Part shown: positions 1-64,000 of the stretch, one piece after another
Layout: each line of letters begins with the position of its first letter
Numbering within the stretch: the stretch's first letter is position 1
Source: a virus
Strand: one strand, 5' to 3'
Length of the DNA: 64,000 nt
IMG/VR virus record: IMGVR_UViG_3300028829_004335
The notes under the pieces: generated by a model
What the model was told of the DNA's origin: nothing
The model's database searches: none
Seen by the model: the letters and a program-made list of their open reading frames with translations, nothing else
Program-made: the position numbers and the translations under genes

Positions 1-282
1 TATGATTTCATTGAATTGTGTTGAGAACGGATACTTATGAACTGGACCAACACCATATCTTTGAACATTTACAGTAGAAACTGTGATTTGTGGAGTACGA
101 ACATTAGCAATTCTAAACTCCATCATCTTAGAAATATTTCTTGTATCATTGCCACCTTCAACATTTTCAATAACAGCATTCTGTAATAGTCTAGGCAAAT
201 GAATAGTCATATTAAACTGGTTCTTTTTCAAATAACCATTATTATGAATTTCTTCTCTAAAAGTGCTTATGTTGAAAGGCAT
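1..282 (-). CDS. Tail-tube-family protein (gp54-like baseplate tail tube initiator), truncated by the window edge
   Basis: Not in the ORF track. Hand translation from ATG at 282: MPFNISTFREEIHNNGYLKKNQF...RTPQITVSTVNVQRYGVGPVHKYPFSTQFNEII, open to base 1. The N-terminus resembles gp19 here (MPFNISSFKENG). AGGA Shine-Dalgarno; follows gp2. Confidence 0.65.
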   Translation of the reverse strand, partial: MPFNISTFREEIHNNGYLKKNQFNMTIHLPRLLQNAVIENVEGGNDTRNISKMMEFRIANVRTPQITVSTVNVQRYGVGPVHKYPFSTQFNEII

Positions 283-299
283 TTAAATTTCCTGTTTGT

Positions 300-839
300 T
301 TATCTTTTATATACCCATTGTGCTGTTTGTAGAGGAACTACATTTTCCCATTCATCTACTGGTATTCTTATGAATCTACTTCTAATGTGTCCTCTAAGGT
401 AATGCTTTACACATAATCTCATTAATGGGTCTTTACTATCAAAATTAACATTTAATCTAAAATTAGGAGGTATGTCTTTTCTGTCTATACCTGTTAAATT
501 AAATAGAAACTGTAATCTCATTTTAGGGTCTTCTATATAATGAAGATTTAATCCTAAAAATCCACCTTTTGCTGGACCCAATGGAATAACAAGAGGGAAT
601 CTATCCCACATTGGTAATGTATCTTTATGTTTAGCATCATAGTAAAACATAATTAGATTACCTTGACCTCTGTTTCCAGAAGTTTTTAGTATATTAGTTC
701 CTTTATCATCAGGGTCTGTAGGAAGTCTATTATAACCAGTAAGTTGTCCGACTCTATTTTGAAACCATTCTGCTGATTTTTGTCTTAGACTCTCTAGTGT
801 TTTTCTGTTTAATAATTTTAACAGATTTGAAAAATTCAT
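300..839 (-). CDS. gp2: DNA end protector protein
   Basis: Motif MFYYDAKHKDTLPMWDRFPLV...GFLGLNLHY typical of T4 gp2; adjacent to gp4. Confidence 0.85.
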   Translation of the reverse strand: MNFSNLLKLLNRKTLESLRQKSAEWFQNRVGQLTGYNRLPTDPDDKGTNILKTSGNRGQGNLIMFYYDAKHKDTLPMWDRFPLVIPLGPAKGGFLGLNLHYIEDPKMRLQFLFNLTGIDRKDIPPNFRLNVNFDSKDPLMRLCVKHYLRGHIRSRFIRIPVDEWENVVPLQTAQWVYKR

Positions 840-1279
840 TATTTAATTCCTAACTCTTTTTCTGTGAAGATGTGAAAGGTCCATTTTCTATCTTCACAGA
901 ATTCTTTAGCTGCTTTCCACTTTGCTTCATTTACACCCCAATTTTTTACCTCAGATAAATATCTTTTGGTAATCTTTTCTTTTTTCTTTGGTGGTCTAGT
1001 TTGATTTGCTGGTTTCACTTCTATTAACACCGTTTCTTTCTTACCATTTCTATTTATCTTATTTACTATAAAATCAACAAAATAACGATGTATTCTATTA
1101 TCGATAGGTGAACGGTATGGTATGACTACTTCTTCAGAACCCCAAGATACTATACTTGGGTCTTCATCAAGTCTTATCATTAATTTCAATTCCCAACTTG
1201 AACGATAAATAATGTTAGTTGGGTTTCCCATATACTTATCTGGATTTTTTGGTTTAAAAAAACCTTTATACTTGCTCAT
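839..1279 (-). CDS. gp4: Head completion nuclease (TnsA-like); start moved to Met19 of the ORF-track call
   Basis: MSKYKGFFKPKNPDKYMGNPTNIIYRSSWE...HRYFVDF...IEVKP...NEAKWKAA. The longer start overlaps the promoter region and the gp48 start. Confidence 0.92.
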   Translation of the reverse strand: MSKYKGFFKPKNPDKYMGNPTNIIYRSSWELKLMIRLDEDPSIVSWGSEEVVIPYRSPIDNRIHRYFVDFIVNKINRNGKKETVLIEVKPANQTRPPKKKEKITKRYLSEVKNWGVNEAKWKAAKEFCEDRKWTFHIFTEKELGIK

Positions 1280-1285
1280 TTTCCA

Positions 1286-1293
1286 TATAAATA
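1286..1293 (+). promoter_or_regulatory. T4-type late promoter TATAAATA for the baseplate operon
   Basis: Exact TATAAATA 33 nt upstream of the gp48 ATG; gp55 is encoded in the window. Confidence 0.75.
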
Positions 1294-1301
1294 AATAAAA
1301 G

Positions 1302-1309
1302 TATTTATA
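1302..1309 (-). promoter_or_regulatory. T4-type late promoter TATAAATA for gp4-gp2-gp54
   Basis: TATTTATA on + strand, 22 nt upstream of the gp4 ATG. Confidence 0.75.
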
Positions 1310-1326
1310 CAATAAGTAGGAATCAA

Positions 1327-2091
1327 ATGCCACTAAGATATTCAGGCGGAGTGCCTAGAAATATTCCACAAAAACCACAACCTCGTAGAACAGGAAGTTC
1401 TGTGTTTCCTAGTGATTTAATCACTGGCAATAGAAGATATTACATACAAATTCAATTTGTTAACTATAAAAGTGAGCCATTTAGTAATATTTCAGGTGCA
1501 CAAACAAGAGATCCAAGCGGTGGTGTTATTCTCCCAGTTCCATCAAGTTTAGCAGATGTAAGTATTTTAAATTGGGAGCAAACAAGTATTGTAAAACAGG
1601 GTGGAGAAATTACAGGCAGTTTTTTACCCGAAAGAGCTGCTGATTTTGTAAAACAGTATGGTAAAGCAGTAAGTGGTGCCGCTGCTATAGCAGGAGCTTA
1701 TGCTGGAGTAACAGTTAATCCTGGGTTATTTATGGTATTTACTCAACCTAATTTTAAAGAATATGTATTTAATTGGGATCTAGTTGCTAATAATGAAGAC
1801 GAAACAAGAAGAATAGCTGATATTGTTAATTCATTTAAATACGCTGCTGCTCCTACTTCTCAGGGATTTTATTATGATTATCCAGATATTGCAATAATGA
1901 AATTGTTTCCAAAGGACTATTATACCTTTGTAATGAAACCAGCAGCAATCACATCAGTTCAAGCTCAGTATAATGGTGCTGGACAACCAGCATTTTTAAG
2001 AAATGGTGCTCCAGTGAATGTAAAATTAGCAGTTCAATTTAAAGAAATCCAAATATGGGAAAAGAATAGTTGGAGTAGAGGAACTAGTTAA
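1327..2091 (+). CDS. gp48: Baseplate tail tube cap
   Basis: ILPVP...VNPGLFMVFTQPNFKEYVFNWDL...FKYAAAP...LAVQFKEIQI pattern; precedes gp53. Confidence 0.8.
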   Translation: MPLRYSGGVPRNIPQKPQPRRTGSSVFPSDLITGNRRYYIQIQFVNYKSEPFSNISGAQTRDPSGGVILPVPSSLADVSILNWEQTSIVKQGGEITGSFLPERAADFVKQYGKAVSGAAAIAGAYAGVTVNPGLFMVFTQPNFKEYVFNWDLVANNEDETRRIADIVNSFKYAAAPTSQGFYYDYPDIAIMKLFPKDYYTFVMKPAAITSVQAQYNGAGQPAFLRNGAPVNVKLAVQFKEIQIWEKNSWSRGTS

Positions 2092-2969
2092 TGCCAGAAG
2101 ATAGATATTTCGATAAGTTTCCACAAATACAATATTCCAATACTGCTTCTATTGATATCACAAGAAGAGTAACAATAACTGATATTGCTTACTTTAATCC
2201 TTATATTTTCTATACTTATGATATTTCAGAACACGAAAGACCAGATCAGTTTAGTTATAGATATTATGACGACCAGTTTAAAACTTGGTTAGTATATCTA
2301 TCAAATAAAATTGTAGACCCTTATTATGAATGGTATTTGTCAGACGACGAGTTCAATTCCTTTCTCACTACAAAATATGGATCTGTTGTAGAATCCCAAC
2401 AAAAGATTGATTACTATAGAAACGATTGGACTAACAGTGACCCATTAGAAACAAATGGATATGAAGCACTTGCTTTCTCATTGAAAAAATATTGGCATCC
2501 AGTGTATGATGATTTTGGTAATATACTAGAGTATAAAAGAGTACCAAAAGATTGGAAGATAACAACAAATAAAATTGTTTCTTATGAAGTAAGCAACACT
2601 AATTTTGTAGAAAATGAAATATGTGATATTGTATTTACAGCATCAAATACTGGTTCTGGGCAAGTTATTTCTTCTTCTAATACGAGAGTGTATTTAAAAC
2701 ATTTATCTGGAACACATTTAGAAAGTAATACTATTACTATTTCAGGTTCAAGTTACATATACGGTAGAGAAAGTGAGATAAATACAATTTTTACATCTGC
2801 AACTCTTGTATCAAATAATATAGCACCAGAAGAAGAAGTTTATTGGAAAGGTATTACACACTATGATGATGAGATTGAAAAGAATGAATTTAACAGAACT
2901 ATTAAAGTTTTAGACAGTTCGTTGGCAGGAAATGCTGTTATAGGTTTACTTGACTTACTTGAGGAATAA
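2091..2969 (+). CDS. gp53: Baseplate wedge subunit (LysM-like) with C-terminal extension
   Basis: YFDKFPQIQY...DITRR...ERPDQFSYRYYDD...WLVYLSNKIVDPYYEWYL...EIEKNEFNRTIKVL. Confidence 0.88.
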   Translation: MPEDRYFDKFPQIQYSNTASIDITRRVTITDIAYFNPYIFYTYDISEHERPDQFSYRYYDDQFKTWLVYLSNKIVDPYYEWYLSDDEFNSFLTTKYGSVVESQQKIDYYRNDWTNSDPLETNGYEALAFSLKKYWHPVYDDFGNILEYKRVPKDWKITTNKIVSYEVSNTNFVENEICDIVFTASNTGSGQVISSSNTRVYLKHLSGTHLESNTITISGSSYIYGRESEINTIFTSATLVSNNIAPEEEVYWKGITHYDDEIEKNEFNRTIKVLDSSLAGNAVIGLLDLLEE

Positions 2970-2971
2970 AT

Positions 2972-4165
2972 ATGCCTAAAGAAAATCCAGGACAAATATC
3001 AAGCTTACAAGTTACCATTGGTGGTCAGACAGTAGACCCTGCTCTTGTTGCTGGTATTATGATAAAACAGTGTTTATCACAAAAATTTGGTCCTATTGGT
3101 AGAATATCTGTAATTGATGCAGAAAGAAATTTAGCAAAGATAAAAGGTGATGGGTCAGAGACAGCAGAAGTTACTTGGACAGACCACAACGGTCAAAGGT
3201 TTAACTTTGAATTTATGGTTGATACTGGGCAAAATATAGATTCTCATAGTGATGGGAGTGATACAAACAATTCTGCAAGAAAACATAACACTTATATTTT
3301 TACTTTAAATGGAAAAGATACAAAGAAGGTAAATGGTGGAGTTGTTTATGGTGCTAAAGATAAACCTGTGGAAGAACATTTAAAAAAGATTTATGAAAAA
3401 TTAGGAACTAAGTGTTTTAAATCAGAAGTAAAAACTGACCCAACTTCTCTCAATTTTAATCAAATGTCTTTTTCTGATGCAGTTCAAAAGGGTCTGAATA
3501 ATTCTAATATACGAAAAGAAAAATCTTCTTATGTCGTGGTTTATTATGATAAAGATGGATGTCCAGTTTTTAATAGTTATGAAAATATGTTTAGTGGATC
3601 GCCTGTTGCAAATTTTACAGAAAGTGCAAAAAATACAGTTCCAGATGATAGATTTATTATTAATGTTTCACCATCTAATATTTTTATGAATTCAGCAAGT
3701 ATTAGAGGAGGTAATGCAGATATGAGTCAATTTAATGGATTAAATGGTGGACTTAGATTAGGAGTAAAATCTGAAACAAATAATTTTAGAACTGCTGGTA
3801 GAAATCCTGGTAAAAAAGGAGCAGATAATGAAAATAATACAATTCATAATTATCCAGACCCTTTAAATAATATATTTAAACAAGGTAAATATTCTACGCC
3901 AACAGATAGATATAATTATCAAACCCGCCATTTAAACGATAATGCTTCTGAAATTACAGTTTTTTCTAGACCTGGTGTTGATCCAGGGAAAGTTATTATC
4001 ACTTCTATTCTAGCAAAAGATGATAAAAATACTACTACTGGAAACCCAAAAACAAATGGAAAAATGTTAGTGAGGACTATTATACATAGAATTGGTGCTG
4101 TTGGAGAAGAACCAAGATATACCCAAGTACTTCAAACTTTAAAAGGAGATCCAGAAGGGAGATAA
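2972..4165 (+). CDS. Probable baseplate hub protein (gp27/gpD-like), divergent
   Basis: Position between gp53 and gp5-like genes, size, and C-terminal GKVII...GKMLVRTIIHRI pattern of hub proteins. Confidence 0.45.
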   Translation: MPKENPGQISSLQVTIGGQTVDPALVAGIMIKQCLSQKFGPIGRISVIDAERNLAKIKGDGSETAEVTWTDHNGQRFNFEFMVDTGQNIDSHSDGSDTNNSARKHNTYIFTLNGKDTKKVNGGVVYGAKDKPVEEHLKKIYEKLGTKCFKSEVKTDPTSLNFNQMSFSDAVQKGLNNSNIRKEKSSYVVVYYDKDGCPVFNSYENMFSGSPVANFTESAKNTVPDDRFIINVSPSNIFMNSASIRGGNADMSQFNGLNGGLRLGVKSETNNFRTAGRNPGKKGADNENNTIHNYPDPLNNIFKQGKYSTPTDRYNYQTRHLNDNASEITVFSRPGVDPGKVIITSILAKDDKNTTTGNPKTNGKMLVRTIIHRIGAVGEEPRYTQVLQTLKGDPEGR

Positions 4166-4168
4166 TAA

Positions 4169-4645
4169 ATGTGGATGGGACAAATAATTTGTAGACCTTT
4201 TGATGGTGATGATACTGGTGCGAGAGGAGTTAGTGTTGGATATACTGTAAGACCTATTACACAAAATCCAAAAGATATAAAAAAAGAAGACTTGTTACAA
4301 GCTAAAGTTGCTAGACAAACCGATTCGCCTGATATTGCTGGTTTAGGTTCTACACCATTTCTTCCAATTGGAACTTATGTTTTATGTGAAACAATAAATG
4401 GAATTGTACATATTATGTCAACTTGTGGTAGACCTTTTGGGTCTAAAAATTATGTTCCTCCTGGAACTAGTAGTTACGACACAGATACTTACTTTGGTAG
4501 CCTAGACCCAGAAAGAGGTGATACACAAAGAACCTCTCAATTAGGAACTCCCTATAATGTAAGATTGGGTGGTAAAAAATATGAAGAACCAGATTGTAAA
4601 GATTTTGACACAACATCAACGAATAAAATGGTAGATTGGACATAA
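4169..4645 (+). CDS. gp5 N-terminal OB-fold-like protein (stand-alone)
   Basis: W.G.I..R...KEDLLQAKV...DIAGLGSTPFLPIGTYV...IMST resembles the gp5 OB domain (W.G.V..R...LPWA...GIG.SP...GTWV). Confidence 0.55.
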   Translation: MWMGQIICRPFDGDDTGARGVSVGYTVRPITQNPKDIKKEDLLQAKVARQTDSPDIAGLGSTPFLPIGTYVLCETINGIVHIMSTCGRPFGSKNYVPPGTSSYDTDTYFGSLDPERGDTQRTSQLGTPYNVRLGGKKYEEPDCKDFDTTSTNKMVDWT

Positions 4646-4646
4646 A

Positions 4647-5909
4647 ATGGCAAGAAATCCTGCTAACAAAAATATAACAGGTCTTTTAAAAAAAGCTAAA
4701 GAACTATATGCACCTACAGGAGATATAGGTACAATTGCCGGTGCTTTAAATACTAATTCAATATTAGATGGATTAAATGAAGTAGACCCCCAAAGACTAT
4801 CTAATATTTTTCCAAGATTTTATGATGAAGTGTCTAAAATAACTAAAACACTCTCAACTAAAGGAAATCCTGGAAATAGTTCTGGTGCGGCAGGAAATGA
4901 TAAAGGAGGACAAACACCAACTTCAGGAGTTAAAGAACTAGTAACAGACGCTCTTACAGGAGCATTAAGTATTCTAGTTAAACGGTATGGTTATGGTCCA
5001 GTTTTAGTTTCTTTTACTTTACCTCTTTTAACTAATTTTGATGATTTATTAGAAGACTATAAAGAGATGGTAAAAGATTCTCTTATGTCTTTGTATATTT
5101 CAGTTTTACTTTATGGTGAAAAGAATCTTCCAGTATCTATTATACCGGAGATAGTATTTGGTGATAACATTCCACCAAATGTAGTAACAACTATTCCTGA
5201 TTTTTATGTTCAGGTATATTATACAAAAGAAAATGATCCATATCCTGGTTATGTTGAATATGAAGGACCAAATCAAGAAAAAGTATATCTTCTCAGAACT
5301 TCAGAATATTTGCCTTTTGATAACTTAGAACAAGAAGTTTATACTAATGCTGAAATTGGATTAGCAACTGATTTATCTCCTTATATTGTTTCTATAACTT
5401 TAACAGTGCCCATATTAAATGAACTATTAGAAAAATATTGTAATCAAGTAGCAGATACAACTGAAGATAAAGCAGCTGGTAAAAATTCTGGTAATTCTAC
5501 TGATTTAGTTAGTATGCTTGGTCCAATACTTGGTGGTGCTATAAATCAAGCAAAAACATCCCATTTACCAAATTCATTTTTAGATAATACAAAAATGAAT
5601 AAATTATTAAATAATACTACAAAAGAACATAATGTTTTAAAAAATGTAATTGAAAAATATGCAAATCTTGCTATGAAACCAAATAGTAAATCTAAAAATA
5701 TGAGTAATAATTTAAATAATACAACTTTTTCTGTAAATCAAATAAAGGATGAATCATTAACACATTTGTCAAGAATGTCTAGAAATCCAAATACAGAAGT
5801 AGCAGAAATAGATTTAGAAGATTTTAAAGCAAAGGCAGAAGAATTAGATGCTGTATTTAATGATGTAGATATAGCAAAACTTCTTAACTTTGTAAAGGAA
5901 ATAGTTTAA
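4647..5909 (+). CDS. Hypothetical virion protein between the two gp5-like parts
   Basis: 420-aa ORF tightly coupled to neighbours (1-nt gap and TAATG overlap); no recognised motif. Confidence 0.6.
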   Translation: MARNPANKNITGLLKKAKELYAPTGDIGTIAGALNTNSILDGLNEVDPQRLSNIFPRFYDEVSKITKTLSTKGNPGNSSGAAGNDKGGQTPTSGVKELVTDALTGALSILVKRYGYGPVLVSFTLPLLTNFDDLLEDYKEMVKDSLMSLYISVLLYGEKNLPVSIIPEIVFGDNIPPNVVTTIPDFYVQVYYTKENDPYPGYVEYEGPNQEKVYLLRTSEYLPFDNLEQEVYTNAEIGLATDLSPYIVSITLTVPILNELLEKYCNQVADTTEDKAAGKNSGNSTDLVSMLGPILGGAINQAKTSHLPNSFLDNTKMNKLLNNTTKEHNVLKNVIEKYANLAMKPNSKSKNMSNNLNNTTFSVNQIKDESLTHLSRMSRNPNTEVAEIDLEDFKAKAEELDAVFNDVDIAKLLNFVKEIV

Positions 5910-6658
5910 TGAGTAATAATGATCATAAACCAAGATTACCAGACGAATCAGGAACAAATGCTGGAGTTCCTACTGTAAATAGACAAGGATCATTTCCAGT
6001 TGTTAAAATGGGTCCAGATGGATCTGTTACTCACGAAACTCGTGATAACTCTAATAATAATGATAATGATCATTCAACTATCGTAACATCTTATGGTGGT
6101 TTTTCTTCTAATAACTTTGATTCAGATACAAGAAGAAATTCTCTTAATGTATCACTAAGTCCGGGCAGTGTAAGAGAATATTCTAACAATAAAAGTAGTA
6201 CAAAAAATGCTAATGATGATAGCAATACTGGAGGAAATAGTAAATGTGGAGTTGTAAAAGAGAGGGGTTGTGAAATTGGAACAAATGATGTAAAAGCAGT
6301 TGGTAAAATTGAAGCAAGAATAATTAATGGTGATACTGTTGATGTTACTCCAAAAAGTTCACAAAATAACAAACAAAAAGTTACTTCAGGAAATGATAAC
6401 GAGAAAGTTACAGGTTCTAAGAATTTTTCTGTAGAGGGAGATTCTTTTCATTCTACTGGTGAATCAAGATATGATATAGTAAAAAATGGTGAATATGGTA
6501 TAAATGTCCAGTCTGGTAATATGGATGTGCAAGTAAATTCTGGTAAGGCGAGAATATCAGCATCACAAGAAATATTATTAATTTGTGGTTCTTCTTATGT
6601 AAAAATTCTACCAAATAGAATTGAAATTGTAGCAGATAGAATTGACTTAAATCCATAA
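5909..6658 (+). CDS. gp5 C-terminal beta-helix spike-like protein
   Basis: Repeats VTSGNDNEKVTGSKNFSVEGD, ends ...IEIVADRIDLNP like gp5/VgrG spikes; upstream of PAAR. Confidence 0.65.
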   Translation: MSNNDHKPRLPDESGTNAGVPTVNRQGSFPVVKMGPDGSVTHETRDNSNNNDNDHSTIVTSYGGFSSNNFDSDTRRNSLNVSLSPGSVREYSNNKSSTKNANDDSNTGGNSKCGVVKERGCEIGTNDVKAVGKIEARIINGDTVDVTPKSSQNNKQKVTSGNDNEKVTGSKNFSVEGDSFHSTGESRYDIVKNGEYGINVQSGNMDVQVNSGKARISASQEILLICGSSYVKILPNRIEIVADRIDLNP

Positions 6659-6668
6659 AGGTTAATTA

Positions 6669-6905
6669 ATGACACAACAATATAGAGACAAAAATGAGTT
6701 TGTTATACTTATAGATGGCGAGTTAAAAACATTTGATAAATATGAAGATATACCAGAAGTTTTTGATAATGTTATTAAATTTCTTCCAGCATTTCCACCA
6801 GAACCGCATACAGAAGAACAACATAGAGAATTGTCTCAATGGAATGATAAACTTCAAAAATTAATGGAAAGGGAGAGAAAAAATGCCAGCCGTTTGCAGA
6901 GGTGA
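6669..6905 (+). CDS. Small conserved T4-like phage protein between gp5 and PAAR
   Basis: FVILIDGELKTFDKYEDIPEVFDNVIKFLP.FPPEPHT..QH; synteny. Confidence 0.65.
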   Translation: MTQQYRDKNEFVILIDGELKTFDKYEDIPEVFDNVIKFLPAFPPEPHTEEQHRELSQWNDKLQKLMERERKNASRLQR

Positions 6906-7179
6906 TCTCGTAGACCAAGATGTGGTTCATTGTTCAGTTCCACTTAGATTAGAAAGATCTCCTGATGTGTTTGTAAATAGTATAGGTATTTCTAGGCAAG
7001 GTGATAATAATCATCCACATTTATTACCTGGAGTTCCTTGTCCAACACATCAAGCTCCAATTACAACTGGTTCTCCTACAGTTTTTATAAATGGCAAAGG
7101 TTGTGGAAGAATTGGAGATGCAGTGACTGCTTGTACATCAGTAGCAACAGGTTCATCGAATGTATTCTGTGGACCATAA
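6883..7179 (+). CDS. gp5.4: PAAR-motif spike tip protein
   Basis: MPAVCRGD...SPDVFVNSIGISRQGD...H...GSPTVFINGKGCGRIGD...ATGSSNVFCG. Confidence 0.92.
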   Translation: MPAVCRGDLVDQDVVHCSVPLRLERSPDVFVNSIGISRQGDNNHPHLLPGVPCPTHQAPITTGSPTVFINGKGCGRIGDAVTACTSVATGSSNVFCGP

Positions 7180-7190
7180 GGAAAAAATAA

Positions 7191-7658
7191 ATGGTAACTA
7201 GACCAACAAGAGCAGAATCTATTTCACCAAAAGAAAAACAAGGAGAATTTTTCTCTGATTTCTTAAATTCTTTTGCAAAGACTCCTATTGGAGAGCAGCT
7301 TGGTCGTGTCACAAATGAGAAAGCAGTAAACCAATCATTAAGAAATCTTATTAAAACAAATGTTGGTGAAAGACTTTATCAACCTTTAATTGGATCAGAT
7401 GTAAATGCATCTCTTTTTGAGAATAACACAGAAGCACAATTAAGTAAAATTGAATTTTTTATTGAAACTACAATACTAAACAATGAACCAAGAGTAAATC
7501 TTATTGATGTATTAGTTGAATCCTCCTTAGATATAAAAACTAGTCAATCAAATAATCCAATAAGCGAAAACGAAATAGTAGTAACCATTGTTTATACTCT
7601 TATAAATAGTGTAGAAGAGATAGTATTAACAATACCATTACTGAAAAGAGTTCGTTAA
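7191..7658 (+). CDS. gp25: Baseplate wedge subunit
   Basis: AVNQSLRNLIKTNVGERLYQPLIGSDV...ETTILNNEPRV. Confidence 0.9.
   Translation: MVTRPTRAESISPKEKQGEFFSDFLNSFAKTPIGEQLGRVTNEKAVNQSLRNLIKTNVGERLYQPLIGSDVNASLFENNTEAQLSKIEFFIETTILNNEPRVNLIDVLVESSLDIKTSQSNNPISENEIVVTIVYTLINSVEEIVLTIPLLKRVR
7601..7608 (+). promoter_or_regulatory. Late promoter inside gp25, upstream of gp6
   Basis: Exact TATAAATA 50 nt before the gp6 ATG. Confidence 0.5.
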
Positions 7659-9476
7659 ATGGCAAATAGTTCATTAAACATTTCGTCATTAGATTTTGAT
7701 ACACTAAAACAAAATTTTAAAACTTATCTTCAAAATCAATCTGTTTTAAAAGATTATGATTTTGAAGGTTCAAATATTAATGTCTTACTTGATGTAATGA
7801 CATATAACTCATATTTGAATTCTTTCTACTTAAATATGGTTGCGTCTGAAATGTTTCTGGATTCTTCTCAGAAATATGATTCAGTTGCATCACATTCAAA
7901 AGAATTAAATTATCTTCCTATTTCAAATAGATCATCAGTTGCATTTCTTGATTTGACATTTGAAACAACTGGCATTAATGGTCCTCTTACAATTCCAAAA
8001 GGAACTAGATTTTCTGGTTCAAATTCAAATGATTCTTTTGAGTTTGTTACTAATGAAGTAAATATCATTACATCTGCAAACGATACTTACTCTATTTCAA
8101 ATGTTGAAGTACTAGAAGGTTCATTTTTTCAAGATTCTTTCATATATGATTCAACAGATGAAACACAAGTTTTAAGATTATCAAATGAAAATATAGATGT
8201 TAATACTCTTACAGTTTCAGTAATAGAGAACAATGGTGCTAATACATATAATTACACAAGAGCAGAAAATCTTCTTGGTATAAACAAAAACTCACAGGTA
8301 TTTTTCTTACAACCATCTGATAATAATAGATATGAAATTGTTTTTGGTAATGATATTTTTGGAAGAAAACCACAAAACTTTGCCACTATAGAAGCAGACT
8401 ACATTGTAAACAATGGCAAAGATTCCAATGGTATTTCAGATATCTCTCTTGTTGATGATTTAGGACCAATAAACTCTGGTGAAGTCACAACAGTAACTTC
8501 AACAGTAGTTACTAATTCAGCAGATGGTGCTTTTCAAGAATCTATAGATGATGTTAAATTTAGAGCACCAAGATTTTTTGCTACACAACAAAGAGCAGTT
8601 GCATCAAATGATTATTCTGCTTTAGTTCTATCTAAGTTTGGTGGTGCATTATCAGATGTTAATGTTTACGGTGGACAAGAAGTAGAACCTAAACAATATG
8701 GTAAAGTTTTACTTTCATTAAAACCAGCATCAGGAACAATTGCTCCAGATTTTTTAAAGAACGATGTTCTTAATTATCTATTAGATTATATTGCTCTTCC
8801 AAATAGAGTTGTCTTTGTTGATCCAGATTTCTTTTACATTCACGTTATATCATCAGTTCAACTTAATACAGTAACTTCATTAAAATCTGTATCTGATATT
8901 AAATCATTAGTAATTCAAGATATACTAGATTTTGGAACTGATACATTATCAAAATTTGATAATGATTTTAGATATAGTAAGTTTGTTACATCTATTGATG
9001 CAGTTGATGAAAACATTACAAGTAATGACACACAAGTAAGATTGCTTTCAAGACAAACACCAAAAGTAAATGAAAAAGTAAGTTTTGTTATAAACTACAA
9101 CAATGAATTAGAAGCAAGAAAAACTTTATGTACTGGATTTATACACCCATCAGTAGTTCTCACCACAACACAATTTACATTTTTAGATGATGATGATAAT
9201 GAAACAGAATTTGCTCAAATAAGAGATGATGGTAATGGTAATCTAGAAGTTTATAAGGAAATTTCTGGACAACTAGTTACAATTAAATCTAATATAGGAT
9301 CAATAAATTATACTACAGGTGAAGTAGAAGTTGATAATATCAAAATAAAGGGATATGATCAATATATCTCATTCTTAGTTAATACTAAAAATAAGGATGT
9401 TATTTCTTCTCAAAATATGATTTTACTTATTGATAATTCTAATGTTAATGTAAATGTAATAGAAACAGTAAAGTAA
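7659..9476 (+). CDS. gp6: Baseplate wedge subunit
   Basis: LDFDTLKQNFKTYL...DYDFEGSNINVLLDV...EMFLDS...QQRAVASNDY. Confidence 0.95.
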   Translation: MANSSLNISSLDFDTLKQNFKTYLQNQSVLKDYDFEGSNINVLLDVMTYNSYLNSFYLNMVASEMFLDSSQKYDSVASHSKELNYLPISNRSSVAFLDLTFETTGINGPLTIPKGTRFSGSNSNDSFEFVTNEVNIITSANDTYSISNVEVLEGSFFQDSFIYDSTDETQVLRLSNENIDVNTLTVSVIENNGANTYNYTRAENLLGINKNSQVFFLQPSDNNRYEIVFGNDIFGRKPQNFATIEADYIVNNGKDSNGISDISLVDDLGPINSGEVTTVTSTVVTNSADGAFQESIDDVKFRAPRFFATQQRAVASNDYSALVLSKFGGALSDVNVYGGQEVEPKQYGKVLLSLKPASGTIAPDFLKNDVLNYLLDYIALPNRVVFVDPDFFYIHVISSVQLNTVTSLKSVSDIKSLVIQDILDFGTDTLSKFDNDFRYSKFVTSIDAVDENITSNDTQVRLLSRQTPKVNEKVSFVINYNNELEARKTLCTGFIHPSVVLTTTQFTFLDDDDNETEFAQIRDDGNGNLEVYKEISGQLVTIKSNIGSINYTTGEVEVDNIKIKGYDQYISFLVNTKNKDVISSQNMILLIDNSNVNVNVIETVK

Positions 9477-9477
9477 T

Positions 9478-11751
9478 ATGGAATTTTCAATAGAAACAAA
9501 AATATCAAATTTTATTGAAAATCAATTCCCTTCTTTTTATAGAGAAGAGGGACCTACTTTTATATTGTTTATGAAAGCATATTTTGAGTGGATGGAATCT
9601 AATGGAAATCCAATTTACCATTCAAGAAATCTTTTAAACTATGGTGACATTGATAATACTATAGATGATTTTTTAGTTCATTTTGAGAAAAAATATTTAT
9701 TTGGTATTCCATTTGAGACCGTTGTAAATAAAAGATTTATGATAAAGCACGTTTTAGATGCTTACAGATCAAAATCTAGTATACAGGGTCACAAATTACT
9801 ATTTAAACTTCTTTATAATTTAGATTCAGAAATATATATTCCTGGTAGAGATATATTAAAACCATCTGATGGAACTTGGAAAGAACCAAAATATTTAGAG
9901 GTTACTGATAATGGGAATTTGAATGATTTGGTTGGTAAAGAAATTGAAGGTTCTGAATCAGGAACTCTTGCAGTAGTAGAATCTTTTACAAAAGAATCTT
10001 TTGATTCTGACATTATTAACACATTGTTTATTTCAAACATTACACCAAAAAATCAAGACTTTACAATTGGTGAAGCAATTGTTCTAAAAGGACAAGCATC
10101 AAATACTTCTGCTATTACATCTGCACCTATTTTAAAAGGCTCTTTGAATGGTCTACAAATAATTAATGGTGGACAAAATTTTAAAGTAGGTAATATATTA
10201 AAAATAGTTAAAAGAGATTTGACAAATGATAATATTATTTCTTTTGGCCAAAATGGACTTTTAAGAGTTGCCAATGTTGGTAGAGGATTTGGAACTATAA
10301 ATTTTGATATTTTATCTGGTGGATTCGGGTATTTGTCAAACTCTTCTATATTTGTTTATAATGAAACAGACGATACTACTGGAACTGGTGCAGGATTTGA
10401 GCTAGATCAACTTACAAATCAACAATTAATAACATATAATACAGATGTGATTTGTAATTATTCTAATCTACAATTAGATGCAACTGCTTATGGGTTTCCT
10501 GGAGATGAGACTGCTAATTTAACATCAAATACTGGAACTGCTTTAACATTTATAACAGATATTTTTGGAACAGTATCAAAATTAAATAACATAACAACTG
10601 GTAATAATTACACAAACGCAACTATAAATTTTGTTAGATCTAATTTACTTTCAAATGGACTTCCTGGGTCTATAAGTTACACTGCTTCTTCAAATACCAT
10701 AACTGGAACTTCTACTATATTTGATTCTATATTTGCTGCAAACGATGTCATTCAAATTCAAGCAAATTCTTCTTTGAATGCTACACAAGAATTACAAGTA
10801 ATTAAAGAAGTAACAAACAGCACTCAAATAATTCTTTATGGTCCACCAGAGAATAGTTCCACAGCAAGTGCTGTATATAGAGCAGCACCTACAATATTGC
10901 CTGCTAATTTTGCTACATATGAAACTGTTATGGTAAGAGAAGATGAAACTTTAAACGGTGAAAATGAAAACATTAGAGGCTTGCCATCATCAGGAAATGA
11001 CATTGTTACTTCAGTGTCAATAGTTGATTCTGGTAAATCTTATTTAAATGGTGAAGATGTAGATTTATATTTACAGGGTGGATTGAGTAATGTTGTAATT
11101 AGCTCTGGTGGTTCTGGTTATCAAAATAATGAACTAGTTATTTTTTCTGGTGGTGGAACTCCAGATACAGCAAATGCAGTTGTAGGAACTGATAGTAATG
11201 GTTCTATAATAAATATTCTTTATAATGATAGAGGTTCGGGATATCAAACAACACCAACACTTACAGTGAGAACTTCTAATGGAACTGGTGCACTGTTGTC
11301 TGTAAATATAACAGAATTTAACATTGCAAGTCTTGTTGAAGGTAAAGTTACTAAAGGTGGTGTTGGTGTTGGTAGAGGTTTTTGGTCAACAACAAGAAGT
11401 CATTTAAGTTCTGATAAATTTATACAAGATAGTTATTTTTATCAAGATTTTTCTTATCAGATAAAAGTTCAAAAAATACTTGCTAAATACAAAGATATAA
11501 TAAAAGATACATTTCATTCTGCCGGTTCTGAATTATTTGGAGAGTTTGAACTTATACAAGACGTAAGTTCTAATATAGAATTATTACATAGTAGTAATAC
11601 AGCTGTAAAATCTTTTGATTATACTTCAGATTCTAGTATTTTACTAGCTGATAATAATGTTGTTACTGTGGACAGTTATACTTTCTTTGCTACTGCTGAT
11701 AGAACTTATACGGTTGATAGAATGTTACCATTAGCAGATTTTGTTTCTTAA
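9478..11751 (+). CDS. gp7: Baseplate wedge initiator (gp7-like) with inserted beta-rich domains
   Basis: ISNFIENQFPSFYREEGPTFILFMKAYFEWME...; C-terminal SSDKFIQDSYFYQDFSYQI...FHSAGSELFG. Confidence 0.75.
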   Translation: MEFSIETKISNFIENQFPSFYREEGPTFILFMKAYFEWMESNGNPIYHSRNLLNYGDIDNTIDDFLVHFEKKYLFGIPFETVVNKRFMIKHVLDAYRSKSSIQGHKLLFKLLYNLDSEIYIPGRDILKPSDGTWKEPKYLEVTDNGNLNDLVGKEIEGSESGTLAVVESFTKESFDSDIINTLFISNITPKNQDFTIGEAIVLKGQASNTSAITSAPILKGSLNGLQIINGGQNFKVGNILKIVKRDLTNDNIISFGQNGLLRVANVGRGFGTINFDILSGGFGYLSNSSIFVYNETDDTTGTGAGFELDQLTNQQLITYNTDVICNYSNLQLDATAYGFPGDETANLTSNTGTALTFITDIFGTVSKLNNITTGNNYTNATINFVRSNLLSNGLPGSISYTASSNTITGTSTIFDSIFAANDVIQIQANSSLNATQELQVIKEVTNSTQIILYGPPENSSTASAVYRAAPTILPANFATYETVMVREDETLNGENENIRGLPSSGNDIVTSVSIVDSGKSYLNGEDVDLYLQGGLSNVVISSGGSGYQNNELVIFSGGGTPDTANAVVGTDSNGSIINILYNDRGSGYQTTPTLTVRTSNGTGALLSVNITEFNIASLVEGKVTKGGVGVGRGFWSTTRSHLSSDKFIQDSYFYQDFSYQIKVQKILAKYKDIIKDTFHSAGSELFGEFELIQDVSSNIELLHSSNTAVKSFDYTSDSSILLADNNVVTVDSYTFFATADRTYTVDRMLPLADFVS

Positions 11752-11768
11752 TTTAGGAGTCATAAGAA

Positions 11769-12482
11769 GTGGCAAAACAAACAATAGGAATAGGCACAAC
11801 AGCGAATGACGGAACTGGTGATCCGTTACGAGATGCTTTTGATAAAGTAAATGATAACTTTGATGAAGTTTATTCTGCCTTTACTTTTGCATCCAATAAT
11901 GCAACAGTTGCAAATAATGTTTTAATTGGAAATTCTACTGTAAATTCTGTCGCAAATAGCACTACAGTTTCAATTTCTAACTCTACATCAGAAGTTACAA
12001 CAACTTCTGGTTCAATTTTAGTTGGAAATTCTACTGTAAATTCTATCGCAAATAGTTCAACTATTGTAGTATCTAATTCTACATCATCTATTACTGTTTC
12101 AGAAGGAACAATTGCTGTTGGTAATTCTACAGTAAACACCACAGCAAATAGTTCTCTTGTAAATGCTACATCTGTGACAGTAAATAGTAATACTGGATTG
12201 ACTTTAGGAACATCTGACACAAGTGCTAATGGATTTACTTATCTTCCTAATGGTCTTATTATTCAATATGGTAGTGTTGATGCTAACACAACTGTAGGTG
12301 ATATTACTTTTGCTAATGTTTTTCCAACAGGATTATATTCGCTTACAGTAACAACAAATATTGCTGGTGCATATGATTCAACATACCAGTCAATTGTAAT
12401 CGCATCAAATACTTCTACTGCAAATGTAAGAACTGCAAATGTAACAACAAAATCAGTAAGTTATACTGCAATAGGTAAATAA
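11769..12482 (+). CDS. gp9/gp10-like baseplate fibre connector with C-terminal tail-fibre tip domain
   Basis: GTG start with AGGAG; N-terminal KQTIGIGTTANDGTGDPLRDAFDKVNDNFDEVY; C-terminal YLPNGLIIQYG. Confidence 0.7.
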   Translation: MAKQTIGIGTTANDGTGDPLRDAFDKVNDNFDEVYSAFTFASNNATVANNVLIGNSTVNSVANSTTVSISNSTSEVTTTSGSILVGNSTVNSIANSSTIVVSNSTSSITVSEGTIAVGNSTVNTTANSSLVNATSVTVNSNTGLTLGTSDTSANGFTYLPNGLIIQYGSVDANTTVGDITFANVFPTGLYSLTVTTNIAGAYDSTYQSIVIASNTSTANVRTANVTTKSVSYTAIGK

Positions 12483-14032
12483 TGTCAAAAATTCTACCTG
12501 AATTTAAACAAAATTTAATACAAGATATTTTGGAAAGTATTGAAGCAAATGTTTCTCATTATTATGCTTTTGCTTCACATCCACTAGAATATTCTAATGG
12601 TATACCAACAGCAGTTGATAGTGATTATGATACTTCTTTCATAAATTCTTGGTTAATGCTATTTGGTAAACAACTTTCAAATACAGATATAGTTCCAGTT
12701 ATTAAAAATAATTCTTGGACAGCAAATACTATATATGAAAGATATGATAATACATCAAATACATTATTTACAAATACAAATTATTATACTATCACATCTC
12801 CAGATGTTCCTGGTGGATATTATCATATTTACAAATGTATTGATAATGCTAATAATGCTAACTCTACTGTAAAACCAAGTTCTATATCTACTCCCACACA
12901 ACAAACATCATTTCAAACTGCAGATAATTATATCTGGAGATATATTTCATCTATATCCACAACAAACTATGATAGGTTTGCAACAACAGATTATGTTCCG
13001 CTATTTACTAATTCAAGTATAGTTGCAGCTGCTGGAAATAACGCTGGTGTGGAAGTTATTGTGATTGCAAATAATGGTGTTGGGTACGATAGACATTCTA
13101 ATGGTACTGTACAGGCAGTTATCAATACATCAACAATACAAGTTCAATCTAATACTATAGGTGATAGTTTTCATTATGATACTTGTGGGATATATTTAAT
13201 AAACAATACAGTTTCTACATCTCAGTTATTAAAAGTGGATACTTTTACATCTAATGCTTCTGGTAAGTTTGTTAAATTTACTTCTTCTGCTAATACTAAT
13301 AATATAACTCCTGGTATAACTTTATATTCTATTGCTCCTGATATTGTTATAGAGTCTGATGGTGATATAGTACCAACAGCATTTTGTAATATTAATGCTT
13401 CTTCAAATTCTATTCACAGCGTAACAGTTTTAACCAAAGGAACTTTTGTTTCTTGGGCGAATGTATCAATAGATAGTCCATCTGGTTCTGGTGCAATTTT
13501 ATATCCTATTATAAATCCTCCTGGTGGTCACGGTTTAAGTCCTGAAAATGAATTGAATGTTCAAGGTTTAGGAATTAACTTTAAATTTTCAAATACCGAA
13601 TCAAATACAATAGTAACATCAAATACACTTTACAATAAAATAGGCATTGTAAAAGATGTTTATTATTTGAACTCTGATTTTTCAAAAGGAAATGTGTACA
13701 CCACTAGTACTTTTGATCAAGTATTAAAAGCAAATGTAACACCAGCACATACTTTTGTTACAGGTGAAAAAATTAAAGGTGCTAACAGTAAAGCAGTTGG
13801 TTATGTAGTATTTTCTAACTCTACTCAAGTTTATGTTGCTGGTGATAAAGATTTTCAAGAAGGAGAATCTGTTACAAATGCAGCAGGAAGCAACACTACA
13901 ACAATTCAGACAATAAATGAAACTGGCGATATTTATTATAAAGATTTAGTTCCTTTTTATACACAAAGTATAAATAATGTAAATCGTTCAAACAATCAAA
14001 ATGAAGCATATAAGCTGATTATTAAGTTATAA
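12482..14032 (+). CDS. gp8: Baseplate wedge subunit
   Basis: WTANTIYERYD...YHIYKCIDN...TADNYIWRYISSI...INPPGGHG...EAYKLIIKL. Confidence 0.85.
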   Translation: MSKILPEFKQNLIQDILESIEANVSHYYAFASHPLEYSNGIPTAVDSDYDTSFINSWLMLFGKQLSNTDIVPVIKNNSWTANTIYERYDNTSNTLFTNTNYYTITSPDVPGGYYHIYKCIDNANNANSTVKPSSISTPTQQTSFQTADNYIWRYISSISTTNYDRFATTDYVPLFTNSSIVAAAGNNAGVEVIVIANNGVGYDRHSNGTVQAVINTSTIQVQSNTIGDSFHYDTCGIYLINNTVSTSQLLKVDTFTSNASGKFVKFTSSANTNNITPGITLYSIAPDIVIESDGDIVPTAFCNINASSNSIHSVTVLTKGTFVSWANVSIDSPSGSGAILYPIINPPGGHGLSPENELNVQGLGINFKFSNTESNTIVTSNTLYNKIGIVKDVYYLNSDFSKGNVYTTSTFDQVLKANVTPAHTFVTGEKIKGANSKAVGYVVFSNSTQVYVAGDKDFQEGESVTNAAGSNTTTIQTINETGDIYYKDLVPFYTQSINNVNRSNNQNEAYKLIIKL

Positions 14033-14047
14033 TAGGAAGAAATAAAT

Positions 14048-17000
14048 ATGTCATCTTTAAAAACAAATTTTAATGTTTCTCCATATTTTGATGATTATGA
14101 TGAAGATAAGAATTTTTATAAAATTTTGTTTAGACCCTCTGTTGCTGTTCAAGCAAGAGAATTGACACAACTCCAAACAATTTTACAAAAACAAATTGAA
14201 AGATTTGGTAACAATGTTTTTAAAGATGGTACTATAGTTGATGGTGTTGCAATATTTTATTATCCAAATTTAGATTACATATCTATTGAAGACAAAATAT
14301 ATTTTGCAAATGGTGTAGAATCAACAGTTGTTCCTACTGATCTAAATGTTTACTCATTAGATCCTCAAACATATATTGTTACAAATTCAACAGATTCAAA
14401 TAATGCTGTTAGAGCAAATATTAAGTTAGCAAAAAGTGGATTAAAATCAACCGCACCAAATACTAATAGATTTTATCTTGATTATATAACTTTTGGTACA
14501 GATTCTTCTAACAATAAAGTTTCTACATTTTTACCAGGAGACACTCTTTACATATATTCTGAAAATCAAAATGAATTTGGAACATTAGACGCTAATAATT
14601 TATTATACACAACAAATACTATTGCTACAAATAGTAGTTTTACATCTAATGGACAATCTTATTCTGTAGGTGTTTCAGATGGTATAATTTTTCAAAAAGG
14701 ATTTTTTTCAAAAGTAGAACCACAGGTTGTAACTGTTAATGAATTTTCTACAAATGTAACAGGTTATGTTGTTGGTTTTGAGACAGCAGAAAATATTATA
14801 AACGACCAAGAAGATTTAAGTTTAACAGACAATGCTCTAGGATATCCTAATGAAAATGCTCCTGGTGCATATAGATTAAAATTAAATCCGACTTTAGTAT
14901 CAAAATTAAAAACAGACACATCAAATACTAACTTTTTTTCTATTGTAGAATTTGATTCAAATGAACCAACACAGCAAAGAGATATAACTGAATATAATGC
15001 TATTCAAAAAGAGTTAGCAAAAAGAACATATGAAGAATCTGGTGATTATTTTATTAAACCATTCACTGCTGAAACAAGAGTTAATTCTTCTAATTCACAA
15101 TCTTTCTTTTATGAAATGTCTTCTGGTATTGCTTATGTTCGTGGTAATAGAATAGAAAAAATATCCACCGTTAATGTTGAAGCAGATAGAGCAATAGCAA
15201 CTGAATTTGCGGAAAATCAGATTGTTACAGCAAATTATGGTAATTATGTCATATGTGATGAATTTGTGGGCGTTTTTGATACAGAACAACTTTCTGAAGT
15301 AACTCTTTACGATTCTCCACAAAATTCTATATCTGAATATGAAGGAAGTACATCAACTCCAGTTGGAACATCTGTTGGTAAAGCAAATGTTAGAGCAGTT
15401 TCGTTTGAAGAGGGCGTAAAGGGCAGTCCTACCGGAAAATATTATGTATACTTATTTAATATTCAAATGAATTCTGGAAAAAGTTTTTCCTCCGATGTAA
15501 AAAGTCTTTATATGTCTGGTTCTTTTGGTGATGCTAAAGCAGATATTGTATTGGAAGGTGGTATTGCTAAACTAAAAGACACAACTAAAAAATCTTCAGT
15601 GTTTGATAGTGGACTACTTGCAATAAAAAGATTAACAAATAATACTGGAATTGGTGATACAAACTTTACATATTCTCAGATAAAATCAGGTACTATAAAT
15701 GGGTCTGGTATATTAACAATATCACTTGACACTCCAGCAACTGGTGCTTCAACAGAAAGACTTAATCAATCTTCTGGTTCTGTGTTAACTGGTTCTTTAT
15801 TGGAAGAATATGATGTATTTTTATCAACGAATGCATATTCTGCTAACTTAACAGGAAATGTTTCTATAACTGCAGGTTCTTCTAGTGTTATAGGAGACGG
15901 TACAGATTTTACAAATGAACTAGCAGCAAACTCTAATATTAGAGTTTATGCAAACTCAACACAAACATATATAAAAAGAATTGTATCTATTGGGAATAGC
16001 ACATCTTTAACAGTGGATTCGTCATTTTCAGAATCTAATACAGCAAGTAAATTTGGTAAATATTTTGTCACAGGAACCCCATTACCACTTGCAAATGTTA
16101 CTATAAATTCTAATACCTCATTTTCTGCTAATTTGGGTTTAACATTGGATAGTGGTTCTCAAACCATTTATGCATCATATATTGTAAATAGAAACCAAGC
16201 AAACCCTATACCAAAAATAATAAATAAAAATAAATTTGTAAAAATTGATTGTAGTAATAATGTTGCTACTAGTGTAGGTCCTTGGGACTTAGGATTTTCT
16301 GAAGTTCATAAAATTAGAAATATTTATGTTGGTACGACATATGCAAACACAAATCCTAATAGAACAACTTGGTTTAATCTAGACAGAGGCAGCAGAGAAG
16401 ATGCATTAGAACATTCTAGATTATTTGTAAAACCTGAATATGCATCTAACATATCAGGATCTACTAAGTTTTTGATAGAATTAGACCACTTTACCGCAAA
16501 CACTTCTGCTTCAGTGGGATTCTTTTCTGTTGAATCATATCCTATAGATGATGTTAATACTGCAAATACAAATGCTATACAGACTATAGAATTACCAGTA
16601 GAAAACGAATCAGAAATAAGAAATTTTATTGATTTTAGATCAATAAAATCAAATACTGCGATTTCTTCTTCTACAGAAGGTTCTGCTACTATAAATCCAG
16701 CATTAAATACAAATAATTACGTTATACCAGCAACTGGACAACATATGATTGTTCCTGATAGTAATTTTGTAGCAGATTATGAATATTATTTGCCTAGAAG
16801 AGACATCATTACTATAAATCCAATTGGCGAGTTCATAGTAAACCAAGGTGTTCCATCAGAAATACCTCAAGCACCATTTGTTGAAAACGATCAAGTTTTA
16901 TTAAAAGAAACTTTTGTTCCACCATATCCTTCTGCTACAAGAAGAGAATATGAGACTTATAAGTCTTCTCAAGAAATAAAAATATTTGATAGGTCTAATC

Positions 17001-20000
17001 GTAGATATACTATGAAAGATATCGGAACAATAGATAGGAGACTAAAAAGACTTGAATATTATACAGTTCTAAATGCTCTTGAGCAAAAAGCAAAAGATTT
17101 AACTATACCTGATGTCAATGGTCTTGATAGATTTAAAAATGGTATATTTGCCGATCCATTCAATTCTCATAAAATAGGAAATGTTTCTGATTTTGAATAT
17201 AAAATTTCTATCGATAAAGATGAAACTGTAGCAAGACCTTTCTTTGAAAAACATAATATAGATTTTAAATTTACTCCAAACACATCCTCAGATTCTGTAA
17301 AGTCTTCTAATGTTAAAAGAAGAGGACCATTAGTATTATTAGACTATGAAGATGAAAGATATATATCACAAGAATTTTCAACAAAATATAGAGTTGTTGC
17401 AGAATCTGCTTGGCAATGGAACGGTATTGTAGATCTATATCCAAATTATGACTATTTTCAAGATGAAACAATTGTTCCTAATGTAAATGTAGATATTGAC
17501 CTATCAACACCCTGGGAACAATTTGCCGAATCTCCATTTGGAACCATTTTTGGTGATTGGAGAAATATTTCTAGCACTTCCAGAACAAGACTAATAGGTC
17601 AGGGTGTAACTACTACAACTTCAACAGTTCAAGAACAAATTATAAACGAACTGCAAGTAAATACTCTAACAGAGAATATAGACTTGGGTGCATATGTAAA
17701 AGATGTATCTCTAAATCCATATATGAGATCAAGAGTTGTTGCATTCTTAGCAAATGGTATGAAACCAAGGAGTAATATACACGTATTTTTTGACAATGTT
17801 AACGTTGATGAGCATTGTGCTCCTGGTGAATTATCTGGTTTGACTGAGCCACAAGAAGGTCTTGAAGATAGAATAGTAAACCAAGATGGAGAATACGGCA
17901 CACAATTAGTAGCAAATGAAAGCGGAACTGTTGTAGGTCTGTTTAGAATACCAGAAAGAACATTTAGAACTGGCGAAAGAGTTTTTGAATTAAATAATGT
18001 TAGAGATATTTCAGAAGGCGAAGATGCTAGATCAACTATCGCATTTACTACTTATATGGCAGAATCTATTTCTGTTACTAAAGGTTCTACAACACTTGTT
18101 GTGAGACAACCACAATTATCTACACTATCAACATCACAAAGAAGAACTTTAACTTCAACTCAAACTACATTTATTGCTAGAGAACCAGGTGATGGTGATG
18201 GTGATGGTGGTGATAGCGATCCTATGGCACAATCATTCACTATTGAAAACTTACCAGCCGAAATAACAGGAATATATTTAAATAGTGTTGGTTTATATTT
18301 TAGATATAAAGACAGAACTGTTGGATGTTCAGTTTTCATTTGTGAAATGGAAAATAATATGCCTGATCAATCTAGAATTATTGGACAGGCCCATTTAACA
18401 GAATCTGAAATATCTGTTTCTAGAGGACCTACTTTTGGAGAACCTTTAGTAGAGACCATTTTTGAATTAGATTTTCCAGTTTACTTAATGTCTAATAAAG
18501 ATTATGCTTTTATAGTTCAGCCAGATGGAGGGAGTCCAAATTATGCAATCTGGACTTGTGAGACTGGAGATTTTGATGTAACAACAGACCAACAAGTCTT
18601 TTCAAATCCATATTCTGGAATTATGTTTATCTCAGCAAACAGAAAAACTTGGACTGCTATTCAAAAAGAAGATATAACTTTTAATCTTTATAGAGCAAAG
18701 TTTAATCAATTAAATGGAAATGCTATATTTAAAAATGAAGATGATGAATATTTATCATTGGAAGGATTTACAAGAGCAAATACTTCATTAGGTATATCTG
18801 TCGGTGATGTTGTTCTTACTGTAAATGGTTCAATATCAACTCAAAATACTCTTAATATTTTTTCTAATACTCTAGCAAATTCAGTTTCTGGTAGAGTTCA
18901 ATACATTAATGAAGCAGAAGGTGAACTTTGGATAGATTCATCTACAGCAAACACTACAACATATTTCTCTAATACTGTAAATCCTGTTATAGCAGTATAT
19001 AGAATTGAAACAAGTAATACACAAGAATATCACTCATCTATTAGTGAATCAAAACTAATAGCGTATTCTAATGTTACTAGTGTTGATAACTTAAAATATC
19101 ACGCAGTAGTTCCAAAGTTTGGTGTTCTTCAGCCATCTAGAACAACTTTAACATATAATTTTAAAGGGACTTCAAATTCAAATATTACAGATTCTGCATA
19201 TCATAATGTTGTTAATGAATACGATTATCAATTTATTGACACTGAACGACACGCAATGTCTAAATCAAATGAAATAAATGATTTGTCATCAAACAAATCT
19301 TCAATTTTCGATGTTAATTTACAAAGCCAATCTGATTTAACTTCTCCTGCTATAAACTTATCTAGAAAATCTTCATTTTTTATTGAAAACTTGATTAATA
19401 ATGATTATACAGATGAACATACAAGATATGGTAATGCATTATCAAAATACATTTCTAAAAAAATAGTTTTAGCAGATGGACAAGAAGCAGAAGATTTAAA
19501 GGTTTATATGACTGCTTATAGACCTGCAGATACTGATGTTAAAGTTTATGCTAAATTCTGGAATGATCAAGATCCTCAAGAATTTAATGATAAGGTATGG
19601 ACAGAATTACAATATGATAATGGTGGAAGTTTTGTTTTCTCGTCACCAACAGATACGAGAAATTTTATAGAATATGAATTTTCTGTTCCAACTATAAATG
19701 CAGTTTCGTTTGGAGCATTTGCTAATGTGGGAGTTAATATATATAATCCATTGTCAGGTGGTGTATCAATAGAATCAAGTAATACTACTATATCAGCAAA
19801 AGAACACACTTTCAATGCTAATACTGATGTTAATAATTCTAATAATACTATTAATATAGCAGATGCTAATACATATTTTTCTGTTGGTGATGAAGTGATT
19901 TATAATGTTAATGCTGGAAATACTGCAATAACAGGTCTAACAGAAAATAATAAATATTATGTTTCTTTTTCTAACACAACACAAATGGCACTTTCAGAAT

Positions 20001-20386
20001 CAAGAACTGGTGCAAATATAGATATATCAGCAACATCTGTTTCTGAAACAGGACATTTCTTTACTGGAACATTCTTTACAGAAGATTTCACAGTTGGTGA
20101 TAGAATTAGAGTCGAATCAACTGATTACTTTGCAGTTAGAACTATAACTAATATTTCAAATAATACTAGTATGATAGTTGATAATGGATTAGAATCAACA
20201 AATACTGCTGCTGTATATTATGTGTTTGCATCTGGTGGTGGTGATGGTATAGTAGAATATGAAAACTCTGATGGATCTAGATTTGTAGGATATAAAGAAG
20301 TATCATTAAAAATAGTTCTACTATCATCTAATCCTGTAAGAGTTCCTAGATTAAATGATGTGAGAGGCATTTGTTTACAGGTATAA
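14048..20386 (+). CDS. Large virion structural protein, VrlC/DUF4815 family
   Basis: FNVSPYFDDYDEDKNFYKILFRP..AVQARELTQLQTILQKQIERFG...LAKRTYEESGDY...RLEYYTVLNALE...DRFKNGIF.D...SKYISKKIVLADGQEAEDLKVY...VPRLNDVRGICL. Confidence 0.85.
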   Translation: MSSLKTNFNVSPYFDDYDEDKNFYKILFRPSVAVQARELTQLQTILQKQIERFGNNVFKDGTIVDGVAIFYYPNLDYISIEDKIYFANGVESTVVPTDLNVYSLDPQTYIVTNSTDSNNAVRANIKLAKSGLKSTAPNTNRFYLDYITFGTDSSNNKVSTFLPGDTLYIYSENQNEFGTLDANNLLYTTNTIATNSSFTSNGQSYSVGVSDGIIFQKGFFSKVEPQVVTVNEFSTNVTGYVVGFETAENIINDQEDLSLTDNALGYPNENAPGAYRLKLNPTLVSKLKTDTSNTNFFSIVEFDSNEPTQQRDITEYNAIQKELAKRTYEESGDYFIKPFTAETRVNSSNSQSFFYEMSSGIAYVRGNRIEKISTVNVEADRAIATEFAENQIVTANYGNYVICDEFVGVFDTEQLSEVTLYDSPQNSISEYEGSTSTPVGTSVGKANVRAVSFEEGVKGSPTGKYYVYLFNIQMNSGKSFSSDVKSLYMSGSFGDAKADIVLEGGIAKLKDTTKKSSVFDSGLLAIKRLTNNTGIGDTNFTYSQIKSGTINGSGILTISLDTPATGASTERLNQSSGSVLTGSLLEEYDVFLSTNAYSANLTGNVSITAGSSSVIGDGTDFTNELAANSNIRVYANSTQTYIKRIVSIGNSTSLTVDSSFSESNTASKFGKYFVTGTPLPLANVTINSNTSFSANLGLTLDSGSQTIYASYIVNRNQANPIPKIINKNKFVKIDCSNNVATSVGPWDLGFSEVHKIRNIYVGTTYANTNPNRTTWFNLDRGSREDALEHSRLFVKPEYASNISGSTKFLIELDHFTANTSASVGFFSVESYPIDDVNTANTNAIQTIELPVENESEIRNFIDFRSIKSNTAISSSTEGSATINPALNTNNYVIPATGQHMIVPDSNFVADYEYYLPRRDIITINPIGEFIVNQGVPSEIPQAPFVENDQVLLKETFVPPYPSATRREYETYKSSQEIKIFDRSNRRYTMKDIGTIDRRLKRLEYYTVLNALEQKAKDLTIPDVNGLDRFKNGIFADPFNSHKIGNVSDFEYKISIDKDETVARPFFEKHNIDFKFTPNTSSDSVKSSNVKRRGPLVLLDYEDERYISQEFSTKYRVVAESAWQWNGIVDLYPNYDYFQDETIVPNVNVDIDLSTPWEQFAESPFGTIFGDWRNISSTSRTRLIGQGVTTTTSTVQEQIINELQVNTLTENIDLGAYVKDVSLNPYMRSRVVAFLANGMKPRSNIHVFFDNVNVDEHCAPGELSGLTEPQEGLEDRIVNQDGEYGTQLVANESGTVVGLFRIPERTFRTGERVFELNNVRDISEGEDARSTIAFTTYMAESISVTKGSTTLVVRQPQLSTLSTSQRRTLTSTQTTFIAREPGDGDGDGGDSDPMAQSFTIENLPAEITGIYLNSVGLYFRYKDRTVGCSVFICEMENNMPDQSRIIGQAHLTESEISVSRGPTFGEPLVETIFELDFPVYLMSNKDYAFIVQPDGGSPNYAIWTCETGDFDVTTDQQVFSNPYSGIMFISANRKTWTAIQKEDITFNLYRAKFNQLNGNAIFKNEDDEYLSLEGFTRANTSLGISVGDVVLTVNGSISTQNTLNIFSNTLANSVSGRVQYINEAEGELWIDSSTANTTTYFSNTVNPVIAVYRIETSNTQEYHSSISESKLIAYSNVTSVDNLKYHAVVPKFGVLQPSRTTLTYNFKGTSNSNITDSAYHNVVNEYDYQFIDTERHAMSKSNEINDLSSNKSSIFDVNLQSQSDLTSPAINLSRKSSFFIENLINNDYTDEHTRYGNALSKYISKKIVLADGQEAEDLKVYMTAYRPADTDVKVYAKFWNDQDPQEFNDKVWTELQYDNGGSFVFSSPTDTRNFIEYEFSVPTINAVSFGAFANVGVNIYNPLSGGVSIESSNTTISAKEHTFNANTDVNNSNNTINIADANTYFSVGDEVIYNVNAGNTAITGLTENNKYYVSFSNTTQMALSESRTGANIDISATSVSETGHFFTGTFFTEDFTVGDRIRVESTDYFAVRTITNISNNTSMIVDNGLESTNTAAVYYVFASGGGDGIVEYENSDGSRFVGYKEVSLKIVLLSSNPVRVPRLNDVRGICLQV

Positions 20387-20387
20387 T

Positions 20388-20573
20388 ATGAAAGAAACAG
20401 AAGATAGTTTTGTAAGAGACAATAATAATACAGGATGTGTTTTAAATACTGATAATAATGCTTTAAAAGCATATAAATTAAAAAAACAAAAAAATAAGGA
20501 AATAGATAATCTAAAAGAAGAAGTTAAAGATATAAAAAATATGTTAACTTTAATTTTAGAAAATATGAAATAA
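20388..20573 (+). CDS. Small coiled-coil protein commonly following the VrlC-like gene
   Basis: FVRDNNNTGCVLNTD...EIDNLKEEVKDIKNMLTLIL. Confidence 0.65.
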   Translation: MKETEDSFVRDNNNTGCVLNTDNNALKAYKLKKQKNKEIDNLKEEVKDIKNMLTLILENMK

Positions 20574-20592
20574 TTTTATTGAGATTTATGAT

Positions 20593-21261
20593 ATGAATAA
20601 AAATGATATTTCTGCATTTGCTATACCAATTAGATATGGTATGTTAAATGTTAATGATTTGAATAAAAAATTAATAGAAGATATATTTTTAGAATTGAAT
20701 AATAACGGAAACGAAAAAAGAAGTGGTGTAGGTGTTTATCAAACCAAATCTGGTTTAGAAAAAAAATATGAAAGTTTTAAAACTCTTTCTGAAAAAATTA
20801 AATATTTTTTGTTAGATTTTATGAAGAATGTTAAAGTATACGATGAGTTTTTTATTAAAGATGTATGGGGCAATATTAATAATGATCCATTTGCTTTTCA
20901 TATGCCTCATTCACATGGTATAAATAATTCTTGTATTTTTACTGGAGTTTATTTTCCTACCTCTGGGTATCTTGATAATGATATATCAAAAGAATGTAAT
21001 AATTCTAAGTCTCCTATAATTACATCTAAAACACAACCAAATCCTGGAGATTTAGTTTTATTAGATCCAAATGAAAATATAAAAACGGCAATAGCAACTA
21101 AAAAAACTGAAAAATATCCTTTTTTTGGAAATCCTATTTGTATAACTCCTATTAAAAATACTATAGTTGTTTTTCCGTCTTATTTGAATCATATGGTTAC
21201 ACCATCCAAGAAAGAAAATTATACTAGAATAAGTATAGCATATAATGTGAGTGTTTTATGA
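20593..21261 (+). CDS. 2OG-Fe(II) oxygenase superfamily protein (TIGR02466-like)
   Basis: VWGNIN...HMPHSH...TGVYFP...VVFPSYLNHMVTP...RISIAYN: His metal ligands and the 2OG-binding Arg. Confidence 0.8.
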   Translation: MNKNDISAFAIPIRYGMLNVNDLNKKLIEDIFLELNNNGNEKRSGVGVYQTKSGLEKKYESFKTLSEKIKYFLLDFMKNVKVYDEFFIKDVWGNINNDPFAFHMPHSHGINNSCIFTGVYFPTSGYLDNDISKECNNSKSPIITSKTQPNPGDLVLLDPNENIKTAIATKKTEKYPFFGNPICITPIKNTIVVFPSYLNHMVTPSKKENYTRISIAYNVSVL

Positions 21262-22745
21262 GAATTTTATCTGCTGCTTTAGTAAACCATGATACTAATT
21301 TTTGTTTTTATGATAACGGAAAAATTAAATATCATAAATTAGAAAGAACAAAACAAGAAAAAAGATATGTTCTTTATCCTATACAGAGATGGAAAAAAGA
21401 AGTTGAAAATTTATGGAATATAAAAATTGATGAAATTGACGATATTATATTTCAATTTGATCCATATACTATGTTACCAAACCATTTGAAAAATAAAATA
21501 TTTAATTCAGATTTTTTACAAAAATTAGATAGTGATGTTTGTTCTTATCTTGGAGTAAAAAGTGCTTGGTTTATAGGCCATCATTATTCACATGCAAAAA
21601 GCACTTGGATGATGGAAGATAAAAAAAGTGATATACAAATTGTTATTGATGGTCTTGGAGATGGTAGACCTTGGACCATATATAAAGATAATGAAATTTT
21701 AGATTTTGGTGATATAAAAAAAGGATCAATAGGATGGGGAATGAGAGATGCTGGTAAATTTTTGGGAATAAGAGCAATACACCAAAATGATATAGCAGGA
21801 AAACTTATGGGTCTACAATCATATGGTAATGTTGATTATGATTTTTTAAATAAACTTTCTATCTATAATATGGACGATATTAATACAATATTTGATAAGT
21901 CATTGTGGAAAAATGAATCATCATATATTGACTGGATAAGAACTATTCATTTTAAGATTGGAAATTTGCTTGTAGATTTTTTTAAAAAATATACTAATAA
22001 ATATGATATAATTTCATATTCTGGTGGTGTTGCGCAAAATGTTGTTTGGAATACACAACTAAAAAACAATTTTCCAAATATTATAATACCACCACATTCT
22101 TCTGATGAAGGGATTAGTTTAGGTGCTATAAAAGTTTTACTTGATTATCATGGTATAACTATTTCAAAAATAAATAATTTTCCTTATTGTCAATCAGATA
22201 TTGCACCACCAAAATCACCGTCTGATAAAACTATTGATAGGATAGTTGAACTTTTATCAAATAATAAAACTGTAGGTGTTTATTTTGGTAATGGTGAAAT
22301 AGGACCACGAGCACTTGGAAATAGATCTATATTAATGAACCCTAAAATAAAAAATGGTAAAAACAAAATAAATGACATAAAAAATAGAGAATACTATAGA
22401 CCTTTTGGTGCAGTAATTTTAGAAAAATATTTTGATAAATATTTTAATGGTTTTGCTGATGAATATATGTTATACACATCTGAATTTAAAAATAGTTCTT
22501 ATGTGTATGATTCTATATCTCACATAGATAATACTTGTAGATTACAAATATGTAAAGATGGTAATATGAAAAAAATATTAGAAAAGTTTAATGAAAAAAC
22601 AGGTTGTTCAATGTTATTGAACACTAGTTTAAATTTATCGGGTAAACCAATAGCAGGGTATCCACAAGATGCCTTTTCTTTATTTAAAAGTTCTAATTTA
22701 GATTGTGTCGTTATTGGAGATAAAATATATGAAAGTAAATTTTGA
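21258..22745 (+). CDS. O-carbamoyltransferase, NodU/CmcH family
   Basis: HDT, HHYSHA, DGLGD, AGKLMGL, SGGVAQN, DEGISLGA, GPRALGNRSIL, KNREYYRPFG, SHIDNTCRLQ, LLNTSLN..G.PI. Confidence 0.92.
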   Translation: MRILSAALVNHDTNFCFYDNGKIKYHKLERTKQEKRYVLYPIQRWKKEVENLWNIKIDEIDDIIFQFDPYTMLPNHLKNKIFNSDFLQKLDSDVCSYLGVKSAWFIGHHYSHAKSTWMMEDKKSDIQIVIDGLGDGRPWTIYKDNEILDFGDIKKGSIGWGMRDAGKFLGIRAIHQNDIAGKLMGLQSYGNVDYDFLNKLSIYNMDDINTIFDKSLWKNESSYIDWIRTIHFKIGNLLVDFFKKYTNKYDIISYSGGVAQNVVWNTQLKNNFPNIIIPPHSSDEGISLGAIKVLLDYHGITISKINNFPYCQSDIAPPKSPSDKTIDRIVELLSNNKTVGVYFGNGEIGPRALGNRSILMNPKIKNGKNKINDIKNREYYRPFGAVILEKYFDKYFNGFADEYMLYTSEFKNSSYVYDSISHIDNTCRLQICKDGNMKKILEKFNEKTGCSMLLNTSLNLSGKPIAGYPQDAFSLFKSSNLDCVVIGDKIYESKF

Positions 22746-22761
22746 ATTAGAAGAATATAAA

Positions 22762-23340
22762 ATGTCAAATAAACAATATATCTCTAAAATAATTTCAGAA
22801 CAATGTGTTGAAAAAGCAGATGGTTATTTCTTTGGAAAAATGCCAGGAACTAGATATTCTTCTCAATTTTATTTATCAAGAGCACTATATAATACTGATT
22901 TTTTAAATTGTGTAGCGGAAGAATTTTATAAAATAGTTGAAAATGAAATAGGAAATTTTGAATTTCAGATTACAGGACAAGAGTTTTCATCAATACCTCT
23001 CTTAGTTTCAATTCCTATTTTATTAGAAAAAAAATATGACATTAAATTAAATTCTTTTATGATTAAAAATGAAAGAAAAACATATGGCATACATAACTAT
23101 ATTGAGGGAAATACTTTAGATTTGCCTGTTCTTATTATAGGAGAAATGTGTAATTCTACCAATACATTTTTACATTGTCATAATGTATTAAAATATCAAA
23201 AATTTGTCATTTTACCTTATATTTTTGCAGTTCTAAATAAATATGGGTCTAAGTTTCCAAATTGGAACTCTGAAGATAGATATTTAAAAAGAGATTTTAA
23301 ACCATTGACAATTTTAAATAGAGATGATTTGAAAATATGA
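22762..23340 (+). CDS. PyrE-like phosphoribosyltransferase paralog lacking the PRPP-binding DD motif
   Basis: GQEFSSIPL...KNERKTYGIHNYIEG...VLIIGEMCNSTNT aligns with the next gene. Start uncertain (22705, 22729 or 22762). Confidence 0.65.
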   Translation: MSNKQYISKIISEQCVEKADGYFFGKMPGTRYSSQFYLSRALYNTDFLNCVAEEFYKIVENEIGNFEFQITGQEFSSIPLLVSIPILLEKKYDIKLNSFMIKNERKTYGIHNYIEGNTLDLPVLIIGEMCNSTNTFLHCHNVLKYQKFVILPYIFAVLNKYGSKFPNWNSEDRYLKRDFKPLTILNRDDLKI

Positions 23341-24047
23341 TAGAGTCTGAAAAAAAGTTAGAAATCAAAAATAAAATACAAAAATTTATAGATGAAGATT
23401 GTATTTTTAGGTGCAATCCTGAGATTGAATATGTCCCTAAACATATAAAAGGAGTTATTCCAGGAAAATATAAAGATAATAAATATCAATTTTTTCTGAG
23501 AAAACTTTCACATAATTCTACTATGCTTTATTATAGTAGTTTATTGTTGTTAGATGAGATTTTATTAAGATATGTTCAAGAAGAAAAAGAACCATATTTT
23601 CAATTGTGTGGATTAGAAACTGGATCTTTACCTTTAATTACTGGAATTCAACAAAATGCTTTAAAATTTAATATAAATATTAATAGTTTTTCTGTTAGGA
23701 AGAATAGAAAATCTTATGGTCTTTTTAATTTTGTAGAGGGCATCCCAACAGATGCTCCAGTAATTATAGTAGATGACTTGATAAATAGTGGTGGTAGTTG
23801 TTTTAGATGCTTAGATGTGTGTAAATATGAATTAGGATTAGAAGTTGTGAATGAGTTTTATTCAATAATGACTTTTCTTGACGACCCATATCGTATTAAT
23901 TTTAAAGATATTGATTATACTATAAATTCTTTATTTGTAAAAAGTGATTTTGATTTAAATTATGATCCTGATAAATATTGGATTCCAGATGATTGTGATA
24001 AGAGTATAAATAAAAGACCAGAGTATCAACAGGGAATTCTTTATTAG
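23337..24047 (+). CDS. Type I (orotate PRTase-like) phosphoribosyltransferase
   Basis: GLETGSLPL...VRKNRKSYG..NFVEG...VIIVDDLINSGGS. Confidence 0.8.
   Translation: MIESEKKLEIKNKIQKFIDEDCIFRCNPEIEYVPKHIKGVIPGKYKDNKYQFFLRKLSHNSTMLYYSSLLLLDEILLRYVQEEKEPYFQLCGLETGSLPLITGIQQNALKFNININSFSVRKNRKSYGLFNFVEGIPTDAPVIIVDDLINSGGSCFRCLDVCKYELGLEVVNEFYSIMTFLDDPYRINFKDIDYTINSLFVKSDFDLNYDPDKYWIPDDCDKSINKRPEYQQGILY
24005..24012 (+). promoter_or_regulatory. Late promoter restarting structural transcription after the enzyme module
   Basis: Exact TATAAATA 57 nt upstream of the ATG at 24070. Confidence 0.5.
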
Positions 24048-24069
24048 TGTCTAAAAAAGAGAAGATTAA

Positions 24070-24843
24070 ATGACAATAACAGTAGCAAATACAGCAAACA
24101 CTAATACATTTGACTATTGGAGAAATAGAACAAATGAACTAGCAGATGCTATGACAAATAAAACAGTAACAGTAGATTCTAATACTGCTACTGGTAATGC
24201 TGCTATTACTGGAACATTTTCAGCAAATGTTTTATTTTTAGGCAACACCACAGTAAACTCAACCTCAAACTCTACCTCTATCACATTTGGAAATACTGTA
24301 CAAAATACTGTTGTCAATACTTCTTCTATCACATTTGGAAATACTGTACAAAATACTGTTGTCAATACTTCTTCTATCACATTTGGAAATACTGTACAAA
24401 ATACTGTTGTCAATACTTCTTCTATCTTTATATCAAACTCTACATCAAACTTAACTATTTCAATACCTACAACATCTCAGTATGCAAATGGTAAGTTTTT
24501 TCTAAATGCAAATGGTTCATTTACTTTAGTTGAAGCCTCTATTAAGGGAAATATTGAAACTTCTGGAACAACAAATACAGAAATCAATAACTATTTAACA
24601 AATACATTCGCATCAGCAGAATATTTGCTTGCTGTAAAAGATAATAACGCTAATAATTATCAGTCTTCTAAAATATTAATTACTCACGATGTAGATAATG
24701 CATATTTGTCTGAATATGCAATAATAGTTTCAAATAACTATGTTGGTTCATTTTTTGCAAATTCAAACACATCTCATGTTAGATTATATTTTAATCCAAC
24801 ATCAACAAACACCACTATTAACTTTACAAGAGTTGAAGCATAA
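24070..24843 (+). CDS. Virion structural/fibre protein with 16-aa repeats
   Basis: N-terminal TNTFDYWRNRTNELA anchor; C-terminal SAEYLL.V.D....YQSSKILITHD...SEYA domain. Confidence 0.7.
   Translation: MTITVANTANTNTFDYWRNRTNELADAMTNKTVTVDSNTATGNAAITGTFSANVLFLGNTTVNSTSNSTSITFGNTVQNTVVNTSSITFGNTVQNTVVNTSSITFGNTVQNTVVNTSSIFISNSTSNLTISIPTTSQYANGKFFLNANGSFTLVEASIKGNIETSGTTNTEINNYLTNTFASAEYLLAVKDNNANNYQSSKILITHDVDNAYLSEYAIIVSNNYVGSFFANSNTSHVRLYFNPTSTNTTINFTRVEA
24277..24426 (+). repeat. Three perfect 48-bp tandem repeats (SITFGNTVQNTVVNTS)
   Basis: tctatcacatttggaaatactgtacaaaatactgttgtcaatacttct at 24277, 24325 and 24373, plus a 6-nt partial copy. Confidence 0.95.
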
Positions 24844-25172
24844 TGGGCACTAAACAAAATCTTGTAATAGATCAAGGTGCAACATTTTCTGCTAATCTAG
24901 TAATAAAGGATTCTGCTGGCGATTTGTTGGATTTAACAAACTATTCAGCAAATTCTCAAATGAGAAAGCATTACACTTCTACTACATCTACATCCTTTAC
25001 TACTGCAATAAATACAACATCATCAATTGTAACTATTTCTCTTACAGCAAACGAAACTAGTAATGTTGTATCTGGTAGATATGTTTATGATTTAGAAATA
25101 ACCAGTAATACTGGAATTGTCACTCGTTCTTATGAAGGAATAGTTACTGTAACTCCAGAAGTGACTAAGTAA
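24843..25172 (+). CDS. Small conserved virion protein (Ig-like)
   Basis: [11 protein letters not shown]...[15 protein letters not shown]...ISLTANET...GRYVYDLEI...[11 protein letters not shown]. Confidence 0.75.
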
Positions 25173-25176
25173 TAAT

Positions 25177-27885
25177 ATGAAATTTTATGTTGAAAGTGTT
25201 GTAAATAAATCTGATTTAGAAGATGATTTTACAATAGAAGAAAATGTTTTCTTTCAAGATGAAAAAATTGTTATTATTGATAATATGGAATATCACTTAA
25301 ACCATGGTGATATTGTTATTTGTGAAGATAAAAAATATTTCATAAATCCCTTTGACATAACAACAGATTCTTTTAAATATGAAATAGATAATATTTGGAA
25401 TTTAAAAGAAGATAACATTCCCCCTAAAAATAATAAAAAATATTTACTAATTGTTCCAGAGAATGAATATTCTGGACAATCTTTATTGTTTACTGAATAT
25501 AATAATAAAATTATAAAAAGAAATGAAAATGGTTCTACTGAAGTATATAATAATTCCACAAATGAATATTTTTTAAAAGAAGAACAGGTTGTTGTTTCTT
25601 ATGAGGGTGGATCTTTAGTTCCAGTTGAAAGAAAACATATACCATTAATTTTAGAAACAAATATAAAAAATGAAAAATTATTTGAGACTATAGAAAGAGG
25701 TGAACAGGGTCCACAGGGTATTCCAGGTAAAGATGGTATTCAAGGTCCTAAAGGTACTCCTGGTAAAGATGGTATTCAAGGTCCAAAAGGTGATACAGGT
25801 GAACAAGGTCCAAAAGGTGATACAGGCGAACAAGGCCCACAGGGTATTCCAGGCAAAGATGGCAGCCAAGGACCACAAGGTATCCCAGGTAAAGATGGTA
25901 TTCAAGGTCCAAAAGGTGATACTGGAGAACAAGGTCCAAAAGGTGATACTGGAGAACAAGGTCCAAAAGGTGATACTGGAGAATCAGGAGCAAGTGCAGA
26001 TAATGAACTTATAAAACAAATTGAAAAACAATTTAATAAGTTTCAAGAGAACGATAAAGAATATAGACAAAAATTAAATGCACAATTATCAACTCTTGGT
26101 GGAGGTGGTTCTACTCAATTACTAGATAATGATGATGTAATCTACAAACCAATTTCTACATTATCAAATAATACTATCCTATTCTATACAAATACTGATA
26201 AAAAATTCAAAACTATTACATTACAACAAGCTGTTACAGATGCAGGTATTTCTACAGGTGGTGGTGGAGGAATATCATTAACTGATTTAAGTGTAACAAA
26301 AAATGCAGTTGGAACAGCAAATCTCAGTTATGATAATACTACTGGAGTTTTTAGTTATACACCACCTGATTTAACATCATATCTAACTACAGTATCTTTT
26401 GGTGATTTAACAAGTACACCAACAACAATTTCTGGATATGGTATTACAGATGCCTTTGATGGTGATTATAATAGTTTATCAAATCAACCAACAATTCCAA
26501 CTGTTTTAGATTCGGTTACAAATACATCTATTACACTTGTAGCAGCTGCAAACTCAGTAAAAACTGCATATGATAGTGCTATTGATGCAAATACAAGAGC
26601 TGCTAGTGCTCAAACAGAAGCATCAAGTGCTTATTCAAATGCAGTTTCTTATACTGATACCCAATTAACAAATTATCAAACAGAAGCTGGTTTATCTGCT
26701 AATGTTGCTACACTAACATCTAATAATTCATTATTCTTAGGTGGAGTTGCTGCAGCTGATTATCAAACTGAAGCAGGTTTATCTGCTAATGTTGCTACTT
26801 TAGCTGCTAATTCTGCAACATATTTAAATGGAAATACTGCAAGTGATTTAAGGTCTTATTCTGATACAACATCTGCTACTGCATATTCTAATGCAGTTTC
26901 TTATACTGATACAGAATTAGCTAATTATCAAACGGAAGCAGGACTGGCATCCAATGTTGCCACTTTAACATCTAATAATTCTGATAATTTAGGTGGAGTT
27001 GCTGCTGCATCATATGCACAATTAGCATCACCAACATTTACTGGAACATTGAGTGCAACAAATGTTACTTTAAATAGTGGTCAATTAACTATTAATTATA
27101 CTTCAACAACAAATCCTGCACTTTCTATTGTATCCACTGAAGATGGTTCTGCTGCATCACCAGAAATAGAATTATACAAAAATTCAGCAACACCTGCAAA
27201 TGGTGATTATCTTGGTCAAATAAAATTTGTAGGTGAAAGTGACACTGGAGTAAAAAGAAACTTTGCTAAAATTACTGGTAAAGTTTCTGATGTTACAAAT
27301 AATAGTGAAGATGGTTTAATAGAAACTGCAATACATAAAGCTGGTTCATTAACAATTGTTTCTAGACAAACCCATTCTGATTTGAAATTGATAAATGGAA
27401 CAGGATTGGAAGTTGATGGTAATGCAGGATTTGGTGGTAATACTACACCTTCTCACGCTATTCGTGCTGATGGTGATATAAGTTTAAACGGTGGTATTCA
27501 CGCAAATGGTTCTTTGGGTACTGATGGACAAATTCTTAAAAGTAATGGATCTGTATCATATTGGGGAACTGAAAATCAAACAATTTCAGTAACCACTACT
27601 GGAACAGATGCACAAGATGTTGATATATTTGCTATTGATACATATAGAACTGCAAAATATACTTATTCCGTAACTGATAATAATGCAAATGCATACCAAA
27701 TTGGTGAAATAATGACTGTTTTTGATGGAACAAATGGACTTATGAATGAATATGGTGTGGTTTACTCTAATACTCAATTTGTCAATTTTTCTGTAACTGC
27801 AAATGCTACACATAATATATTACAAGTAACTCCTACATCATCAAACACTACAATAAAATTCAAAAAAAGTTTGTTAGAAGTGTAA
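25177..27885 (+). CDS. Collagen-like fibre protein
   Basis: 33 Gly-X-Y triplets, then QLSTLGGGG, coiled-coil-like [14 protein letters not shown] repeats and a C-terminal domain shared with the 24070 protein. Confidence 0.8.
25699..25995 (+). repeat. Collagen Gly-X-Y repeat region
   Basis: [12 protein letters not shown] ... GES GAS (33 triplets); near-perfect 27-bp units ggtccaaaaggtgatactggagaacaa from 25906. Confidence 0.95.
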
Positions 27886-27902
27886 TTTAAGATATAAACT
27901 AT

Positions 27903-27910
27903 TATAAATA
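27903..27910 (+). promoter_or_regulatory. Late promoter for the small-fibre cassette
   Basis: Exact intergenic TATAAATA 31 nt before the TTG start. Confidence 0.75.
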
Positions 27911-27941
27911 AAAGAAACATAAACCGAACGGAGAATGAAGT

Positions 27942-28451
27942 TTGGCCGATAAAGAATTCATAGTTCGCAAAGGACTAGTAGTTGCTAATACTGTTATTGT
28001 AACAGATGGAGCAAATACAAAATTTGACACCGATGTATTAGTTGTTGATGGTTCCAATGACAGAGTAGGTGTTAATACTGCATCCCCTTCAGTTTCATTA
28101 GAAATAGCAGCCAATGATGCTATTCTAATTCCAATTGGTACTACTGCACAAAGACCTGCTGCAGCCAATGGTTCTTTCCGTTATAATACAGATGATAACC
28201 AATTTGAAGGTTATGCCAATGGTGAATGGGGTGCCATCGCCGGTGGTGGTGGTTCTGCATACTTTAAAGGTAATGATGGACCAATCGGTGATGCTGCAGC
28301 TGCTAATAATCTAATGCGAATTAATAGTAATACTCAAAGTAATAATATTACTGTTATTGCTGGTGAAAATGCTTTGATGGTTGGACCAATTACTATTGGT
28401 TCTGGTAATACATTAACAATCGATACTGGAGCAAGGGTGGTAATAGCATAA
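27942..28451 (+). CDS. Tail fibre-related protein
   Basis: TTG start with GGAG; ADKEFIVRKGL; IPIGTTAQRP...FRYNTDDNQFEGY; ends GPITIGSGNTLTIDTGARVVI. Confidence 0.75.
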   Translation: MADKEFIVRKGLVVANTVIVTDGANTKFDTDVLVVDGSNDRVGVNTASPSVSLEIAANDAILIPIGTTAQRPAAANGSFRYNTDDNQFEGYANGEWGAIAGGGGSAYFKGNDGPIGDAAAANNLMRINSNTQSNNITVIAGENALMVGPITIGSGNTLTIDTGARVVIA

Positions 28452-28753
28452 TGTCAGAAATTATAGCAAATATAGCAACAATTGGTATTGCTAACACATC
28501 CGCAAATGGAAGTGCCACATTAACAAATCAATTGGAACTCAGATGGGGTTCAGTTCAAGCCAACAGTTCTGTTGGTGATATAACGTTTGAAACCCCATTT
28601 TCGTCTTTGTTTTCCATAACAATTACACCAGAAACTTCAACAGTCGATTCCACATATCAACCACAGTTGATAGCATCGAATACTACAACAGCAAACGTCA
28701 GAACATCCAATACTACTTCCATCACAGTTTATTATAATGCGTTTGGAATATAA
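28451..28753 (+). CDS. Stand-alone tail-fibre tip domain, paralog of the 11769 C-terminus
   Basis: LRWGSVQANSSVGDITF...DSTYQ..LIASNTTTANVRT versus IQYGSVDANTTVGDITF...DSTYQ..VIASNTSTANVRT. Confidence 0.75.
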   Translation: MSEIIANIATIGIANTSANGSATLTNQLELRWGSVQANSSVGDITFETPFSSLFSITITPETSTVDSTYQPQLIASNTTTANVRTSNTTSITVYYNAFGI

Positions 28754-28800
28754 TAAATGATTTGTTCCAACAAGCATCACAAATTTCATAAGGAACTGAT

Positions 28801-29406
28801 ATGAGCACACTAAGTGTAACAACTATTGATACAGCAAATAGTTCAACTGATCTGACTATTAGGACTGGCAATGTTGCTGGACCTTCTATTGTGATGTATG
28901 CTAATGGTGCGGGTAGTACTATAACAAATCTAATACCAACTGCTAATAGCACAGTCGAAGGACTTGCCCCACAGTGGCCATATGCAACTGCTAATACTAC
29001 AACTGGGGGGATTTCAGAACTAGCTACTGCATCCGAATATCGTAGCGATACTGCTGGCGCAAAAGCGTTAACACCAGAGTTTGTCTGGGATTCCATGGTC
29101 GAAGTTGGTTTGAGTGATGGTGCAAATATTGCCGTAGATATGTCTACTGGATTTGATTTCAGTGTGACTTTGGCCGGTAGTCGCACGCTAGATAATCCAA
29201 CAAATACAAAGGTCGGTCAAAAGGGTCGTTTCAGAATAACACAAGATGGTACAGGTAGTAGAACTCTTGCATTTGGCAGCAATTACGAATTTGCAGGAGG
29301 TACAGTAGTATCATTAACTACTACTGCAAGTGCAGATGATATTCTGTACTATGACGTTATTTCTTCGACCCGCATCATCATCACTAGTGTATTGGATATT
29401 TCATAA
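28801..29406 (+). CDS. Fibre-associated structural protein
   Basis: C-terminal LSDGANIAVD...TLAGSRTLDNPTN...QDGTGSRTL; paralog of 31751. Confidence 0.7.
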   Translation: MSTLSVTTIDTANSSTDLTIRTGNVAGPSIVMYANGAGSTITNLIPTANSTVEGLAPQWPYATANTTTGGISELATASEYRSDTAGAKALTPEFVWDSMVEVGLSDGANIAVDMSTGFDFSVTLAGSRTLDNPTNTKVGQKGRFRITQDGTGSRTLAFGSNYEFAGGTVVSLTTTASADDILYYDVISSTRIIITSVLDIS

Positions 29407-30119
29407 TGTTACCAGGAATTATGATTGGGCCTGGAATGGCTGCTGCTGCCGCAGGTGGTACTATTACATTTAGTTTTGAGGATGAGTACAAAAGGACGCA
29501 ATCGTCTGGCGATGTAACAGCATCAAGTATGAGCCTCGGAACTGCAGCAGCAGATCGAATTATAGTTGTTGCATATCAACACAATGATGTTGGACCTATG
29601 ACATCTTGTACCATTGCCGGAATTACTGCAACTAATATAGTTGAAAATACACAAGATGATAAAGCATATGCTTCTATTTGGGCTGCCTCGGTTACTTCGG
29701 GTACAACTGGTGATGTTGTGCTATCTGGTGTCTCACCATTAAAGTGTGCAAGTTTAGCTGTTTATGCTATGTATGGTGCTTCTATAACACCAGAAACCAC
29801 AACTACAGATGGAAATTCTACCGGTACTTCAGTATCTTTGAATACAAATATATCAACAGGAGAACTTGCAATCGTGTCGGTTTCACACATTGGTTCTGAA
29901 AAGGGAACGACGGCTGCGTCTGTTGCTGGTATTACCAAAGACCACGAACTTCTAGGTGCCAACGACTTTCTTCCTGGTACTGAAGAAGAGGGCCACTTTG
30001 TGGCCGGAAGTCATCTAGCTACATCTACCGAAACGCCTAGAACCTTCAGTGTTACTGGATTGAATGAATCATCAAGTGATTTCGTGGCTGGATGTTTAGC
30101 TGTTTTTAGCCCAGCGTAA
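29406..30119 (+). CDS. Beta-rich putative receptor-binding/virion protein
   Basis: S/T/A/G-rich beta pattern, TAATG-coupled to the upstream fibre gene, raised GC. Confidence 0.55.
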   Translation: MLPGIMIGPGMAAAAAGGTITFSFEDEYKRTQSSGDVTASSMSLGTAAADRIIVVAYQHNDVGPMTSCTIAGITATNIVENTQDDKAYASIWAASVTSGTTGDVVLSGVSPLKCASLAVYAMYGASITPETTTTDGNSTGTSVSLNTNISTGELAIVSVSHIGSEKGTTAASVAGITKDHELLGANDFLPGTEEEGHFVAGSHLATSTETPRTFSVTGLNESSSDFVAGCLAVFSPA

Positions 30120-30146
30120 ATATTAAACAAGATTAGGAGAAAATAA

Positions 30147-30914
30147 ATGCCATACGTCTTAAATGGAATTACATTAAAACAAGGAAAGGGATTTACCATT
30201 GCAGATGGAACGCAGTTTCCTCCTAATTGGTTAAGACTTTCCACTGACCAAGAAAAACAAAATCTTGGTATTGTTTGGATAGATCCACCACCAAAACCAA
30301 CACCACCACCACCAACAAAAGACCAATTATATCAACAATGTGCAAATGTTCGTTGGGAAATTCAAGATGGTGGTATTACAGTAACTTTTGATGTAGATCC
30401 ACTTTTAGTTGTTCCAATTTCAACAGATGACCAGACACAAAGATTTCTTACTGCAGCAATAGTCAAAATTACAGAAAATCCAAACTACGTTATTGAATCA
30501 TATAAAATTGGTCCAAATCAATATGTATCACTAACTGCTGATATGATAACTTTGATATCAGAAAGAGTTGAAAAACATATTCAAGATTGTTTCTCTGCAA
30601 ATAAACTTGTAGATGCTAAGATTGAAGATGGTACATATACTACAAATGAAGATTTGCGTGATGCAATAGAATGGAATGATGTAAAAGCAGCTTCAGGAAA
30701 TCATAAAACGGCAAAGACCGATAAATACAACGAATCAATAGCAATCAAAGATTCATTAGTCGCAAATCTATCTGACCCAACAACAGAGGCTGCTGTTGTG
30801 TATATTTCAATGTTAGATGATAGATTACTTGAATTGGAACAAGAAATTAATTCTTCATCAACACAACAACAATTAGATGAAATTGATTTCAACTTTCCTG
30901 TATTTGGTGGATAA
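30147..30914 (+). CDS. Tail fibre assembly-like protein with DUF4376-like domain
   Basis: GTQFPPNWLRLSTDQEKQNLGI; RWEIQDGGI...STDDQTQ...IQDCFSA. Confidence 0.55.
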   Translation: MPYVLNGITLKQGKGFTIADGTQFPPNWLRLSTDQEKQNLGIVWIDPPPKPTPPPPTKDQLYQQCANVRWEIQDGGITVTFDVDPLLVVPISTDDQTQRFLTAAIVKITENPNYVIESYKIGPNQYVSLTADMITLISERVEKHIQDCFSANKLVDAKIEDGTYTTNEDLRDAIEWNDVKAASGNHKTAKTDKYNESIAIKDSLVANLSDPTTEAAVVYISMLDDRLLELEQEINSSSTQQQLDEIDFNFPVFGG

Positions 30915-30929
30915 TTAAAAGGAACCAAT

Positions 30930-31751
30930 ATGTCAACTGTACAAGTATCAAATTTAAATGAAAATAAATTTTGTACCTATGTTACTTTTTATAGAGGTAA
31001 TAAGCTTCCTCCTTTTTATATTGGTTATACTAAAATATATAACATCAACAAAGGTTATAGAGGTTCGGTTTCTTCAAAAAGGTACAAAGATATTTGGAAA
31101 GAAGAAAAAACAAACAATTCAGGATTGTTTGTTACAAAAGTAATATCAGTTCATGATAATAAAGAAGAAGCAAAATCGAAAGAAGAGTCGTTACAAAGAA
31201 GATTAAATGTAATAAAAAATCCTCTTTACATAAATCGTGCTATTGGACACCATTATGATAATACGGGAAATAAACACTCAGAAGAAACTAAATTGAACTA
31301 CAGTCTATCAAGAAAGGGTCGGCCTGGACCAAACAAAGGAAAAAAAAGACCTGGTGTGGGTGGTGTGAAAAAGGGCAATATTCCTTGGAACAAAGGTTTA
31401 AAAGGAGCATTTAATCACACCGAAGAACATAAACAAAAAATTTCAGAGTCTATGAAAAACTTTGTAGAAGTAAATGGAGTGTGGAATAAAGGCATTGAAA
31501 CAGGTCCGAGAAAAACTAAAGGTATGTATCGTTGGTATTACAACGAACAAACAAAAAAGAACGGTTTGTTTGCTGAAAATGAACAACCAGCTGGATGGAC
31601 TCGTGGAATAACTAGAACAAAAGTTAAAAGAATTTGGTTTTTTAATCCACTCAATCAGACAGAAACTGTTTTTGTTGAAGAAATACAACAACCAGAAGGG
31701 TGGTTGAGGGGAAGAGGAATAACAGGAAAAAAACCGAAAGGGAATAAATAA
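30930..31751 (+). mobile_element. Free-standing GIY-YIG (Seg-like) homing endonuclease with NUMOD3-like motifs
   Basis: CTYVTFYRGNKLPPFYIGYT...YRGS...NPLYINRA; HSEETKL, HTEEHKQKIS and PWNKG motifs; interrupts the fibre cassette. Confidence 0.85.
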
Positions 31752-32266
31752 TGGGAACGCTCCAAGTATCAAATGTTCACCTAGAAAGCACTGCTAATAA
31801 TCGTATCGAGTATGCTGGTTCTAATACTGTAAATCTATATGTAGGTGGAACAAAAGTAATTGATAGTAATTCATCAACCTTTGCTATTACTGGAAATGTT
31901 GGTATTGGCAATACTGCACCTGCTCTTGATTTATATGTAAATGGATCTTCGGCAGGAGCTATTGGAACATTGACTGATGCTGCGAATGTTGCTGTAGATT
32001 TATCGACTTTCAACAATCATTCTATTACTCTTGGTGGAAATAGAAATATTGATAATCCAACAAATCTTCAACCTGGGCAATCAGGTGTTATTTTTGTAAC
32101 ACAAGATGGGTCTGGTTCACGAACATTATCTTGGAGTTCTTATTGGAAGTTTTCTGGTAATACTGCACCGGCACTTACTACTACTGGTGGTTCTGTTGAT
32201 GCAATTCTTTATGTGGTAAGAACAAGTACTTCTATTACAGCACAATCAGTATTAAATGTAGGATAA
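31751..32266 (+). CDS. Fibre-associated structural protein (paralog of 28801)
   Basis: GNVGIGNTAP...LTDAANVAVDLS...TLGGNRNIDNPTN...QDGSGSRTLSW. Confidence 0.75.
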   Translation: MGTLQVSNVHLESTANNRIEYAGSNTVNLYVGGTKVIDSNSSTFAITGNVGIGNTAPALDLYVNGSSAGAIGTLTDAANVAVDLSTFNNHSITLGGNRNIDNPTNLQPGQSGVIFVTQDGSGSRTLSWSSYWKFSGNTAPALTTTGGSVDAILYVVRTSTSITAQSVLNVG

Positions 32267-32272
32267 TATAAT

Positions 32273-34630
32273 ATGGGATTACCTAGTGAAATTATTACGG
32301 GTTTAATTGGATCATCTGGCTATAGCGGGTATTCGCCAACCGGCAGCGGCGGCTTTTATGGCTCGCCCTATATTTACGGCACACTCGGCGCGTCTCCAGA
32401 TGACAAGAAAGTCACGATATCATTTTGCGTAAAAAACCATGATGTTGATTACGGTGTTTACGGAAATTTCATGGGTTTTCATTCCGGCTCGAAATACGGG
32501 CTTCTTGGATACGATGGAACGGATAATAGGTTTCGGCTATCTGAGCTAAACGCCACAACAACCAGCCTAGTATCGACCGCTATGCACCGCGATCCCGGCG
32601 CATTCACGCATTGGGTTTGCATTGGCGACACAACCGAAGCAACAGACAGTGACCGATGGAAGATCTATAAAAACGGCGTTCGGATTACTGAATGGGACAC
32701 GTCAACTTGGCCAGCGTTGAATTCGTCGCTGTTCTTCGGATCAGCCATCAAGCATACCATTGGCACGGGACAGGACAGTACGGGCGGTGCTTACTATCCA
32801 GGTAATGCGGACCTATCAGATGTTCACATTATCCAAGGCCAAGCTTTGGATGTGACGGACTTTGGGGAATTCTACAATGGTGGGGATGCATGGCGTCTGA
32901 TCACGCCTAATGTTACCTACGGCTCAAATGACGTATTTTTCAATTTCGAAAACGCTTCAGATCTAGGCGAGGATTCGTCAGGTGGAAGCAATGATTTTAC
33001 CGTGTCAGGCTCACCAGTTCAGAGCAGCGACAGCCCAGCCAGCAATTACTGCACTTGGAACGTGCTAAAGCCAACCATTCACCCACTAACAGACGGCAAC
33101 CGCACGATTGATGCTGGCTCTGCATATTACACAACAGCCGGGACCGTTGGAATTGAACCGGGTGAAGATAAATATTTCGAGCTAGAATGGAACGGTTTCA
33201 CTGGCGCATCTGGTTATGGCTTCTTCGGTGTGTGCACGGAATCGTGTGCAGTATCGACTGCAAACGATAGCGATCCTCCTGGATCGTATGGCGCAAGCAA
33301 TCACGGCACTAAGAACGAAGACGGCACCACGTCGGCAAGTCATTACAGTTGGTCAAGCACTCCTGATGGAACGGTTTATGGATTCCAAGTCGATCGAATA
33401 AACAACGTTCTGAAGGTTTGGCGAGATGGAACATACGAAAGCGGCAAGGATTTAACCATTCCCTCTGATGGGACGCTTTTTCCGCATTGCGTTTGCTACG
33501 CGCCTGCAGAAGTGACGATTGACTGCGGCCAAGCAGGATTCCAATACACGCAACCAGCTGACACGACCGAGATTAAAGCGAGCGCTATTCCAGAAGCAAC
33601 GGGCGCGGCACTCAACCCCGGCGAGTACTTTAATGCTGTTGCTTATACTGGTGATGGAACTGCTATAGGCAGTGGGGGCAAGTCAATAACAGGTGTTGGT
33701 TTCCAGAGCGACTTCACGTGGATTAAAAACCGTGATGCTGCCGACAGCCATATGCTGTTCGATGTGCTTCGTGGTTCCACGAAGGTTCTGCATAGTGACA
33801 GCACAGCAGCAGAGACAACAGAGACTGAAACGCTCGACAGTTTTGATAGCGATGGTTTCACGCTTGGTAGCGATGTTGAGGTCAACACCAACACAGAAAA
33901 TTACATCAGCTGGAACTGGAAAGCTGGTGGAGCTGGTGTTGTTAATACAGATGGGACTATAAGCAGCACAGTATCAGTCAATGATGATGCTGGGTTCTCA
34001 ATAGCTACGTGGTCTTCGCCGTTATCAGCTACTACGATCGGGCACGGACTAAGTGCGGCACCGGAGCTTATCATTGCCCGTGAATATGATGGCGTTATGT
34101 CCTGGCGCGTCTATCACGAAGAAACGGGCAACGCCACCTATTTATTGCTAAACACAACGGCTGCCACTTTTGCCACTACAGACTGGAATTCGACAGATCC
34201 AACGAGCACAGTCTTTTCAGTATCGAACAGGTTTAATACTGCTGGAAACTATCTGGCCTACTGTTTCCGCTCGATACCAGGTTACAGCAAGGTGTTTTCG
34301 TACACTGGCAATGGGTCAGCTGATGGGCCTTTTATTTGGCTCGGATTTAAGCCTCGGTTTATACTCTATAAAGAAAGTAGCTCAACCGGATCTTGGATGC
34401 TTCGTGATATAGTTCGGAGTGAATATAATGTTATCAACGATTCATTATTTGCTGATCAGAGCACTGCTGAGGCAGCAAGCACGAATTACAGCATAGACGT
34501 GTTATCCAATGGCTGGAAAATCAGAAATTTGGGAAGCGATACAAATACGAGCGGTCAAACATACGTCGGAATAGCCTTTGCTGAATGGCCGTTCGGCGGT
34601 TCAAACCTACCACTAGGATTAGCACGATAG
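32273..34630 (+). CDS. Concanavalin-A/SPRY-like lectin-domain virion protein on a high-GC island
   Basis: LamG-like WTHWV..GDTT...IYKNGVR; SPRY-like KYFELEW...GFQVDR; C-terminal AYTGDG...GFQSDFTWIKNR...WNWKAGG...CFRSIPGYSK..SYTGNG domain common in marine phage proteins. Confidence 0.7.
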   Translation: MGLPSEIITGLIGSSGYSGYSPTGSGGFYGSPYIYGTLGASPDDKKVTISFCVKNHDVDYGVYGNFMGFHSGSKYGLLGYDGTDNRFRLSELNATTTSLVSTAMHRDPGAFTHWVCIGDTTEATDSDRWKIYKNGVRITEWDTSTWPALNSSLFFGSAIKHTIGTGQDSTGGAYYPGNADLSDVHIIQGQALDVTDFGEFYNGGDAWRLITPNVTYGSNDVFFNFENASDLGEDSSGGSNDFTVSGSPVQSSDSPASNYCTWNVLKPTIHPLTDGNRTIDAGSAYYTTAGTVGIEPGEDKYFELEWNGFTGASGYGFFGVCTESCAVSTANDSDPPGSYGASNHGTKNEDGTTSASHYSWSSTPDGTVYGFQVDRINNVLKVWRDGTYESGKDLTIPSDGTLFPHCVCYAPAEVTIDCGQAGFQYTQPADTTEIKASAIPEATGAALNPGEYFNAVAYTGDGTAIGSGGKSITGVGFQSDFTWIKNRDAADSHMLFDVLRGSTKVLHSDSTAAETTETETLDSFDSDGFTLGSDVEVNTNTENYISWNWKAGGAGVVNTDGTISSTVSVNDDAGFSIATWSSPLSATTIGHGLSAAPELIIAREYDGVMSWRVYHEETGNATYLLLNTTAATFATTDWNSTDPTSTVFSVSNRFNTAGNYLAYCFRSIPGYSKVFSYTGNGSADGPFIWLGFKPRFILYKESSSTGSWMLRDIVRSEYNVINDSLFADQSTAEAASTNYSIDVLSNGWKIRNLGSDTNTSGQTYVGIAFAEWPFGGSNLPLGLAR

Positions 34631-34639
34631 GAGTGATAT

Positions 34640-34861
34640 ATGACAGAAAACTATGACAATTTTTTAAGTGAACTTGGTTATAAACGCAAACCAAAATCAT
34701 TTCAAGTAAAGAAAACCAAAAAGAAAATTGATGTAAAAACTCCTGATGAATCAATTACATTTTTTGAAAATGGTGAATGGGAATTCACAATTAAAGGTAC
34801 ATCAATTAAATCAAAATATCCACTAGGTATGCGTCAATTGAAAGAACATTTGATAAAATAA
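34640..34861 (+). CDS. Hypothetical protein
   Basis: 73-aa ORF with AGGAG Shine-Dalgarno. Confidence 0.6.
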   Translation: MTENYDNFLSELGYKRKPKSFQVKKTKKKIDVKTPDESITFFENGEWEFTIKGTSIKSKYPLGMRQLKEHLIK

Positions 34862-34862
34862 T

Positions 34863-35138
34863 ATGAAATGGATAGTCTTCTTTTTTAAAGCATTTCTTTA
34901 TTGGTTATGGAATATATTGATAGCAGTAGATCAATTATTTGCTGCTATTATTGGTATAGATCCTGATGAAACTTTATCATCATTTTTTGCGAAAAGAGCA
35001 AAAAAAGGATATTATATATCTATTCTCATAACAAATTTTCTCAATTTTGTAGACCCAGGACATTCAGAAAAATATACAGAACACGATGAAGGTTCTAAAT
35101 CTCTTTGGGTCTGGATAAAAAATAACAAACCAAAATAA
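34863..35138 (+). CDS. Small phage membrane protein
   Basis: Hydrophobic N-terminus; LIAVDQL.A.IIG.DPDETLSS...DPGH motif. Confidence 0.65.
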   Translation: MKWIVFFFKAFLYWLWNILIAVDQLFAAIIGIDPDETLSSFFAKRAKKGYYISILITNFLNFVDPGHSEKYTEHDEGSKSLWVWIKNNKPK

Positions 35139-35145
35139 CATTTTT

Positions 35146-35172
35146 CATAAATACTTCTATATAGGAGTATTT
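35146..35172 (+). promoter_or_regulatory. Late promoter variant (CATAAATA) overlapping an RBS-sequestering hairpin
   Basis: AAATACTTCT-ATAT-AGGAGTATTT: 10-bp stem (one G-U) containing the AGGAG of the gene at 35176. Confidence 0.7.
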
Positions 35173-35175
35173 TCT

Positions 35176-35454
35176 ATGCAAGAACAAATTCTAGATCCAA
35201 AACTTTCAGATTACGAGAAAACATTTTTTCATTCTAAATGGAGACCAGCACTTGCTTGGTCTTATCTTTTTGTAATACTTATGGATTTTGTTTTTCTCCC
35301 CATCATATTTATTTCTTTAGGTGCAGATGCAAATACTTTTAATTGGGAACCACTAACATTAAAAGGTTCAGGTATTTACCATGTTTCTATGTTAACCATT
35401 GTTGGTGTGACTGCATATGGAAGAACAAAAGAAAAACTGGAAAGAAATTTATAA
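35176..35454 (+). CDS. Putative holin (GTA 3TM holin-like)
   Basis: KWRPALAW followed by TM segments and GVTAYGRTKEK. Confidence 0.7.
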   Translation: MQEQILDPKLSDYEKTFFHSKWRPALAWSYLFVILMDFVFLPIIFISLGADANTFNWEPLTLKGSGIYHVSMLTIVGVTAYGRTKEKLERNL

Positions 35455-35457
35455 ATA
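35450..35457 (+). promoter_or_regulatory. Late promoter
   Basis: Exact TATAAATA followed by GGAG and the ATG at 35468. Confidence 0.55.
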
Positions 35458-35467
35458 GGAGTGTTGT

Positions 35468-35941
35468 ATGATTGGCATTATTTCTGCTGTTGTTGGTTTG
35501 CTTACATCAGCAATACCTAGTTTAGTAAAAATATTAGAGAAAAGACAAGAGAGTGGTCATGAAATAAAATTGATGGAGATGAGAATTGAAGCAGCATCTA
35601 AAGGAGTGGATATTCAACGCTATATTGAAGACACTAAAGCTGATATCGAAGAAGGAAAATCTGTTCGACAGCATGATGCTCTTGTTACTGGTGATGGCTG
35701 GATATTCACATTACGAACTGCTGTTAGACCTGTTTTAACTTTTCTATTCTTTTTTCTATTTCTTATTATTAAATTAGTTGCAGTTTTTGCTATGTTACAA
35801 CAAGGTGCACCTGTTGTTGAGATATTAGATGCAGTTTGGGATGAATATACAGTTGCTATTTTTGGTTCTATCATTGGATTCTGGTTTGGTCATAGAGCAT
35901 TTCTACATATACTTGGAAAAGAGAACAATAAAATTTTGTAA
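35468..35941 (+). CDS. Putative holin-like membrane protein (3TM holin-related)
   Basis: N-terminal TM, coiled segment, LRTAVRPVLT plus TM, IIGFWFGHR. Confidence 0.65.
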   Translation: MIGIISAVVGLLTSAIPSLVKILEKRQESGHEIKLMEMRIEAASKGVDIQRYIEDTKADIEEGKSVRQHDALVTGDGWIFTLRTAVRPVLTFLFFFLFLIIKLVAVFAMLQQGAPVVEILDAVWDEYTVAIFGSIIGFWFGHRAFLHILGKENNKIL

Positions 35942-35954
35942 ATAGGAGATAAAA

Positions 35955-36086
35955 ATGACTTCTTTTGTTTTAGGTTTAGTCGTAGGTCTTATTGTAGGTT
36001 GGAATTTTCTACCACAACCACAATGGGTAAAAAATTTGGTAGATAAAGTTGTTGCTAAAGTGAAAGAAAAAATGAATAGATCTTAG
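35955..36086 (+). CDS. 43-aa membrane microprotein (missed by the ORF track)
   Basis: MTSFVLGLVVGLIVGWNFLPQPQWVKNLVDKVVAKVKEKMNRS; AGGAG 6 nt upstream; fills the gap between genes. Confidence 0.75.
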   Translation: MTSFVLGLVVGLIVGWNFLPQPQWVKNLVDKVVAKVKEKMNRS

Positions 36087-36096
36087 AGGTATTATT

Positions 36097-36402
36097 ATGA
36101 ATTATTTTAGTTTACTTTTTCATATGTTTGTTTCTTCTTTCTCCAAAAAGAAAGATATAAATAAACAAGTAGAGATGGATTTTGAAAAAGAAGAAGAAGT
36201 AAAAGAAGAAGAACCAGAAAAAGAAATTATTAATGTGAAAAGAGTTACAGGTCATAATGTAACTTATATCATACCAGATGATATGAAAAGAATGAAAGTA
36301 AGACTTCTTGAAAGAAATGGTAAGTATAAAACAGAATATACTTTAACAGATTATTTGGATATTAAATCAGGTGAAAGATTTCAAATAATCATAGAAAGGT
36401 AA
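36097..36402 (+). CDS. Hypothetical protein
   Basis: GAGG Shine-Dalgarno; acidic middle segment; directly upstream of gp13. Confidence 0.55.
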   Translation: MNYFSLLFHMFVSSFSKKKDINKQVEMDFEKEEEVKEEEPEKEIINVKRVTGHNVTYIIPDDMKRMKVRLLERNGKYKTEYTLTDYLDIKSGERFQIIIER

Positions 36403-36405
36403 GAA

Positions 36406-37146
36406 ATGGCTCTACCAACAACAAGAGCAGAATTCAAAGAGTTTTGTTTAAGAAAACTCGGCAAACCTGTTATTGAAATCAATGTTGATGATGACCAGGT
36501 GGAAGACCGTATAGACGAGGCACTAAAATATTATTATGATTATCACTTTGATGGTTCCTCAAAGATATTTTACAAGCATCAAATAACACAAACAGATAAA
36601 GATAACAAGTATATCACAGTTCCAGAAAATATTATTGGTGTTATTAACATCTTTGACTTAGGTTCTGCTCTTGGAACAAACAATCTATTTAACATTCGTT
36701 ATCAGATTGCTTTGAATGACCTTTATACTCTTACCTCTGTTTCTATGGTTCCATATTTTATGGCAATTCAACATATACAATTTCTAGAATATCTTTTGGT
36801 TGGTAAACAACCTATTCGTTACAATCGCCATGTAAATAAACTCCATGTTGATATGGATTGGGATAGATTTAATGTTGGGGATTATCTTTTAGCAGAAGCA
36901 TATCAAGTTGTAGATCCAGATACTTATACAGATGCTTGGGCGGATAGATGGTTGGGTAGATATGCTCAATGTCTTATTAAACAACAATGGGGCGAGAATC
37001 TTAAAAAGTTTGAAGGTATGCAAATGCCTGGAGGTTTGAAGTTTAATGGACAACAGATTTACAATGAAGCAATTGCTGAAAGAGAAAATTTAGAAAGAGA
37101 AATGATATCTACATATTCACTTCCTGTGACAGATATGATCGGATGA
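36406..37146 (+). CDS. gp13: Neck protein
   Basis: FCLRKLGKPVIEINVDDDQVEDRIDEAL...WLGRYAQCLIKQQWGENLKKF.GMQMPGG..FNG. Confidence 0.95.
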   Translation: MALPTTRAEFKEFCLRKLGKPVIEINVDDDQVEDRIDEALKYYYDYHFDGSSKIFYKHQITQTDKDNKYITVPENIIGVINIFDLGSALGTNNLFNIRYQIALNDLYTLTSVSMVPYFMAIQHIQFLEYLLVGKQPIRYNRHVNKLHVDMDWDRFNVGDYLLAEAYQVVDPDTYTDAWADRWLGRYAQCLIKQQWGENLKKFEGMQMPGGLKFNGQQIYNEAIAERENLEREMISTYSLPVTDMIG

Positions 37147-37160
37147 TGCACTCGTTTTTA

Positions 37161-37168
37161 TATAAATA
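37161..37168 (+). promoter_or_regulatory. Late promoter downstream of gp13
   Basis: Exact TATAAATA, intergenic. Confidence 0.7.
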
Positions 37169-37177
37169 CTCCTAATA

Positions 37178-37206
37178 TTGACAAATATATAGAAATATTA
37201 TATAGT
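37178..37206 (+). promoter_or_regulatory. Sigma70-type promoter upstream of the homing endonuclease
   Basis: TTGACA (37178-37183), 17-nt spacer, TATAGT (37201-37206). Confidence 0.65.
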
Positions 37207-37243
37207 ATTGTGATTGTTTATAAAGAAATTATAGGAGTAAAAT

Positions 37244-37945
37244 ATGGAAAAGTATGGGTTTGTTTATATCTGGTATGATAAAAAAAGAAAAATGTATTAT
37301 ATAGGTTCTCATTGGGGAACAGAAGATGATGGTTATATTTGTTCATCAAACAGAATGAGGGATGCTTATAGAAGAAGACCTAAAGATTTTAGAAGACGGA
37401 TATTAAAAAGAGTTTATACATCTAGACAAGATCTGTTAATAGAAGAAGATTCTTTATTGAAAAAAATAAAACCAGAAGAAATAAAAATAAAATATTATAA
37501 CATAATGTTAACAACTATAAAAGACGACTGGCATTCTTGTCCTTTAAAAAATAAAAACAGAAGACAGATTATTTCTGAACGAACAAAAGAGGCAATGAAT
37601 AAACCTGAAATTCGTGAAAAATATGAAAAAGGTCTATCTAAAAGAAACACTCGTTCTTCTGACCCAGAAGTAAGAGAAAAAAGAAGAAAATCTATGCTGG
37701 GTAAAAATAAAGTTAAGACTGATAAACAACTTGAAGCAGCAAGAAATGCTGCTAAAAAAAGAATAGGTGTTCCTTTATCGAAAGAACATAAAGAAAAAAT
37801 AAAAAATACAACACATTTTAAAACTCTAAATACTCTAAAACTAAAATGCAAATATTGTGATTTTGTTGGAAATAAAGGAAATTTAGCAAGATATCACAAT
37901 GAAAAATGTAAGCACAATAAAGAGAAATTAAATGTTATCATTTAA
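37244..37945 (+). mobile_element. Free-standing GIY-YIG (Seg-like) homing endonuclease
   Basis: GFVYIWYDKKRKMYYIGSHWGTEDDGYICSS...FRRRIL...YYNI; NUMOD3-like LSKEHKEKI; C-terminal CKYC...H..KCKH. Confidence 0.88.
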
Positions 37946-38711
37946 GCAATTCATAAGTGAAGAAATTGATCTGGAAAGACGTAAAGAATCAAAAAATAGG
38001 GCCAGATCTGCATACATGAATAGGCAAGCAAAACCTCATCCTGATATTTTAGATCATTATAATAATTGGAGAGCAAGCACTCCATCCGAAAAAGAAAAAT
38101 CAGGCATAAGAACATTAAATGATTATCATACATCTATTCAAAATGTCCCTGAAGGTCATCCTTTGCATGTCCATAGAATACCAATAAAAGATTCTTATAA
38201 AAGAATGGACGGGGTTGTTCCTTTTGGTAGAGCACCTAAAAAAGAAGTCACACCAAGACCCCCACCGTTTCCTCATAAAGAAGATTGGGTAAAAAATGCA
38301 TTACAAAGACATGATACTACTTCTAGGCCAACACTAGAGGGTTATAGAGTGGCTATGAATTCCCATGAAGGAAATACTAATGAACTAGAAGCTAATAAAA
38401 GAGATGTTTTAAGAGCAATTAAACATCATGGTATAGAATGGCCAAAACAAGATGCTACAGCAAAAGCATTTCAAAGTGATACTGGTGGTCAAGGAGAAAC
38501 AGGTGTAGATGATAAAACAGCAAAAACACCAAAACCAAAAACACCAAAACCACAAAAAGAACCTAGAGAACTATTAGATCGTGATTCTTTAGCACAGGAA
38601 ATAGCTAAAAAGAAATTACAAGGATATTCTCATAGGGATATTGCTAAAGAACTAAAAATATCTGCCGGTACAGTTTCAAAAATACATAACAGTAAGAGTT
38701 CTAATGTATGA
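37932..38711 (+). CDS. Hypothetical protein with C-terminal helix-turn-helix
   Basis: GYSHRDIAKELKISAGTVSKIH; N-terminal MLSFKQFISEE; KTPKP linker. Confidence 0.65.
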   Translation: MLSFKQFISEEIDLERRKESKNRARSAYMNRQAKPHPDILDHYNNWRASTPSEKEKSGIRTLNDYHTSIQNVPEGHPLHVHRIPIKDSYKRMDGVVPFGRAPKKEVTPRPPPFPHKEDWVKNALQRHDTTSRPTLEGYRVAMNSHEGNTNELEANKRDVLRAIKHHGIEWPKQDATAKAFQSDTGGQGETGVDDKTAKTPKPKTPKPQKEPRELLDRDSLAQEIAKKKLQGYSHRDIAKELKISAGTVSKIHNSKSSNV

Positions 38712-39430
38712 CAACTAATTTTTTCTTCAACAATTTTAACTCTTCACAGGAACAATTGTTACTAGAAAATTTAGTAATTGAGTCCATAAAGATTTATGGA
38801 CACGATGTATATTATATTCCTATTACTAGAACATCTTATGATGACATCTACGGTGAAGACGATCAAGCAGCATATAATTCAGCACATTTTATGGAAATGT
38901 ATATTAAATCCATAGATGGATTTTCTGGTGATGGTGAATTTATGTCAAGGTTTGGTATAGAAATACGAAACCAAGTTGTTTTTTCTATGGCACAAAGAAT
39001 ATTTTCACAAGAAGTTGGAACATTTACAGATCAGGTAAGACCTAATGAAGGAGACCTGATTTATTTTCCTTTGAATGATAGATGTTTTGAAATTAAATTT
39101 GTAAACAAATATGAAATGTTTTATCAGTTAGGAGCATTACAAACTTGGGAAGTTACTTGTGAATTATTTGAATATTCAAATGAAACATTCAATACAGGTA
39201 TTCCTGAAATTGATATTATTCAATCAAAGTTCTCTATGAATGCACTTGATTTCTCTATAAAAGATGAAGTAGATGATTATCTTGTTACAGAAGATTCGGA
39301 ATATATTATTCTTGAAGGAAAAGCAGTTGATGATTTGATTCCAGCAGATGATAGTGATGAAATACAACAAGAATCAGATAACATAGTTCTTTTCTCATCA
39401 GAAGATCCTTTCAGTGAAGGAAATATTTAA
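38708..39430 (+). CDS. gp14: Neck protein
   Basis: EQLLLENLVIESIKIYGHDVYYIP...EMYIKSIDGF...RPNEGDLIYFPL...CELFEYSNE. Confidence 0.95.
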   Translation: MTTNFFFNNFNSSQEQLLLENLVIESIKIYGHDVYYIPITRTSYDDIYGEDDQAAYNSAHFMEMYIKSIDGFSGDGEFMSRFGIEIRNQVVFSMAQRIFSQEVGTFTDQVRPNEGDLIYFPLNDRCFEIKFVNKYEMFYQLGALQTWEVTCELFEYSNETFNTGIPEIDIIQSKFSMNALDFSIKDEVDDYLVTEDSEYIILEGKAVDDLIPADDSDEIQQESDNIVLFSSEDPFSEGNI

Positions 39431-40797
39431 TGTTCGGTCAAACATTTTATCACAGTCTAATAAGAAAATATGTTGCACTTGTAGGAACGCTTTTCAATGA
39501 CATTTACATTGAGAGAACTGATAGCACTAACACTGTAACAAAGTTTATAAAAGTTCCTATAACATATGCACCAAAAGATAAAATGTTTGCTAGAGTAATA
39601 CAAGACTCTGGTCTTGATAGAGAAACTGCAGTAATGCCTCTACCTATGATCTCATTTGAAATAGGACAAATGGCATATGATGGTTCAAGAAAATTGAATA
39701 CTGTTACTAGAACAGTTGTTGAAGATCCAACAACACCTGATAAAAGAAAATACCAATATAATCCAGTCCCATATAACATAGAATTTAAAGTATATGTTTA
39801 TGCTAATCACTCAGAAGATGCTTCTAAAATAGTAGAACAAATTCTTCCATATTTTACACCAGATTGGACAACAACAGTTCAACTTGTTCCAGAAGTTGAA
39901 ATGATTATGGATATTCCAGTTATTCTTGATAGAATAAACTATTCTGATAATTATGATGAAGCATATACAAAAAGAAGAGCAATTATTTGGTCTCTAGATT
40001 TAACATTAAAGGGTTATCTATATGGTCCTGTGAAATCTTCTGCTATTATCAAATTTGCAAATACAAACTTCTATATCCCTAAAAGAATTGGTGACTATGA
40101 TTTACAAGAGGAAGTACTTACAGTTATTTCGGGTAAGAATGTAAATAGCACAACAGATTTCATAACAATAAAAAATCAACCATTTGCCAATGGTGATTAT
40201 CTTGTTTATGCAAATGCAGATGGTAATTCTCAAATTACTGGTCTAACCAGTGGTTCAAAATATTATGCTGTTCAAGCAAATTCTACTGGTATTAAACTAT
40301 CCACTGAAAGATATGGTGGAACAGTTGATATAACATATGCATCCTCTAATACAACAAGCACATTAAGAAGAAATAGTGCAAGTAATACTGCAGTTGCAGA
40401 AAGAGTCACAGTTCAACCTGGTCTGACTTCTAATAATAAACCAACTGTTTTTGGTAATAATCAATTATTTGTTACAGCAACAGCAAATGCATCAATTGAA
40501 AATGGCGTCGTTTCTCATCTTACTATTAATGAAGATGGATATGGATATATTGATAATCCAACTGTTACTTTCTCAGCATCACCATCTGGTAATACTGCAA
40601 CTGCAACAGCAAATGTGAGTGAGTATAGAGTTGTAAAACTTAATATTACAAGTGGTGGTTCTGGTTATACTTCAGCACCAACAGTTACAATATCTGCTCC
40701 AGACGGAGTAACAGTTCCATTCTCACAAATTGAAGAAGATGATAACTATGGATATGTTATCAGTATATATAATTGGGAAGAACTGAATGGAGAATAG
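39430..40797 (+). CDS. gp15: Tail sheath terminator with large C-terminal insertion
   Basis: FYHSLIRKYVALVGTLFNDI...VPITYAPKDK...PVPYNIEF...EQILPYFTP...RRAIIWSLDLTLKGYLYGP, then about 200 extra aa. Confidence 0.92.
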   Translation: MFGQTFYHSLIRKYVALVGTLFNDIYIERTDSTNTVTKFIKVPITYAPKDKMFARVIQDSGLDRETAVMPLPMISFEIGQMAYDGSRKLNTVTRTVVEDPTTPDKRKYQYNPVPYNIEFKVYVYANHSEDASKIVEQILPYFTPDWTTTVQLVPEVEMIMDIPVILDRINYSDNYDEAYTKRRAIIWSLDLTLKGYLYGPVKSSAIIKFANTNFYIPKRIGDYDLQEEVLTVISGKNVNSTTDFITIKNQPFANGDYLVYANADGNSQITGLTSGSKYYAVQANSTGIKLSTERYGGTVDITYASSNTTSTLRRNSASNTAVAERVTVQPGLTSNNKPTVFGNNQLFVTATANASIENGVVSHLTINEDGYGYIDNPTVTFSASPSGNTATATANVSEYRVVKLNITSGGSGYTSAPTVTISAPDGVTVPFSQIEEDDNYGYVISIYNWEELNGE

Positions 40798-41218
40798 AAA
40801 ATTGAATGATGAAGAAGATCCTATTGGTGAAGCATTAGATATACTTCCTCCAGTAAAACAAGAAAAAGAAGAGAAAAAAGAATTAGTAATAGAAGAAGAT
40901 GATACTTCTGTTTCTGATTTTGTTTCTGCTCGCCAAAACATCCACGATATGATTGATGCTTCAAAAGAAGCAATTGATTTATTAGCAGGATTTGCTGAAA
41001 GATCACAACAACCAAGAGCATTTGAAGTTCTAGGAAAACTTATAGAAACAAATGTTAAAGCAAATAAAGATTTGTTGGAACTACAAGAAAAAATAAGACA
41101 AATCAAAGAATTAGATATTACTCCTGAAGGTAAAGCAAAAACAATTAATAATAATTTATTTGTTGGAAGCACAGCAGAACTTCAAAAAGTACTAAAGAAT
41201 ATGAAGAATGAAGAATAG
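40787..41218 (+). CDS. gp16: Terminase small subunit
   Basis: DFVSARQNI...QPRAFEVLGKLI...NNNLFVGSTAELQKVLK. Confidence 0.9.
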   Translation: MENRKLNDEEDPIGEALDILPPVKQEKEEKKELVIEEDDTSVSDFVSARQNIHDMIDASKEAIDLLAGFAERSQQPRAFEVLGKLIETNVKANKDLLELQEKIRQIKELDITPEGKAKTINNNLFVGSTAELQKVLKNMKNEE

Positions 41219-42863
41219 TGATATAGATGCTAAAGGTTATAAAGGTAATATTAATCTAAAGAGAATCAATCAAGAAATTGATTGGACTCCTGAACTTGTT
41301 CAAGAATATGTAAAATGCTCTGAAGACCCAGTATATTTTATTGAAACATATATGAAAATTATAAATGTTAATGAGGGTCTTGTAAACTTTAATTTATATG
41401 ACTACCAAAAACAAATGATTAGTGGATTTCAGGATAATAGATTTAATATTATTACAACTGCTAGACAAGCAGGAAAATCTACAACCACCTGCGGTTTTAT
41501 TCTTTGGTACATTATATTTCATTCAGAAAAAACGGTAGCACTTCTAGCAAACAAGGGTGATACTGCTAGAGAAATTCTTGGTAAAATTCAACTTGCTTAT
41601 CAACATTTGCCCAAATGGTTACAACAAGGTGTAACTGAATGGAATAAAGGTTCTTTTGAATTAGAAAATAATTCAAGAGTTATTGCTGCTGCTACATCTT
41701 CAAGTGCTATTCGTGGTTATGCTATCAACTTACTCTTTATTGATGAGGCAGCATTTATTGAAGGATGGGATGAATTCTTTACTTCTGTTTATCCTACTAT
41801 ATCTTCAGGTGATGAAACTAAAATTGTTCTTGTTTCAACACCAAATGGTTTAAATCATTTCTATAGTATATGGGTAAATGCTGTTCAAAAAAGGAATCAA
41901 TATAACTTTATGAAAGTTATGTGGCAAGATGTTCCCAACCGTGATGGTAAATGGAAAGATGAAACTCTTGCTGCAATGAACTTTGATATTGAAAAGTTTC
42001 AGCAAGAATATGAGTGTGAATTTCTTGGTTCATCTGGAACACTGATTGCTGGTTGGAAATTAAAAGAACTTGTTCATATGAATCCTGTGTCTGACAAAGA
42101 AGGTCTTACACAATATAAACAAGCAGAAAAAGAACACGCATATATAACAGTATGTGATGTTTCTCGTGGTAAGGGACTGGATTATTCTGCTTTTCAGGTT
42201 ATAGATGTAACATCTATGCCTTATCAACAAGTTTGTGTTTATAGAAATAATGCTATTTCGCCTGTTGATTATGCTAGTATGATACACGGAGTAGCAAGAG
42301 GTTATAATGATTCTGCTGTTCTTGTAGAAATTAATGATATCGGTGAACAAGTTTCACATTCACTTCACTATGATTTGGGATATGATAATATTCTTTTTAC
42401 TGAAAATGCTGGTAGAAGTGGTAAAAGAATTACAGGTGGATTTGGTAAAGGAGAAATAGACAAAGGTGTCAGAACAACTAAAATTGTAAAATCAGTTGGT
42501 TGTTCTATATTAAAATTATTAATTGAACAAAATCAATTAATAATAAATGATTTTAATACTATTAATGAACTTTCTACCTTTTCTAAAAAAGGTAAATCGT
42601 ATGAAGCTGAACATAATAAACACGATGACTTGGTAATGTGTTTGGTTTTATTTGCTTGGTTATCAGATCAAGATTATTTTAAAGAATATACTGATATTAA
42701 TACTCTTATGTCTTTAAGAGAAAAAACTGAAGAAGATATTGAGCAAGATTTAGCTCCTTTTGGATTTATTTTTGATGGGCGTGAAGATTTTTATGATGAA
42801 TCTTTTGAAGAAATAAATCCAGATGCGTGGATGTTTAACGACTCGTTGAAAATCAACTTTTAA
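41208..42863 (+). CDS. gp17: Terminase large subunit
   Basis: ARQAGKST Walker A; LLFIDEAAF; IVLVSTPNG; DVSRGKGLDYS; HDDLVM. Confidence 0.97.
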   Translation: MKNSDIDAKGYKGNINLKRINQEIDWTPELVQEYVKCSEDPVYFIETYMKIINVNEGLVNFNLYDYQKQMISGFQDNRFNIITTARQAGKSTTTCGFILWYIIFHSEKTVALLANKGDTAREILGKIQLAYQHLPKWLQQGVTEWNKGSFELENNSRVIAAATSSSAIRGYAINLLFIDEAAFIEGWDEFFTSVYPTISSGDETKIVLVSTPNGLNHFYSIWVNAVQKRNQYNFMKVMWQDVPNRDGKWKDETLAAMNFDIEKFQQEYECEFLGSSGTLIAGWKLKELVHMNPVSDKEGLTQYKQAEKEHAYITVCDVSRGKGLDYSAFQVIDVTSMPYQQVCVYRNNAISPVDYASMIHGVARGYNDSAVLVEINDIGEQVSHSLHYDLGYDNILFTENAGRSGKRITGGFGKGEIDKGVRTTKIVKSVGCSILKLLIEQNQLIINDFNTINELSTFSKKGKSYEAEHNKHDDLVMCLVLFAWLSDQDYFKEYTDINTLMSLREKTEEDIEQDLAPFGFIFDGREDFYDESFEEINPDAWMFNDSLKINF

Positions 42864-42909
42864 TAAATACTAAAAAATATCGTATTCAATCCACGTAAAG
42901 GAGAATAAA

Positions 42910-45468
42910 ATGCCATTTCAGTTAAGCCCAGGTGTTAATATTACTGAAATTGATTTAACAACTGTAGTGCCTGCCGTAGCCACTACAGATGGTGCCATTG
43001 CTGGTGTCTTTCGTTGGGGTCCAATTAAAGACAGAGTTCTTATTGATTCAGAAAATCTTTTAGTTTCAAGATTTGGTAAGCCAACAAATTTTAATGCTGA
43101 AACATTTTTCACTGCTGCTAATTTCTTAGCATATGGTAATAGACTATATGTTTCTCGTGCAGCAGATGTAGACGGTGCTACTCCACAAGTAGATAGTGCT
43201 GTAGCAAATACTTCTGCTTCTGGTGGTGCTGTTTTCACTGCATCAAATACAACTGCTATTTCTGTTGGTATGTATGTAACACAGACAAGTAATTCTACAG
43301 TTATTAATGCCACTGGCAAATCAGTAAATGTTACTGCAGTAAACTCTTCTTCATTTACTCTTAGTAAAAATGCTGCTGCAAATGATACAATGTCATTCTA
43401 TTTTGCTAATCCAGAAACAACTTATACATCTGTTGCTATTCAGTCAGATTCATCAAATGGTATTGTTTCAAACCTTGTAAATCAGATTGTTCTTAATGAA
43501 CAAAGATATGATGATAAAGATGGACAATTTGATGCTGATGTTCTTTATGTAGCAAAATATCCTGGTAAATTAGGTAACGATTTAAGAGTTTCTGTATGTG
43601 ATGCTTTTGACGGGTTCTCTTCAAACATTGCACTTTCTAACTCAACAGTAAATACTGCAGTTGAATTTAGAGTTGGTTCAAATACAGCAACAATCAAGTT
43701 TGAAGGAACTTCAAATGCTTCTGCAGCTGCAGTAGCTGGACAACTTTCCGTTGGAGATCAAATCCTTACTGGTAACTCATCTATTTCAAAGCAGTATCTA
43801 CAGTTAAAATCTAAGACTGTAAATTCTACATATGTTAATACTTCTGCAATTTCTATTTCAGGTGCAGTTGTAAATAGTGCTCTTGACTTTATCACCATTT
43901 CTTCTAACCCATATACAAATGGTGATATTGTTGTTTATGCAAATGCTGCTGGTAATGCAGAAATTACTGGTCTAACTAGTGGTGATACATATCACGTTGT
44001 TCAAGCAAACACAGCGGGTGTTAAACTTTCAACTACACCTTTTGGTTCACCAGTAGATATTTCATATGTTGCTTCTAATACTTCTGGAACTTTAACTGGT
44101 AATACAAATACAATTGTTCTTGGTTTTGAAGACCCATATAGACTAAGAAAAGATTTTGTTGACACTAAAGTTCAAAGATATTGGGAATTTTTTAATGTCA
44201 TTGATACAGCACCAGGACAATCTGACTTTATGAGATTTAATGGTAATACTTCTGCAAATGATGAAATGCACGTTGTAGTTGTTGATGAAGATGGTGGTTT
44301 CACAGGAACTCCTGGTTCTATTCTAGAAACATTTAAGAATATTTCTAGAGCATCTGATGCAGTTAATAATGATGGTGCTACAAATTATTATAAAGAAGTT
44401 ATTAATGATGTTTCAAATTATATTTGGTGGGCAAATGACAGAACAACTGCAGTTTCAAACACTGCTATTAGTCTTGAATCTGCTTCAAATACAACTCCTG
44501 CTTCTTATAATTTCACATTAGGTGAAGATGGTAAGAGTGAAGCACTTACTCCTGTTGCAACCCTAATGGAAGCATATGATGAATTTAGATCTTCAGAAGA
44601 TGTTGATATTTCACTTATTATGCAGGGCAAACCAAGAGGCGGTACAACAGTATCTGGTGGCGAAACAATTGAAAACTTCCAACTAGCAAATTATATTATT
44701 GATAATATTTGCGAAATTAGAAAAGACTGTGTTGTTCTTATTTCTCCAGATAAAAGTAAAGTTCTAAATAACTATGGAAATGAAGCAGAGTCTCTTGTAA
44801 ACTTTAGAAATGTTCTTCGTAGCTCATCATATGGTATTATGGATTCTGGTTATAAGTATATGTATGACCGTTACAACGACCTTTATCGTTATATTCCATT
44901 AAATGGTGATGTTGCTGGTCTTTGTGTAAGAACAGATCAAACAAGAGATCCTTGGTTCTCTCCAGCTGGATTTAATCGTGGCCAGATTAAAAATATTATT
45001 AAACTACCATTCAATCCAAGAAAAGCAGAAAGAGATCTAATGTATCCGAATGGAGTCAATCCAGTTGTTGCTTTCCCTGGTCAAAGCACTATTCTATTTG
45101 GTGATAGAACTCTACTAAATAAACCAAGTGCTTTTGATAGAATCAACGTTCGTAGATTGTTTATTGTACTTGAAAAAGCAATTTCTGTTGTTGCTAAATT
45201 CTCACTCTTCGAATTTAACGATGCATTTACTAGATCACAATTTAAGAATCTAATTGTACCATACCTCAGAACTGTTCAAGGTCGTCGTGGTATTACAGAT
45301 TTCTTAGTTGTGTGTGACGAAACAAACAACACTCCTGATGTAATTGATAGAAACGAATTTGTTGGAGACATTTATATCAAACCAGCTCGTTCTATTAACT
45401 TTATTCAGTTGAATTTCGTAGCAGTTGGAACTGGTGTACAATTCTCTGAAGTCGTCGGACGCTTCTAA
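42910..45468 (+). CDS. gp18: Tail sheath protein with inserted domains
   Basis: QLSPGVNITEIDLT...FRWGP...PWFSPAGFNRG...AFDRINVRRLF...IKPARSINFIQLNF. Confidence 0.97.
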   Translation: MPFQLSPGVNITEIDLTTVVPAVATTDGAIAGVFRWGPIKDRVLIDSENLLVSRFGKPTNFNAETFFTAANFLAYGNRLYVSRAADVDGATPQVDSAVANTSASGGAVFTASNTTAISVGMYVTQTSNSTVINATGKSVNVTAVNSSSFTLSKNAAANDTMSFYFANPETTYTSVAIQSDSSNGIVSNLVNQIVLNEQRYDDKDGQFDADVLYVAKYPGKLGNDLRVSVCDAFDGFSSNIALSNSTVNTAVEFRVGSNTATIKFEGTSNASAAAVAGQLSVGDQILTGNSSISKQYLQLKSKTVNSTYVNTSAISISGAVVNSALDFITISSNPYTNGDIVVYANAAGNAEITGLTSGDTYHVVQANTAGVKLSTTPFGSPVDISYVASNTSGTLTGNTNTIVLGFEDPYRLRKDFVDTKVQRYWEFFNVIDTAPGQSDFMRFNGNTSANDEMHVVVVDEDGGFTGTPGSILETFKNISRASDAVNNDGATNYYKEVINDVSNYIWWANDRTTAVSNTAISLESASNTTPASYNFTLGEDGKSEALTPVATLMEAYDEFRSSEDVDISLIMQGKPRGGTTVSGGETIENFQLANYIIDNICEIRKDCVVLISPDKSKVLNNYGNEAESLVNFRNVLRSSSYGIMDSGYKYMYDRYNDLYRYIPLNGDVAGLCVRTDQTRDPWFSPAGFNRGQIKNIIKLPFNPRKAERDLMYPNGVNPVVAFPGQSTILFGDRTLLNKPSAFDRINVRRLFIVLEKAISVVAKFSLFEFNDAFTRSQFKNLIVPYLRTVQGRRGITDFLVVCDETNNTPDVIDRNEFVGDIYIKPARSINFIQLNFVAVGTGVQFSEVVGRF

Positions 45469-45476
45469 TATAAATA
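45469..45476 (+). promoter_or_regulatory. Late promoter for gp19
   Basis: Exact TATAAATA immediately after the gp18 stop. Confidence 0.8.
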
Positions 45477-45505
45477 CTAAATAGATACAAATACAGGAGT
45501 AAAAG

Positions 45506-46120
45506 ATGCCTTTTAACATTAGTTCCTTTAAAGAAAACGGTCTGGTATATGGTGGTGCCAGACCATCCCTCTTCTCTGTGACACTTAATGTGCCACAGGG
45601 AATTGGTATTGATAATGTTTCAGTAGACAAGTTTAGATTTATGTGTAGATCAGCTGAACTTCCACCATCAGCAGTAGCAGCTATTGATGTCCCATATTTT
45701 GGAAGAAGAATTAAAATTGGTGGTGATAGAGCTTTTGGCGATTGGTCTGTTAATGTTATGAACGATGAAGACTTTGCTGTAAAAGCATTATTTGAAAAAT
45801 GGTCAAATGCTATTAACAGAATGCAATCTAATGTTCGTGATCCAAATGTTTCTACCGAAGAATATAAACAAGATTTAATGTGTACCCAATATTCTAAAGA
45901 TGGTATTAAAATTAGAGAATATAGAATTATTGGTGCGTTCCCAACAACAGTAGCTGGCATTGGATTAGACTGGGATTCTCAAAATACTGTTGAAACATTT
46001 GGTGTTACATTTGCATATGATTATTGGGTTCCAGAAATTGAAACTTCTGATAAGAAAGCTGGTGGTGTAAATGCTTACAGACCAGAATCAGAACTAGATG
46101 GTCCTTTAGGTCCAGAATAA
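45506..46120 (+). CDS. gp19: Tail tube protein
   Basis: GGARPSLFSV...FMCRSAELP...YFGRRIKIGGDRAFGDWSVNVMNDEDF...FGVTFAYDYW. Confidence 0.96.
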   Translation: MPFNISSFKENGLVYGGARPSLFSVTLNVPQGIGIDNVSVDKFRFMCRSAELPPSAVAAIDVPYFGRRIKIGGDRAFGDWSVNVMNDEDFAVKALFEKWSNAINRMQSNVRDPNVSTEEYKQDLMCTQYSKDGIKIREYRIIGAFPTTVAGIGLDWDSQNTVETFGVTFAYDYWVPEIETSDKKAGGVNAYRPESELDGPLGPE

Positions 46121-46155
46121 TATTTGAAATAACTTTATAAAAGGTAAATTATTTT

Positions 46156-47958
46156 ATGGCAGAAAACCAATCTTTATTTGGATTTATTTTTAAACGCAAA
46201 GAGAAGGAAGAAAAGGTTGAATCTTTTGTTCCTAAAGGTGATGATACTGGTGCAACTACTATCTCTGCTGCGTCTGGTGGTGCATATGGAACATATGTAG
46301 ATTTAGATGGTACTGTTAGATCTGAAGCAGATCTAGTTACAAGATATCGTGATATGTCTCTTCATCCAGAATGTGATTCAGCAATTGATGAGATTGTAAA
46401 CGAATCTATTTCAATAGATGAAGAGACTATCGTTGATATTAATCTTGATGACATACAAATTGATGATAAAATTAAAGATGTTATTAGACAAGAATTTTAT
46501 GAATGTCTAAGAATTATAGAATTTAATAAGTATGCATATGATATATACAGAAGATGGTATGTAGATGGTAGATTGTATTACCATGTTGTAGTTGATCCAG
46601 CAAATCCAAAAAATGGTATCAAAGAAATTAGATACATTGATCCTCGTAAAATGAGGAAAGTTCGTGAGATTACCAAAAAACCTATGACAAAACAAAGTGG
46701 TGATGGTGGTATCACAAAAGTTGTAAAAGAATACTACATTTATAATGATAAAGGATTTAACTATGGTAACAAAACAGTTGGACCTACTACAACTGGTTTA
46801 AAAATATCAAAAGATGCTATTGTTCATACAGTATCTGGATTAACTGATACACAAGGAAAGATGGTTTTATCTCATTTACATAAAGCTATCAAAGCACTAA
46901 ATCAGTTAAGAACATTAGAAGATGCTGTAGTTATCTATAGAATTTCAAGAGCACCTGAAAGAAGAATTTGGTATATTGATGTTGGTAATCTACCAAAGAT
47001 GAAAGCAGAACAATATGTTCGTGAAATTATGGTTAAACATAAAAATAGATTAATATATGATGCTGCTTCTGGTGAAGTTAGAGATGATAGAAGATTTATG
47101 ACTATGTTGGAAGATTATTGGCTTCCAAGAAGAGAAGGTGGTAGAGGAACTGAAGTTTCTACACTACCTCCAGGTCAAAATCTAGGGCAGATGGAAGATG
47201 TTTTATATTTTCAAAAGAGATTTTTACAGTCTCTAAACGTTCCATCTAATAGATTAAACAATGATACTCTTTTCTCTATGGGTAGAGCAACTGAAATTAC
47301 AAGAGACGAAGTTAAATTTAATAAGTTTATTATTAGACTAAGATCTAGATTTTCACATTTGTTTTATTCATTGCTCGAAAAACAACTTGTTCTAAAACAA
47401 GTTATGACAGTTGAAGAATGGGAACAAATTTCTTCTCTTATTAGATTTGATTTTTCTACTACAAGTTACTTTACTGAATTGAAAAAAGCAGAAATTGAAC
47501 AAGCAAGACTTTCTCTTGCTAGAGATTTCCAAGATATGGCTGGTAAATACTATTCACACAACTGGGTTCGTAGAAATGTTCTACAACAAACTGATACTGA
47601 TATTGGACGGATGGATGGTGAGATTGGTCAAGAAATTGAATCTCAAGATCCAAGATGGTTTAATCCAGTTGTAGCACAAAATGAAGAACAGATGACGCAA
47701 ATGCAAATGCAACAACAACAAATGCAAGGTGGTGGACAACAAGAAACTCCATCTGGTGGTGCTAGTGATCCAGAAGGTGGTGGAAGTAATGAAAATGCAG
47801 ATAAATTAAGAAAAATACAACAAGCACAGCGTGATATTGATATGCTAGAAAAGAAAAAAGGAAATAGAACTCCTCAAGAAGAGACTAGATATAGATCATT
47901 ATTACAAGTTGTAGCTAAAAACAGAGGGTTCATGAAACAAATGGGGATAGCAGTATAA
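46156..47958 (+). CDS. gp20: Portal vertex protein with C-terminal extension
   Basis: YRDMSLHPECDSAIDEIVNE...RAPERRIWYIDVGNLPKMKAEQY...MLEDYWLPRREGGRGTE. Confidence 0.97.
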   Translation: MAENQSLFGFIFKRKEKEEKVESFVPKGDDTGATTISAASGGAYGTYVDLDGTVRSEADLVTRYRDMSLHPECDSAIDEIVNESISIDEETIVDINLDDIQIDDKIKDVIRQEFYECLRIIEFNKYAYDIYRRWYVDGRLYYHVVVDPANPKNGIKEIRYIDPRKMRKVREITKKPMTKQSGDGGITKVVKEYYIYNDKGFNYGNKTVGPTTTGLKISKDAIVHTVSGLTDTQGKMVLSHLHKAIKALNQLRTLEDAVVIYRISRAPERRIWYIDVGNLPKMKAEQYVREIMVKHKNRLIYDAASGEVRDDRRFMTMLEDYWLPRREGGRGTEVSTLPPGQNLGQMEDVLYFQKRFLQSLNVPSNRLNNDTLFSMGRATEITRDEVKFNKFIIRLRSRFSHLFYSLLEKQLVLKQVMTVEEWEQISSLIRFDFSTTSYFTELKKAEIEQARLSLARDFQDMAGKYYSHNWVRRNVLQQTDTDIGRMDGEIGQEIESQDPRWFNPVVAQNEEQMTQMQMQQQQMQGGGQQETPSGGASDPEGGGSNENADKLRKIQQAQRDIDMLEKKKGNRTPQEETRYRSLLQVVAKNRGFMKQMGIAV

Positions 47959-48158
47959 TGGAAAATACCACATCAGCAGTAGATTTAATTAGAGCAGCAA
48001 CAGAAGAAAAACCTGGAGATTTTGAAGCATCTTTTAATAGTATTATGCTTGATAAACTAAGAGATGCTGTCAGGGAAAGAAAAATTGAAGTTGCTAAAAA
48101 TATGTATAACTATAAACCCATTGAAGAACCAGAAGATAACGAGGTAGAAGATGCCTAA
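47958..48158 (+). CDS. Small prohead core-associated protein (gp67-like position)
   Basis: Acidic 66-aa ORF directly after the portal. Confidence 0.55.
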   Translation: MENTTSAVDLIRAATEEKPGDFEASFNSIMLDKLRDAVRERKIEVAKNMYNYKPIEEPEDNEVEDA

Positions 48159-48672
48159 GCACCTAAGAGATATTGTAGCAAGACTACCTGATACAACACC
48201 AAAAAATTACGATAGTCTATATGGCAAGAGAAAAGTTGAAAAGGTTACTCTTGGTCAAAATGATGACTATTACATTGGTAGTGATGATAAAGGTGCTAAA
48301 AAATTCGTTGCTAAACACGAAGTAGAAGTTCACGATTATCCAGTTCAAAATGATGGTGATGTTCCATTCAAAGCAGTAAATATTAAACCGGTTCTCGCAT
48401 CAGATGTTGCGAAACAACACGGATATCAAGGATATCCTGCTGGTGAGGACAGGAAAGTCTATGAAGAAGTAGAACAGCTTGATGAAAAATCTGTGAGTGA
48501 AAATCAACAAAAACTAATGGCAATGGCTCTTATGTATAAGAGAGGCAAAATGAAAAACGCTTCTCCTGCTGTTATTAAGTTAGCAAAATCTATGACCGAA
48601 AAACAACTTGAAGATTTTGCAAAAACAAAACATAAAGGATTGCCTGAAAAGGTTGATAAAAAAAAAGAATAA
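48151..48672 (+). CDS. Head-assembly region protein with DUF3008-like C-terminus
   Basis: KSVSENQQKLMAMAL..KRG...SMTEKQLEDFAKTKHKGLPEK. Confidence 0.7.
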   Translation: MPKHLRDIVARLPDTTPKNYDSLYGKRKVEKVTLGQNDDYYIGSDDKGAKKFVAKHEVEVHDYPVQNDGDVPFKAVNIKPVLASDVAKQHGYQGYPAGEDRKVYEEVEQLDEKSVSENQQKLMAMALMYKRGKMKNASPAVIKLAKSMTEKQLEDFAKTKHKGLPEKVDKKKE

Positions 48673-48774
48673 ATAATAGTAATATATACTACTATGATAA
48701 GAGTGATGCAGTTAGCACAGCAAGTCCAACTGTAAATACAACAGAACCATATCAAGGAATATTAAGGGTGTAAA

Positions 48775-49002
48775 ATGATTTTAAAAGTATTAGGACCTGA
48801 AATATCTATAGGAACAGCAAATACTGTTGCTAATTCTAATTTAGTTAGAGTCATTAACACTGGCGCAGCTGCTGTTCTTAATGTAGGTAGTGTTGGGAAT
48901 GTAACGGTAACTAACACAGAAGCAGTTATTGTAGAAAAAGAACCCACAGAAACTTTAACAGGAACTGGTATGGTAGCAGCTCCAATAGCTTTTAGGCACT
49001 AA
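48775..49002 (+). CDS. Small conserved protein upstream of the prohead protease
   Basis: LVRVINTG...IVEKEPTETL...APIAF; synteny. Confidence 0.65.
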   Translation: MILKVLGPEISIGTANTVANSNLVRVINTGAAAVLNVGSVGNVTVTNTEAVIVEKEPTETLTGTGMVAAPIAFRH

Positions 49003-49003
49003 G

Positions 49004-49678
49004 ATGAAACTAATCAAAGAACTAACAGAAGAAGTAGAATATATCACAGAAGCAGATGAAGCTTCTGGTAAAAAGAATAATTACATTCGTGGTGTATTCT
49101 TAGTCGGCGAACAAAAAAATAAAAACGGCAGAATATATCCTATCTCTACTCTTGAAAAAGAAGCAGAAAGATATTGTAAAGAGATAGTAGAACAAAAAAG
49201 AGCATATGGTGAGCTTGGACACCCAAAAGGTCCACAAATTAATCTTGATAGAGTTTCACATATTATCACTGAGTTAAAAAGAGATGGTAACAACTATATT
49301 GGTAAAGCAAGACTAACAGAAACACCAATGGGTGAAATTGCTAAAGGTCTTTTAAATTCAGGTGCAAGTCTTGGTGTGTCTTGTAGAGGTATGGGTAGGG
49401 TTGAACCCTGTAAAAAAACAGGTGTTATGGTTGTACAAGATGATTACAAAATTGCTACAGCTGCTGATATTGTCGCTGATCCTTCTGCTCCAGGAGCATT
49501 TGTTCAAGGTATTATGGAAAATGTAGAATGGATCTATGATCCAGTTAGTGACAGTTGGCTAGAAGAAAAATTGAATAATACTAAAAAATCAATTGGAAAA
49601 ATGTCAATGTCACAAATTGAAGAGAGTAAACTATCAATCTTTGAAGATTATATTTCCTCTTTATCATTAAAAAGATAA
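49004..49678 (+). CDS. gp21: Prohead protease
   Basis: MKLIKE...KNKNGRIYP...GELGHP...INLDRVSH...LGVSCRGMG...ADIVADPSAPGAFVQGIME. Confidence 0.96.
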   Translation: MKLIKELTEEVEYITEADEASGKKNNYIRGVFLVGEQKNKNGRIYPISTLEKEAERYCKEIVEQKRAYGELGHPKGPQINLDRVSHIITELKRDGNNYIGKARLTETPMGEIAKGLLNSGASLGVSCRGMGRVEPCKKTGVMVVQDDYKIATAADIVADPSAPGAFVQGIMENVEWIYDPVSDSWLEEKLNNTKKSIGKMSMSQIEESKLSIFEDYISSLSLKR

Positions 49679-49682
49679 ATTT

Positions 49683-49690
49683 TATAAATA
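49683..49690 (+). promoter_or_regulatory. Late promoter for gp22
   Basis: Exact TATAAATA, intergenic. Confidence 0.8.
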
Positions 49691-49718
49691 GATATAAATG
49701 CTCAAAGGAGAAACAAAT

Positions 49719-50753
49719 ATGTCTCAAGAAGAAATCTTAGATGAAAAGTATGAAATGGATTCCCCAGATTCTGGTAACGAAACTATTGCTGCTAAATCTA
49801 TTAAAGCAAAAGGTCAAGTTACAGACACTCAAATGGCAGATTCCAAATCATCAATGATGAATGGTATGATGTCAGCAATGGCATCTATGCCAAAAGAACA
49901 AGTTGCAAATATGTTTGATCAGGTTATGGCTCAGTTTGGTCACTGGGCAGATAACATTCCTGATGATGCAGCTGCTAAAAATGCATCTACTATTGCAGCT
50001 AAACCATCTGCAGCATCTGGTTCTATGAAAGAAGATGTTGCCGAAATGTTTGCTGGTGAAGAATTATCAGAAGAATTTAAAGAAAAAGCTACTGTTCTTT
50101 TTGAAGCTGCTGTAAACGCTAAAGTTACAACTGTAACTCAAGAGCTAGAAGAGCAGTTTGAAGAAGCACTAAACGAAGAATTGTCATACTTCACTGAAGA
50201 AGTCACTGATAAGTTAGATAACTACTTAAACTATGTTGTAGAAAATTGGATGGCAGAAAATGAAGTTGCCATTGAATCTACATTGAAGAATGAAGTAAAT
50301 GAAGAATTTATTCAAGGTCTAAAAGGACTATTTGAACAAAATTATATTGAAATGCCAGAGGACAAAGTTGACATTGTAGAAGAACTAGCTGAAAAAGTTG
50401 AACACCTCGAAAACAGACTCAATGATTCTATTAATGAAAACTCAGAATTGAAGAATGTTCTTTCTGAATCTGTAAAAAAACAGGTAATTGATGATGTTTC
50501 ATCAGATTTAACTTTAATGCAACAAGATAAATTTTTATCATTCGCTGAGGGAATTGAATTTGATGGTGATGTTGATGAGTATGGTAAAAAATTAGAAATC
50601 ATTAAAGAAAATTATTTCGGTACTCAGAAACAACAAGTTTCTTCTAATCTTGAAGAAGAAGTTTTTGAAGAAGAAACAGAGTTAAATGAATCTTATGTTC
50701 ATCCATCAATGCAGAAATATGTTAATGCATTACAAAGAACAGTCAAAAATTAA
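49719..50753 (+). CDS. gp22: Prohead core scaffold protein (start moved to Met8)
   Basis: AAGGAG 8 nt before ATG 49719; ELSEEFKEKATVLFEAAV...VDIVEELAEKV...KLEIIKENYF. Confidence 0.92.
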   Translation: MSQEEILDEKYEMDSPDSGNETIAAKSIKAKGQVTDTQMADSKSSMMNGMMSAMASMPKEQVANMFDQVMAQFGHWADNIPDDAAAKNASTIAAKPSAASGSMKEDVAEMFAGEELSEEFKEKATVLFEAAVNAKVTTVTQELEEQFEEALNEELSYFTEEVTDKLDNYLNYVVENWMAENEVAIESTLKNEVNEEFIQGLKGLFEQNYIEMPEDKVDIVEELAEKVEHLENRLNDSINENSELKNVLSESVKKQVIDDVSSDLTLMQQDKFLSFAEGIEFDGDVDEYGKKLEIIKENYFGTQKQQVSSNLEEEVFEEETELNESYVHPSMQKYVNALQRTVKN

Positions 50754-50758
50754 TATAT

Positions 50759-50766
50759 TATAAATA
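50759..50766 (+). promoter_or_regulatory. Late promoter for gp23
   Basis: Exact TATAAATA, intergenic. Confidence 0.82.
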
Positions 50767-50798
50767 GTCTAAAATACATCTTATAGAAAGGAATAACA

Positions 50799-52163
50799 AT
50801 GTATTTATCCGAGGATATTCAAAATAAGTGGGCTCCAGTCCTAGACTGCGACTCAGTTGGTGCGATTAAAGATACTCATCGTCGTTCTGTTACTGCTCTA
50901 GTTCTAGAAAATACTGAAAAAGCACTAAGAGAAGATGCAGCACACGGTAGTTATCAAACTCTAACAGAAGCTAACCCAGCTGCTACAAACATTATGGGTG
51001 CTTCTTCTTCAACAGCAGCAGACGGTGCTGTTGATATCTTTGATCCAGTTCTTATTTCACTTGTTCGTCGTTCAATGCCAAACCTAGTTGCATACGACAT
51101 TTGTGGTGTCCAGCCAATGACTGGTCCAACTGGTCTTATTTTTGCAATGCGTTCACGCTATGCTAACCAAGCTGGTGATGAAACCTTCTTCAACGAAGTT
51201 AATACTGCATTTTCTTCTGTTGTTTCTGGTGCTAATACTTTTGGCCAGCAGCATGTAGAAAACTCAGGTATTCCTGGTGCTTCTAACACTTCTCCGCTAA
51301 CTGCTGTTAATACATACAACACTGGTTCTGGTATGTCAACAGCACAAGCTGAAACTCTTGGTACTGATGGTAATACAGCATTCCCAGAAATGGCTTTCTC
51401 TATTGAGAAGTTAACTGTTACTGCTAAAACCCGTGCTTTAAAAGCAGAATACACTATGGAACTAGCACAAGACCTAAAGGCAATCCACGGTCTTGATGCT
51501 GAAACTGAACTCAGCAACATTCTTTCTTCTGAAATTCTTGCTGAAATCAACCGTGAAGTTATTCGTACAATCAACATCACTGCTGAAACTGGTGCTGACC
51601 TAAACACTACTACTTCTGGTGTTTTTGATCTAGACACAGATTCAAACGGTCGTTGGTCAGTTGAAAAATTCAAGGGTCTTATGTTCCAACTCGAAAGAGA
51701 AGCGAACAGAATCGCAAGAGAGACTCGTAGAGGGAAAGGCAACATGGTGCTTTGTTCATCAGATGTTGCTTCAGCTCTACAAATGGCCGGTGTTCTTGAC
51801 TATGCACCAGCACTAAATTCAAATAACCTAGAAGTTGATGACACAGGCAACACTTTTGCTGGTGTTCTTAATGGTCGTCTAAAAGTTTACATCGATCCGT
51901 ATGCTGTCGGTGGTAACTATATGACTGTTGGTTATAAGGGTTCATCAGCATTTGATGCTGGTCTGTTCTACTGTCCATATGTTCCTCTACAGATGGTCAG
52001 AGCAGTTGATCCTCTCTCCTTCCAGCCAAAGGTAGGGTTCAAAACTCGTTACGGTATGATTGCAAACCCATTCGCAAAAGGTCTAACACCATTTACTGAT
52101 GATGGTCTTGCAATTAACTCTAACAAGTACTACAGAAAAGTTATTGTTAATAACCTAATGTAA
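50799..52163 (+). CDS. gp23: Major capsid protein
   Basis: KWAPVL...DPVLISLVRRSMPNL...GVQPMTGPTGLIFAMR...RALKAEYTMELAQDLKAIHGLDAE...FYCPYVPLQM...FKTRYG. Confidence 0.98.
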   Translation: MYLSEDIQNKWAPVLDCDSVGAIKDTHRRSVTALVLENTEKALREDAAHGSYQTLTEANPAATNIMGASSSTAADGAVDIFDPVLISLVRRSMPNLVAYDICGVQPMTGPTGLIFAMRSRYANQAGDETFFNEVNTAFSSVVSGANTFGQQHVENSGIPGASNTSPLTAVNTYNTGSGMSTAQAETLGTDGNTAFPEMAFSIEKLTVTAKTRALKAEYTMELAQDLKAIHGLDAETELSNILSSEILAEINREVIRTINITAETGADLNTTTSGVFDLDTDSNGRWSVEKFKGLMFQLEREANRIARETRRGKGNMVLCSSDVASALQMAGVLDYAPALNSNNLEVDDTGNTFAGVLNGRLKVYIDPYAVGGNYMTVGYKGSSAFDAGLFYCPYVPLQMVRAVDPLSFQPKVGFKTRYGMIANPFAKGLTPFTDDGLAINSNKYYRKVIVNNLM

Positions 52164-52171
52164 TACTGCTT

Positions 52172-52200
52172 GGGGAAGAGAAATCTTCCCCTGTTTTATT
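52172..52200 (+). terminator. Intrinsic terminator-like hairpin after gp23
   Basis: GGGGAAGA-GAAA-TCTTCCCC followed by TGTTTTATT. Confidence 0.75.
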
Positions 52201-52238
52201 CCCAATAAAAAAAATAATAAATAACACGGGAATACACT

Positions 52239-52264
52239 AAGGGAGTTTTATACTCCCTTTTTTT
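52239..52264 (+). terminator. Second intrinsic terminator after gp23
   Basis: AAGGGAGT-TTTAT-ACTCCCTT followed by a T run. Confidence 0.8.
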
Positions 52265-52268
52265 ATAT

Positions 52269-52276
52269 CATAAATA
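52269..52276 (+). promoter_or_regulatory. Late promoter variant CATAAATA for gp3
   Basis: Directly after the terminator, 18 nt before the gp3 ATG. Confidence 0.55.
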
Positions 52277-52294
52277 TACCATAAGGAGAATGGT

Positions 52295-52816
52295 ATGTCA
52301 GCAGTAGATAATACACCAGAAAATAAAAACTTTTTATCCCCTCTTAATTTTAGATTTCAAATTAAGAAGGCACCCCATGTTAATTTCTTTGTTCAATCTG
52401 TAAATATACCCGCCATTTCTCTTCCACAAGTAGACACTCCCAATCCATTTGTAAGAATTCCACAAACTGGTGATCATATATCATTTGAACCTTTACAAAT
52501 AAGTTTTAAGGTCGATGAAGACTTACAAAATTACCTAGAGATACACAATTGGATATTGGGTTTAGGTTTTCCAGAATCATACGACCAATATAAAGAATTA
52601 TCAGATGTCCCTAGAATAACAGGCGAAGGTCTGTTGTCTGACATTACTGTATTAGTTTTATCCAGTACAAAAATAGCAAACTATGAAGTAACTTTTGTAG
52701 ATGCACATCCCGTAGCTTTAACAGAATTAAAATTTAATTCAACAGACAGTTCTGTAAACTATATAAGTAGTAGTGCAACTTTCAAATATACTCATTATAA
52801 AATTCAAAATATATAA
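52295..52816 (+). CDS. gp3: Tail tube terminator/tail completion protein
   Basis: NFLSPLNFRFQI...VNFFVQSVNIP...FKVDEDLQNYLEIHNW...ATFKYTHY. Confidence 0.9.
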   Translation: MSAVDNTPENKNFLSPLNFRFQIKKAPHVNFFVQSVNIPAISLPQVDTPNPFVRIPQTGDHISFEPLQISFKVDEDLQNYLEIHNWILGLGFPESYDQYKELSDVPRITGEGLLSDITVLVLSSTKIANYEVTFVDAHPVALTELKFNSTDSSVNYISSSATFKYTHYKIQNI

Positions 52817-52824
52817 GGATTGTT

Positions 52825-53259
52825 ATGAACATTGATGAGATTATGTCTGAGTGGAAAACTGACTCAGAAATAGATGTGACTGAGCTTGCCGATGAGTCTA
52901 TAAAGATAGCAAAATTACATCAAAAATACTATGAATATTTGATAAAGGAAAAGTTATTATTTAAAAAAAATGAATCAGATCTTAAACTATTAAGGTTAGA
53001 AAAATACGAATTTTATACACAAGGACACAATGAAGAGACATTGAAAAAAGGATGGGAGCTTCCATCCAAAGGTATGGTTATAAAATCTGAAATACCTATG
53101 TATCTTGAAGGCGATAAAGATATTATCAATCTAAATCTAAAGATAAGTTATCAACAAGAGAAAATAGACCTTCTACAATCCATTATAAAATCTCTGAACA
53201 ACAGAGGATACAATATCAAATCTGCTATTGATTGGATCAAATTTACATCAGGTGTATAA
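52825..53259 (+). CDS. uvsY: Recombination mediator
   Basis: EWKTDSEID...KLHQKY...YEFYT...YLEGDKD...RGYNIKSAIDWIKFTSG. Confidence 0.92.
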   Translation: MNIDEIMSEWKTDSEIDVTELADESIKIAKLHQKYYEYLIKEKLLFKKNESDLKLLRLEKYEFYTQGHNEETLKKGWELPSKGMVIKSEIPMYLEGDKDIINLNLKISYQQEKIDLLQSIIKSLNNRGYNIKSAIDWIKFTSGV

Positions 53260-54707
53260 TGGAAATTATAAAATTAGAAAAAGTGAACGAGGTTTACAAT
53301 AAAGTTATATGTGAACCTGGTGTAGGGTATGAAATAAAAGATTACTTTACTTTTAAAGTTCCAAACTATCAATTTATGCCTGCTTATAAAAATAAACTTT
53401 GGGATGGAAATATTTATCTTTTTAATCCAATGAACTGTTTATTATATGGTGGATTAACAGAACAATTAGAAATATTTTGCAAAAGTAGAGATTATAAATT
53501 AGAATTATTATCTGATTTTAGTTCTGATAATATGTCTGTAAAAGAGACTCTTGATTTTGTTAAAAGTTTAAATTTACCATTTCAACCAAGAGAATATCAA
53601 TTAGAGGCGTTTGTAAGATGTGTGAGATCTAGAAGAAAAATGTTATTATCTCCGACAGGAAGTGGAAAAAGTTTGATTATTTATTTACTCTCAAGATTTT
53701 ATAACTTGAGAACATTAATAATTGTCCCTACTACTTCTCTTATTCATCAAATGGCATCAGATTTTCTTAGTTATGGTTACAGCGATCCAGACAATATTCA
53801 CAAAATCTACCAAGGTCAAGATAAAAATATAAAATCACAGTTTGTGATTTCAACTTGGCAATCGATCTTCAAACAATCAAAAGACTGGTTCAACCAATTC
53901 GATGTCGTAATTGGTGACGAAGCACATTTGTTTAAAGCCAAATCTCTTACTTCTATAATGACAAAGTTAGAAACCTGTAAGTATAGATTTGGATTCACCG
54001 GAACCCTTGACGGATCTGAAACACATCAACTTGTGCTAGAAGGATTGTTTGGACCTGTAAAGAAAATAATCACAACATCAGAGCTTATAGAACAAAAACA
54101 CTTATCAAATTTTATGATTAAATGTATCTCTTTACAATATCCTGACGATATTAAAAAAGAATGTTCTAAGTATTCGTTTCAACAAGAAATGGATTTTCTT
54201 GTATCCAATCAAGAAAGAAACAAGTTTATTACTAATTTATCTTTATCATTAAAAGGTAATACTTTATTATTATTTCAGTATGTTGACAAACATGGAAAAG
54301 TGTTGTATGATATGATTTCTAATGAACATAGTGATAAAGATATTTATTTTGTTCATGGGGGTATTGATGGGAATGAAAGAGAAAAGATTCGTAATATAGT
54401 TGAAAAGAATAATAACTCTATTATCATTGCTTCTTATGGAACCTTTTCTACTGGAATTAATATTAAGAATTTACATAATATTATATTTTCTAGTCCATCT
54501 AAGTCTAAAGTAAGAAATCTACAATCTATTGGTAGAGGACTAAGGTTATCTGATAACAAAGAACAAGCTGTTCTATATGATATATCTGATGATCTATCTT
54601 GGAAACAGCGTAAGAACTTTACTTTGTTACATTATATTGAAAGAGTTAAGATATACAATGAAGAACAATTTGAATACAAAACATATAAAATCAATATTAA
54701 TACTTAG
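53259..54707 (+). CDS. uvsW: SF2 DNA helicase (start moved to Met10, TAATG overlap)
   Basis: PREYQ, SPTGSGKS, IIVPTTSL, GDEAH, GFTGT, QSIGRGLR. Confidence 0.96.
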   Translation: MEIIKLEKVNEVYNKVICEPGVGYEIKDYFTFKVPNYQFMPAYKNKLWDGNIYLFNPMNCLLYGGLTEQLEIFCKSRDYKLELLSDFSSDNMSVKETLDFVKSLNLPFQPREYQLEAFVRCVRSRRKMLLSPTGSGKSLIIYLLSRFYNLRTLIIVPTTSLIHQMASDFLSYGYSDPDNIHKIYQGQDKNIKSQFVISTWQSIFKQSKDWFNQFDVVIGDEAHLFKAKSLTSIMTKLETCKYRFGFTGTLDGSETHQLVLEGLFGPVKKIITTSELIEQKHLSNFMIKCISLQYPDDIKKECSKYSFQQEMDFLVSNQERNKFITNLSLSLKGNTLLLFQYVDKHGKVLYDMISNEHSDKDIYFVHGGIDGNEREKIRNIVEKNNNSIIIASYGTFSTGINIKNLHNIIFSSPSKSKVRNLQSIGRGLRLSDNKEQAVLYDISDDLSWKQRKNFTLLHYIERVKIYNEEQFEYKTYKININT

Positions 54708-54727
54708 ACTTTCAAAGACACAGTCTT

Positions 54728-54755
54728 ATTATACACACGGTTTAAATCTTGTCAA
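54728..54755 (-). promoter_or_regulatory. Consensus sigma70 promoter pointing antisense into uvsW
   Basis: Minus strand TTGACA (54755-54750), 16-nt spacer, TATAAT (54733-54728), in the uvsW-gp55 gap. Confidence 0.55.
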
Positions 54756-54767
54756 GGGAAAAATGCA

Positions 54768-55304
54768 ATGAGAAAGAAAAATTATATAAACAATAAAGAA
54801 CTGTATTCGGAAATGGTTAAATATCATTCTGCATATAAAACTAACAAAGAAGTAGAAATATCTAACTACATAGGTAAAGCAATACTTCTTATATGTAACA
54901 ATCTTTCAAGAAAACCTAATTTTTGTGGATATACATATAAAGAGGATATGATTTCTGATGCAGTGTGTGACTGTGTTGCATCTGTAAAATCATTTAATGT
55001 TGAAAAATCAAATAATCCATTTGCATATTTTACACAAACTGCTTGGAATGCTTTTTTAAGAAGAATTGAAAAGGAAAGTAAACAAACAGTATTGAAACAT
55101 AAAAACTTAGTAAATATGTATGTAATGCCAGAAACAGTTGTTGAAAATGATAAATCAAGTGTAAAATCAAATGAATTTTCTGATGAAATAATAAAAAATT
55201 ATGAAGATAGATTGACAGAGAGAAAAAACCGTGCTAAATTAAATAGCCTAAGTAAGAAAGGTGTGTTAGATGAAAAGAGATCACTTAGTGCCCGTGGCAG
55301 TTAA
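54768..55304 (+). CDS. gp55: Late-transcription sigma factor
   Basis: NYINNKEL...PNFCGYTYKEDMISDA...FNVEKSNNPFAYFTQTAWNAFLRRIEKE. Confidence 0.95.
   Translation: MRKKNYINNKELYSEMVKYHSAYKTNKEVEISNYIGKAILLICNNLSRKPNFCGYTYKEDMISDAVCDCVASVKSFNVEKSNNPFAYFTQTAWNAFLRRIEKESKQTVLKHKNLVNMYVMPETVVENDKSSVKSNEFSDEIIKNYEDRLTERKNRAKLNSLSKKGVLDEKRSLSARGS
55212..55240 (+). promoter_or_regulatory. Possible sigma70 promoter in the 3' end of gp55
   Basis: TTGACA, 17 nt, TAAATT with TG at the extended -10 position; upstream of the 55270 ORF and gp47. Confidence 0.45.
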
Positions 55305-55428
55305 AGATATTGGAGATAAAGTAGTTTCAAAGATTGTAAAACAAAGCGATAGACTCTATCACATCCAAAGACTAGAAGAAATTAGAGATTATTGTAATAC
55401 CGTTATTAAAAAATTTGAGAGAAAATGA
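55270..55428 (+). CDS. 52-aa protein between gp55 and gp47 (missed by the ORF track)
   Basis: MKRDHLVPVAVKDIGDKVVSKIVKQSDRLYHIQRLEEIRDYCNTVIKKFERK; AAGGTG Shine-Dalgarno; ATGA overlap with gp47. Confidence 0.7.
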   Translation: MKRDHLVPVAVKDIGDKVVSKIVKQSDRLYHIQRLEEIRDYCNTVIKKFERK

Positions 55429-56471
55429 AAGTAGCAATAATATCAGATACACATTGGGGAGTTAGAAATGACTCTCCAATTTTCTATGAATATAATAAAC
55501 TGTTTTTAGACAATCAGTTTTTTCCATATTTAGAAGACAATAATATCAACCAAGTTATTCATCTTGGTGATTTGGTTGATAGAAGAAAGTATATCAATTT
55601 CTATACTCTTAAAAGATTAAGAGAAGATTTTCTTGATAAAATGTGTGATAAAAACATCACTATGGATTTGATTTGTGGGAATCACGATACTTATTTTAAA
55701 AATACAAATGATGTAAATGCTTTAGATTTGCTTTTAAAAGATTATGATAATGTGAAAAGTTATATTGATCCACAAGAAGTTTCTGTAGATGGATGTAATA
55801 TATTATTTTTACCTTGGGTGTGTAAAGATAATGAAAAGAAAACATTTGAAATTATAGAAAAAACAAAATGTCAAATTGCTATGGGACATTTAGAAATATC
55901 AGGATTTCCTATGTTTGTTGGTTCTCCTATGTCTCACGGATTTGATAGAAAACTTTTTTCTAAATTTGATATGGTATTTTCTGGGCACTTTCATCATAGA
56001 ACTTCTGATGGTAATATATTTTATCTTGGTAGTCATTCTGAATTTATGTGGTCTGATTGTAATGACCCACGAGGATTTCATATATTTGACCTAAAAACCA
56101 GAGACCTAACCTTTATACCTAATGAATATACCATTCACCATAAATTTGAATATGATGAAAACAATATTGACTTAAAAAACTTAGAAGAAAAAGATTTTAA
56201 GAACAAGATAGTTAAAATTATTGTAAAAAACAAAACAGACAACTTTGCTTTTGATTCGTTTATTGAACTTCTTGAAAACTATTCTCCTTACAAATATCAA
56301 ATTATAGATGAAGTCATTGAGATAAATGAAGAAGATTTAGTGTTAGAAGCAGAATCTACACTTGATATATTTAAAAAATATATACATAGTTCTAATACTG
56401 GTTCTATTGTGAAAGATGATCTTGAAAGAGTTATAGTAGATCTATATAATGAGGCAATCGATAAAGAATGA
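55425..56471 (+). CDS. gp47: Recombination endonuclease subunit (Mre11/SbcD-like)
   Basis: ISDTHWG, HLGDLVD, GNHD, GHLE, SGHFH. Confidence 0.96.
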   Translation: MKVAIISDTHWGVRNDSPIFYEYNKLFLDNQFFPYLEDNNINQVIHLGDLVDRRKYINFYTLKRLREDFLDKMCDKNITMDLICGNHDTYFKNTNDVNALDLLLKDYDNVKSYIDPQEVSVDGCNILFLPWVCKDNEKKTFEIIEKTKCQIAMGHLEISGFPMFVGSPMSHGFDRKLFSKFDMVFSGHFHHRTSDGNIFYLGSHSEFMWSDCNDPRGFHIFDLKTRDLTFIPNEYTIHHKFEYDENNIDLKNLEEKDFKNKIVKIIVKNKTDNFAFDSFIELLENYSPYKYQIIDEVIEINEEDLVLEAESTLDIFKKYIHSSNTGSIVKDDLERVIVDLYNEAIDKE

Positions 56472-58177
56472 TTATTTTTGAAAATATAAAATGGAAGAAT
56501 TTTCTTTCCACTGGTAATGTTTATACTAAAATTAATCTATCAAAAAATAAAAATACACTTATAATAGGTGAGAATGGTGCAGGAAAATCTACCATTCTCG
56601 ATGCACTTACTTTTGCTCTTTATAACAAACCATTCAGAAAAATTAATAAAGGACAGCTTGTTAATTCTATTAACAATAAAGGTGCTGTTGTTGAACTTGA
56701 ATTTTCTCTATACAAAAACAAATATAGGATTGTAAGAGGAATTAAACCAAATATTTTTGAGGTCTATAAGAATAATGATTTAATAAATCAAAATGCAGAC
56801 TCTAAAGACTATCAAGAATATTTAGAAAAGCATATTCTAAAAATAGGTTATAAATCTTTTTGTCAAGTTGTTGTTCTTGGGTCAGCAACATTTCTTCCGT
56901 TTATGCAATTGCCTGCTGCACAGAGAAGAGAGATTGTTGAAACACTTTTAGATTTACAAATTTTCACAACTATGAACAGCGTTCTAAAAGATAAAGTTCA
57001 GAAAAATAAAGAGGATTTTATTAGAGCAGAAGAACAAAAAAGAAATATAGAAGAAAAGATTATTATAATCAAAAAGTATATTGAAAAAAGAGAACAGGAA
57101 AGCAAAGAAAGTGTAGAAACAAAAGGAAAAGAAATTGAAAAGATTGATGAAATTATCATTTCTAAAAAAGAGGAACTGAAAAAAGTTGAGAAGGAATATC
57201 ACGAATTATCTCAAGATGTTTCAGATGATAAAAAGATTACAAATGAGAATACAAATCTATTACTGCTAAGAGAAAAAATAAATTCTAAAATAGATATGGT
57301 CTCTGAAGAAATAAAATTCTTGGAAACAAATGATGATTGTCCAACCTGTAAACAGAGAATAGAAGAAAGTTTTAAATTAGAATCTATTGATGATAAGAAT
57401 GATAAACTTAAAGAATATAAAGACGGTTTATTTCTTCTAAAAGAAAAAATATTCAACAATGAAAAGGAAATGCAAAGTTTAAATGAAAGTAAAGAAAAGT
57501 TATCAAAAGTAAAAGACCAATTTAGAGATATTAGTTTTGATTTATCTTCAACAGAGAGAATGAAAAAATCTATTGAAGCAGAAATAAAAAGCATAAAGAA
57601 AAAAGAATCTACTATTAGTAATGAAGAAATAAAAGATAGTGAAGAAGAATTGATAAAAATTAATGATATATATAATGAGTTGATAAAAAATAAAGATTTG
57701 TATTCTGCATCATCTGTGTTATTGAAAGATAATGGAATCAAGTCTAGGATTATTAAAAAATATATTCCTATAATCAACAAACTTATTAATAAGTATCTTT
57801 CTGATTTAAATTTCTTTGTTAAGTTTGAATTAGATGAAGAATTTAATGAGGTGATTAAAAGTAGACATAGAGACGAGTTTTCATATTCATCTTTCTCAGA
57901 AGGTGAAAGGATGAAAATAAATCTATCAATACTTTTTACTTGGAGAATGATTTCTCAATTAAGAAATTCTATCAATACAAATCTATTGATTATGGATGAA
58001 GTTTTTGATAGTTCTCTTGATAGTGAAGCAACTGAAGATTTTATGAAACTATTGAATGAATTTGGAGACAAAACAAATGTGTTTATCATTTCACACAAAA
58101 CAGAACAGTTAAATGAAAAATTTGACAACATTATTCGATTTAAAAAACAGAAAAACTTTAGTAAGATAGTACAATGA
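56468..58177 (+). CDS. gp46: Recombination ATPase subunit (Rad50/SbcC-like)
   Basis: GENGAGKS, CPTC hook, FSEGE signature, IMDEVFD, ISH. Confidence 0.96.
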   Translation: MIIFENIKWKNFLSTGNVYTKINLSKNKNTLIIGENGAGKSTILDALTFALYNKPFRKINKGQLVNSINNKGAVVELEFSLYKNKYRIVRGIKPNIFEVYKNNDLINQNADSKDYQEYLEKHILKIGYKSFCQVVVLGSATFLPFMQLPAAQRREIVETLLDLQIFTTMNSVLKDKVQKNKEDFIRAEEQKRNIEEKIIIIKKYIEKREQESKESVETKGKEIEKIDEIIISKKEELKKVEKEYHELSQDVSDDKKITNENTNLLLLREKINSKIDMVSEEIKFLETNDDCPTCKQRIEESFKLESIDDKNDKLKEYKDGLFLLKEKIFNNEKEMQSLNESKEKLSKVKDQFRDISFDLSSTERMKKSIEAEIKSIKKKESTISNEEIKDSEEELIKINDIYNELIKNKDLYSASSVLLKDNGIKSRIIKKYIPIINKLINKYLSDLNFFVKFELDEEFNEVIKSRHRDEFSYSSFSEGERMKINLSILFTWRMISQLRNSINTNLLIMDEVFDSSLDSEATEDFMKLLNEFGDKTNVFIISHKTEQLNEKFDNIIRFKKQKNFSKIVQ

Positions 58178-58671
58178 TATTAGATATTGTAGACAAAACA
58201 AATCCTATACTTAAAGAAAAGATGGATAGATTTGATTTTTCTGAACCACAAACAGATCCAATAGAATTAGCACATAATTTAACTCAGACTATGATTCATA
58301 ATAATGGATTAAGTCTTTCGGCAAATCATGTTGGTTTGCCTTACAGAGCATTTGTTATTATGTCTAATCCAGTTATCTGTTGTTTTAATCCAAGAATTGT
58401 AGATGAAACAAATGAAACAGTTTATCTAGAAGAAACAAGCTTGACTTATCCTGGATTATCAGTTAAGATAAAGAGACCGTCTAATGTTAAAGTTAGGTAT
58501 GAGCAACCTAATGGTGATATAGCAACAAACAAATATATTGGTATGACTTCAAGATTGATACAGCAAGAGTTAGACCATTTGAATGGAATTCTATTTTATA
58601 CAAAAGCATCTGCTTATCATTTAGAACAGGCGAAGAAAAAAAGGAAAAAACTTTATGGAAATAAAAATTGA
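58174..58671 (+). CDS. def: Peptide deformylase homolog with substituted metal ligands
   Basis: PDF layout with NGLSLSANHVG, EETSLT and QELDHLNG in place of G.GLAA.Q, EGCLS and HE.DH. Confidence 0.8.
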   Translation: MILDIVDKTNPILKEKMDRFDFSEPQTDPIELAHNLTQTMIHNNGLSLSANHVGLPYRAFVIMSNPVICCFNPRIVDETNETVYLEETSLTYPGLSVKIKRPSNVKVRYEQPNGDIATNKYIGMTSRLIQQELDHLNGILFYTKASAYHLEQAKKKRKKLYGNKN

Positions 58672-59506
58672 AATAGAAACTCTTAGAAAAAATAAACTGT
58701 TTATTGCTACGCCCATGTATGGCGGACAGTGTGCTGGTATGTTTACCAAGAGTGTAGCAGATCTATCAGCATTTTGTGCTAAACACCAAATTCCATTACA
58801 ATTATATTTTATGTTTAACGAATCTTTGATTACTAGGGCACGAAACTATTGTTGTGATGAATTTATGAGGTCTGATGCAAACCATCTTATGTTTATTGAC
58901 TCTGATATTGGATTCAATCCACAAGATGTTATTGCACTTATGGCACTCCAGTCTCAAAATGAAGACTACGATATTATTGGTGGCCCTTACCCTAAGAAGT
59001 GTATTTCTTGGGAGAAAATTAAAAGAGCAGTAGATAAAGGAGTTGCTGATGAAGAAAGTAATGTTCTAGAAAAGTTTGTAGGAGATTATGTATTTAATCC
59101 AAAAAGTGGACAAAATCAAATTAAGCTATCTGATCCAGTGGAAGTTTTAGAAATTGGAACTGGATTTATGATGGTTACAAAAAATGCAATGTCTAAATTT
59201 CAAGAATCATATAGACAATATATGTATAAACCAGATCATGTAAGAACAGAACATTTTGATGGATCTCGTGAAATTATGCAATATTTTCAAGCAGAAATTG
59301 ATCCAAAAACAAAACGATATTTATCAGAAGATTATTGGTTCTGTCAAAAAGCACAAGAAGCAGGACTTAAAACTTGGCTATGTCCTTGGATGCAACTTCA
59401 ACATGTTGGTTCCTATATTTTTGGTGGTTCTCTTGCAGACCTTGCAGCAATTGGTGCTGCAGCAACAGCAGACCCTTCTAATCTTTCTAAAGCTAAAAAG
59501 AAATAA
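58655..59506 (+). CDS. GT-A-fold glycosyltransferase-like protein common in T4-like phages
   Basis: LFIATPMYGG...ESLITRARN...HLMFIDSDIGF...IGTGFMMV...YLSEDYWFC...LQHVG. Confidence 0.7.
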   Translation: MEIKIEIETLRKNKLFIATPMYGGQCAGMFTKSVADLSAFCAKHQIPLQLYFMFNESLITRARNYCCDEFMRSDANHLMFIDSDIGFNPQDVIALMALQSQNEDYDIIGGPYPKKCISWEKIKRAVDKGVADEESNVLEKFVGDYVFNPKSGQNQIKLSDPVEVLEIGTGFMMVTKNAMSKFQESYRQYMYKPDHVRTEHFDGSREIMQYFQAEIDPKTKRYLSEDYWFCQKAQEAGLKTWLCPWMQLQHVGSYIFGGSLADLAAIGAAATADPSNLSKAKKK

Positions 59507-59520
59507 ATTAGGATTATATT

Positions 59521-60180
59521 ATGAAAATTGATAAAAATATTATTAATATTTTGAAAAACTTTGCACAAAACAGTTTATCCCTTTCTGTAAAAAAGGGAAA
59601 TAAAATTGGTGTTATTTCAGAATCAAGAAATACTATTGCAGAGGCGTATCTTCCAGTTCCATTTGAACGAGACTTTGCAGTTTATGATTTAAGTAAATTT
59701 ATTTCTTGTTTATCAATGTTTTATGAACCAGAGTTGATTTTTCAAGAATCATATGTTACTATTACTGATGGTAACAGATCTATCAATTATATGTATGTAG
59801 ATGAAGAACTTATTAGTAAATGTGTTATACCAGAACATAAACTGACTACAGATCCACAAGTAGTAGAATTTAATATAACATCACAAAATCTAAAAGATGC
59901 AGAAAAAGCATTATCTGTTCTATCTGTTCCTAATATTGTTTTTGAAGGAAAAAATGGTAAACTAAAAATGATTGTCTGTGATGTAAAAGTGGACTCTGGT
60001 AATAACTTTGAGATTATTGTTGGTGAAACTGACAATAACTTTAAAGCAATTTTCTTAGCAGAAAATATTAAAATACTTGGTGATGACTATAGAATTGTTT
60101 TAGGGCAAGGTGTTGCAAAGTTCTATGGTAATGTTATTGAGTATTGGATTCGTTATGATCATCAAAGTGTGATGAATTAA
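59521..60180 (+). CDS. gp45: DNA polymerase sliding clamp
   Basis: INILKNFA...FAVYDLSKFISCLS...FKAIFLAENIKIL..DYRI...YWI; upstream of gp44. Confidence 0.88.
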   Translation: MKIDKNIINILKNFAQNSLSLSVKKGNKIGVISESRNTIAEAYLPVPFERDFAVYDLSKFISCLSMFYEPELIFQESYVTITDGNRSINYMYVDEELISKCVIPEHKLTTDPQVVEFNITSQNLKDAEKALSVLSVPNIVFEGKNGKLKMIVCDVKVDSGNNFEIIVGETDNNFKAIFLAENIKILGDDYRIVLGQGVAKFYGNVIEYWIRYDHQSVMN

Positions 60181-60193
60181 TTGAGGAAATAAA

Positions 60194-61135
60194 ATGGAAC
60201 AGTTTTTGTGGACTGAACTTTACAGACCAAAGTCTGTAAAAGATACTATTTTGCCTGATAATATGAAATCTGTTTTTCAATCTTTTGTTGATAAAAAAGA
60301 AGTTCCAAATATGATTCTATCTGGAACCTCTGGTGTTGGAAAAACAAGTGTTGCAAAAGCAGTTCTCACTGAACTAGAGTGTGAATATCTAGTTATCAAT
60401 GGTTCATTAAATGGTAATATTGATACTCTTAGAAATGAAATTCATAATTTTGCTTCAACAGTATCTCTATATGGTGGTAAGAAGTATATTATTCTTGATG
60501 AAGCAGATTATCTAAATGCTAATTCAACACAACCTGCTCTTCGTAATTTTATGGAAGAGTTCTCTAAAAATTGTGGATTTATTCTTACCTGTAATTTCAA
60601 AAACAGAATCATTCAACCTCTACATTCACGATGCACAGTGATTGATTTTAACTTTAACAAAAATGATAAAGTTAAACTTGCTATGTGTTTTATGAAAAGA
60701 ATTGAAATGATTCTTAAAAATGAAGGTATAGAATATGAAAGAAGTGTGATTGCTGAAATCATTCAAAAATATTTTCCTGATTTTAGAAGAGTTCTAAACG
60801 AACTACAAAGATATTCTTCATCAGGAAAAATTGATACTGGTATTCTTGTTGATGTAAAAGAAACTTCTATTACAGAGTTAATTTCAATTCTTAAACAGAA
60901 AAACTATCCAATGTTAAGGAATTGGTTGTACAACAACTCAGATTGTGATATGAGTGAGTTATATAGACAGTTTTATGAACACGGTGCTGAATATTTTACA
61001 AAGCAAACTTTACCACACCTAATTATTTTACTTGGTAAATATCAGTATCAAAATGCATTTGTTGCAGATGCAGAGATTAACTTTATGGCATTTTTAGTTG
61101 AAGTTATGGTAGAATGTGAAATTTTAGATAAGTGA
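60194..61135 (+). CDS. gp44: Clamp loader large subunit
   Basis: WTELYRPK, GTSGVGKT, LDEAD, LRNFMEEFS, SRC, PDFRR. Confidence 0.96.
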   Translation: MEQFLWTELYRPKSVKDTILPDNMKSVFQSFVDKKEVPNMILSGTSGVGKTSVAKAVLTELECEYLVINGSLNGNIDTLRNEIHNFASTVSLYGGKKYIILDEADYLNANSTQPALRNFMEEFSKNCGFILTCNFKNRIIQPLHSRCTVIDFNFNKNDKVKLAMCFMKRIEMILKNEGIEYERSVIAEIIQKYFPDFRRVLNELQRYSSSGKIDTGILVDVKETSITELISILKQKNYPMLRNWLYNNSDCDMSELYRQFYEHGAEYFTKQTLPHLIILLGKYQYQNAFVADAEINFMAFLVEVMVECEILDK

Positions 61136-61142
61136 GGTTATT

Positions 61143-61400
61143 ATGACAAAAAATATTACAGATGTTAGAGTTTTAAATGTTCTTGATGTTTATCAAGATA
61201 ATCCTCTTGGTAATAGATACGTATATCAGTATAAAATTGGTAGCACAGGAAAGTGGAATGATGCTGAAATTGCATATTGTAAGCAAGAAATAAACACAAA
61301 CAATAGAGTCGAAATGACACAAAAAGAGTTCAATACTATTGTTACTGAGGGTGTGAAACAACAAAATGAAGTAATTGAAGATAATTTAGACGATGAATAA
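61143..61400 (+). CDS. Hypothetical protein inserted between gp44 and gp62
   Basis: GAGG Shine-Dalgarno; 85 aa; overlaps the gp62 start. Confidence 0.6.
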   Translation: MTKNITDVRVLNVLDVYQDNPLGNRYVYQYKIGSTGKWNDAEIAYCKQEINTNNRVEMTQKEFNTIVTEGVKQQNEVIEDNLDDE

Positions 61401-61782
61401 TTATGATTGGAGATATGAAAATAGTATAACAAGAGATAAAAAATATTTAGAAGTTAATTCTGAAGAAAAATATATAACAGGAAGAACAAATAAAGTCCTT
61501 TCTAACTATCTAGATACTATTCTTTATTCAAATGAAATGAATATGAATAGACATCTAGAAGATAAAATGCAATACGAATATCTTTTTTATTCTATAAAAG
61601 CAAGAAAAAGATTCTTTAAAAGAGATAAATCTTCACCTTTTGATGATATTTCTTTAGTTTGTGATTATTATAAATATAATCGTAAGAAAGCAGAACAAGC
61701 GATTAAAGTTCTGACTAAGGAACAACTCTACAAAATTAAAGAAAAATTACAAAAAGGTGGAGAAAATGAACAATCTAGATAA
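61393..61782 (+). CDS. gp62: Clamp loader small subunit
   Basis: LSNYLDTILYSNEMN...KMQYEYLFYSIKARKRF...YYKYN.KKAEQA...LT. Confidence 0.9.
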   Translation: MNNYDWRYENSITRDKKYLEVNSEEKYITGRTNKVLSNYLDTILYSNEMNMNRHLEDKMQYEYLFYSIKARKRFFKRDKSSPFDDISLVCDYYKYNRKKAEQAIKVLTKEQLYKIKEKLQKGGENEQSR

Positions 61783-62167
61783 TCTTGTTGAAGTGACTAT
61801 TGCTGAAGACGAAGATTTCCTTAAAATAAAGGAGACTTTAACTCGCATTGGTATTGCTTCTAGAAAAGAAAATAAACTTTATCAATCCTGTCATATTTTA
61901 CATAAACAGGGTAAATATTATATTGTCCATTTTAAAGAGTTATTTGCTCTTGATGGAAAACCAACTGATTTCTCTGATGAAGATAAAGGTAGAAGAAATA
62001 CTATCGTAAATCTTCTAAAAGAATGGGATTTGGTTTCAGTTGTAAACCTAGAAAAAATTGAATCTCCTAGAGCACCTATGGGACAAATTAAAATCATTCC
62101 TCACAAAGAAAAAAGTGAATGGGTTCTAGAGGCAAAATATAATATCGGCAGAAAACGAAATAGATAA
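61766..62167 (+). CDS. regA: Translational repressor (start moved to Met4)
   Basis: DFLKIKETLTRIGIAS...LYQSCHILHKQGKYYIVHFKELFALDG...RRNTIVNLLKEW. Confidence 0.96.
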   Translation: MNNLDNLVEVTIAEDEDFLKIKETLTRIGIASRKENKLYQSCHILHKQGKYYIVHFKELFALDGKPTDFSDEDKGRRNTIVNLLKEWDLVSVVNLEKIESPRAPMGQIKIIPHKEKSEWVLEAKYNIGRKRNR

Positions 62168-62181
62168 TAGGTAAATATATT

Positions 62182-62538
62182 ATGAAAATTTTTGATAAAG
62201 CACTATTAACACACCTGTATTCTTTTAATAAAAAAGAACCTAAAACACCTGCAGAAGAAAAACTTCAACAAATCCAGGAAATTTTGTTCCCTCCTTTGAA
62301 GCGATATACTGATAAGGATGGAAGAAAATTTCACGTGGATTATTGTGCTGATACTAATTTACAAGCAGCACTTCACGATTTAGAAGATGATTTTAATGAT
62401 GAAAATACTAGAAAAACTATTAAAAGTGTTGAAGAAAGAATCATTAATGTAAGAAAAGTATTGGAATTTAATCAACCATTAGATAGTGATGCACAATATG
62501 TGATTGCTGATGATGTGGAGAACATTGAAGAGGATTAA
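62182..62538 (+). CDS. Hypothetical protein
   Basis: 118-aa ORF with AGGT Shine-Dalgarno; fills the gap after regA. Confidence 0.6.
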   Translation: MKIFDKALLTHLYSFNKKEPKTPAEEKLQQIQEILFPPLKRYTDKDGRKFHVDYCADTNLQAALHDLEDDFNDENTRKTIKSVEERIINVRKVLEFNQPLDSDAQYVIADDVENIEED

Positions 62539-62539
62539 A

Positions 62540-63031
62540 ATGAGAAAGAAAACTATCTTTGCTACTATTGTAGCAGGAGGAATTTTTTGTGCCGGTTATC
62601 TAGGGTATGCTGATGTCCAAGGATTAGAATCAGTATCATCTCTTATATTCCTACATAACAAAAAATATAACTATAAAATTGTTAAAATTGTAGATGGAGA
62701 CACAGTAGAATTTGAAGCAAAATTCTTACCAGACCCTCTCAAGAAAACTCTCAAATTAAGAATTGATGGTGTTGATACGCCAGAGAAAAATCACCTTGCA
62801 AAGTGTGATTTAGAGAGAAAGAAAGCACAAAAAGCAAAAGAGTTTACCACAGAACAAATCCAGAACGCTAGGGAAGTAAGAATCATTCTCAAAAAATGGG
62901 GTAAGTTCGGAGGAAGAATAGTTGGGGATATCTCCTTAGATGGTAAACTTCTTAGCAAATTATTAATTGACAATAAACACGCTGCCGTATATATTGGTGG
63001 GAAAGGTAAGAAGAAGGATTGGTGTAAATGA
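62540..63031 (+). CDS. Thermonuclease (SNase) family nuclease with N-terminal signal/anchor
   Basis: IVDGDTV...LRIDGVDTPE...WGKFGGRIVG...LIDNKHA; GAGG before ATG 62540. Confidence 0.88.
   Translation: MRKKTIFATIVAGGIFCAGYLGYADVQGLESVSSLIFLHNKKYNYKIVKIVDGDTVEFEAKFLPDPLKKTLKLRIDGVDTPEKNHLAKCDLERKKAQKAKEFTTEQIQNAREVRIILKKWGKFGGRIVGDISLDGKLLSKLLIDNKHAAVYIGGKGKKKDWCK
62967..62995 (+). promoter_or_regulatory. Possible sigma70 promoter for the last two genes
   Basis: TTGACA, 17 nt, TATATT, ending 32 nt before ATG 63028. Confidence 0.4.
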
Positions 63032-63384
63032 GTAAAGGAGCACAGTTTATTTTAATCCTTATTACCTTTTTGTATTTTATTGGATTTGTTTATATTCAAG
63101 AAGCATATTCACATAATTGGTATGATAAATGGTGTTGTAATGAAAAAGACTGTGCTCCTGTAATTAAAATGGTTCGTCATAAATCAAATAAAGGTTGGTT
63201 AATGACTTCAAGACACGGAACAGCTTTTGTTCCAGACGATCCTAAATTAGTTAAGATATTGCATTCGGAAGATTCAAATGTTCATATTTGTATTGGTAAT
63301 TTTGAGCAGCATCCATATTCTTATGATGAAAAAGCAAAAGAGAGTTCTGGTTATGCACGATGTGTGTATTGGTCAGTAAGTTAA
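63028..63384 (+). CDS. Exported Cys-rich protein (H.WY...CC..KDC motif)
   Basis: Signal-like N-terminus, AYSHNWYDKWCCNEKDCAPV, HIC and RCVY. Confidence 0.7.
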   Translation: MSKGAQFILILITFLYFIGFVYIQEAYSHNWYDKWCCNEKDCAPVIKMVRHKSNKGWLMTSRHGTAFVPDDPKLVKILHSEDSNVHICIGNFEQHPYSYDEKAKESSGYARCVYWSVS

Positions 63385-63388
63385 ACAA

Positions 63389-64000
63389 ATGAGGAGAAAG
63401 AAAGTGTTTAATCGTTTTTACTCAATTGGAGTAGGATTTCTTATTGTTTTAGTGTTTGTGTTAGTTGCACTAACTTCAACAAAAGCAGAAGCTGCCATTA
63501 AATGGGTTGATGGAAAACCAATTTTCTATACTAAGAAAGTTGTTAAGAAAAAAGTATATTCTAAGAGAAAAAGATATGCTAAGAAAAAAGTATATTCTAA
63601 GAGAAAAAGATATGCTAAGAAAAAAGTATATTACAAGAAAAGAAGGTATGCTAAGAAAAGGATTCACAAATCACGTAAAAGTAGAGTGGTACGTTCTGGG
63701 TTAACAAAATTCAAAGGACATAGAATGCCAGTTTCTGTAGCAAATAAATTACGTGTTGTTGAATCTAAGTTTGGCAAAATTCGCATTTCATCATCTTGTC
63801 GTTCAGGTGCAACAGTAAGAAAAACTGGTAGACCTTCAATGCATAGATATTGCCGAGCAGTGGACTTCAATCCATCACGGGGAAAATATAGACAGGTTGC
63901 ACGTTATCTGAAAACAACATGGGGCGGTGGTGTTGGGACATACTCAGGCCGATTTAATCATATGCACATCGATGACCACCGAGGTCGTTGGCACAATTAA
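63389..64000 (+). CDS. Peptidase M15A-family (Zn D-Ala-D-Ala peptidase-like) protein with signal peptide and polybasic repeats
   Basis: SS.R...SMH...AVDF...GVGTY...HMHID; TM segment plus AEA cleavage-like site. Confidence 0.8.
   Translation: MRRKKVFNRFYSIGVGFLIVLVFVLVALTSTKAEAAIKWVDGKPIFYTKKVVKKKVYSKRKRYAKKKVYSKRKRYAKKKVYYKKRRYAKKRIHKSRKSRVVRSGLTKFKGHRMPVSVANKLRVVESKFGKIRISSSCRSGATVRKTGRPSMHRYCRAVDFNPSRGKYRQVARYLKTTWGGGVGTYSGRFNHMHIDDHRGRWHN
63545..63652 (+). repeat. Three 36-bp tandem repeats encoding KKKVY(S/Y)K(R/K)(K/R)RYA
   Basis: Two identical copies at 63545 and 63581 and one diverged copy at 63617. Confidence 0.92.

What the first reader, a model, noticed from the sequence alone, without database searches (positions are those of the whole stretch)
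20593..24047. Four-gene chemical modification module (2OG oxygenase + carbamoyltransferase + two PRTases) inserted among virion genes
Seen: four same-strand ORFs, two junctions with ATGA overlaps, AT-rich (two hand-counted 60-nt lines gave 22% GC). They sit between the VrlC-like baseplate gene and the fibre genes, with a TATAAATA at 24005 restarting structural expression. Established: 2OG-Fe(II) oxygenases hydroxylate; NodU/CmcH enzymes carbamoylate hydroxyls; phage carbamoyltransferases have been reported acting on hydroxymethylcytosine; type I PRTases transfer phosphoribose from PRPP. Inference: a hydroxylate-carbamoylate-ribosylate pathway. Late-operon placement points to decoration of virion proteins or glycans; a DNA or nucleotide hypermodification is the alternative. 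I know of no described pathway with this exact combination.
Basis: partly seen in the sequence, partly recalled or inferred. Interest (0 to 1): 0.85.

Follow-up and report, generated by a model that had tools for sequence, protein, structure and literature searches.

The report
Two enzyme pairs in marine phage
A widespread marine T4-like phage carries four intact enzyme genes between its baseplate and tail-fibre genes. Comparison with relatives shows two separable two-gene units, not one proven four-step pathway: a hydroxylase plus carbamoyltransferase pair that recurs in many marine phages, and a pair of diverged orotate-phosphoribosyltransferase-like paralogs. Their targets are unknown.

Summary
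Four same-strand ORFs lie at 20593-24047: a PF13759 2OG-Fe(II) oxygenase, a NodU/TobZ-type carbamoyltransferase (CT), and two paralogous OPRT-like type I PRTases (PRTa, PRTb). Two junctions overlap as ATGA, and GC is 24-26% against 31.6% for the window.

The single hydroxylate-carbamoylate-ribosylate pathway is only partly supported.
- **PRT pair stands alone.** It sits after the DUF4815 gene without 2OG/CT, or between gp45 and gp44. One complete 163-kb genome has the pair but no CT and no PF13759/PF13640 oxygenase.
- **CT has no PRT neighbour elsewhere.** None of 80 other phage CT loci has a PRT within 4 kb, but 35 of 80 have an adjacent 2OG oxygenase, usually overlapping by 4 nt.
- **CT can be lost.** A near-identical relative keeps 2OG and both PRTs beside an in-frame 42-codon CT remnant.
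- **The order is derived.** On the PRTb tree the four-gene order is one well-supported subclade, conserved down to about 50% identity.

Best reading: two modules in a variable slot. A predicted PRTa:PRTb heterodimer acts on an unknown base, and a hydroxylase-carbamoyltransferase pair acts on an unknown acceptor; the oxygenase fold is closest to prolyl hydroxylases, not TET/JBP. The scan's first-stage readers had noted 2OG-CT pairs on other phage DNA before.

The parts
14048..20386 (+). 2112-aa DUF4815 giant structural protein; upstream anchor of the variable slot
   Evidence: PF16075 1e-51; phrog_358; it precedes the slot in L005, L009, L012-L016, L067, L070, L154 and L155
20388..20573 (+). 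61-aa gene always paired with the DUF4815 gene (PHROG 'virion structural protein')
   Evidence: phrog_473 1.8e-6; 46-98% identical homologue after DUF4815 in all slot-S loci
20593..21261 (+). 2OG-Fe(II) oxygenase of the PF13759/TIGR02466 family, with an HxH...H...RxS motif (H106, H108, H200, R212)
   Evidence: invariant residues in 29 homologues; model pLDDT 90.6, nearest solved folds 3bvc/2rg4 and then prolyl 4-hydroxylases
21258..22745 (+). NodU/CmcH/TobZ-type O-carbamoyltransferase (Kae1-like N domain plus YrdC-like C domain); start overlaps the 2OG stop (ATGA)
   Evidence: HHxxH, DGxG and GPRALGxRS invariant in 28 homologues
22762..23340 (+). PRTa: OPRT-like type I PRTase paralog. Its PRPP-loop acidic dyad is G-E here but D-D in 9 of 14 orthologues. 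An alternative GTG start lies at 22705
23337..24047 (+). PRTb: OPRT-like type I PRTase with an intact RKxRKxYG loop and VIIVDDLINSGGS PRPP loop, plus conserved N- and C-terminal extensions
24005..24012 (+). T4-type late-promoter-like TATAAATA inside the PRTb 3' end, 65 nt before the fibre-module gene
24070..24843 (+). first fibre-module gene downstream of the slot (257 aa, no family); downstream anchor
25177..27885 (+). 902-aa tail fibre with a collagen-like G-X-Y array (GPK-G, GIP-G). It is a conceivable but untested hydroxylation target

Best explanation
The stretch is a variable accessory slot in the tail module of a widespread marine T4-like myovirus. The slot lies between the DUF4815 gene with its 61-aa companion and the fibre genes. 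In this lineage it holds two separable two-gene enzyme modules that came to lie side by side.

Module 1 is PRTa plus PRTb, paralogs that arose by duplication of a single-copy phage PRTase. They most likely form an OPRT-like (pseudo)symmetric heterodimer. It would use PRPP to phosphoribosylate a pyrimidine-type base for phage nucleotide supply. PRTb carries the fully intact active site; the acidic dyad of PRTa is eroding in some lineages, including this one.

Module 2 is the PF13759 oxygenase plus the carbamoyltransferase, a translationally coupled pair. The oxygenase would install a hydroxyl, and the carbamoyltransferase would O-carbamoylate it through carbamoyl-AMP. The acceptor is unknown.

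Shown: gene families, paralogy, synteny patterns, separability of the modules and the deletion remnant. Inferred: heterodimer formation, the substrates and the order of reactions.
For: Separability. The PRT pair without 2OG or CT sits after DUF4815 in L005, L009/L016, L015 and L014 (two tandem pairs). It sits between gp45 and gp44 in L007 and L018-L025. The complete 163-kb genome G002 has the pair but no PF16861, PF13759 or PF13640. None of 80 CT loci has a PRT within 4 kb. CT homologues occur in 135 cultured phage records, while PRTb relatives occur in only 3, at <=27% identity and not adjacent. L013 keeps 2OG, PRTa and PRTb intact beside an in-frame 42-codon CT remnant, and its PRTb is nearly identical to that of the four-gene locus L070. 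L155 has the 2OG alone in the slot.

Module 2 is real. A 2OG oxygenase is the top Pfam family on both sides of CT: 10 PF13759 plus 9 PF13640 of 74 upstream neighbours, and 10 plus 11 of 75 downstream. 35 of 80 loci have an adjacent 2OG. Adjacent slots hold one in 44 of 150 cases against 66 of 475 at positions +-2 to 5 (OR 2.6, p 4e-5). 91% of the gaps are <=10 nt. The pairing recurs with a different 2OG family in an unrelated phage (L072).

Module 1. The paralogy is clear. Single-copy PRTs form the outgroup, pairs between gp45 and gp44 are basal, and the four-gene clade is derived at 100/99 support. The complex model scores ipSAE 0.64 against a best control of 0.00; that mark was reached by 58 of 80 solved complexes and 2 of 110 mismatched pairs. 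The PRTa dyad is DD in 9 of 14, GE in 2, GD in 1 and DG in 2. Catalytic motifs of CT and of the oxygenase are invariant.

Occurrence. The stretch is present in marine and estuary metagenomes of at least 9 studies, and one contig spans 20333-23996 at 98.4% identity.
Against: The four-gene order is retained in six distinct lineages down to about 50% amino-acid identity, with tight or overlapping junctions (window/L012, L070/71, L068/69, L154, L067). That is what a functional operon would also look like.

Two short contigs appear to hold 2OG and a PRT without room for CT.

No substrate is established for any of the four enzymes. Both PRTs score far below the PyrE cut-off, so 'nucleotide supply' rests on fold class and on the ancestral position in the replication module.

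The heterodimer prediction may reflect memory of solved OPRT homodimers, and it does not exclude homodimers.

Most compared loci are contig fragments, so absence of a gene from a locus does not show absence from that genome. G002 is the exception.
Confidence: 0.55

Rival explanations
1. One four-step pathway makes a modified nucleotide or DNA base. The oxygenase hydroxylates a pyrimidine methyl group, as thymine 7-hydroxylase or TET/JBP enzymes do. The CT carbamoylates the hydroxymethyl group. The PRT heterodimer loads the modified free base onto PRPP so that it enters the phage nucleotide pool.
For: Four-gene synteny is conserved to about 50% identity in one clade. A phage CT that carbamoylates 5hmC in DNA and 5hmdCTP is published (PMC8670742). 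The PRT pair ancestrally sits in the replication module. The genome is very AT-rich.
Against: The PRT pair works without CT or any PF13759/PF13640 oxygenase in the complete genome G002. 80 CT loci lack PRTs. CT was lost while the other three genes were kept. The oxygenase fold is nearest to prolyl hydroxylases, not TET/JBP. The published 5hmC-CT co-occurs with thymidylate-synthase-like genes, which did not appear among CT neighbours here. A PRTase would give a ribonucleotide, which needs reduction before use in DNA.
Confidence: 0.12
2. Virion decoration. The oxygenase hydroxylates Pro or Lys in a structural protein, for example the collagen-like fibre encoded 1.1 kb downstream, and the CT O-carbamoylates the new hydroxyl. 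The PRTs are unrelated, or add phosphoribose.
For: The genes lie in the late tail module, and a late-promoter-like site occurs only after the island. The oxygenase fold is nearest to protein prolyl hydroxylases: P. putida P4H, PHD2 and OGFOD1. The downstream fibre has X-Lys-Gly and X-Pro-Gly repeats. A metatranscriptome-library contig bridges the DUF4815 3' end, the 61-aa gene and the 2OG start.
Against: Across 80 phage loci, the neighbours of the 2OG-CT pair are typical auxiliary genes (regA, halogenase, radical SAM, nucleotidase), not structural genes. Relatives with collagen-like fibres lack 2OG and CT (L009/L016). O-carbamoylation of hydroxy-amino acids in proteins is not an established modification (own knowledge). 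The RNA-library contigs may be DNA carry-over.
Confidence: 0.1
3. The PRT pair is a counter-defence or pool-manipulating device rather than a biosynthetic enzyme. It might consume or sense PRPP, or detoxify a base analogue. The 2OG-CT pair is an unrelated tailoring pair.
For: The pair is mobile between genome positions, tandemly duplicated in L014, highly divergent, and exchanged as a cassette between near-identical backbones in L015. These are traits common to accessory and anti-defence genes. Distant relatives are fused to PQQ-type beta-propellers, radical SAM, AMMECR1 or HlyC domains and weakly match PRTase-CE. PRTase domains act as defence effectors in ShosTA and in retron Eco11 (PMC12961424; PMC12746101, title and abstract only).
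Against: There is no PADLOC match and no known anti-defence family. Catalytic residues of PRTb are invariant across the family, which fits a working transferase. The ancestral position is between the sliding-clamp and clamp-loader genes.
Confidence: 0.13

Closest known systems
Orotate phosphoribosyltransferase (PyrE) and the 'pyrE/PRTase' auxiliary genes of cyanomyoviruses (P-SSM7 PSSM7_159, P-SSM5 PRTG_00072)
   Same: Type I PRTase fold. The RK..K.YG flexible loop and the acidic-dyad PRPP loop are present. OPRTs are dimers in which the loop of one subunit serves the neighbour's site. The cyanophage copies also sit beside clamp-loader and replication genes.
   Different: Only 27% identity to the cyanophage genes. 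The pyrE equivalog score is 28-38 bits against a cut-off of 106.8. Family-specific N-terminal (CIFRCNP) and C-terminal (KYWxPxDCDKSxNKRPEY) extensions are present. The gene is duplicated into a conserved PRTa/PRTb pair, with dyad erosion in PRTa.
NodU/CmcH/TobZ O-carbamoyltransferases and the 'Nol-like carbamoyltransferase' of marine T4-like phages (phrog_1601; Sullivan et al. 2010, PMC3037559)
   Same: Two-domain architecture and invariant metal and nucleotide motifs; 33-37% identity to the cyanophage enzymes.
   Different: It is shorter (495 aa) than TobZ or NovN. Its acceptor is unknown. Here it is tightly coupled to a 2OG oxygenase, a pairing not described in the papers read.
Phage 5-hydroxymethylcytosine carbamoyltransferase (Yang et al. 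2021, eLife, PMC8670742)
   Same: Same enzyme superfamily in a phage, acting on a hydroxyl made by a partner enzyme.
   Different: In that system the partner is a thymidylate-synthase-like dCMP hydroxymethylase, with MazG-like and deaminase neighbours. Here and in 35 of 80 marine phage loci the partner is a 2OG oxygenase, and no thymidylate synthase appeared among the immediate neighbours.
PF13759/TIGR02466 2OG-Fe(II) oxygenases of cyanophages and pelagiphages; prolyl 4-hydroxylases (PPHD, PHD2)
   Same: Family membership. These are multi-copy, sporadically distributed auxiliary genes (PMC3037559, PMC9599517). The double-stranded beta-helix fold is closest to P4H-type enzymes.
   Different: The metal motif is HxH...H rather than HxD/E...H. 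No substrate is known for the family. The ferrochelatase partnering reported for pelagiphage oxygenases is not seen here.

Membership tests
Type I phosphoribosyltransferase (PRTb) | PRT core fold with a PRPP-binding loop: hydrophobic strand, acidic dyad, then a small-residue phosphate loop | tested here: met
   VIIVDDLINSGGS is present; D146 and D147 are invariant in 21 homologues. The model has pLDDT 89.8 and its best hits are OPRT/APRT structures.
Type I phosphoribosyltransferase (PRTa) | Acidic dyad of the PRPP loop | tested here: not met
   The window has G-E (VLIIGEMCNSTNT). Orthologues have DD in 9 of 14, GE in 2, GD in 1 and DG in 2. The rest of the fold motifs are conserved, and pyrE gives 32.5 bits.
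Orotate phosphoribosyltransferase PyrE (TIGR00336 equivalog) | Score above the curated cut-off (106.8 bits) | tested here: not met
   27.8 bits for PRTb, 32.5 bits for PRTa, and 30-38 bits for relatives.
Orotate phosphoribosyltransferase PyrE | Flexible catalytic loop with conserved Lys/Arg residues (RKE.K.HG type) | tested here: met
   R121, K122, R124, K125 and G128 are invariant or nearly so in PRTb. R105, K106, Y108 and G109 are conserved in PRTa. The loop aligns to the human OPRT loop.
Orotate phosphoribosyltransferase PyrE | Activity on orotate | not testable with these tools
   Needs an enzyme assay.
NodU/CmcH/TobZ O-carbamoyltransferase | Carbam_trans_N and Carbam_trans_C domains above Pfam cut-offs, with metal-binding HHxxH and DGxG and the YrdC-like GPRALGxRS motif | tested here: met
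   44.6 bits (cut-off 24) and 154.9 bits (cut-off 27). H108, H109, H112, D131, G132, G134 and G349-S357 are invariant in 28 sequences. TobZ, NovN and GdmN match at 1e-24 to 1e-29.
5hmC carbamoyltransferase system (Yang et al. 2021) | Co-location with a thymidylate-synthase-like dCMP hydroxymethylase | tested here: inconclusive
   No such gene lies next to CT in the window, in the four-gene relatives or among the immediate neighbours in 80 CT loci. The window's whole genome is not held, so a distant copy cannot be excluded.
2OG-Fe(II) oxygenase, PF13759 (TIGR02466) | Pfam score above the gathering cut-off, and the 2OG-binding RxS motif | tested here: met
   35.3 bits against 27. R212 is invariant and S214 nearly so. 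TIGR02466 gives 39.5 bits, below its cut-off of 62.5.
2OG-Fe(II) oxygenase superfamily | Canonical HxD/E...H facial triad | tested here: not met
   The invariant residues are H106-x-H108 ... H200, so His replaces the carboxylate. Metal and 2OG dependence are therefore inferred, not shown.
TET/JBP nucleic-acid base hydroxylases | Closest fold or sequence relatives are TET/JBP or AlkB | tested here: not met
   The top PDB hits are 3bvc and 2rg4, then prolyl hydroxylases. ALKBH homologues appear only at ranks 4 and 23 in Swiss-Prot models, and no TET/JBP appears in the rows shown.
Single co-inherited four-gene pathway cluster | The four families co-occur and move together across genomes | tested here: not met
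   They co-occur only in one subclade. Elsewhere each module occurs alone, and CT has been deleted in L013.

The most novel reading that the evidence does not exclude
Tightly coupled 2OG-oxygenase plus carbamoyltransferase pairs, present in roughly four of ten phage carbamoyltransferase loci, make a hitherto undescribed hydroxylate-then-O-carbamoylate modification of a macromolecule. The target could be a protein residue such as hydroxy-Lys or hydroxy-Pro of a collagen-like fibre, or a nucleobase. In this clade the module would have been recruited next to a heterodimeric PRTase, so that all four genes cooperate in one new hypermodification route.
Probability: 0.12. Interest if true: 0.85.

Novelty: new variant of a known kind. 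Interest (0 to 1): 0.55.

Why it matters
2OG oxygenases, carbamoyltransferases and PRTases are among the most frequent unexplained 'host-like' genes of abundant ocean phages. This analysis turns a one-off gene cluster into two testable units.

The first is an oxygenase-carbamoyltransferase pair whose recurrent translational coupling across many marine phages points to a shared two-step chemistry with an unknown target. That target could be a new phage modification of DNA or protein.

The second is a duplicated PRTase whose subunits are predicted to pair and in which one active site is decaying. It is a natural case of an enzyme and near-pseudoenzyme heterodimer evolving in viruses.

The natural CT-deletion variant (L013 against L070) offers a ready-made comparison for finding the product.

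Tried and rejected
- **Defence families.** PADLOC models gave nothing meaningful for any of the four proteins.
- **NAD+ reconstitution.** NARP1/2/3 was considered for the PRTases and dropped. Those systems use Nampt-like, PRPP-synthetase-like or NadR/PnuC proteins, not OPRT-like ones.
- **ShosT-type toxin PRTase.** There is no sequence link.
- **Nearest held record.** G001 is a 23.8-kb fragment without the locus, and the window's own genome is not held.
- **Searches that found little.** A scan with the single CT protein found only the near-identical contig; an alignment was needed. DNA-level search of cultured phages found only a short conserved CT segment.
- **Pfam on the PRTs.** It gives no hit for the PRTs or for single-copy relatives.
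- **Cluster names.** Names for distant PRT fusions were uninformative.
- **5hmC-CT residues.** The differential residues W408, G421 and R423 of the 5hmC-CT paper could not be used, because the text does not say which states mark the modifying clade.
- **Promoter and terminator scans.** Counts were at chance level.
- **Joints in metagenome contigs.** Some suggest island-less variants, for example 20571 joined to 24067. They rest on short sides at 85% likeness and are not relied on.

Full report
**What the window is.** The window is part of a T4-like myovirus of the marine 'far-T4' group. Its major capsid protein is 64-70% identical to those of Pelagibacter phage Mosig, Methylophilales phage Melnitz and Stenotrophomonas phage DLP6. 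Baseplate wedge genes, a 2112-aa DUF4815 protein and fibre genes surround the finding. The four-gene stretch itself occurs, near-identical, in marine, seawater and estuary metagenomes of at least nine independent studies. One 3664-nt contig from a 2024 seawater run spans 20333-23996 at 98.4% identity. This is therefore a common environmental phage, not an assembly oddity.

**The observation.** All four ORFs exist as described, with ATGA stop/start overlaps at 21258 and 23337. Their GC is 24-26% against 31.6% for the window.
- ORF1 is a PF13759/TIGR02466 2OG-Fe(II) oxygenase.
- ORF2 is a two-domain NodU/CmcH/TobZ-type carbamoyltransferase (CT) with all metal and nucleotide motifs invariant.
- ORF3 (PRTa) and ORF4 (PRTb) have no Pfam hit, but they are paralogs (30% identity, E 4e-18) of the orotate-PRTase branch of type I PRTases.
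  - pyrE TIGR00336 gives 28-32 bits, far below its cut-off.
  - A family profile hits OPRT structures.
  - The PRTb model (pLDDT 89.8) matches OPRTs best.
- PRTb has the intact VIIVDDLINSGGS loop, whereas PRTa reads VLIIGEMCNSTNT.
- The TATAAATA at 24005 lies within the codons for the conserved DKSINKRP motif of PRTb.
  - A TATAAATA or ATAAATA sits in or just behind the PRTb 3' end in relatives that have the pair at this slot, except L067.
  - It is absent where the pair lies elsewhere, which fits a late promoter for the fibre genes.

**Is it one module? The PRT pair.** PRTb has 34 clusters of relatives in metagenomes and 48 loci in IMG/VR. I labelled the neighbours of these loci by similarity to window genes and found three patterns.
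- DUF4815, a roughly 60-aa gene, PRTa, PRTb and then the fibre genes, with no oxygenase or CT (L005, L009/L016, L015). L014 has two tandem pairs.
- gp45, PRTa, PRTb, gp44, inside the replication module (L007, L018-L025).
- More distant single-copy PRTs at other places (L026-L059).

The complete, terminally redundant 163-kb genome G002 has the pair between gp45 and gp44. It contains no carbamoyltransferase and no PF13759 or PF13640 oxygenase. The PRT pair is thus a self-sufficient unit.

**The four-gene order.** It is not unique to the window. It recurs in L012 (97-99% identity), L070/L071 (CT 80%), L068/L069 (CT 68%), L154 (oxygenase 57%) and L067 (CT 52%, PRTb 50%). On a PRTb tree all of these fall in one clade with 100/99 support. 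That clade also holds L013 and the PRT-only locus L005. It is nested among the other 'after DUF4815' lineages. The gp45/gp44 lineages are basal and the single-copy PRTs form the outgroup. The simplest history has four steps:
1. a single PRT was duplicated in the replication module;
2. the pair moved to the tail-module slot;
3. one lineage gained the oxygenase and CT in front of it;
4. that arrangement was then inherited vertically.

**Loss of CT.** L013 has a PRTb almost identical to that of L070, yet it lacks CT. The first 28 and last 13 codons of CT remain fused in frame, apparently by deletion between AATTAGA/ATTTAGA near-repeats. The oxygenase and both PRTs remain intact. L155 carries the oxygenase alone in the slot. 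L015 shares 93-99% identical flanks with the window, but its DUF4815, 61-aa gene and PRT block is only 50-55% identical. The whole block is therefore exchanged by recombination.

**The oxygenase-CT pair.** CT homologues occur in 135 cultured phage records, mostly cyanomyoviruses, in very different places. They have long been listed among sporadic cyanophage genes (PMC3037559). I fetched 80 further viral CT loci at 28-49% identity.
- None has a PRT homologue within 4 kb.
- A 2OG oxygenase is the most frequent Pfam family immediately upstream (10 PF13759 plus 9 PF13640 of 74) and immediately downstream (10 plus 11 of 75).
- With an iterated profile, 35 of 80 loci have an adjacent oxygenase.
- Adjacent positions are enriched over positions +-2 to 5: 44 of 150 against 66 of 475, odds ratio 2.6, p 4e-5.
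- 42 of 44 adjacent oxygenases are co-oriented with CT, and 91% are separated by at most 10 nt, most often by a 4-nt overlap.
- In L072/L073 a CT of an unrelated phage is preceded by a PF13640 oxygenase.

The scan's first-stage readers had flagged such pairs on other phage DNA many times. The papers I read do not describe the pairing.

**What the enzymes may act on.** The oxygenase model (pLDDT 90.6) is closest to two uncharacterised PF13759 proteins of marine roseobacters. Next come protein prolyl hydroxylases (P. putida PPHD, PHD2, OGFOD1). It is not closest to TET/JBP or AlkB enzymes. Its invariant metal motif is HxH...H with an RxS 2OG motif. This leans weakly away from a TET-like DNA route. 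The published 5hmC carbamoyltransferase pairs with a thymidylate-synthase-like hydroxymethylase, and no such gene appeared next to CT here. A collagen-like fibre with X-Lys-Gly and X-Pro-Gly repeats lies 1.1 kb downstream. However, 2OG-CT pairs elsewhere sit among auxiliary genes rather than structural ones, and relatives with collagen-like fibres lack the pair. The acceptor therefore remains open.

**The PRT pair as a heterodimer.** A complex model scores ipSAE 0.64 against a best control of 0.00. That mark was reached by 58 of 80 solved complexes and 2 of 110 mismatched pairs. The interface is of the symmetric OPRT type. This pass may reflect memory of solved OPRT homodimers. PRTa keeps DD in 9 of 14 orthologues but reads GE, GD or DG in the others. 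That fits a dimer in which one site has become dispensable. The base substrate cannot be read from the sequence. Distant relatives of the family (1841 clusters at E<=1e-3) include fusions to PQQ-type propellers, radical SAM, AMMECR1 and HlyC domains, so roles beyond plain pyrimidine salvage are possible.

**Expression.** Contigs from two marine metatranscriptome libraries match the DUF4815 3' end, the 61-aa gene, the oxygenase and CT almost perfectly. None was seen for the PRTs. DNA carry-over cannot be excluded and contigs carry no level information, so this is only a hint that the first half of the island is transcribed in nature.

**Verdict.** The best reading is two separable two-gene modules in a recombination-prone slot of the tail module, conserved together in one subclade. 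A genuine four-gene pathway is not excluded (about 0.12). Neither is virion decoration by the oxygenase-CT pair (about 0.1), nor a counter-defence role for the PRT pair (about 0.13). The gene families are known auxiliary genes of marine phages. Two things appear undescribed: the recurrent, tightly coupled oxygenase-CT pairing, and the duplicated, probably heterodimeric PRTase with a decaying site.

Noticed in passing
L015:2696-10723 and L014 compared with window 14048-24047: Contigs whose baseplate and fibre flanks are 93-99% identical to the window carry a DUF4815, 61-aa gene and PRT-pair block that is only 50-55% identical. A roughly 9-kb cassette is exchanged between otherwise near-identical phages, and the right-hand breakpoint lies inside the last ~60 nt of PRTb.
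   Followed up: partly
L014:7430-8745 and 9418-10717: Two tandem PRTa-PRTb pairs in one phage contig. The two pairs are diverged from each other (different branches of the PRTb tree).
   Followed up: partly
L009:730-7230, L155:1-5809: DUF4815 giant proteins of relatives carry a weak Hom_end_hint (intein-like) Pfam hit, and NUMOD3 homing-endonuclease genes flank the locus. Mobile elements seem to target this gene.
   Followed up: no
L066 (Synechococcus phage S-SCSM2R) 3361-5093: A more distant phage carbamoyltransferase (annotated there as '2OG-Fe(II) oxygenase') is preceded by an annotated wcaG RNA motif. It is followed by sugar epimerases and glycosyltransferases, so this CT clade looks glycan-directed.
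   Followed up: no
proteins P0266, P0278, P0286, P0306, P0322, P0284: Distant relatives of the phage PRT family (E about 1e-25) are fused to PQQ/BamB-type beta-propellers, to an HlyC acyltransferase, to a radical SAM domain or to AMMECR1. Some weakly match Pfam PRTase-CE. Their function is unknown.
   Followed up: partly
window 25700-26000 (collagen-like array of the 902-aa fibre): Repeats such as GPKGDTGEQ and GIPGKDGIQ form the collagen-like part of the fibre. The array length differs between the window and L012 (repeat-number variation seen as shifted DNA matches).
   Followed up: no
window, 15 TATAAATA sites: 14 of 15 sites are on the + strand, and about ten lie 15-80 nt upstream of gene starts (1286, 7601, 13969, 24005, 27903, 35450, 45469, 49683, 50759 and others). 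This is consistent with T4-type late promoters, although the total count is at chance level for this AT-rich DNA.
   Followed up: partly
window 20571/24067 and 21341/22566 (joints in run X13): Metagenome contigs hint at relatives in which the whole island, or only CT, is missing or replaced. The evidence rests on short flanks at 85% likeness and needs read-level checking.
   Followed up: no
CT loci L074-L153: Besides 2OG oxygenases, the neighbours of phage carbamoyltransferases include radical SAM/SPASM proteins, tryptophan halogenases, cupins, DUF6071 and DUF6450. This looks like a set of natural-product-style tailoring enzymes.
   Followed up: no
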